Shown piece after piece: positions 1-33,611 of a stretch of DNA of 33,611 nt (position 1 is the stretch's first letter; every line of letters starts with the position of its first letter). The position numbers were made by a program, and so were the translations under genes. The notes beneath the pieces are model-generated. The model saw nothing but the letters and a program-made list of their open reading frames with translations. It had not been told where the DNA came from and searched no databases. The stretch is from Jimgerdemannia flammicorona (Eukaryota): assembly GCA_003990765.1 (NCBI GenBank), contig RBNJ01000303.1, forward strand, positions 1-33,611. The letters run 5' to 3'.

Positions 1-493
1 TTTTTTTGTAGCATCGCTTGAATTGAACCATAGTCTAATTCCCACCATATTTGAACAAAAACACAGTTGCAGGGACGGGGAGGATGGAGAAGATGGCAGC
101 GATGGCTAAGGAAATGTCATGACAATATGACCCGCAAGTACAATGTCTGTCTTCCCGTGAACTTTGTTCTCTTCTAATTTAAATTATGGAACGAACGACA
201 GGCGTAGGAACTAGGTTGATGACATGTTCACATTTCAAACACTGTCGTCGGGTTTTCTATCTCTCTATTGTTCTAATTTTGTATTTCTCATTCCAGTGCA
301 CCATTATTTTGCACATGTTATGTTCGTCACATCATGGATACCTCAAATTGTCTATGGTTTGAGCGTGAATGGAGGCATGTATGTTGCTATTGTTTCTTCC
401 ATCTGAGCACATGTACATACATTTCATTAACGACCGACTGCCTCAATGCAGGCAAGGCTGGTTCTTTAATGAGCTTGAGCATACCATCTTGAA

Positions 494-1316
494 CCTCAAA
501 GACTGAAATTTTTCAAGGAGGAAAAGGTGGGAAGGAATATAAGGTGCGATTTACACAATTAGGGGCTCAAGGGGTGCAAATGGTGGTGATAGCGGGCGAG
601 TTCTCGGGGATTGGTATGTTGGCTTTGTTTCGAGGTTAACGTGCTTTGTTCATCTTTTCATAGATCGAAGCATCTCGAGGGTGCTATCCAAGAACACTTG
701 ATTGGCATTTCGGAGGTGTCAAAGGACTGGGATCCGTATTATTTGCACCTATAAAACTTGAAGATGGTTCAATTCAGTAAGGATCTCATTGTCATCATGG
801 GTATCCGAATACATTTGACATCATTTACATTTATGATCACACCATTCATTCGCAATCATTTTAGGTGATTCCGCCTCCACCTCCCGATGCGCCGCAAATC
901 GACCGCCGCCATCCACTTCGATGACGAAGACTATATGATGAGCCTGGCGCGGCGAAGTCGGCTCGTGCGCAGGGTAAAATCACGGCCATTCGGGACCTGG
1001 GGATCCGTGCGGCGCCCGGGTGGCAGCTGTCCTCAGATGACAACGAGGAACGGCTTGTTGATACGCTGCGCGTTCAGGACACGAGCTTGAACCGGAGTTG
1101 GAGGGGCGTCAGCAGTCACATTTGCGAGTCGGCTGCAGCATACGTGAGTTGGAAAACTGTAGGTTTGAACAGCTGAATCCTCTTGTGAGCTCGTGCTCAT
1201 CCGATGGGGAGGAGCGAATTCATGTCGAACCGATCCGGATTCCTGCGACGCGTGGTCGGATTTCATATCCTTCCACCATTCTCCTATACGCGTGCGGCAT
1301 ATCGTGTCTGTTTTAA
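494..1316 (+). pseudogene. Possible fragmentary spliced gene of unknown product
   Basis: Plausible splice signals (GTATGT ~615, TTTTCATAG ~663, GTAAGG ~777, TTTTAG ~864) separate GC-richer blocks, but the blocks do not join into one clean frame and I recognise no family motif. Confidence 0.2.
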
Positions 1317-1618
1317 CGGTCGGTGATATTGGAGCGAGAATGAAGAAATCAGCGATACGTATCTGCACCGCCTATATTGTCCCTTGTCCCATGACTTTGA
1401 ATAAAATTTATAGAAATGGATGTGATCGATAAATGTATTTTATTTTTGATACCAAATCAATTTGGCCAACTTCGAATCTGATGCCATCCCGCCATCCAAG
1501 TCAAATCAAACACCTCATAACATCCCAAAAGACGTCAGAAACCAATGCAGCTATGTCTGTTAACAATCGCGACAAGCCCTCGCTGATCACGACCAAGCCC
1601 CTCATTAGATCTTTCCGC

Positions 1619-4600
1619 TCACGACGACGCCTGCGCCGCCCCCACCTGCGCCGACCCCACCTGCGCGCTATTGTCATGTGCGCCGTGCACACCCGCACCA
1701 ACATGCGATTGCAGGTGGGAGTGTCCATGGGCCTGCTGTGCGGCAAGCATAGGGTTAGCATGCTTGATCTGGAACAACCTGATGTAAGTTCCGTTCCATA
1801 CGCCGAAGCTGGAGAGGCTGGCGACGTAAGCCTGTCCCCAAAGTAAGGAGCGGAACCAGATGACGAGAGCCTCGCCCCAGACGAAGCGGCGTACGTGGAC
1901 GGGACGCGGATGCGGCAGGATGCCGACAAGGGTGGCAGCGCGGAGGAACTCCAGCACCTGACCGTCGGTGGTGGGCGACTGTGTGGAGCAGAGGTCCTCG
2001 ACTTGCGGGACTAGGTGCTGGCAGAGCGTCAAGGTCGTGCCGAGGGGGAGGTTCGGGTGCCAGGTGGCAACCTAAAGGGATTAATTTATGGATGGCAGGT
2101 AGGGTAGATTCAATAAGCTCCCAAAGACCATCGATGAATCCAAAACATAAAACAAAGACAAAATCAACACCAACACCATCCCTTTTCAAAATTGTTAATA
2201 TATATATATGCGCGGTACATACCCAATCCTCCGTCGGCACGAACCCATTCTTCCCCACTGCCACGACGCCCTGATGCGGCGGAACCAATAACGAGCTCGT
2301 CGACCTCCTCCTCACATCCGTGGTCCCATTGCTATTCAAGCTGGAACTGCTGAACGTCCTCGCAGGAGCATTCTCAGGCAACTTGCCACGCGCCTTTTCC
2401 GAAAGTGGTCCTAGATCCTCTTGGGGCCTTCCAGCTTCCAAATACGTAGGGCTAGTGACAATGTTCGGCGACAGGGGCCCTGCATGCTGGTCGTCATTGT
2501 CATCGGCGCGTGCCAGAGCTGTCTTCTCGTCCAGCGACTCGGCAGCGGATGCGGCGGCAAGGTTGCCATCGCCGCTGCTCTCGGCATGGGAGAGCAGGGA
2601 TCTGGCTGCGCCGTCTTCGGCTGCGTCGCCCGTGGCCTGAATCTTGAGCTGCTCGGCGGCGAGCTGAGCAAGGCGGCGTTTCTCCTCCTTTGCGAGGCGG
2701 AGACGCTCGACCTCCGCGAGGCCCTTGGCGAGGGTGAAGTTGTGGAGGTCTTCGAACTTGCCGTGTGAGCGGATGACAGCGTAAATGAAATGAGAATTGT
2801 CTTTTTGGATGATGGGTGAGAGGAATGACGATTAAGCAAGGTGAAATTATCGTCCCACATCAATGTCGACCATCTCCCTCTGGTTTACACAAAGGTGACC
2901 CATGCCTATGCGTAAGTCACACTAAGCACCACCAAAACTCACCAGCATACTGATACTGAATCACATAATCGAAAGCTTCGAGCAAGTACTCGACAAGTCG
3001 GTGATTACCCTCATCCGCCAGGATAAACCCGGGCGCGGAAAAGGACCCGAAGAGAGAGACGAGCTTGTTGCTCGAGACGACAGAGAGATTCTTGAGGTAA
3101 GGCGAGACGTTGGTGATAGTCAGGAGCAGGGCCGGGTAAAGGGTCGAAAGGGAGCCACGCGTGGTCGCGATAAGGATATAGATGGACTGAAAGTGTGGGT
3201 GGTGGAGGGGTTTTTTTTTTTTTTTTTGTTTTTTCGTGGGAGGGAATAATAACAAAGTTATAATTGGCCTCTTAAAGCATAATATGCACCAGAAGCAGGA
3301 ATCAACCCTAATGAACCAAAAACCTCAAACCTTAACTCACAATGATCAAAAAGTCCGCATAGCTTCCATGGAACGCCTGTATGCGCACGTTGGGTGGCAA
3401 CGACGAGTGACCGTCGAAGACCTTGTTGAGCTTGACACCGAACGCGCGGTCCGACGACAGCGTCTGCAAGATGAAGGCGCACATGCGGACGAGGCCAATT
3501 TGAGCTGCCAGGGGGGGAGGCGATTAGGAATACGGAACGGTCGGTACGAAATCGCAGGAGGAATGGCGGGAGGACGGGTGTTTACCAGCGTTGAGCTTGT
3601 ATTCGAGGGCATAGTAGAGGAGCACGACGAGGACGTCAAGAACACGGTCGGTTTCAAGGAGATAGTTGCGAAAGCGCTAGGGAATATAATGATTTCAATG
3701 AGACGGAAGGCAAAAAGGACGTTGAAGGAGTTGTCAGAATATGTCACCTACGCATCGACAAGTATTTGGAAAATAAATTGCATGCTAACTCGTATTCGTC
3801 TACATACACACCTTATTGATCTCGAGCAACTTCCAGCATAGCATCATCATCTCGACGTGACATCGCACTTGCTTAGTGGAGCCCGGGAGGTAAGTGTTAT
3901 TTGCCTGTGGATGGGTAGAAGAGGCAAAATAAAAAAATAAAATAAAACCGCATACAGTTAGTATAATCCTTATAATGCAACCAACTTTATGAGGGCTTCA
4001 ACCTCTCTAAACACACAAGAATATCGGCTGCTCACCTGCATCGGGTTACTCAAGATCCTATAAATCCCATCCATTAAGAACTGGAAATCCTGTGCCCGAT
4101 GCAGCTTTGACAAGTAATACCTGAACGCATTATCCTGCACCGTGGTCTCCTTGCCATCCTTACTACCCGAAGGTTTCTGCTCCGTAATTGGGGAGGACGG
4201 CACCTCTGCAAACTCTACTGCTGTCAACGGATCGGTCCCGGTGGTCGCGGGGCGCTCCCTCTCGGCCAAGGCGCGTTTTTCAGGGTCCTGTATGGACGGC
4301 GTAGTGGAGCCCGATCCGGACGCCACGACGGGGATCGCGTGCGGAAGCGCGTCGGTCTGGTAATGCGCATGTCCCGGAGAGTGGTAGTCAAGGAGGACGA
4401 GGAGGTTCTGAAGGCAGAGGGTGACGAGGAGCTCTCGCGGGTCTGAGAAGACGACATGATTGTATGGGACGCCCCAACCGAGGGGATTGTATTTGACGGC
4501 GGTGTTAAGGAGGGAGCAGAGGAGAGCGAGGACGACCTTTCGTTCGGTGCGTGCAACGACGTGGTGCGTCCAGCGGTTTTCCTTGGCAAGGACGACTGAG

Positions 4601-5779
4601 GGTTGTGTGTACATGGACTTTGAAAGAAGTACAATGAGGAGGCGGAGGGTCTCGGTTCGGTTGGAGTCGCATTCTTTGGAGGAAGTGATGGGGGTCGAGG
4701 AGCCGACGCCCGTTTCCCATATCACGTGATTAATGCGCGAGGTGTCGGTGGCAATGGTGGATGGGATGGTGAAACCGACGAGGAAGAGGAGGTCAAGGAC
4801 GGCTGAGTGGGCCGGTTATGGGAGGGAGAGAGGTGTCGGAAAGCAAGAGAATAGGGTATTAGTGGGCAGCCATTACTGGTGGGCGTGACGACATTATAAG
4901 ACATATCCCACCCTTGAAAGAAATGCACGCTACCATTCAGAAGCCTCTCGCCCAGAGTTAACCGCTTGGCCTTTGGAGGCTCGCTCCCCTGTAAATTACG
5001 ACACCAAGCAATCAACGGTATGAGTAATTGCGACTGAAATGGACACACTCTCTCCTAAATCACAACACGTATCCGAAATTCCCAATTACACACCTCACCC
5101 TCCTTCGCGTCCTCTCTATCTTCCTTCGATGACTCGTCCGCCGTCCAAAATAACCGGTCTTCCCATTCAACGAGTTCTTCGCTCTCATAGATGAATGGCA
5201 TGAGACGCGTCAGGACGCGCACGCAGTTGAGGACCTGCAGCGTGGCAGTGGAGGAGGAGGGGAACGCTGGATCGTAAAGGAGGGTGATGAGACGGTCTAC
5301 GATCTGAGGAGGACGAAGAGAATGACGGAAGATTAGAAATTCATGTAATACATGTATCGCATGTACGTCGCTTTGTGGAATTGAGCGTGACGTGGTATGC
5401 CGTGAATGCGAGGGGCAAAGGTACCTTTTCTAGTAATGTTTCGAGATTCTCCCTCGCCTGATCGCGCACGCGACGGATGTCGGAGGCACCAACAAGCGAG
5501 AAGACATCATCGACGGATTCGGGGAGGAGCCAGAACTAGGTGGGACAGGAGGCGGTGAGTCGCTTGGATTCAGAAGGTGAGGGGATATGTGATATTGCAG
5601 GTACCTGCTCCCAATATTCGTTTTGGTTCACAGGGATGTTCTACAATGTCGAAAAGAGGAGGGGAGGGGAGGTCAGGTGAGTGTGCAACACTTGTTGTGG
5701 TCAAATAAGTACATACGCGTTCCTCGAACAGTCTGAAGACGCCCTTTCTGAAGGCGAGCTTGCTGTCGGTGATGCCCAT
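1619..5779 (-). CDS. HID1: HID1/Ecm30-family (Dymeclin-like) Golgi trafficking protein, multi-exon
   Basis: Spliced exons read MGITDSKLAFRKGVFRLFEER|NIPVNQNEYWEQ|FWLLPESVDDVFSL...LNCVRVLTRLMPFIYE...LDLLFLVGFTIP...IWETGVG...NAFRYYLSKLHRAQDFQFL...GFVPTEDW|VATWHPNLPL...GVWNGTYIRLFQIK. These are typical fungal HID1 motifs. Introns are GT-AG, exon 1 is 5717-5779 and the stop is at 1619-1621. Confidence 0.93.
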
Positions 5780-6142
5780 TTGTAGCGAGTGTGTAGGTGT
5801 GAAGGGTGCTTCTCCAAGAGCGATGTGTGTGACGTTGCAGTGGGGCTGGAGGGTCCCGTGACCACCTCTAGGGCTATATAGACAAGCCCACCTTCAACTT
5901 GTTCGGAGATGATTTGTTGGGGCGAAAAAAAGCCTAGCCACAACAATATAATCCCCAAAAATACCATTTTTCAAACCCTTTTACATGAACATTATCCGTT
6001 CACATTAGCATGCCAAGCCGATTCGCTATGGAATAGGTCAAATTTGGAACAGTCATGTCAGGGCCAAAAGATAAATTTTATATATAGCTGAATATTGGGA
6101 AATAATACATTGGTAATTTATATAAGAATTCCAAGGGTTTTT

Positions 6143-6388
6143 TTACACTTTCCTATTTTCTCCAACAAGTCTAGCAAGTTTCAGGGCGCCGCCACAGCAG
6201 GAGTAGACCTTGGTATCGTAGCACACGACCAGTAACCGATGAGCTGACCGTTGTCGTACTGGTAGAGGGCGGGGTCACAGGTCTGAGAAAGGGGTACGAA
6301 AATAATTAGTAAGTGGGATAATGGGAAAGTGTGATTGGGAACAATAGAGACCAACCTGGAGCGATACCGCACAAACCGTTCGCAGAGG
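6143..6388 (-). pseudogene. Decayed C-terminal CBM52-like (Cys-rich beta-1,3-glucan-binding) exons of the GH81 gene
   Basis: Exon 6356-6388 (SSANGLCGIAP) and an exon starting at 6282 give TCDPALYQYDNGQL and, in another frame, VCYDTKVYSCCGGAL. These resemble the CGxACYxPxxYxCxxGxL repeat of CBM52. The frames are inconsistent and splicing gives an immediate stop. Confidence 0.55.
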
Positions 6389-6497
6389 CTGTATAAAGAC
6401 AATGTTCGAAATGAAGCGACATTAGTAAGGACATTCGACTAAATCTTGGAGGCTGTTCGTTTGTTTGCGGAAGAAGGGCGTCCATTTGACGAAGAAG

Positions 6498-9400
6498 TTA
6501 ATCACGCTCACAAGAGTTATAGTTTGGCCTGGTCGACGCGAAATACAAAGCCCACGACCTGGTCAACCCGTCGTCCAAGGGAGCGGTCTGAAGGGCGTAA
6601 TAGGCCTGGGCGGGGTTAATGATGGCGTAGTTGGAGTACAAGACGCCCTGCCAGCCGCTGGTGACTGAAAAAATGATTCCGGCAAGCTTCTGATCCCATT
6701 CTTGTTGAACCTGAAGTAGGAATTGAGGAAGTAGAATTCGAGTCAGCTATCTTCGTTTTCACTGCAACGAGGGGGGGCTGAGAGTTGGGACACCGGCAAC
6801 GGTGATGCTTACAAAGGTCGAAGTCCTGGTCTCCTCACCAAGGATAGGCGTCATGGGAAGTTGCTGAATACCGTGGATATACTCGATGTAGCGGCCGAAA
6901 TACGTTGTCTGATATCGTGAAGAAAATTGTTATAGTTGTCCAATGATTCGATTTCGTTACCTGTCCGTATTTGGTGGTGATCAAAATATACTCACGTAAT
7001 CGCACTTATTCTCGAAGAAGATACCGACAACCTACAGTTTAGTATTCGATCCGAAATTAGCAACCATGGTATTTTTGCGATAAATAATATATAGTAACCA
7101 CACATACCTTGTTCTTAACATACGCGGCAGGCTGCACGGCGTTGTTGTCCAACATCCAGAAGTACTTGTAAATGGCGCGCTGGAAAATGGACAGCTGGAG
7201 AGAGACGAGATTGGCGTAGTCGGAGTTACCCTTGGCGAGCGCGTAAAGTTTGGCACCCCAGTAGAAGTTGATGGCCTAAAAATCATGTAAAGAATCATTA
7301 TGAGACTTTGTGAGTACACATTGGGCGAGTCCTCACATCTAATTATGCGATGTTACATACCTCAGAAATGGACTCTTGATCCTTGCCGTCCAGAGCACCA
7401 TTGATCTTGATACCGCCCGCCCAGCTGTGTCCAGCGAACCAGTCCCAGTTGCGGTATATGGGGAAGTAAGTGTCGGAGTCCGACGGATTGTTGACATCGC
7501 GGATGAGTGCTTCAGTCCAGGCCTCGAGCTGGGCAGTGTTCCACGTCGGGTCGAGGTACTTGATGATAGCGGCTGTTGCATAGGGAAATTGAACTAGAGT
7601 TAATTTTGAGTGCCTATTTGATTCTCCAGCCGCTTTTCTAGTCTGAGATGCTCATGAAACCAAAAAAAACAATCATACCCGTAACTATAAGGTAACCTAG
7701 AAATAGTGATGAGATGGACAAGGAAGGCTCGTTATTATTTATTTTTGGAGACGTTTTAGAATGCAGATCATCATCCGTTGATTAAAATTGTTGAACCCTA
7801 CCTTGATGGTAATGATGGTCATTGTAGTAGCTATGACCTGGATGATTGTACGATATAATCAATATGAGCAATCTAGTTCATCAATGTTGTAGTATGCACA
7901 AATAAAAAAAAGGCAGTGGCTCACCGAACGCAGCGTTTACGTCACCAGTTCCACCCAGGGAGGTAGGCAACCCGCTACGAGCGACAGTCCCCTTGTAGAG
8001 AGTGTCGTAGCGAAAAGGGTCCGGCTGGGCGTTGTTTAGGAAGGGCAGGAACGCAGCCTTGATTTTGGACAAAGCTGTTGCGGCGAGGGTCGGGTTGGAC
8101 AGCTTGGTTTCGGCGCGGTTGAGGATCAAGGCGAGGAAGGCAAGCTTCTGAAGTCCCTTGCCCGAGAAGTAGTTGTCACCAAGGAAAGTTTGGGAGGTGT
8201 AGTTGGAAGCGATGTCGACCTGAAGCGCGGCGAGGATGGTATTGGTGTTGGAGCTTTGCGGCACGGGATTCTTCGGCAACCACGAAGTCGTGCTCAGCGG
8301 GGATTCGGTCAGTTTCCATGTGCTGCTGATTACCGCCTTCATGGGTCCGTGGGTTCCAGAGCCAAGAGTGAGGTCGGTAACGGTCACGGACGAGTTGTCG
8401 AACGAATCCAAGTGATGAGGCAGCGCGTAGATCAAAGCACCTTTGCCGTCATCGCAGGAAAGGGTCCATTGGAACTGATAACAGCCGGTTGTACTGTAGT
8501 AGTAACAAAGAAGGGGGTAAATATCAGTTTGAGATCGAACAAGTATTTTGACTATAAACAGAGTTCAGCTTACCCAGAGATAGCGGCGCTGAGAACGCCG
8601 CCGGTGGGGTAGACAGCCTTGCGGTCGTCCAAGATAAATTCGGCATCACTGGCGCTGGGCAACTTGGCGATCCTGAGAGTACCGGTGAATGGAGCCGAAG
8701 CAGTTAAAGTCGTACCAGACAACGTCAAAGTCAGGGAGCTGCCACCCAAAACGTAGATGATATAGTTGCTGGTCGGGTTGTCGTTGAATGTGAGCTTGAA
8801 CTTGTTGGCCGTGACCGAACCAGAAACCGCAACTCCATTGATGGCGATGATGGCGTTCTGGCTGAAGAACTGCGGGGTGAGGCAGACGTACTGCGCGGTA
8901 ACGTAAGCCATCCCGCGGACGATGGGGAAAGTGATCGACCCAGCGCCACCGCTGAGTTTCAGGGTTGCGGAGAACTGGTCCCAGGCGGTAACATTTTGCG
9001 TCGGGGTCACACTTCCCCACTCGCTCGCAGTGGCGCGGAGGTCCACGTTCAAGGAATTGATGTAGTAGCCAGCATCGTCGGCGGGAATGTTGTTTGTAGC
9101 TCCGTAGGCACCGATGGTCTGTTGGTTTTTCGTTAGAAGCAGGATAAGTAAATAAACAAGATAAATGCTAAGAACATCAAAAATCGAATGTAGTGACCTA
9201 CCTTGGCCCACGGCTGTCTGATCGAAAGACCCGGGTTACCACCGTATCCTATGTCGAAGACACGTAGGATGTATGGCTCAGAGAACGTTGGGGCTAGACC
9301 ATTCGTGCTCGACCAGAACAGATTGGAATACCACGAATTGGTCGGGACGACCTGACTGACCGACTTGGAGTTGTAGACTGGCGGGTAAGGGTGAGTGATG

Positions 9401-9537
9401 CTGTCGAACGGTGGTGCAGCAGTGGAAAGTGGGCTAAAGCCGGAAACTACACGACTGTCCAAGGGAGAGGCGGATGTCATGGTGAGGAGTTTGACAAACA
9501 GCAGTCCAGCCGCTGTCGACGAGAGTGTTATGAGCAT
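6498..9537 (-). CDS. Secreted glycoside hydrolase family 81 endo-1,3-beta-glucanase (Eng1/Lam81-like), multi-exon
   Basis: Hydrophobic N-terminus, then [66 protein letters not shown] (catalytic D and two E intact), [30 protein letters not shown] and [12 protein letters not shown]. The end given is the unspliced TAA at 6498-6500, and the true 3' end may splice to 6388. Confidence 0.93.
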
Positions 9538-9820
9538 TATAAGTAATCGCGTAAGATCGTTTGATGAAGTTGGTTCACATCAAACTACGCGTTGTATGAT
9601 CGATAGTGGTTGTGTTATCCGATATTTCCTCTCCATGACTGCCTCGTACGTTTTCCTATCACCCGTAGCCAAATTAACGTATGTCTTCAAAAGCGTATCA
9701 TCCATTGAGAAAACTCAATAATGTTACCTTTCGTTGAAATCATCGGATGCAAGATACAGAACTATAAACCACACCCCACGTGACCCATTTTGGTGACTGC
9801 CACTCTCGGCATGGTGACGT

Positions 9821-10027
9821 CATCTCAATCAATCGTCGTTCGGCGTTCCATCTCAATCGTCGTTCGGCGTTCCATCTCAATCGTCGTTCGGCGTTCCATC
9901 TCAATCGTCGTTCGGCGTTCCATCTCAATCGTCGTTCGGCGTTCCATCTCAATCGTCGTTCGGTGTTCCATCTCAATCGCCGCCCGGCGTTCCATCAATC
10001 ATTTTTCCGTCATCTCAATCGTCGTTC
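9821..10027. repeat. 24-bp CpG-rich minisatellite, about 7 copies (AATCGTCGTTCGGCGTTCCATCTC)
   Basis: Units start at 9831, 9855, 9879, 9903, 9927, 9951 and 9975 (degenerate), with partial copies at both ends. An A23 tract follows at 10044-10066. Confidence 0.97.
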
Positions 10028-10069
10028 CGACTAAATCGTTCTTAAAAAAAAAAAAAAAAAAAAAAAGAA

Positions 10070-11111
10070 CCGCTTATTTAAAAATAACTCTTGCTACTAA
10101 AAAAAAAGCAAATACATCTACTATAATAGATATTGAAGAAGAAATTATAAATTTAATATGTTGGAACAAAAAATTATAGTGAGAAAAAATAGAAAAAATA
10201 GATAAAGATTTATCTTTTAATTAACAGTAATGGAAAATTTTATTAAATACTCTTAAAAATAATAGATTAATCAATTATAATATATAGATTTAGTCATTTA
10301 GAATATACTTTATAAAGATATAAAAATAAAACAAAGAAGTAGCTATAGATTCTAGATTTTTTTAAATATAAATACTAAAGATAAAAATAAATTTAATGCT
10401 AAAATTAAATATTTATATAATAAAAATATTAGTTATAATTTTTAAAATAATAATAATAAATAATTAAAAGTAAAATTAATGGCTCTTATTTAATATTTAA
10501 TATTTAGATAAATTGATTATAATATTTTTAAAATAAATATAATTATATTATATAAATTAAAAATATATTAACTTATAAAGATATTTATTTTAAAGTTTTA
10601 CAATATTTTAAAAAATATAAATTTGATATTATATTATTAAACTTAAAAATTATATTAATATAAATATTTTTTTTATTTTGTAAAATTTTAAAAACTATTG
10701 TAATAAATTATTATATATATATCTATAAACTACTAGAAATTCTGATAGAAATTTTTATAAAATTTTCAACTAGTAGTTATAGTTACTTAAAATAGTATAT
10801 ATCTCTCATGAATACTCTAATAAGAAGATCAATATAAATAAAGAACTATTCTCCTCATATACTATTACTATAATAGAAGATAGTCTCAAAGAAATCTCTA
10901 AAAAAAAAATCAAGATTAAGAGATGCTACATTACTATAAAAATCTCAGATAAAGTATATAAATCTGATACTGACTATAATCTCTACTCTAGTATAGAAGT
11001 AACCATTAAATTGGACTATTAGTATAGATGTTAGAATAGAGATTCCTAAAGAAACCTATATCTATCTTACAGAAAGAAGTAGTTTAGCTAAGAAAGAGAG
11101 ACTTTATATAA
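10070..11111. mobile_element. Extremely AT-rich, hypermutated transposon relic; the right part is probably the host element into which Gypsy A inserted
   Basis: Near absence of CpG, TpA excess and no long ORFs. The purine-rich + strand from ~10760 resembles the sequence that resumes at 17733. Confidence 0.45.
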
Positions 11112-11604
11112 TATAATATAGTAGATACATAACTGTAGAAGTATATCAGATTTCTGTATCTTGAAAACTTGATCTTCTTTGACTCTGTAGAATTCTTAGA
11201 ATATAAGAGTGGGTGAGTTTGATATATATCTACCTATAGGCTTACTAGTTCTCTTACTTTCTCTTTTACTTTAAACTATTTTAATATGAGGTTTATTTAC
11301 TCTAAATACTAGGAATATTTATATAAGTTTGCTAGCTATAATATAGTTAAGTTATAACTATATTTTCTGTGAGTCATTTTTCATAAGTATTAATCCTTGA
11401 TATCTGTTAAATCTTGATAATTGTTAAGATTTAACATCTGTGAAATCTTGATATTTGTAAAAATTTAATATTTATTAAAACTCTATATTTGTAAAATATG
11501 ACTGTTATTTGTAAAGCTATACTATATTTGGGAATTGAATTCAGATACTATATTTAAATATCTATTTCTCTAATTCATATTTCTAATTTAGATCAACTGT
11601 TACA
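11112..11604 (-). repeat. 3' LTR of Gypsy A copy 1
   Basis: Direct repeat of 17250-17732. It begins TGTAAC on the minus strand immediately after the PPT. Confidence 0.9.
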
Positions 11605-11992
11605 ACTTCTTCCTGAATAGGTAATTTATCTCTAAAATATCCTATTCACTCAAACTTCCAAACTTCCATAAGTTATATCTCCTTATACTATATGATTTAT
11701 ATCATTATATTCTTTCAATAGTATCTTCAGAAATAAGCTAGAGCTCCTTAAATAACTTATTAACATATTTGACAATAGTAATCTAAGTATAGGAGAGCTG
11801 GCACTCTCTAATCTAGTCTTCTTTTCTCATCTCTAGGTACAAGTTTAGTAGTTGTTCCAACTTGAAGTATTCTTGAAACTTGGTCTAGTTCTGATAGATC
11901 TTAAAATGTGAGATTTATAACAAGTATATCTGGACTATACTCTGAATACTATCAAAGAATTCCTCATAATTGGCAGCTCAGTAGTACACCAT
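11605..11992 (-). pseudogene. Post-integrase accessory ORF3 of Gypsy A copy 1
   Basis: The ATG at 11992 (MVYY*AANYEEFFDSIQSIVQ...SYT*ITIVKYVNKLFK...ALAYF) is conserved in copy 2 at 22882. The frame runs toward the PPT/LTR. Confidence 0.6.
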
Positions 11993-14677
11993 TGTCTTTC
12001 TATAGCTTATTGTGTAATACTAGTGATCTTGAGGGCTATGGCAGTACTTTATTGATTAATTATGATACTTCTTAAGTTAGTTTTGATAAAAGGTAGTAAG
12101 GATGATTATGTCTATAAGTTTTTATAGCCAAAAGATAGTTCTTTTTATATCTTGTACAAGGTAAGATCCTTCTTACTTAGGCTCTAGTTTATGTGATCAT
12201 GAAGCTTTTACTATATTCTAATATACTAGGACTTTGTCTCCTATCTTAATAATCTTCAGAGACTTGGAAATCATTTCTGCATTATTCTGTTATAGTGCCT
12301 GCACCTTAGTTATATAATCCTCAGCCTTCTTTCTGATTTGATATAGTCTTAGTATCTCTATATTTATATGTTTCTATATAACATCTCTATTAGATGATAA
12401 GATTTTTTGAGAACTTTCTTCTCTAAACAGTAAGAGATAAAATAGATACTTTGTAATTAGATATTCTAAAGAGCAGATAATGCTATTAGCAGATAGTGAT
12501 TCTAGTTTTAATAGTTATTACAGATCTTAGTAATAATATTCTTAAGAGTCTTGTTAGTTCTTTCTACTTATCTATTTCTTTAAAAATAATAGACTGTAGT
12601 CTGAATATACTAGATCCTATATTTCTTATAGAGAACCTCAAAGAACTGGTTCATAAATTCTATTCCTCTGTCTATAGTTACTTATGTTAGGGTCTTGAAT
12701 CAGCAGATGATTTCTTTGTAGAAGAAATTAGCAATTAACTATATATTAGCTTCTTTAAGAGATCCTGTCTCTATTTATTTTATAAAAAGGTCTATAGTGA
12801 TAATGATATAATAGTTGTTATTCAAAGTCAATAGTAGAGGACCAATTATATTTATTGCAATATAGGCAAAGGATATTGGTTATATATGTGCTGATCCTGA
12901 GGTCTGATTTTATTAATCTTATTTCTATTTCTGATATTTATTATAGGTCTTGACAAATTGTCTGATATCTTTCTCTATTCCTGGCTACTATATTGTTCTT
13001 CTTACTTTTTCATAAATATTTGTTCCTCCTAGATAGCTGAGTTCATAGACTAATTTTATCACTTACTTCTTCTTCTATTCAGATATAACTAATAGCTTTC
13101 TTTTCTTTAGTATTTCTCTATCAGTCTCAAATTATTTCTATATTTTATTGATAATTATTTATATCTATTCTTCCAGATATTGGGGCATCTTTTGCTGTTT
13201 CAGATAGATGATAATTCTATAGTAAAGTTTCTTATTCATAGTTGATTTGCTAGTTAGAGGTCCTTTGGAGTATCTGTGAGAGGACATCTGCATTGGTATT
13301 AGTTCTTCTAGAGTGGTGTACAATAGTTATATTATAGGCTTACAACTTTATAATCTATCTAACATAGATTTCTTTAGGTTGCTCAGTAATCAGTAGCTAG
13401 ATGAGGACTGAATGATCTATCTGAATAGTGAAGTATCTTTTAGCAAGATAGTAGTAGAATTTTTCTACAGTCCAAATAACTGTGAGACATTCTAACTTAT
13501 AGGATTTATATTCCTTTTTAGCTCCTTGGATTTCTTGACTAAGATATATAATAACATACTCTACTTTATCTTTCTTCTGAGCCAAGACTGCTCCTAGTTC
13601 TTATATATTTATATCTGTCTGCAAGATGAATTCTTGAATCCAATTAGATCTTCTGAGGATGGGTGCTTGGATCAGTCTGATCTTGAGTTCATCAAATATT
13701 TTTATTATTTGCCAGTTTATTAAAACTTAATATCCTTCTTATTGAATTCATAGATTGGACCTGTGATATTGAAGAATCCTTTAATAAATTAGTGATAGTA
13801 TGAGGTAAGTCCCATAAAGACTTAGACTTAGTAATAGTGATAGGCCTTAGATATACTACTACTGCTTGAATCTTAAGAGAGTTTATGTATGTTCCATCTT
13901 GATTGATGATATGACCAAGGTAGGAGATCTTAATTTCTGCAAATTTATACTTCTTGGACTTGATATATAAGCTATACTTTCTTAGCTTCTCCATTATCTA
14001 TTTTTCTATATTATAGTAGAAGATTTTATTTATCATTTACTAAAAGCTTACTGGTGTATTGTATATTCCAAATGATATTTATAAGTAGACATAAGTTCTA
14101 TCTAGGGTATGAAGGCTGATTTTTTACTTTCTACTTCAGTGAGACCAATTTGGTAGAATTCTGAGTATAAATATAAGGTACTGTAATACTGTACTTTATC
14201 TTCCAGAGTTATAAGAATATTACTAATAAGAGGCAGTAATTGGCAATCCTTCTTAGTAGTCAGATTGAGCTTTCTGTAATTGGTACAGAGTCTTGAAGTA
14301 AATTCTCCTAGTTTGCTTTCTTTTTTCAGGACCAATATAACTGGTAAAGCTCAAGAGCTACTGGCTTCTTTAATGATATTGATTTCTTCTATCTGCTTGA
14401 TTTCTTCTCTGAGCTATTTATAGTAGGCTGATAGAATTGACCTTACTTTTTGATAGATTGATTCAGTGTCTTCTATATCTACATCATAGTAGTAGTGTGG
14501 AGTCTTTCCCTTGATATCTTTAAAGTCTGTAATCAGAATATCATCAAATTTATAGAATATCTTCTTGAGTTCCTTCTTGAGTGGGAATTTATTTCCAATA
14601 GTATAACTATACTTGTTTATAGTTTCTTCCTTCTTGTAATTCAATTTAGTGATCTTAGTGCTGGCAAATATTCCTCT

Positions 14678-15095
14678 TTCAGTGAATTCAAATTCTTTTC
14701 TTCCTCTTTCTATTCTCTCTAACTTCTTGACTTCCATAATCTTTGGCTGAAGAACTGAGAAGATTAATATCTATCTGAGTCAGTTCTTCTTCTTGATTAG
14801 AAATAGAATTGTAGGGTTGTGATTTCTAGCAATAAATAGTTTTCTCCAATATAATCTAAATTAATAACCCCTTCTTTAATAGTAATCTCACTCTTGGCCA
14901 GACTGCTTCTTGTCTTGAGGATTCTGATATAGTTCTTTAGAATAGTCATCTCTAGACCAGTTGTAAGTAGGGTGGTTATCTGGAGCTCTAGTATAGTTTT
15001 CTCCACTATAGTGATATCTATTCTGGCTATATTCTCTGACTTATATTCTGGTAGAACTATATCAGAGTAGATTTTCCAAATCTTGACCTTGATTT
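14678..15095 (-). pseudogene. dUTPase domain embedded in Gypsy pol between protease and RT
   Basis: All five trimeric-dUTPase motifs are recognisable after reverting G>A/C>T: ARIDI (AGxD), KTRSSLAK (RSS), EGVINLDYIGE (GVIDxDYxGE), KKN*LR*ILI (GDRxxQ) and ERGRKEFEFTE (RGxxGFGSTG). Confidence 0.88.
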
Positions 15096-17249
15096 TTTCT
15101 TCATCATCACTGTTCTCCAAGAGGGCAGATGATTTATCATCCTCTTTCTCCTTCTTCTCTTCTCTTGTCTATTTCTCAAAAACCTTCTGTTTTCTTTTAT
15201 AGTAGATCTTCTTGATTCAACTGGTATACTTGTAGTAATCATTGACATACTCCATATAATATATCTTGATTTTGTGAGAGCAGACTCTTTGTAGTATATA
15301 TCCTTCAATAATTCTCTCATATCATTCTTCTTTACTAATCTATCTAACTTTCTTCTTCTTTTTCTAAGTAGTTACCATATAGGTTTCTTCTTGCTTACTT
15401 TCTTCTTTCAAGTACTTCTTTGTTGACATTGATAAGAATTCACATCTTCTGACCTTAATAGATAATCTGCATCTTTTTCTAAGCATTTAGATCAATTATT
15501 GCTCTGGCTTTATGAAGTCACTGGTTGCTAATAAGGATTTCATAGTTGGTAGCATTGGTTATGATGACATCTACTGAGATAGTTATTCCTTCAAACTTAA
15601 TAAAAATATTCTAGATCTTTCCTAAAGATATGACTCTTATACTATCTACTATAATAAATATTAATTTGATTACTTCTTCAACCTCCCAACCTAGGCAGTT
15701 TGCTGCTTTCTTGCTGAGAAGACATCTCCTTACTCTAATGTTAATAATGACTTTAAAGATTCTATCTTTGATTTGATAGGTTACATAGGTAGTTGTTTTT
15801 ACTTTCTTTTTCTGAGTCCTCTTGATTATTGTTGACCTTAGTTATCTTACATCCTTACTTCTTAGTTGTCTTGATAAGTCTATATTCCATTTACTATCTG
15901 AATATAAGTATTTCTACCAGTTGGCTGAAGGTTATATTAACCTTTTATTAACTGAGGTCCTTGAAAATATCATACTTAAAAGTCTTAATTTTGCAGAGCT
16001 TCTTCTTCTTTTCTCCTTTGCTAGCTGGCATAGTTTCTCAAATGATATTCTGAATAGCCTGTTCCAGCTCTATATTCTGATCTATTTCTTCTACTTAACT
16101 TTCTATAGTAGTCTCTATCTATTTCTCAACTGGGTTCTTTTTTGGTCTCTCTGGTGGTCTCTTATAGAATTCCTTTCAGACATCCTTCTTAGTAGTCTGA
16201 GTAAGATAGATCTCTCATTCTTCTTTATCTAATTCTCTGATCTCTTTGAAGATAGTAGTATTGATTTGTTCTTTATTCCTTATAGTATTACTTGGCTGAG
16301 TCTTATACTTGGTCTCACTTATATATTCATATAAGTAGTGGCCTTCTTCTCTACAGCTATAATAGATATCTCTCTTCATGTCTAAGATGGTGACAAACTT
16401 CTGAACTGGGCAATAATCTCTTCCTCTGATCTTTTTTATCATATCTTCTAGATGGACTATTATTTTAGCAAACTTTTTAGCAAGTTCCTCCATAGGGTCA
16501 CTATTTCTCTGCTATTCAATAGCTCTTGATTTAGGTGTGTTTCAATTAATCACTATGATAGAGATCATGCTAGTTATCTTAGATGCTTTAATTCTAACTC
16601 TAGTGACTCTTTCCATTATATAGTTTTGTAAATATCTGACTATCTAGTATTACTGGATATAGGTGATCTTCTATGCTAGATCTAGGACTATTAGTGATAA
16701 GCAGATAACCATAGCTATCTCTGGGTGAACTCTTTTCATAAAGGTTGCTTCAGCTACTTAATCTTGGATAGCATCAGTATAATCTGTAAAGATTATCTAA
16801 TATTAAATTCTAGTATAAAATATATTTAGATTCTCACTCATTCCTTGATATATTATATTGAGCTAATTCTTCAGAGCTTGTTTGATCTTATCTATCTAGT
16901 AGGTGGCTTAGAGCCAGGCCTTCTATACTGTCAGCATAGTATTATTATTATTTCTCATATAAGTTATAGCTATGAATGCTGCTCTTGCTGAGCCTCATAG
17001 ACTGAAGGGCATGAGAACTATTTACTATCTTGCTATCAGGGTCCTTATAGTATCATATTACTCAAAATCATTAATAAAGGTGATAATTGATTTATTTGAA
17101 GTATATCTATAGAATACTAGTAGTCTCATATCTATCTTATCTGGATATCTTGGTTCAATTTATATGATTGTTCAGATGATAGCAGTTGTTCATTATTTAG
17201 CTTGAAAGTGAGAGATTCATCTTAAATTACTAGTCAATAGATACTAAGT

Positions 17250-17732
17250 TGTAACATAGTAAATGTATAACTATAGAAGTATATCAGATTTCTGTATTTT
17301 GAAAACTTGATCTTTTTTAACTCCACAGAGTTCTCAGGATATAGAAGTAAGTAAGTTTGAATATGTATCTGCCTATAGGCTTACTAGTTCTCTTGCTTTC
17401 TCTTTTACTTTGAACTATTTCAATCTGAGATTTATTCACTCTAGATACTGGAAATATTTATATAAGTTTACTAGCTATAAGATGGCTAAGTTATGACTAT
17501 ATTTTCTGTGAGTTACTTTTTATAAATATTAATTCTTAACATCTGTTAAATCTTGACAATCATCAAGATTTAACATCTGTGAAATCAAAAACTTAATATT
17601 TGTTAAAACTCTATATTTGTGAAATATAACTGTTATTTGTAAAGCTATACTATATTTGAAAATTAGATTCAGATACTGTAATCAAATATCTATTCTCTTG
17701 ATTTATGTTTCTAATTTAAATCAACTATCATA
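17250..17732 (-). repeat. 5' LTR of Gypsy A copy 1
   Basis: Direct repeat of 11112-11604. The differences are almost all transitions. Confidence 0.9.
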
Positions 17733-18420
17733 ATAGCTAAAGGAGTTATAAACTAAGGATTCAAAGGTGAAATCAAGATTCTCTTATATAATACTAAATA
17801 GAAGATAGTTGAAATTATATATAGAAAATAAATCACTCAAGCTATTATTAAGATAATATATAATAATCTTAAAGTCAAAGAAACAAATAAACTGTTACCC
17901 TCTGATAGAGGAGAAGAAACTTTTAGATCAATAGAAAAGTATACTAACAAGACTAAGGAGAAAACTAAGATATGGAAGATCATTTATATTGAAGAATCTC
18001 AGATCAAGACCAGAAATAATATTTTTATAAAATTAAAATATACTTTTTTGAATATAGAAGAATATATTATATATATTCTCAAATCTAAGAAGTATAAGTC
18101 AACTATCTCAGAATAATAGAATAAAGAAATTAAGAATATCAATAATAAAGATAGAGAAGTATAAGATTGAGAAGAAGAAACTATCTCAGAAATAATTGCT
18201 ATCTTGTAAGAAGACAATATAGAATATATCTATTCCCAAGAGAAAATCAAAAAAAATCCTATTGAAGTCCTTATTGATAGTCAAGTAAGTAAGTATTATC
18301 TTAATAAAGGAACTACTGATAAATTCTATCTTAAGATATAGAGATATCTAGAAGATTGATAGCTTCTTAAGCCAACTGATAAGCTCTTTAAGTAAGGGCA
18401 AAACTAGTTCATAATATCCA
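17733..18420 (+). mobile_element. Hypermutated gag/protease-like relic of an older LTR element
   Basis: IEVLIDSQVS at 18261-18290 resembles the retroviral aspartic protease motif LIDSGAS, in a purine-rich coding-like context with many stops. Confidence 0.4.
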
Positions 18421-19077
18421 AGCAGACTTCTGTTTTCAAGTATGCAGCAAAATTTTATGAAGATATGTAACTTTATAATTTATAAAAAAAAAAGAGATAT
18501 TCAGAAGGAAATATTATTATATTCAGAAATAGAATAATATAAAAACTCTCTAAGATATATAAGAATATATTTTTATAACTTAGAAATTATATCATAAGAT
18601 AAATCTTTTACTAGTACTCTCAAATAAATTAAATCAATTTAAATCAAAATCAAATTGGAGATTTTAATATTTAAATTAAATTTGAATTAAATTAAATTTA
18701 AATTGAATTGAGGGTCTAATTTGAATTAGTTAAATTAAATTAAACATTAATTCAAGATTCTTAGTAGCTTACTATATTATGAGATAATCTATTCTTTATT
18801 TGAAAGATATATTACTTAAAATTTATATATAACTAATATACATTTTTGAAATTCTCATATATATAACTAGTCCTAGTTTTGATCTTAGCTATATCTGGCT
18901 ATAGTGATAGTTATATGGTAAGTATTATTATATGACCCCCTTTTTAACAAAAGATCAGAAATTAATAGATTGAGTTATTAACAGATTTTAAGAAGAATAC
19001 AATATAGGTTTCTATATCTTTTACAATTTTTGCAGCTTATATGAGATTGATCTTTAATTTTTAAAGTAGTAGCTTAG

Positions 19078-19445
19078 ATAGTAATAGTGGCTTAAGCTTG
19101 AGTAGTGGCTTGAGCTTAAGCAGTAGCTTGAGCTTAGGTAGTAGCTTAGATAGTAGTAGTAGTGATAGTAGTAGCTTGAGTGATAGTGATAGCTTAGACT
19201 ATGACAGTAGAAGTAATAGTAGTAGTAGCTTGAGCTTAGACAGTAACTTAGACTAGGGCAGCAGCTTGAGCTTAGATAGTAGTTTAGGCTTAGATAGTAA
19301 CTTGGGCTTAAGTAATAGCTTAGACTAAAGTAGTAACTTAGGCTTGAATAGTAGCTTAGGCTTAAGTAGCAGCTTGGGCTTGAGTGGTGGCTTTAGAGGT
19401 CTTAGAAGTGAAGGCTTCAGGAGTAGCCTGAGGGATAGCTTCAGG
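19078..19445. repeat. Degenerate low-complexity tandem repeat with 6/18-bp periodicity (AGTAGCTTGAGCTTAGAT-like)
   Basis: Repeated agtagcttga/gcttag units. Probably a deaminated GC-rich repeat encoding Pro/Lys-rich sequence on the minus strand. Confidence 0.75.
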
Positions 19446-19696
19446 GTAGTCCTTGAGATAAATTACTTAATTACTTCTTCAATCTTTTTCTTCTTCTTAT
19501 ATTTATCATCAGTCTTAGGTTCTTCATTATCTAACTAGATGACAACTTTATTGATAGTATTATTTATATTCTCAAAGACTCCAGAAAGATAATTAATAAA
19601 GAATTAAAGTTTTTTATGAGATAAGATTATTTTTTATTTTTTTATTTTGTTTTTTATTATTAAAGCTAGTTTATTTATATATATTTTATCTATATT

Positions 19697-20080
19697 TGTT
19701 ACAATATCTGAAACTCTTAGCTTATACTTATTACTTATAGGCTTGTATTTATTACAATATTTGAAACTCTCAATTTATACTTATTACTTATAAGATTATA
19801 GACTTATAGACTTATACTTGTTATAATATTAAAAACTCTTAGCTTATCCTTATTATTTGTAGGATTATAGACTTATACTTATTACAATATTTGAAGCTCT
19901 TAGCTTATGCTTATTGCTCATAAGATTGTAGACTTGCAGGCTTACTCTTATTGTAATATTTGAAGCTCTCAGCTTATATTTATTACTTAGGAGATTATAG
20001 ACTTATAGGTTTACACTTATTATAATATTCAAAGCTCTTGACTTATGTTTGTTATTTTCAGACTTATAGGCTTATAAGCT
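19697..20080. repeat. Degenerate minisatellite, about 6 units of 53-69 bp
   Basis: The anchor ACAATATTTGAAGCTCT-like motif occurs at 19701, 19754, 19823, 19884, 19953 and 20022 (spacings 53, 69, 61, 69, 69). Confidence 0.85.
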
Positions 20081-20114
20081 TACAAATATAAGAATTTTAG
20101 ATATAGTAACTAAG

Positions 20115-23100
20115 TAGGAGTATTCACTAGTATCAAGATCACTGAGCTAGAGCACAAAAAGGAAGAAACTACAAACAAGTACAGCTATACTATTGAAAAT
20201 GAATTCTCACTCAAGGTGGAGCTCAAGAAAATATTTTACAAATTTGAAGATATTCTCACTACAGATTTCAAGGATATCAAAGAAAAGACTCCACACTACT
20301 ATTATGATATAGATACTAGAGATACTGAACCAATTTACCAGAAGACAAGATCCATCCCACTAGCTTACTGAGAATGGCTCAAAGAAGAAATCAAGCAGAT
20401 AGAAGAGCTGGCATCATTAAGGAGACCAGTAGCCCCTGGTCTTCACCAGTTATACTAGCTCTGAAGAAAGGAAGTAAGCCTAGAGAATTCACCCCAAGAC
20501 TCTATATTGATTACAGAAAGCTCAATATAGTTACCAAGAAGGATTGCCAACCACTACCACTTATCAATGATATGTATCCTTATAACTTTGAGAGATAAAG
20601 CTCAGTACTACAGTACCTTAGATCTATACTCAGGATTCTACCAAATTAGACTCACAGAACAGCAAGTGAGATATCAGCCTTCATCATCTCAGATAGAACC
20701 TATATCTACCTATGAATACCATTTGGAATATATAATATCTCTGCAAGCTTCCAGCAAATGATAAACAAAATCTTCTACCATGATATGAGAAGATAGATGA
20801 TAGTTTATATGGATGATGTTATTATCTACAGCAAGACAGCCAAGGAATACCTGCAGCACATCAAGCAGATAATAGAAAAGCTAAGGTAGCATAGTCTTTA
20901 TATCAAGCCCAAGAAGTACAAATTCACAGAAATTGAAATTATCTATCTTGGCTACATCATTAATCAAGATGGAACATATACAGACCCTCTCAAGATTCAA
21001 GCAGTGCAGTATACCCAAGGCCTACCATAGTTACAGAAGTCCAAGCCTTCATGGGACTTACCTCATACTACTGCTGATTTATCAGAGGATTCTCTAACAT
21101 TGTAGACCCAATCTATGAACTCAATAAGAAAGATACTAAGTTCTAATAGACTGGTAGATAATAAAAAGTATTTGAAGAACTTAAGGTCAGATGGATTCAG
21201 ACATCTATCCTCAGAAGACCTAATTGAACTCAAGAATTCATTCTATAGACAGATGCAAGTGCCCAGAGACTAGGAGTAGTTCTAGCCCAAAAGAAAGACA
21301 AAGTAGAGTATATATATCATTATATACCTAAGTTGAGGAACTTGAGGAGCCAAAAAAGAATATGAATTCTACAAGTTAAAATATCTTGCAGTTATCTGGG
21401 CTGTAGAAAAGTTCTATTACTATCTTGCTAGAAGATACTTCACTATTCAGACAGACCACTTAGCCCTTACTTGGCTACTGACCAATGGACAATCCAAAGG
21501 AATTTATGTCAGATAGATCATAAAGTTGCAAGCATATAACATAATCATTGTGCACTACCCAGGAAGAACTAATACCAATGCAGATACCCTCTCATAGATA
21601 CCCTGAAGAACTCCCAACCAGCAAATTAATTATGAATAAGGAGCTCTACTATGGAATAATCACCTATCTGAGACAGTGAAAGACCCAATATCTGAAAGAA
21701 TGGACATAAACAATTATTAACAGAACATAGAAACAATTCAAAACCAATAAAGAAATATTAAAGAAAGAAAAGTTACTAATCATACTAAAATATAAGAAGG
21801 AGTAAGCAATGAAATCAGTATATGAACTTGGTCATCTGAGAGGAACAAATATATATAACAAAGTAAGAAGAATGATATGGTGGCCAGGAATAGAGGAAGA
21901 TATCAGACAATTTGTCAAGACCTGTGACAAATGTCAGAAACAGAAACAAGATTAATGAAATTAAGCCTCAGGATCAGTACACATAGAACTAGTACAATTT
22001 TCCCATATTGTAATAGATATAATTGGCTCTCTATCCTTGACTTTGACCAGCAACCAATAAATCATTGTCATTATAGACCTTTTCACAAAATGGATAGAAG
22101 CAGGACTCCTCAAGGAAGCCAATGTATAGTCAATTGCTGATTTCTTTCACAAAGAAATCATCTACTAGTTCAAGACCCCAACACAAGTAACTACAGATAG
22201 AGGAACAGAATTTGTGAACCAGTTCTTCGAGATTCTCTACAAGAAGTATAAGATCCAGCACATTTAGACTACAGCATACCATTCTCAAAGAAATAGACAG
22301 ACAGAAAGAACCAATAAGACTCTCAAAAATATTATTACCAAGATCTGCAATAACTATGAAACCTAGGATCACTATCTGCCAATAAAATTATCTACTCTCC
22401 AGGATATTGATCATAAAACACCCATTTCACCTCTTGAGAAATGCTGTTTGGAGAAGAAGGTTCTTAAGAAACCCTATCATCCAATAGAGATGTTATATGG
22501 AAATATATGGATGGAGAAATATGGAGACTATACCAAATCAGGAAGAAGACTGAGGATTACATAATCAAGATACAAGCACTATAACAGAATAATGTAGAAA
22601 AAGTTCATAAGCCCCTGGAGATTATCAAGATAGGAGACAAAGTCCTGGTGTATTGGAATATAGTAGAAGCTTCATGGCCATAAAAACTGGAGCCTAAGTG
22701 GAAAGGACCTTACCTTGTGCAAGATATAAAAGAGACTACCTTTTGGCTATGAAAACTCTCAGACATAATCATCTCTACTACTATTCACTAAAACTGACTC
22801 AAGAAGTATCATGGCTAGTTAATGAAGTATAGCTACAGCCCTCAAGATTACTAGTACTACACAACAAGCCATAGAAAGACAATGGTATACTACTGAGTCA
22901 CCCATAATGGAGAAATCCTTTGACAGTATCCAAAGTATAGTACAGATACATCTATCACAAATTTCACACTTCAAGGTCTACCAGAATTAGACAGAGCTTC
23001 AAGAATACTTCAAGTTAGAACATACTGAATTCACAGTCAGAAATGGAAAAAGAAGACTGGATCAGAGAGTACCAGCTCTCTTATTTTCAAAGATAATGAG

Positions 23101-23369
23101 GCAGCCCTAGCCCATTTCTAAGAAGTAGTTCCAGGAGATTTTGGACACATTAAGTGATACTATTGAGAGAACATAATGATACAAATTGTATAGTACAAGA
23201 AGATACAAATTATAGAAGCTTGGGAGTTTGAGTGAATAGGATATTTCAGAGATGAATCACCTATTCAGGAGGAAGTTGTAATGGTTGATTCAAATTAGGA
23301 ACAAGAATTAGGGGAATTAGACATTTGATTGTGGTACCTGAGCCCAATTCCCAATATAGTATAATCTTA
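20115..23369 (+). mobile_element. Gypsy A copy 2, 5'-truncated (RT-RH-IN-ORF3-PPT-partial 3' LTR)
   Basis: Colinear with the reverse complement of ~11510-14675. Motifs: SSPWSSPVIL, RLYIDYRKLN, IVYMDDVIIYS (~20800), RNase H TDAS, integrase GHL...CDKCQ and TDRGTEF. PPT at 23266-23276. The LTR starts TGTAAT at 23277 and is cut at 23369. Confidence 0.93.
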
Positions 23370-23704
23370 GAGGAGGAGGAAGGCCCAGCGGGAGCCATGG
23401 GAGCAAACCCAAAGCCAGTGTTAAAGCAAATGGAAGACATGTGGAAAAGCATATATAAAGGGGACAAACAAAGAATGTAACTGAAATTGCATCAGCCATT
23501 TATTGCTACGTAAAAACATAGTCCTTATATATAAAATACGATATCCCAAAAGGGAGGACATGCCACAACTCGAGGCAAACCGAATTAGGAATCACATGAC
23601 TGCTGGAGATAGGCGGAGATAAGAGGGGAGTCAATCCCAGTTGTAGGATAAAAATCACAAACAAACACAAATAAAACAAATCCAAATCAAGATTAAAAAA
23701 CATC
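23370..23704 (-). repeat. Inverted copy of the distal ~335 bp of the PLE pseudo-LTR
   Basis: Reverse complement of 23858-24189 and 27497-27831, from GATGTTTTTTAATC to CTTCCTCCTCCTC. Confidence 0.95.
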
Positions 23705-24189
23705 CTTGCCCCCTCCAGGGTCTCGCACTCACTCCAGGGCCTTGGCCTTACTCTGCTCCCCTCCACTGCCTTTGGCCCCTCACTTCACTCAGGCTTGCTG
23801 CGGCTCACTCTATTTCGGCCTCACCCCTCGCTTGTGCTCACCCCTCTGGGGTCTGCAGATGTTTTTTAATCTCAATTTGGATTTGTTTTGTGTTTGTTTG
23901 TGATTTTTATCCTGCAACTGGGATTGGCTCCCCTCTTATCTCCACCTATCTCCAGCAATCATGTGGTTCCTAATTTGGTTTGCCCCGAGTTGTGGCACAT
24001 CCTTCCTTTTGGGATGTCATATTTTATATATAAGGACCACATTTTTATGTAGCAATAAATGGCTGATGCAATTTTGGTTACATTCTTTGTTCATCCCCTT
24101 TATACATGTTTTTTCACATGTCTTCCATTTGCTTTGACACTGGCTCTGGGTTCACTCCCATGGCTCCTGCTGGGCCTTCCTCCTCCTCT
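23692..24189 (+). repeat. 5' pseudo-LTR of the PLE, containing TATA-like and AATAAA motifs and the ORF1 start
   Basis: Direct repeat of 27331-27831, with TATATAAGG at ~24027, AATAAA at ~24054 and ATG at 24118. Confidence 0.9.
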
Positions 24190-25320
24190 GCTGTACCATC
24201 TGCCCTCGGGGCCTCCATCCTCATCGACAAGGTTATGGATGAGGTTTCTTCTCCTCCTCCCCCTGCCTTCACCCCTGCTACTGTCTCATTTGAGGCTTAC
24301 GTCTCATCTACCATTCTCTCTCTCCCCCCTTCCGATCATCCACTCCTCTCCCAGTTTCGGTCAGTTCTTGCCCTCTCTGCCAAGGAGACTCATCTCTGCT
24401 GTGACATCGATGTTATTGCTCTGCCTGCCATTTGCTATTCCATTCTCCCTGAGGCCTACCACCAAGCTCTCTCTGAAGAGATTCATGCTGCCACTGCCAC
24501 CACCAAGCTTGCTACTGCTGATGCTGCTACTGCTTCCGCTGCTACTACCTCCGCCTCTTTCCAACATGCCTGTGCTGCTTTCATAGCCTTTACCTCCTCT
24601 TGCCTCTCAGATGCTGCTCTTTTCTGTGGCTTCACCATCCATGAAGTTCCTTCTGTCGCCACTGACATTGATGCTGTATGTCATTTCCTCCTTGCCAGCA
24701 CTTCCTTCGTTGCTCGTCTTCACAAGTAGGAGATGTCTTATGCCACCACTTCTGCTCGCACCACCGCCACTGCTCCCCTACCTGCCTCTCCTGAGGTTTC
24801 AGTCTCTGAGGCCATTTGTGCTAAGGCTCACACTGCCGCTCATGCTGAGGTCCATTCCTTTGCCACCACCGCTGCCAAGGCCCCCTCCAAGACCCCTGCC
24901 AAGGCCCCTGCTAAGCCCAACCAGGCTTTGTCGGCCTCTTCTTGGTCCCCCTCCCCCACCAAGGCTTCCTCCTCTATTCCCTCCACTCCTAAGCATGGCC
25001 ACCAACTTGGTTCTCACCCTGTCAGGACCTGGCCTTATGCTGTCTGCTCCAGTCACCTCCACTGTACCTACTGGCACCCAGCCAAGTCCATCTGTCCCCA
25101 TGGTGGCATTCCTTGCACTGCTGCCCCTTTGGCTGCTCACTTGCCTTCGGCTTCCTCTGCCGGCTCCTCCTCTGCCTCCTCCACCCATGCCCCTGAATGT
25201 AAGGACTGCATGAAAGCCTGTAGCTGCAAGGTCTGGTACTCTGACAGGGTGTGCTCCCATTCGTCAGCTTCGCCACCTTCAAAAAAAGTCAGAGGGAAGG
25301 GGAAGGCCTCTTACTCTTAA
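24118..25320 (+). pseudogene. PLE ORF1 (~400 codons; Ala/Ser/Pro-rich with a Cys/His-rich C-terminal part), one premature TAG
   Basis: ORFs 24106-24729 and 24733-25320 share a frame and are separated only by TAG at 24727 (probable CAG). Cys/His clusters are CSSHLHCTYWH...CPH and HAPECKDC...C.C. Confidence 0.7.
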
Positions 25321-25406
25321 ACTTCCCCCTGGCATGGTTCTCTCCCAGTGTCCCCATCCCTTCTCGGATCCCATTGTCACTTCTGGTGCACCCTGAGTAG
25401 TTCCTC

Positions 25407-27335
25407 ATGTTGACCCCCCTTTGTCTTTCCCAGTTGCTTGTCCTGAACTTTTGGGTTTATTCTTCTCTTGAAACACTTTTGTCTCCTCCTTTTTCTTTGG
25501 CTGACTGTCCTCTTTCTCCTCTTCAAGTCTTTGCCTTATCCTTGGGACCTTGCTTCATTTTTCCTGTGACTCCCTCACAATTTTCCTTTACTGATCCGGC
25601 TTGTCTCACACATTTTCATCATGCTCTTGACCTTGCCATCTTCTTCAAAGATTGTGATGAGATGCCCTCTTGCTATTTTGTTCCCAGCGATTGGGTCCCC
25701 CCTCCCAATGTCTCTTCAAACTGCGTATTCCTCGACATAGCTTGCTCGCTGTCTGTTCCCAGATGTGCTCACTCTTGTTTGGTTTCGGACCATGCCATGC
25801 GTATCATGCTTAAATTGGTCAAGCAATTGCCTATGCATTTGCTCACAGTCACTGATAAGAATCAGGGTTTTGCACTTATTCCTAAGTTGCTCTACCTTGA
25901 TGGCCTTTCTGCCCTCCTTCAAGCTGTGGCTTATGAGCCTAGCGCTCTTGGATTGGATGAGGTTCTCACTCTTCTTTGGGCTTCTCTGGCTCATGCCAGA
26001 TCACTTTTGGATTCCCCATTTACAAATCCCATTTTTAACTTCTTTCAGGACTCTTTGTCCTCTTTGGACATTTGTCTTCTGATCTTCTATGTTCTTTCTA
26101 AAGTTCACAAGCCTACTTTGGCTTAGTGTCCCATTACGGCTGCTTATAATTCCCCCACTACTGAGATTTCAAAGTGGTTATCCCACTTCTTTCTCTCTTG
26201 GATAGCTCTTTTACAACACTGTCTTGGGCCTGAGTATACTATTCTTCATGATACTTAGGAGCTCGCCCTTCTCTGCTCCACCATTGTGCCTGTTCACCAT
26301 TTTTCCCATTTGGTCTCTGGTGATTTTTCCTCCTTCTACACTGCTATTCATTTTGATGAGATCGATGATTGCCTTTGTTTCCTGGGTTCCATTGCCTTTC
26401 CTTTGGACTCTCTGGTCTCGTTGGCTTCTATTGTTGAGCTTATGCTCCTCGTCTGTGGCTCTAATTACTTTGAGTCAGCCCTTGGCTCTTTTCACCAGAC
26501 TTCTGATATTGCCATGGGAACGAATTGTGCCCCTATCCTTGCCAACCTTGTTGGCCTGGCCCATGAGCTTCATGCGATATGTGATCCTTCTTCACCTCTT
26601 TCCATCACATTCCAGGCTGGAGATATCTTCTTTTGCCGATACATTGATGACTTTATTGTCCTTGCTGTTACTGGCATTGATATCTCTAGTGTTTTTTCAG
26701 GTGTCTACCCTCTCCATCATTCTATTACTTGGGTGTATGGTATGACTAGTATTCTCTTTTTGGACCTTTCCATTTCTCTTTCTCCTTTTCGAACTATTGT
26801 CTATTCTCATTTTCCATGTTCTCAACAGTTCTCTGACTTCCTGTCCAATCATCCTCATCACACTCTTCTTGAATGTATTCATAGTGAGGCTTGTTGTCTT
26901 GCATTATGCTGCTCTCATCATTCTGATTGAGTGTCTGCTGTTTGGGTTCTTGGCAACTTCATGGTCTATCGACATACCTATCCAATTTCTATCATTCATG
27001 ATCTGCTTGCTTCTGTTGAATGGTCTGTTGTTCATTCTTCCCTTCTCTCTCCTCTTTATCCCTCTTCCCTTCCCTCCCTCCCCCCTTATCCTCTCCATAC
27101 CCTCTCTTCTTTCCTGCCCCCGATTCTTGTCGTACCATTTGATCATGCTCGCTGGGTTGCTCAATGCCCTGATACCATCCTGCACTCTTCTCTTTCATGC
27201 TATGGACTTTCATCTCTTTCTTGATGCTCTCTGATCACTTGTTCATGTCTTCCTTCTGTTTCTTCTTTAATCCATCGCTCTCATTTTGCATTTTCGTCAC
27301 CTTCTGGTACCTCCAGCTTTGCTAGAGAGAATTAA
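25407..27335 (+). pseudogene. PLE reverse transcriptase ORF2 (~640 codons), four in-frame stops, no frameshift
   Basis: LSLGPCF, TDKNQGFALI, FYVLSKVHKP...PI, GDFSSFYTAI, NYFE...FHQTSDIAMGTNCAPILANL, RYIDD (YIDD 26640-26651), FLDLSI and the thumb SNHPHHT...SEA...CS. Stops at 26124, 26256, 26928 and 27222 are each explicable by C>T/G>A. Terminal TAA at 27333-27335. Confidence 0.9.
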
Positions 27336-27831
27336 AAAACATCCTTGCCCCCTCTGGGGTCTCGCACTCACTCTGGGGTCTTGGCCTTACTCCGCTCCCC
27401 TCTACTGCCTTCGGCCCCTCACTTCGCTCAGGCTTGCTGTAGCTCGCTCTGTTTCGGTCTCACCCCTTGCTTGCACTCACCCCTCTGGGGTCTGTGGATG
27501 TTTTTTAATCTCGATTTGGATTTGTTTTGTTTGTATTTGTTTGTGATTTTTATCCTACAACTGAAATTGGCTCCCCTCTTATCTCCACCTATCTCCAGTG
27601 GTCATGTGGTTCCTAATTCAGTTCGCCCTGAGTTGTAGCACATCCTCCCTTTTGGGATGTCATATTTTGTATATAAGGACTACGTTTTTACATAGCAATA
27701 AATGGCTGATGCAATTTCGGTTATGTTCTTTGTTCATCCCCTTTATACACACTTTTCCACATGTCTTCCGTTCACTTTGACACTGGCTCTGGGTTCGCTC
27801 CCATGGCTTCCACTGGGCCTTCCTCCTCCTC
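27331..27831 (+). repeat. 3' pseudo-LTR of the PLE
   Basis: Direct repeat of 23692-24189, ending in the first ~24 codons of ORF1. Confidence 0.92.
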
Positions 27832-28510
27832 AACTTTCTTGCTAGTATTCAAGCTTACTTCACTTAGAATACTTCTTATAATCAAAGCTAAATATAACTA
27901 TAAAATCCATCAAATAGACATTAAAATAGCCTTCTTAAATAGTGATGTAGATATAGAGCTATATATCTATTACCTATAAAGATATAAACTATATGATGAT
28001 AGAAATAAGCTCATATATAAATTATATAAAGGTCTCTATAATATTAAATAAGCAGTAAGACTGTGAAATCAAAAAAATCAACAAATATCTCTTAGACAAT
28101 AGATTTAAATATTATAAAGCTGATTTATATATATATACCTAGCATATATTCTCAGAAATAATATATCTAGACATTTGGATCAATAATATCATTTTAGTTA
28201 GAACAACAAGTGAGATTAATAATATAAAGATAATACTATATTAGAAATTCAAGATGATAGATATAAGTAATACATCCTATCTTCTTGAAATATTAATTAT
28301 ATATAACAGATATGAATATACTATATATCTATCATAAGTTATATATATTTAGACTATATTTGAATAATTTGATATATGTAAGTAAATAAAAATCTATCAG
28401 AATATCTATGGAGATATCTATAAGACTAAAGAAGTTTAGTGATACTATATCTAAAGATAATAATATTCTCTATTGGTAAGCTGTGAGATCTCTTATATAT
28501 ATATATATAT
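27832..28510 (+). mobile_element. Hypermutated Ty1/Copia reverse transcriptase fragment
   Basis: TFLLVFKLTSLRILL...KIHQIDIKIAFLNSD matches Copia TFSPV...HQMDVKTAFLNG, KGLYNIK*AVRL matches LYGLKQA, and YW*AVRSLIY matches YRxAVGSLMY. The fragment is truncated at both ends by other elements. Confidence 0.88.
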
Positions 28511-28627
28511 TGTGACATACACAATTGACAATAGAGTACCGGTGATTGCTAAGATCAGATGACATAATGGCGTGACAATCAAATAGACAGCCTGACCCAT
28601 TAGGTGATTATCCCAAAAGAAGACAAG

Positions 28628-29704
28628 ATGACCCAAGCCAAAATGAAGACCACATTATTTAAGGAACCATACTCCGCCTCAGGGATCGGCACCAAAGAAC
28701 CAAGTACCCACCATACAATGCCTCCCATTCGCCAAACCAACCAGACCTCCCACCGCTCTACCCCTTTGCCTGGCCCAAAAACCCTGATCTTTGAAGCTAT
28801 CAAGAAGGCCATCTGGTGCCCAGATACTTCCGAACACTTGAACTTCTATACCGAGGACCTTGGACACTTCATCAACTACTGGTATATAATGACCCAACAG
28901 CTCAAAGACACTACCGAACAAATGACCCTCTGGTATGACTATGAAATCGGACACTGCCTTCGCAATGAGACTCAAGAAGGCGACCAGGAAGACCTCATTG
29001 CCGAAATGTTAACCACCAGCCAGCTAATCAAGAGAGCCCTCCGTGTCCATCAAATCTTCCACCATATTCCCTGGGCTATAGCACACTTGCAAGGAGTAAC
29101 AGCTGGCAGCCTCTCCCACCTTTCAACTGAAGATGCTGACTGGATAGAATCTGAAGTAGCCAATGCTATTGGCAGCAACTGCATCAATGTAGGAAGCCAA
29201 CAAACCGAACCTACTCAGCCAGGTTTCCACACCACCCCACTCTGAGACAACCATCAAGGTCACCTAATGAGTCTTATGGAGATATTCGAAGGACCGCCCA
29301 TCACTGTAGAGGCACCCGTTGGAGCTACCCCAACCACCCACCACCCTGTTAGCCACAATTCACACCTCATCATTTGGGAACTGAATCAAGAAAAAGCCCA
29401 AGAAGTTCCTGTCCTTGAAGAGGAGGTCCAAGAACTCCAAGACCCTGCCCCTGAAGAAACCCCCTCTGACACTGAAACTGATGAGCCTTCAGAAGAAGAA
29501 GAGGAGCAACAGAGAGTCTACCAGTCCTCTGTCCGCATTCAAGCTGTTCAAGGGTTGGAGAATGTTGTTGAAGATGACTGGCCACTTTTCTACCCCCTCA
29601 CCTCTTGGCCGGCACTTCCCCCCTTTGAGGAGAGATATGATGAAGAAGAAATCACAACCCAGCAAGATTTGCCCGCCACGGACGAAGGGTACTATTTCCT
29701 CTAG
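28628..29704 (+). pseudogene. LTR-embedded accessory ORF (~330-360 aa; helical N-terminal domain, acidic C-terminus), one premature TGA
   Basis: ORFs 28604-29245 and 29267-29704 are in one frame, split only by TGA at 29243 (probable CGA). Candidate starts are 28628 or 28718 (MPPIR). Confidence 0.72.
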
Positions 29705-29732
29705 AGTACCGCCCATCAGCCATGAGAACCCA

Positions 29733-29945
29733 TCTTTTGTCAGCAAGTCTGTTTCCAGCGTTGCTACCCAGTACCACTGTTTTCAGCATTTTGTCAGCAG
29801 GTCCGAATCCAGCATTGCCACCCTCCACAACTGCTTCTGGCAACAATCATCATATCATGTCAGCTCATCCGAATCCAGCGTTGCTACCCAGTACTACCAT
29901 TTTCAGCATTTTGTCAGCTCATCCGAATCCAGCATTGCTATCCCC
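29733..29945. repeat. Four related ~54-69-bp units (TGTCAGC...TCCAGCRTTGC) upstream of the TATA box, enhancer-like
   Basis: Repeated TGTCAGCNNNTCCGAATCCAGCRTTGCYAYCC blocks. Confidence 0.85.
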
Positions 29946-30108
29946 TATAACCCAATCCGTAGTAAACAATAGCCTGTACCTCGCATCGTGCAAGCCAATA
30001 GCATAGCGAAGTTCACCACAACATAGTATATCTTAGCCTTAGTTGCACCCCCTCCCCCATAGCTAGCAAACTTGTATAAATAACCCATATTCTTAGAGTG
30101 AATAAACC

Positions 30109-30505
30109 TCAGTCAACTGGTTTTGAGAAATAACCACTACCTCCAAGAGACCGGATAAATTCTGAGAACAAGATAACAACCTAGAGCAACAGATCGCTCA
30201 GAAGTTTGAGTTAAAGAATTTTCTCTTGCCACGGAAAGAAAACATTACCCGATCGCCGCCATTCGACCGCCATTCAAGACCCAAGACCCAGCCAAGGATT
30301 CAAGACCATGGACCGCCCGCAAATTCAGTCAATTGGTTTTGAGAAATAACCACTGCCTCCAAGAGACCAGATAAATTCTGAGAACAAGATAACAACCTAG
30401 AGCAACAGATCGCTCGGAAGTTTGAGTTAAAGAATTTTCTCTTGCCACGGAAAGAAAATGTTACCCGACCGCCGCCATTCGAGACCCAGCCAAGGATTCA
30501 AGACT
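30109..30505. repeat. Tandem duplication with a 216-bp period in the R/U5 part of the family B LTR
   Basis: TCAGTCAAYTGGTTTTGAGAAATAACC...CGCCGCCATTCGA begins at both 30109 and 30325. Confidence 0.92.
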
Positions 30506-31048
30506 ATGACTGCTGTGCATTCAGACCGCCATTCGGACTGCCATTCGAGATTCAAGACCCAGAAACCCAAGGATACCCAGCCAAAAGATACAAGACTGCT
30601 GCCAAAGACCCAAACGACCTGCCAAGATACTCGAACGACCACCAGGAACTCTTCAAGTTAACAAGTCAAGACGGACGAGCAAGCCACCAACTTCTGTTTT
30701 TTTCCCCGACCTACTGCGCCACGGACCGCTTTAATTGACTGCATAAAGAGCAAGACCATCAAGACCGTCGCCGCATAAATTCAAGGTCGCCACATAAATT
30801 CAAGTTTGCCGTCAAGTTAATCACCGCCAGGAAACTTAGCCAGCATAATCGCCGCCCTTATCCACTAAACAATTGAGCCATCATTGAATGATCTCCCGCT
30901 ATTATTATCGCACGTTTTGAATGACCTGTCACGTGACCATCGATCCGCGAACATCACCAATGCCCTCAGATATACATCGCGCGCTTCACTAAGTGGCACA
31001 TTGAGCCATGCAGTCGAAGTTCATTATACATAACCCAACATCACATTT

Positions 31049-31065
31049 TGGGGGCTCAACTGGGA
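31049..31065 (+). promoter_or_regulatory. Primer binding site, tRNA-Pro type
   Basis: TGGGGGCTCAACTGGGA follows the LTR-terminal CA and resembles the tRNA-Pro PBS TGGGGGCTCGTCCGGGA. Confidence 0.8.
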
Positions 31066-31943
31066 AAGTTTTCAAAAGACTTGACCATTTGGCTCAAGAA
31101 CCCAGCTATCTACAGTGGAGAACTTAGCAGGACCAAGTCAGCAACCAAACCAGGGGCAGCAACAGCCCTCCTCAGCAGAAAAGAAAGCCCACACCCTTGT
31201 CAGAACAGTAGCCAGGACCCTACTCAACACCAGTAGCCAGAAAACCGAATCAGAAGAAAGAAGTGACCCAGATTATGGTTTGACTTCAAGAGAAAGGAGA
31301 CAACTCAGAGGGCAACCAGAACCGCCCCTTCAGATTCAAGACTTAGGCCAAGAAGAAGAAGAGGATATCCCCGAGGAGTATCAGACCCTTATCCATAGGA
31401 AGAACTCAGACAGAAGTGGCTACATAACTACTGTTGTTACTCGAGTTACTCCACTAGACCAGGTATACTTTGAAACATCAGAAGGAGAAGAGGACAACCA
31501 TCCATATCAACCAGAGCAAGACGACGATTGGGGATCAGACCATCAAAGGGACGAATTCAACCTATACATACTATTATCCAGACAGCGACACTGACCCACA
31601 ATAAGGCAAACAAGACTTCACTACTTCACAACAGCAAGGGGCAGATAAACTCACTATCCGTTATATCAGTCCACTCCCACCATCAGTTGCTCGAACTTCA
31701 GTACCCTGGTCACTCACACCTCGCCACTATCACCAGTCTATCAGAAGATCTCCACCACTACCCAGGACTTCAACCCCAGCATTAATTAGAAGAGCCAGAT
31801 TACCCTCACCCTCACCAAGACACCGCCCTCTGCCAGTACCACTAGATCATCAAGTACTAGCACCACCACCTTCCCCACCACCCTGAGGATCTACCAGAAC
31901 CCCTACCCCTGAACAATACTCAGATAGTGAAGACGAGCCAGAC

Positions 31944-33611
31944 ATGAGCTACCTTCAGAAGTTCCATGGTGCAGACAATGAAGATATCGAGGAATTCTTT
32001 GGAGAAATTGAAGTTCAAGCAGCCGCCAAACAATGGGATGCTGCAAGAAAACTCAGAATCGTGGAGTCACTCCTGAGAGGACTGGCCCTACAGGGGTATA
32101 ATCAAGCCAAGCAAGCCGGAGGAGGAATCCATATAGAGGAACTGAATGACGGCCTTCAACCTGATAGAAACTATGTAGCAAGATACATGATTCACAAAGC
32201 CTGGCTCCGTGCCCAGTTCAATGGATTCGAGCACCAACAAGAAGCACAGGAGGCTTTGACCTATATGAGCCAAGCTGCCAATGAAACTCCCAAGAGTTTC
32301 TACCATTGGATTCAAGCTCAAATGATTAAGGCGAACCTTCAACCAGCAGTCCAACTGGCTCTAGCCTCAACTACCTTCCTCAATGGCTTATACCCAGAAC
32401 TCCAAAGGCAAGTTATCAGGATGGGATATTGAAACATTGAACAGCAAGTTGCTGGAGCACAAGGATGTTGGGAAGCAGATTATAGACCAGTACAACAAGT
32501 ACAAGGCTATCCTGAGCCAATCCGAGCTGAAACCCCAAGGACCAGAGAAACAACCATGGAGCAAGAGAATGCTTTTCTCAGAGCCCAGATAGCCAACTAT
32601 GAGAACAGACCAGCACCCACAAATCCGACTCCATTCAGGCAACCACAGCAGCAGCCACCATCAAGAGTTCAAGAAGACCCTATGACAACACTCACCAAGC
32701 AAATGAAGGACCTGGCCATCGTGGTTGCCCAGCTGAACAACCAAGGTAGAAGACAACAAGACTACCGTCGTGATAACAGACCAGACTACTGGCAACAAGA
32801 CAACAGAGGTCCTGCCCCTGCACTACCAGCTGCAACTACAGTCTCATCAGCGACTGGTTCCTATGGTCCCACCTACTTCAACTGCAGAAATCAAGGCCAC
32901 ATCCAGAGGAATTGTCCAAGGAACCAACCCACCCAGTCCAATGACAGAAATGTCAACCTCTTTCAGGTAGATGAAGAGACTCAGGAGATGGAAGAAGAAG
33001 CAGCCTGGCTCCATGGTCAAGAAGATGACATCTACCTGTACTTCGAGGCTTTTCCATCCAAGGTGACATGGGAAGCTGCCCCCGCAGAGACCAGAGAACG
33101 AGGAAGACCACGAAGGAACCTCCCACCTCAACTGCCAGTAACAATATCCACAGGCAAGCATCCGCGACATGGCCACTCTTCTTCAGATACTCCACAAGAA
33201 CAAGAGAAGCGAGCTAGAAGAGATACTCCTGAACCAGAAGCTGGACCATCTAGGACAACCCCCAGCTCTACCCTGCCAGACCTTGAAGAAGATGAGCATA
33301 TGAGCATAGAATCTTCAGCTGACGAAATGCCCATCAGGAATGAGAGACTACACCCCAAGGGACCAAGACACCAAAGAAGCAGCAAACCCCATGCAGCAGC
33401 CTCACTTTGGGAACATATCCGCCTACAGAATGCTGGTCTTACAGTTGAGCAAGTCCTCAAGAATGCACCAGAAGTCAGGCGAAAATTCCTGAAAGAAGCC
33501 AAGGAAGATACCAAGAGACTTCCAGTCCAAGGACCACACACTCAAGAACCTAGCACTATCCACACAGTCCATGAGAGCCAGTGACATGAACATCAATCTA
33601 CAAGACTCGCC
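31944..33611 (+). pseudogene. gag (probably gag-pol) of family B, interrupted by TGA codons
   Basis: LQKFHGADNEDIEEFF...W...KLRIVESLLRGLAL, MSQAANETPKSFY...FLNGL, and the zinc knuckle YFNCRNQGHIQRNC (first Cys TGC>TAC). The frame is maintained through TGA at 32430 and 33582. Confidence 0.88.

What the first reader, a model, noticed from the sequence alone, without database searches (positions are those of the whole stretch)
28511..31045. Apparent 2.5-kb LTR with a protein-coding gene in U3 (nef/sag-like layout)
Seen in sequence: TGTGA start at a sharp junction with the Copia relic, a ~1-kb ORF, enhancer-like repeats, TATA, AATAAA, TCACA end, tRNA-Pro PBS, then gag. The ORF lies upstream of the TATA box, so it could only be expressed from the 3' LTR copy or an internal promoter. 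Established: U3-overlapping genes occur in retroviruses (MMTV sag, HIV nef), and fungal LTRs are usually much shorter. Inference: in family A the homologous ORF lies before the PPT and only its tail enters the LTR, so family B may have captured the gene into the LTR by shifting its PPT upstream. Solo LTRs would then spread the gene.
Basis: partly seen in the sequence, partly recalled or inferred. Interest (0 to 1): 0.75.

Follow-up and report, generated by a model that had tools for sequence, protein, structure and literature searches.

The report
Gene inside a retrotransposon's terminal repeat
A Gypsy-type jumping gene carries a real but unnamed protein gene, apparently with its own promoter, entirely inside its unusually long terminal repeat, a layout known from a mouse retrovirus, so even the lone repeats left behind in the genome hold a whole copy of the gene.

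Summary
Confirmed. Window 28511-31045 is the 2,535-nt 5' LTR of a dUTPase-bearing Ty3/Gypsy element. Of 38 genomic copies with both ends read (2.2-3.0 kb), 15 follow a PPT, 15 precede a tRNA-Pro PBS and 8 are solo LTRs with 4-bp TSDs; two 12.7-12.9-kb elements have paired LTRs. U3 holds a ~328-codon gene (28718-29704, one premature stop here) under purifying selection (pN/pS 0.14 against 1.0-1.3 in control frames), starting 62 nt after a TATA-like box that precedes the homologous start codon in all five lineages whose DNA I read. Homologues lie inside the LTR in a second family, wholly before the PPT in a chromovirus family, and (weakly related) across the PPT in family A. The chromovirus layout, not family A, is the better model for a PPT shift: it shares a 255-nt non-coding segment (85% identical) with this family. 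The protein (helical core, acidic tail, no membrane segment) matches no known family or fold; a Tas-like self-regulator is my best guess (about 0.4). Expression is not shown. Earlier scan notes report this gene family on other windows of this genome.

The parts
27875..28510 (+). Decayed Ty1/Copia reverse-transcriptase relic: the insertion target, ending in a (TA)n run
   Evidence: Pfam RVT_2 E 2e-09 when read with X at stops
28507..28510 (+). ATAT, the expected left copy of the 4-bp target-site duplication (the right copy lies beyond the contig end)
   Evidence: 4-bp TSDs in 8 of 8 solo LTRs and 2 of 2 full elements; ATAT is the commonest target
28511..31045 (+). 5' LTR of family B Ty3/Gypsy element, 2,535 nt, TGTGA...TCACA
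   Evidence: 38 copies with the same start, classed as 5', 3' or solo by their flanks
28656..28663 (+). TATTTAAG, putative TATA box of the accessory gene, 62 nt before the conserved ATG
   Evidence: found at LTR position 138-146 in 38 of 38 copies; TATAAAAG or TATAAATA at 65-87 nt in families C and D and contigs L113, L114; function inferred
28718..29704 (+). Accessory gene in U3: 328 codons plus stop, ~200-aa helical core and acidic tail; premature TGA at 29243-29245 in this copy
29731..29951 (+). Two 101-nt direct repeats (80% identical) between the gene and the main TATA box; candidate enhancer or response elements
   Evidence: family D13; role inferred
30073..30106 (+). Main LTR core: TGTATAAATA (30073) and AATAAA (30101); implies a very short R
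   Evidence: similar core in family A (83% over 53 nt, pair I16), family C and L114; R not mapped
30107..31045 (+). Long, length-variable presumed R-U5 with a 170-nt duplication (30109/30325)
   Evidence: 80-83% identity and up to 51% gaps among copies in the last 735 nt, against 94.7% and no gaps in the ORF
31049..31066 (+). Primer-binding site, 18-nt complement of tRNA-Pro(AGG) 3' end
31085..31943 (+). About 290 Met-free codons upstream of and, in other copies, in frame with gag; frameshifted here
   Evidence: unexplained
31944..33611 (+). gag (broken), running off the contig
22829..23369 (+). Family A post-integrase ORF (decayed, frameshifted), read through the PPT into the LTR that starts at 23277; distant relative of the U3 gene
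11512..12045 (-). Second family A copy of the same ORF (decayed); its LTR starts near 11604
   Evidence: (read directly), inverted pairs I7, I12

Best explanation
The stretch is the 5' LTR of a Ty3/Gypsy retrotransposon (gag, protease, dUTPase, RT, RNase H, integrase, no chromodomain) whose U3 contains a self-contained accessory gene. SHOWN: LTR status, tRNA-Pro PBS, the gene lying wholly between PPT and main TATA box, purifying selection on the frame from the MPP start, and homologues on both sides of the PPT in other lineages. INFERRED: a TATA-like box in U3 drives a ~1.4-kb mRNA that ends at the LTR's AATAAA, so 5', 3' and solo LTRs are each a complete transcription unit. The gene belongs to a promoter-plus-ORF cassette that is exchanged among Gypsy lineages at the 3' end; it came to lie in U3 when plus-strand priming moved to a purine tract upstream of it. 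GUESSED: the protein is a nuclear self-regulator, most likely a Tas-like transactivator: the basic N-terminus and helical core bind element nucleic acid (candidates: the 101-nt U3 repeats), and the acidic, aromatic tail recruits host transcription machinery and so switches on the main LTR promoter. Separate odds: LTR layout 0.98; once-functional protein gene 0.9; own promoter 0.7; transactivator 0.4.
For: Layout. Domain order. Selection in 36 copies: shared non-deamination changes 25 synonymous of 474 sites against 15 non-synonymous of 1,976 (pN/pS 0.14); shifted frames 1.04 and 1.26; C>T/G>A decay 0.91-1.01; shared against singleton Fisher p 0.002; family C 0.26 (20 copies), family D 0.15 (25 copies, control 1.15). 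The in-frame stretch before MPP shows no such signal (0 synonymous, 4 non-synonymous shared changes). 16 of 112 scored copies have no stop in the frame. Family C (30% identical protein) has the gene inside a ~1.52-kb LTR with PPT, PBS and solo copies with TSDs. Family D (chromodomain E 9e-13) and contig L113 have the stop codon directly before a G-rich tract and TGTAAT (23 of 25 D loci; 2 run off the contig). B reads pol-X-PPT-TATA-gene, D reads pol-X-TATA-gene-PPT, with X 255 nt and 85% identical while the integrases are 31% identical. Protein: helical model, pLDDT 73; no 19-residue hydrophobic window above 0.93; tail 17-30% D/E. Precedents: MMTV U3 ORF with its own U3 promoter P2 (PMC9412291, passages); foamy Tas with internal promoter and C-terminal acidic activation domain (PMC517496, passages).
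Against: No transcript, start site or R region is shown; TATA-like words are short and AT-only, so deamination cannot erase them and their persistence within a family says little. No sequence or fold links the protein to any DNA-binding or activator family. Family B lacks the FxDLI-type tail motif that C, D, L113 and P0007 share. X is far more alike between B and D (85% DNA) than the genes are (32% protein), so the two did not move together recently, and the PPT-shift direction is not fixed; B and C are not sister lineages by integrase (A-C 63%, B-C 41%), so either two shifts or a reversal are needed. The host was not identified; 'fungal' is an untested assumption. All copies read are decayed (LTR pairs 7.5-8% apart).
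Confidence: 0.45

Rival explanations
1. Anti-silencing factor: the protein binds the element's repeats and counters the host's cytosine methylation or heterochromatin, acting in trans from any LTR, solo ones included.
For: Copies decay almost only by C>T/G>A changes, mostly at CpG (176 of 181 and 168 of 189 differences between paired LTRs), so silencing pressure is strong; the cassette is shared by chromoviral and non-chromoviral lineages. VANC-type anti-silencing proteins of plant DNA transposons are a recalled precedent (search listing only).
Against: No likeness to any chromatin protein; copies are heavily deaminated in spite of the gene.
Confidence: 0.2
2. Rev/CERV-like RNA factor: the protein binds a cis element in the genomic RNA (candidate: non-coding segment X after pol) and promotes export or packaging.
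For: X is non-coding (single-base indels between B and D), closed by an 8-bp terminal stem, and travels next to the gene in B and D; CERV of Cer1 is a retrotransposon precedent (PMC10309623, abstract); basic N-terminus.
Against: Family C has the gene but no detectable X; folding z-scores of X are weak (+1.1 to -2.7 in 10 decayed copies); most of the 8 two-sided changes in the consensus fold are single lineage splits or deaminations; no Rfam match.
Confidence: 0.15
3. Nef-like host-interaction adaptor: the conserved tail motifs (FxDLI[SDI]F, PxVLNF) dock on host trafficking or autophagy proteins and the core binds particles or host factors.
For: The motifs recur in C, D, L113, P0007 and relatives and look like clathrin-box or Atg8-binding motifs (recalled, not tested).
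Against: Such short motifs also fit acidic activation domains; family B lacks the first; no myristoylation glycine or membrane segment.
Confidence: 0.1
4. Envelope-like or structural particle protein in the env position.
For: In family D and L113 the gene sits where env-like ORFs sit, between pol and the 3' LTR (review PMC7264820).
Against: No signal peptide-like or transmembrane stretch; it has a TATA-like box of its own rather than a shown splice; no fold match to capsid or fusion proteins.
Confidence: 0.05
5. The ORF is a functionless passenger or a chance open frame in a long LTR.
For: Most copies carry stops (96 of 112 scored); no expression shown.
Against: Frame-specific purifying selection in three families; protein homology at 30-40% across lineages; no indels in the ORF region of the copies aligned against many in U5.
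Confidence: 0.03

Closest known systems
MMTV sag/naf ORF in U3 of the LTR (PMC9412291, passages read)
   Same: A long ORF wholly inside U3 of both LTRs, with a second promoter (P2) in U3 besides the main one; element also bears a dUTPase; short R recalled for MMTV and inferred here.
   Different: MMTV is a betaretrovirus with env; Sag is a membrane superantigen. This is an env-less Ty3/Gypsy element and the protein has no membrane segment and no likeness to Sag in any search.
Foamy-virus Tas/Bel1 (PMC517496, passages read) and lentiviral nef (recalled)
   Same: 3'-end accessory genes; Tas is about the same size (recalled), is made from an internal promoter and has a C-terminal acidic activation domain.
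   Different: They only overlap U3 or lie before it; no sequence or structural relation found; transactivation is untested here.
Sense additional ORFs between pol and the 3' LTR (aORF-3S) of plant and insect Ty3/Gypsy elements; maize Grande gene23 with its own promoter (review PMC7264820, main text read)
   Same: Conserved extra ORF of unknown function in most copies; families D and A here fit this class by position.
   Different: The review places aORFs in the internal region; here the gene is inside the LTR in two families; not env-like; Grande gene23 is antisense.
dUTPase-bearing fungal Ty3/Gypsy elements (PosPlaTy3-5, Tmt1; PMC2864245, passages read)
   Same: dUTPase between protease and RT; that paper's figure legend also lists an 'add. 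ORF' of unknown function.
   Different: No gene in the LTR is mentioned in the passages read; family B has no chromodomain. Relationship by RT was not tested.
Ogre elements (PMC6431247, passages read)
   Same: Very long LTRs (1.9-6.5 kb) and extra ORFs.
   Different: Ogre's extra ORFs are described as lying in the internal region.

Membership tests
LTR of an LTR retroelement | Direct repeat at both ends with TG...CA termini | tested here: met
   two full elements with paired LTRs 91.8% and 92.5% identical; 38 copies share the boundary
LTR of an LTR retroelement | Target-site duplication | tested here: met
   4-bp TSD in 8 of 8 solo LTRs and 2 of 2 full elements
LTR of an LTR retroelement | PBS after the 5' LTR, complementary to a host tRNA | tested here: met
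   18-nt match to tRNA-Pro(AGG) plus CCA
LTR of an LTR retroelement | Purine tract directly before the 3' LTR | tested here: met
   GCAAGGGGCAGA-type tract before 15 of 38 copies; its use as primer is not shown
LTR of an LTR retroelement | U3-R-U5 borders set by transcription start and poly(A) site | not testable with these tools
   only motif positions; no stranded raw reads were available
Ty3/Gypsy (Metaviridae) | pol order PR-RT-RH-IN | tested here: met
   DTGA protease, dUTPase, YIDD RT, RNase H, integrase with GPY-type module in this order
Chromovirus | Chromodomain at the integrase C-terminus | tested here: not met
   family B integrase stops just after the KWEGPY module; family D does have one
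env-like aORF | Position between pol and 3' LTR | tested here: not met
   inside the LTR in families B and C; met only by relatives D and L113
env-like aORF | Transmembrane segment | tested here: not met
   highest 19-residue Kyte-Doolittle mean 0.44-0.93 in six homologues
MMTV sag-type U3 gene (layout) | ORF wholly within U3 | tested here: met
   ORF at LTR 208-1194, between LTR start and main TATA at about 1560
MMTV sag-type U3 gene (layout) | Own promoter in U3 | tested here: inconclusive
   TATA-like box at a conserved distance in five lineages; no transcript
Sag, Nef or Tas protein families | Sequence or fold homology | tested here: inconclusive
   no Pfam, PDB-sequence or fold match at significance; models of moderate confidence
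DUF3102 (PF11300) | Profile or fold match of the helical core | tested here: inconclusive
   lead recalled from memory; no profile hit in the genome or members; DUF3102 proteins at Foldseek E 0.9 and 2.9 only
Transcriptional transactivator (works-like claim) | Nuclear, binds LTR, activates it | not testable with these tools
   only composition: basic N-terminus, acidic tail

The most novel reading that the evidence does not exclude
A new protein family forms a promoter-bearing regulatory cassette that is traded among distant Gypsy lineages (chromoviral and non-chromoviral) and has moved into the LTR at least twice by relocation of the PPT. Every solo LTR is then an autonomous regulator gene scattered in hundreds to thousands of copies, able to activate or de-silence intact elements in trans: a retrotransposon counterpart of complex-retrovirus regulators, evolved independently and without env.
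Probability: 0.3. Interest if true: 0.85.

Novelty: new variant of a known kind. Interest (0 to 1): 0.62.

Why it matters
LTRs of retrotransposons are treated as non-coding and solo LTRs as dead remnants. Here an LTR carries a selected protein gene, so ectopic recombination leaves a complete gene behind instead of removing it. The same cassette on both sides of the PPT in one genome gives a natural series for how U3 grows and how complex-retrovirus layouts (sag, tas, nef) can arise. The protein family is undescribed in the libraries searched and can be tested with a simple reporter assay. Annotation pipelines with LTR length limits or that mask LTRs will miss it.

Tried and rejected
Start at ATG 28628 or 28643: rejected in favour of 28718, as homologues begin MP[PA] and the upstream in-frame stretch shows no selection (small counts). 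Family searches without significant hits: Pfam, PHROGs, PDB sequences (only a composition-driven JAK1 match, E 0.085), ESM Atlas (best 0.88 and 0.92, unnamed clusters, 145 shared features at most), viral contigs. Fold searches of two models (pLDDT 73 and 67): Foldseek PDB and BFVD none at E <= 0.001, VIA best Z 4.2 and 6.2, typical of helical bundles; this does not show a new fold. Expression: no RNA holder listed; the one run offered (X1, RNA by guess, contigs) had short pieces over the ORF from related copies and cannot show strand, start or level. First tRNA-Pro pattern found nothing; the second found 4 genes. Family C spacer as a remnant of family A's ORF: no signal. Segment X as a protein gene: rejected by frameshifting indels; as a structured RNA: unresolved. 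The integrase tree included three frameshifted rows and is not relied on; identities were recomputed without those three and one duplicate. Literature: searches gave no paper on a protein gene wholly inside a Ty3/Gypsy LTR; five phrase hits I opened were irrelevant; most listed papers were seen as listings only, and subscription papers and Repbase reports are not in the library.

Full report
OBSERVATION. The repeat starts TGTGA at 28511, after a (TA)n run within a decayed Copia RT (RVT_2, E 2e-09), and ends TCACA at 31045. A search of the window's own genome (231 Mb, 35,354 contigs) gave 1,357 candidate places, of which 40 were scored. I fetched all 40; 38 had both ends (two ran off their contig). 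All 38 start at the same base and are 2,245-3,026 nt long (median 2,386). Fifteen follow a GCAAGGGGCAGA-type purine tract, 15 including this one precede TTTTGGGGGCTC, and 8 have neither; all 8 of those have a perfect 4-bp target duplication (L037, labelled solo by my script, is a 5' LTR by its flank). Two contigs hold complete elements of 12,919 and 12,717 nt with ATAT duplications and LTR pairs 91.8% and 92.5% identical. The PBS at 31049-31066 is an 18-nt perfect complement of the 3' end plus CCA of a tRNA-Pro(AGG) gene present at four places. The refuting case, a short LTR that begins after the ORF, is therefore excluded.

THE ELEMENT. The internal region (about 7.9 kb) reads gag, protease, a long insert, dUTPase (E 9e-29), RT, RNase H, integrase, with no chromodomain: a Ty3/Gypsy element, here called family B. 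dUTPase between protease and RT is known from fungal Gypsy elements (PMC2864245, passages). The host was not identified; that it is a fungus is an assumption I did not test. Copies decay almost only by C>T/G>A changes, mostly at CpG.

THE GENE. The long frame spans LTR positions 94-1194. This copy has one premature TGA (29243-29245); 16 of 112 scored copies have no stop (5,547 candidates), and 3 of my 36 aligned copies are open. Homologues begin MP[PA], which places the start at 28718 and gives 328 residues. Selection was tested on 36 copies (one LTR of each paired element dropped). Deamination-type changes are neutral (pN/pS 0.91-1.01). Other changes shared by two or more copies give 25 synonymous of 474 sites and 15 non-synonymous of 1,976, pN/pS 0.14; the two shifted frames give 1.04 and 1.26; singletons give 0.59; shared against singleton p = 0.002. 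The in-frame stretch before MPP shows 0 synonymous and 4 non-synonymous shared changes, too few to be firm but consistent with the later start. The ORF region has no gaps among copies, while U5 has up to 51%. So the frame was kept by selection while the element was active.

RELATIVES AND POSITION. (i) Family C, found beside a family A copy, encodes a 30%-identical protein inside a ~1.52-kb LTR (TGTAAC...GTGACA): 9 of 20 loci follow a CAGGAGGAAGA-type tract, 5 precede a different PBS, and three solo copies among 14 further stretches have 4-bp TSDs; pN/pS 0.26. (ii) Family D, found with metagenome contig L113 as query, has a chromodomain integrase; its gene (32% identical to B, 40% to C) lies after pol, and its stop codon is followed at once by a G-rich tract and TGTAAT in 23 of 25 loci, the other two running off the contig; pN/pS 0.15, control 1.15. 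I did not confirm D's LTR by TSDs. L113 has the same layout; L114 has the gene before an LTR-type TATA/AATAAA core. (iii) Family A, in the window at about 11512-12045 (-) and 22829-23369 (+), has a 178-codon ORF that reads through its PPT. Its kinship is weak: hhalign probability 14.6% and 17.6% (E 0.0018, 0.0014) over an ungapped 65-67 columns; a profile of six homologues scores 7 of 12 A copies above the best of 600 shuffles (best 14.7 against 6.6 bits), the copies not being independent. Outside the genome, relatives are few and all unnamed metagenome proteins.

OWN PROMOTER. A TATA-like box precedes the conserved ATG in every lineage read: TATTTAAG at 62 nt in B (38 of 38 copies), TATAAAAG at 87 nt in C, 80 nt in L113 and 65 nt in L114, TATAAATA at about 72 nt in D (25 of 25). 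In B and C the main TATA box and AATAAA follow the gene. I infer a ~1.4-kb mRNA from TATA 28656 to just past AATAAA 30101, so that any LTR, solo ones included, is a whole gene. AATAAA only 26 nt after the main TATA implies a very short R and a ~0.9-kb U5. None of this is shown by RNA.

HOW IT GOT THERE. B and D share a 255-nt segment X right after pol, 85% identical, non-coding by its single-base indels. B reads pol-X-PPT-[TATA-gene-LTR core]; D reads pol-X-TATA-gene-PPT-[LTR]. Against a simple story: X is far more alike than the genes, so they did not move together recently; integrase identities (A-C 63%, B-C 41%, A-B 35%, B-D 31%, C-D 31%, A-D 24%, three frameshifted rows and one duplicate left out) do not follow the gene's; C has no detectable X. 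The cassette is thus exchanged among lineages, and the U3 position needs two shifts or one shift and a reversal. Direction is not shown.

WHAT THE PROTEIN DOES. AlphaFold gives an all-helical core (family C sequence, 15-row alignment, pLDDT 73, pTM 0.68; core alone 67). No family or fold matched; DUF3102, a lead from memory, appears only at Foldseek E 0.9 and 2.9. Six homologues have no hydrophobic segment, a mildly basic N-terminus and a tail of 17-30% Asp/Glu, which argues against env. An own promoter, this anatomy and the repeats between gene and main TATA box fit a self-regulator like foamy-virus Tas, which is made from an internal promoter and has a C-terminal acidic activation domain (PMC517496, passages). 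I put this at 0.4; anti-silencing 0.2; Rev/CERV-like RNA factor acting on X 0.15 (PMC10309623, abstract); Nef-like adaptor 0.1; structural 0.05; passenger 0.03. These are inferences.

COMPARISON AND NOVELTY. The closest layout is MMTV, whose U3 holds the sag/naf ORF and a second promoter, P2 (PMC9412291, passages). Extra ORFs of Gypsy elements are well known but are described in the internal region (PMC7264820, main text and part of the references; Ogre in PMC6431247, passages; PMC3248453, passages has nothing on it). Seven searches found no paper on a protein gene wholly inside a Ty3/Gypsy LTR; the library lacks most subscription papers and Repbase reports, and Additional file 1 of PMC2864245, which may say where its 'add. 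ORF' lies, was not read. I class it as a new variant of a known kind: a sag-like layout in an env-less retrotransposon, with an undescribed protein. Earlier scan notes report the same gene family on other windows of this genome; they are not independent support. They pointed me to the CERV and 'add. ORF' papers and offered the Tas comparison, and their chromovirus claim I checked myself.

VERDICT. Observation confirmed; interpretation partly supported; interest 0.62.

Noticed in passing
L016:1209-1470 (+) (family B); L132:1538-1799 (-) (family D): Segment X: a ~255-nt non-coding stretch right after the pol stop, 85% identical between a non-chromoviral and a chromoviral Gypsy family whose integrases share 31%; ends pair in an 8-bp stem; no Rfam match; 1,891 candidate places in the genome. 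Recent exchange or strong constraint.
   Followed up: partly
window 31085-31943: About 290 codons without Met lie upstream of gag and in its frame in other copies (0 Met in 9 of 10 copies, 1-5 stops each): possible non-AUG or spliced N-terminal extension of Gag.
   Followed up: partly
flanks of the 38 family B LTRs: All 38 target 4-mers have a central TA (ATAT 24, ATAG 4, TTAT 4, CTAT 3, GTAG 2, CTAG 1; two pairs counted twice): a strict target preference.
   Followed up: partly
L013:7256-8779; L015:6567-8567: Family B pol has a long Cys/His-rich insert between protease and dUTPase, and what looks like a second degenerate dUTPase-like stretch before RT (by eye).
   Followed up: no
tails of P0003, P0007, P0009-P0012, L113, L130: Conserved short motifs FxDLI[SDIN]F and PxVLNF in the acidic tail, absent from family B; they resemble activation-domain, clathrin-box or Atg8-binding motifs (recalled).
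   Followed up: no
L071:1150-1165 (-), L113:355-375, L114:50-68: The leader just before the ATG keeps GACT[TC]AC(C/T)ACAAAC in three lineages; on the other strand it reads as a splice donor (GT[AG]AGT).
   Followed up: no
L129-L153, about 72 nt before the ATG: Family D's internal TATA box (GTATAAATACCC) is nearly the same word as the main LTR TATA box of families B, C and L114, hinting that the cassette promoter is LTR-derived.
   Followed up: no
window 23369-27831: A different element with 300-340-nt direct and inverted repeats (23369-23705, 23692-24189, 27331-27831) and a decayed RT (RVT_1 E 0.0013) interrupts the family A LTR; the repeat layout suggests a DIRS- or Ngaro-like or Penelope-like element.
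   Followed up: no
window 9805-10020 and 19060-19413: Tandem arrays with 24-nt and 18-nt units.
   Followed up: no
paired LTRs L013/L005 and L015/L016: Differences are nearly all C>T/G>A, most often at CpG, then CpA: methylation-driven or RIP-like decay.
   Followed up: partly
L071:1391-1395 (-): A family C element inserted right after a TGTGA word inside a family A LTR, which mimics the family B LTR start.
   Followed up: partly

Follow-up and report, generated by a model that had tools for sequence, protein, structure and literature searches.

A probable decayed accessory gene in a putative retrotransposon LTR and its chance resemblance to a second element family

Positions 28718-29704 of the 33,611-nucleotide stretch analysed here (the window) are probably a decayed copy of a real accessory gene that belonged to a long-LTR retrotransposon, family B, and that is unrelated to the post-integrase region of the other element family considered, family A. 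A sequence-only reading of the same DNA had taken 28628-29704 for one open reading frame. This frame is interrupted by a TGA at 29243-29245, and the gene, called ORF B below, starts with the Met at 28718 (MPP...), which matches the start of its relatives. The features of the gene and of its immediate upstream region are the following.

28657-28664, forward strand: TATA-like box TATTTAAG, read from the sequence, 54-61 nt 5′ of the conserved ATG
28718-29704, forward strand: the extra gene, ORF B, about 329 codons in a broken copy, placed by translation and by the similarity of relatives
29243-29245, forward strand: in-frame TGA that splits ORF B in the window copy, recognised from the residues of relatives at this codon

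At the interrupting codon the relatives carry Arg (P0002, P0015 and P0019), Gln (P0003) or Trp (P0017), and a single CpG transition separates the TGA of the window from an Arg codon. The protein begins with a basic N-terminus (MPP.R), continues with a helical domain of about 150 aa and a conserved FEGPPI motif, and finishes with an acidic disordered tail that closes with an acidic run, a Pro and a hydrophobic residue in this order. The acidic tail mentioned in the sequence-only reading was confirmed, with a net charge of -11 to -28 among the members tested. Its view that the protein is not env-like and has no transmembrane segment also stands, as the highest Kyte-Doolittle mean over 19 residues was 0.46-1.09 in the seven members tested, while the usual level for a membrane helix is about 1.6. 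No chromodomain is present according to Pfam either, since window ORF B, P0002 and all 11 rows of alignment A3 are without a Pfam family. A glycosyltransferase match (Pfam, E 0.089) appeared in one of these 11 rows only and was dismissed as noise. Thus, of the soluble third gene proposed for both families, the part concerning family B holds, namely an extra soluble, non-env and non-chromodomain gene beyond gag; its sharing with family A is not supported.

The TATA-like box at 28657-28664 is possibly ORF B's own promoter. In L001, the only other DNA copy of the family, a TATA-like TATAAAAG lies 73-80 nt upstream of the ATG; a box in this place in two of two DNA copies is weak evidence.

A profile search of 1.84 billion representatives gave nine matches at E ≤ 1e-3, seven of them at E ≤ 1e-10. 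Close relatives of ORF B show 74-86% identity to it, and the relatives as a whole form six clusters at about 26-37% identity. The diverged members P0004, P0006/L001, P0007, P0022 and P0023 share about 26-37% identity with the cluster of the window, with profile E-values down to 3e-22, and have open frames of 205-342 aa, in which the same order of motifs is found, from the MPP at the start to the acidic run, Pro and hydrophobic residue at the C-terminus. Judging from these sequences, ORF B belongs to a real protein family conserved over six diverged clusters, because the diverged members keep open frames and motif order, relatives read through the stop of the window copy, and two members give similar models. 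All relatives are known from environmental data. Scanning metagenomes with P0004 yielded one contig of 1.5 kb, L001, which is the only other member with known genomic context and shows no recognisable retrotransposon feature; scanning viral contigs with P0015 yielded no locus. A form fused to gag or pol was absent from 8000 longer candidates, which is weak evidence.

AlphaFold models of two different members contain the same all-helical N-terminal domain, where pLDDT is 70-94 overall, 70-93 in the first model and on average 73 (pTM 0.67) in the second one. A PDB sequence-profile search with the family had no matches at E ≤ 10. Foldseek found none at E ≤ 1e-3 either in PDB (best 0.75) or in BFVD (best 0.19), and the wide search by VIA-align reached a best Z of 3.5 with the full model and of 4.7 with the N-terminal domain model (rmsd 3.5, 82 residues aligned), both below the meaningful level for helical models. 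ESM Atlas returned no usable match for P0002, and for the L001 protein only unnamed clusters at 0.89-0.92, one of them recorded as Mucoromycota, which is a lead only. Thus no Pfam model covers the ORF B family, and neither a solved nor a viral-predicted relative could be detected.

The surroundings of ORF B resemble the 5′ end of an LTR retrotransposon, with the features listed here.

28511-31045, forward strand: putative 5′ LTR of family B, 2535 bp, from TGTGA to TCACA, with an edge in composition and depth
29731-29951, forward strand: two units of about 100 nt at 120-nt spacing, 80% identical, 3′ of ORF B (repeat search)
30075-30115, forward strand: candidate LTR core promoter and poly(A) signal, with TATAAATA at 30075-30082, AATAAA at 30101-30106 and CAGTCA at 30110-30115
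30109-30494, forward strand: a duplicated 170-nt unit at 216-nt spacing, 93% identical (repeat search)
31049-31066, forward strand: PBS-like TGGGGGCTCAACTGGGAA, a TGG-initiated 18-mer 3 nt past TCACA
31887-33584, forward strand: gag-like frame, decayed, with ATG at 31944, read from translation and from Retrotrans_gag and zf-CCHC matches below the Pfam cut-offs

The putative LTR has TG...CA ends with short inverted termini, TGTGA at 28511-28515 and TCACA at 31041-31045. At 28511 a CpG-poor, AT-rich copia fragment gives way to sequence with GC of about 0.48, and summed contig depth rises at 28520 from 0.3-1.8 to more than 100. One contig of run X2 carries, directly before 28511, 24 other letters with a purine-rich run at their end; it does not extend far enough upstream for pol to be seen. 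This run resembles the polypurine tract before a 3′ LTR and may be put down as a putative one. The LTR status of the 5′ edge depends on this single 330-nt contig. On the other side, TCACA followed by 3 nt and TGGGGGCTC occurs once in the window against 0.01 occurrences expected, and the PBS-like 18-mer presumably resembles the complement of the 3′ end of tRNA-Pro. In the window ARAGORN detected no tRNA gene, and Rfam at gathering thresholds gave no matches.

The segment 30075-30115 may hold the core promoter of the LTR together with its poly(A) signal. Contigs of three runs have unlike sequence up to 30058 and the window sequence onward, and contigs of three runs depart from the window at 30112-30115. 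These loose ends suggest a core common to variants with different flanks. Summed contig depth, which cannot rank the parts, is about 190 over 28520-30151, 5-109 over 30152-30967, 42 over 30968-31171 and about 76 in gag. An LTR end near 30115 suits this profile better than an end at 31045, unless duplications specific to the window account for the low bins. The joints of run X11 skip 221-248 nt, from 30281/30308 to 30530, so that part of the 170-nt duplication is absent from other copies, and they suggest that the low-depth bins do reflect such duplications. The 3′ boundary at 31045 is the less certain one, with an alternative near 30115. An end at 31045 implies a U5 of about 900 nt, which would be unusual. 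Contig cover is little or none over 27908-28519 and 30560-30967, where only joints were interpreted.

Downstream, the gag-like frame shows decay of its own, with a stop at 32430-32432 and a Tyr in place of the first Cys of the CX2CX4HX4C knuckle. Its Pfam matches, Retrotrans_gag with E 0.038 and zf-CCHC with E 0.026-0.04, both fall short of the Pfam cut-offs, and a PDB sequence search with the N-terminal part of gag gave chance matches only (E ≥ 0.11). The first base of the TGA at 31884-31886 is C in other copies, and 4 nt at 31564 are absent from most contigs. A gag starting directly after the PBS-like site was considered and rejected: the frame at 31085-31594 has no ATG, and more stops follow. 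The window ends at 33611, inside gag and before any pol sequence. From this arrangement we infer that ORF B sits in the U3 of a 2.5-kb LTR and is followed in turn by the TATA box and poly(A) signal of this LTR, then by the PBS-like site and by the gag-like frame. The position of the gene needs to be restated: in the window ORF B lies upstream of gag within the U3 of the putative 5′ LTR, and only the copy in the 3′ LTR would be post-integrase.

The repeats of the window were described earlier as hypermutated. This holds, and the signature is CpG loss. Family A and the copia fragment have a CpG observed/expected ratio of 0.00-0.01; family B has 0.26-0.60, and the host-gene flank 1.04. No lowering is seen in the (CpA+TpG)/(ApC+GpT) ratio, and therefore the pattern is not that of classic CpA-type RIP.

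How does this decay appear among the variants of the protein family? Within clusters, replacements between Arg and Cys, Trp, Gln, His or stop are disproportionately frequent. They make up 12 of the 67 differences between the window and P0015, 14 of 46 between P0001 and P0015, and 7 of 19 between P0017 and P0015; the shares are 4/4 for P0011 and P0023, 2/4 for P0007 and P0020, and 2/10 for P0006 and L001. As read from these variants, the Arg changes are the same CpG decay as in the repeats of the window, which is absent from its host genes. Five of the six clusters are multi-member, each with several near-identical variants, and CpG-type decay is seen in most of them, as expected of repeats. 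In the 40 rows listed (326 further rows exist), variants of ORF B fall at at least nine positions, seven nonsynonymous and two synonymous, and these nine listed variants give no sign of purifying selection among recent copies.

The family A stretch that was aligned earlier with ORF B is the following one.

23086-23151, forward strand: part of the decayed sequence that separates the 3′ LTR from the integrase C-terminus in family A copy 2

The sequence-only reading had joined the two families by the motif F-x5-A-[LI]-A-H-[FL]-x2-V-x2-G-x-[FL]-x-H-[IL]. Shuffles, the comparison of frames, the profile, the invariant residues and the alignment of copies all speak against this motif and place it at chance level. 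Both strings on which it was built are present, since 29057-29122 is translated as FHHIPWAIAHLQGVTAGSLSHL and 23086-23151 as FKDNEAALAHF*EVVPGDFGHI, and their ungapped pairing has identities at 7 of the 22 positions. However, with stops penalised the pair scores 28, and the best 22-mers of the family B protein against each of 12 frames from two family A regions score 21-36, so that chance 22-mers from half of these frames (6/12) are better than the quoted pair. The most generous shuffle test used the post-integrase frame only and scored stops as 0. Even here the ungapped 22-mer had 34 against a shuffle mean of 26.7 (sd 4.1), a score reached by 29 of 500 shuffles, and Smith-Waterman had 35 against a mean of 32.3 (sd 5.0), reached by 81 of 300. 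A profile HMM made from the family B protein and three close relatives, and run on 336 six-frame chunks of the window, gave the family A stretch a domain score of -4.1 bits with an E of 110.

Individual residues point the same way. His116 and Pro118, near-invariant in the family (...FRH.P..I... in alignment A3), are Asp and Glu in family A, and the last His matched by the motif is a derived mutation of the window copy, the intact relatives having Arg there (R134H). Between copies 1 and 2 of family A the motif block is not conserved: it is the worst-aligned part of a 300-nt region whose remainder is about 85-90% identical, and the 'GALAYF' of copy 1 pairs with 'GDFGHI' of copy 2, not with 'AALAHF'. 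The 'ORF3' of family A is a stop-riddled stretch in the frame shared with the integrase C-terminal module, and no sign of a separate gene was seen in the post-integrase stretch. With Pfam at E ≤ 10, the family A tails of both copies had only a weak MLVIN_C match in the integrase C-terminus and none to a chromodomain, an absence that decay makes weak evidence. The same heavy decay of family A, with its near-complete CpG loss and many stops, could have erased a true kinship; still, we consider it extremely improbable that the two families carry a homologous accessory domain marked by these 22 residues. The stretch 23086-23151 is judged to be unrelated to the extra gene of family B. The idea of an accessory protein kept across both families had this one match as its sole link, and the match fails every significance test. 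The cross-family 'conserved motif' should be corrected to a chance match, built partly of residues made by CpG decay.

ORF B may belong to a real family and still not serve the element. A gene of the host or of another repeat might have been captured into U3 and survive as a passenger only in young copies. The U3 looks modular, in that contigs of three runs match the window from 30058 on and differ before it, and diversification limited to U3 upstream of the TATA box is described for crapaud of Podospora (PMC10787394). Recent ORF B copies also look neutral, given the seven nonsynonymous against two synonymous changes among the nine listed variants, and no functional similarity was found for the protein. 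Nevertheless, a one-off capture does not predict long-term retention in several repeat lineages, and open frames with the same motif order are kept in all six clusters at about 26-37% identity, five of them containing near-identical variants, mostly with CpG-type decay. Neither did any single-copy, host-like relative surface among the 1.84 billion representatives. A passenger gene is in our opinion unlikely.

A different division of the DNA would take the segment that begins at 28511 and stops at about 30058 or 30115 out of the family B LTR and make it a multicopy unit in its own right that happens to adjoin the element, whether another repeat or a dispersed gene family bringing its own promoter and terminator. 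The clustering of loose ends at 30058 and at 30112-30115, in three runs each, would agree with it, as would the depth that peaks over 28520-30151 and then falls, the TATA-like box 5′ and AATAAA 3′ of ORF B, and the presence of the gene in L001 without a retrotransposon feature nearby. Yet the composition is continuous from 28511 to the gag-like frame, with no decayed spacer, and a run X2 contig spans 30009-30177. The TGTGA/TCACA pair together with the PBS-like site fits a single LTR, and in another copy a purine-rich tract adjoins 28511. Taking both sides together, we regard a separate unit as improbable, and the accessory gene of a long-LTR element as the reading to be preferred.

For such an accessory gene, reverse transcription, which places U3 at both ends, would give each new insertion two copies, and the 3′ copy would lie downstream of pol. 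ORF B would most likely be expressed as its own short mRNA, from the TATA-like box 55-80 nt 5′ of the ATG to the AATAAA of the LTR, or alternatively from a subgenomic or 3′-terminal RNA. The role of its protein is a guess, as no function-bearing similarity was found. It may be a trans-acting adaptor or regulator for the element, in which the helical domain binds a target and the acidic tail, together with the hydrophobic motif at its end, draws in host machinery, perhaps for activation of transcription or against silencing. A bolder possibility, which we hold to be rather doubtful, is that each long LTR works as a complete cassette, in which a 330-codon gene stands between a promoter of its own and the LTR terminator, and that it encodes a trans-acting transactivator or anti-silencing adaptor of an undescribed family. 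If this were true, solo LTRs too would amount to functional copies of the gene scattered in the genome, and soil fungi would have arrived independently at an accessory gene in the position that nef or sag has in retroviruses. If only the placement in the LTR is true, the accessory gene is doubled at every insertion and left behind in every solo LTR, which would give a mobile element a distinct means of setting the dose of a trans-acting factor. In any case the ORF B family is well suited to structural and functional study.

That LTR retrotransposons can carry extra genes, and that retroviral LTRs can have genes in their U3, is already known. Accessory genes in U3 are represented by sag of MMTV and by nef of HIV/SIV, the latter overlapping the 3′ U3. 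Like these, ORF B is a coding frame in a putative U3, so it would be doubled at both ends and its 3′ copy would lie downstream of pol. Unlike them, it showed no detected sequence or fold similarity to entries of PDB or BFVD, no env is visible, and the host is apparently a soil eukaryote, probably a fungus, not a vertebrate.

Among retrotransposons, our literature search, which saw its sources in part, surfaced no report of a conserved protein gene inside an LTR from a fungal-type retrotransposon, and this is not proof of absence. The aORFs of plant LTR retrotransposons (Vicient and Casacuberta 2020, PMC7264820) are extra frames beyond gag-pol, conserved within lineages and mostly of unknown function. 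ORF B is likewise an extra frame beyond gag and can be set beside them by description, not by sequence; it differs in its proposed place inside the LTR, and that review, whose main text has no occurrence of 'within/in/inside the LTR', appears not to treat such ORFs. The Boty-like (BcGypsy1) elements of Botrytis cinerea have an additional antisense gene of unknown function, brtn (Zhao et al. 2011, as reported in excerpts of PMC8365987). Here the likeness, again by description only, is an extra gene of unknown function in a fungal element of Ty3/gypsy type, whereas brtn is antisense and ORF B lies on the sense strand inside the putative LTR. CERV of Cer1 in C. elegans, a further protein of a retrotransposon, acting in trans on the RNA of its own element (PMC10309623), is for an accessory protein a functional analogy only, Cer1 being an unrelated animal element. 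With crapaud (PMC10787394) ORF B's surroundings share variation upstream of the TATA box, as the contigs here are common from 30058, 17 nt before TATA. In contrast, the U3 of crapaud is described there as shorter than 200 bp and non-coding, and the U3 proposed here is of about 1.6 kb with a gene of about 330 codons.

Nested repeats adjoin ordinary genes in the window, and its main components are arranged as follows:

1755-4812, minus strand: Hid1/Dymeclin-like host gene (Pfam E 7e-65)
7881-9232, minus strand: host gene of glycoside hydrolase family 81, GH81 (Pfam E 5e-28)
11114-17733, minus strand: family A copy 1, with LTRs at 11114-11605 and 17252-17733
about 19400 to 23317, plus strand: family A copy 2, delimited by repeat search
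23692-27831: element with 490-bp direct repeats, an inverted solo copy of the repeat lying at 23369-23705
left of 28511: decayed copia reverse transcriptase (RT) fragment with an RVT_2 match
28511 onward: family B, by composition far less decayed than the other repeats

Each of the two host genes is spread over several frames, presumably by introns. A 24-nt unit, TCAATCGTCGTTCGGCGTTCCATC, forms seven tandem copies at 9805-10020 (the middle copies are 94-100% identical) at the border where the host genes give way to the AT-rich repeats. Family A is of the Ty3/gypsy type and degraded; it gave Pfam matches to RVT_1, RNase H, Integrase_H2C2 and rve. The 5′ part of its copy 2 contains an 18-nt periodic array at 19060-19413, in which a 72-nt reference recurs in 13 overlapping copies, and, at 19733-20076, a repeat spaced at 61-69 nt. 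The direct repeats of the next element (23692-24181 and 27331-27824) are 89% identical, the inverted copy adjoins the element, and its plus-strand frame carries the RT-like strings LSKVHKP, AMGTNCAPILAN and YIDDFIV; Pfam returned nothing for this frame at E <= 0.001. We take these motifs, and the mixture of direct and inverted terminal repeats, to be reminiscent of Penelope-like elements.

In the host-gene flank left of the repeats, where GC is about 0.5, the observed/expected ratio of CpG is 1.04. It drops to 0.26-0.60 in family B and to 0.00-0.01 in the copia fragment and both copies of family A. When positions 10001-23317 and 27840-28510 were compared with 1-10000, the (CpA+TpG)/(ApC+GpT) ratio of the repeats stayed at 1.1-1.75. 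The repeats have decayed through CpG loss and do not carry the classic CpA-type RIP signature. GC drops to 0.15-0.35 in the decayed repeats, for which CpG loss by itself is hardly sufficient.

An accessory protein of family B had been proposed at 28628-29704. The plus-strand reading frame there is real, but it is not continuously open, being interrupted by an in-frame TGA at 29243-29245. Word-index search detected three close relatives with 75-77% identity; one of them, P0002 (325 aa), has Arg at the stop codon of the window and a continuous frame, and all relatives start at the Met corresponding to 28718 (MPP...). A profile search against 1.84 billion representatives gave nine proteins at E <= 1e-3, seven of them at E <= 1e-10, and the metagenome contig L001 contains an intact 291-aa frame of the family. 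Profile search, cluster look-up and L001 together define six clusters with about 26-37% identity between them, and in each cluster at least one member has an open frame of 205-342 aa. The architecture is common to all six: a basic N-terminus, then the motifs DLGHF..R, W.[DE]YEIGH and HQIFRH.P..I, a linker followed by D[NT]...L..L...FEGPPI, and an acidic C-terminal tail (net charge -11 to -28) in which an acidic run precedes Pro and a hydrophobic residue. For two different members AlphaFold predicts the same all-helical N-terminal domain, about 150 residues long (P0002: mean pLDDT 60, with 70-93 across this domain; N-terminal model of L001: mean pLDDT 73, pTM 0.67). Such deep conservation together with the preserved frames shows that the protein is real. 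We conclude that family B carries a genuine gene, belonging to an undescribed family and broken in the window copy.

The searches gave no clue to function: none of the 11 rows in the alignment of these relatives matches a Pfam family, and a PDB sequence search with the family gave no match. Foldseek against PDB and BFVD found nothing at E <= 1e-3, the best VIA-align Z values (3.5 and 4.7) are at a level meaningless for helical models, and the neighbours in the ESM Atlas are unnamed ones only. One of these neighbouring clusters is assigned to Mucoromycota in its record, which is a lead only. Every protein relative is of environmental origin. Parts of the family B stretch occur in 11 soil-metagenome runs and two runs of one organism, again as leads only; in these runs (X1-X13, eight studies) the shares of sampled words are 0.05-0.30, and none of the runs listed is of RNA. 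A longer fused form of the protein was not found among 8000 longer candidates.

Is the gene also present in family A? The sequence-only reading had paired a 22-residue peptide of family B (29057-29122) with one from a post-integrase ORF3 of family A (23086-23151). Both peptides occur at these positions, and the ungapped pairing has 7 identities of 22. Its BLOSUM62 score is 28, while the best 22-mers of the family B protein against the two family A regions, read in 12 frames altogether, score 21-36, and six of these frames exceed 28. In the most generous shuffle test (post-integrase frame only, stops scored zero) the best ungapped 22-mer scores 34 and the Smith-Waterman alignment 35; shuffled versions of the family B protein reached these values in 29 of 500 and 81 of 300 cases, respectively. 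Run on 336 six-frame chunks of the window, a profile built from the family B protein and close relatives gave the family A stretch -4.1 bits (E 110). The conserved core of this segment is H-Q-[IV]-F-R-H-x-P-x-x-I; its nearly invariant His and Pro are Asp and Glu in family A, and most of the paired positions vary inside the protein family. The last paired His is Arg in intact relatives, so it represents a CpG mutation particular to the window copy. When both family A copies are aligned, the region is 85-90% identical except for the motif block, which is conserved worst of all, and the peptide thought to be partly retained in copy 1 aligns elsewhere in copy 2. No separate ORF3 is evident in family A: the stretch is full of stops and lies in frame with the C-terminal module of integrase. 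Shuffles, rival frames, profile, residues and copy comparison all speak against homology, and the motif said to link the two families is a chance resemblance.

The least-decayed relative, P0015, served as reference for the window copy. Among 67 residue differences, 12 are Arg in P0015 and Gln, His, Cys, Trp or stop in the window, all accounted for by a CpG-to-TpG or CpG-to-CpA transition. Between near-identical variants of the relatives Arg losses are likewise in excess, with a share of 4/4 (P0011 and P0023), 2/4 (P0007 and P0020), 2/10 (P0006 and L001), 7/19 (P0017 and P0015) and 14/46 (P0001 and P0015). This excess has the same pattern as the CpG decay of the window repeats, so that multiple decaying copies make up five of the six clusters; linkage to a retrotransposon is shown for one cluster only. 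Among the variants listed (40 rows, with a further 326 beyond the listing), nine positions fall inside the gene, seven nonsynonymous and two synonymous. The gene drifts among recent copies, and these counts give no support for function; such drift says little about active lineages, since any transposon copy undergoes neutral decay once it has inserted.

The less decayed block begins with TGTGAC at 28511, directly after a (TA)n run within the copia fragment. Logan contigs from four runs, of which two are soil metagenomes and two come from one organism, were aligned to 27500-33611; at 28520 their summed depth climbs from 0.3-1.8 to more than 100. The match of one contig from run X2 starts exactly at 28511, after 24 unlike letters with a purine-rich run at their end, an appearance that would be expected of the polypurine tract preceding a 3′ LTR. 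Differences between the family B copies in contigs are mostly transitions. At 31041-31045, TCACA mirrors the TGTGA start and is followed by three T's and the 18-mer TGGGGGCTCAACTGGGAA, a pattern found once in the window against 0.01 expected. The 18-mer may resemble the complement of a tRNA-Pro 3′ end; tRNA-Pro is the primer of some retroviruses. A gag-like frame follows. The start and depth boundary, the TGTGA/TCACA ends, the TGGGGGCTCAACTGGGAA site and this frame make 28511-31045 most likely a 2.5-kb 5′ LTR, with these features in and behind it:

28718-29704, plus strand: the gene, inside the putative LTR
29731-29951: repeat pair with 120-nt spacing, inside the putative LTR
30075: TATA box TATAAATA, inside the putative LTR
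30101: AATAAA, inside the putative LTR
30109-30494: duplicated 216-nt unit (repeat search), inside the putative LTR
ATG at 31944, plus strand: gag-like frame with weak matches to Retrotrans_gag and a CCHC knuckle

As the gene lies upstream of TATAAATA and AATAAA, it would most likely belong to U3 of a long LTR whose 3′ counterpart is outside the window. The gag-like frame is broken by a stop at 32430-32432, and its knuckle (about 32880-32925) has Tyr at the first Cys position. Most contigs of other family B copies lack 4 nt at 31564, and the TGA at 31884-31886 has C as its first base in other copies.

Contig depth stays high only as far as about 30151 and is low at 30560-30967. In three runs, contigs do not resemble the window until 30058, and in three runs contigs depart from it at 30112-30115, so that the 55 nt containing the TATA box and AATAAA are common to variants differing on both sides. 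The LTR may end near 30115 instead of 31045, in which case the gene would still lie within the terminal repeat, or the gene-bearing segment may be a separate unit adjoining family B. Joints in the contigs skip 55-248 nt within 30281-30903, and for this reason we attribute the low-depth bins to duplications specific to the window. The loose ends at 30058 and 30112-30115 are explained here as LTR subfamilies with a common core and differing U3; this resembles the U3-limited variation reported for crapaud of Podospora (PMC10787394).

If the 2.5-kb LTR is accepted, reverse transcription would place a U3 at either end of the element, giving two copies of the gene per insertion and one per solo LTR. 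A TATA-like box lies 54-80 nt upstream of the conserved ATG in both available DNA copies (TATTTAAG at 28657 in the window, TATAAAAG at 296 in L001), and the AATAAA of the LTR is about 400 nt past the gene stop. These signals favour transcription of the gene as its own short mRNA. Expression could also proceed through subgenomic RNA made from the 3′ copy; alternatively, the upstream box could be the real promoter of the element and the gene the cap-proximal frame of full-length RNA. Many adaptors and activators combine a folded helical domain with a long acidic tail ending in a hydrophobic motif, and it is by this layout alone that the protein may be a trans-acting regulator.

Retroviruses are known to carry genes in U3 of the LTR. 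Extra frames are established in plant LTR retrotransposons (PMC7264820), and further examples are brtn, an antisense extra gene of Boty-like elements in Botrytis (PMC8365987), and CERV, an extra protein of the C. elegans element Cer1 (PMC10309623). Extra frames of LTR retrotransposons are already known, and the family B gene, its LTR placement and trans-acting role being putative, would represent a variant in U3 of a fungal-type LTR, a location for which literature searches, at the level of listings and passages, yielded no report of a protein gene in a fungal retrotransposon.
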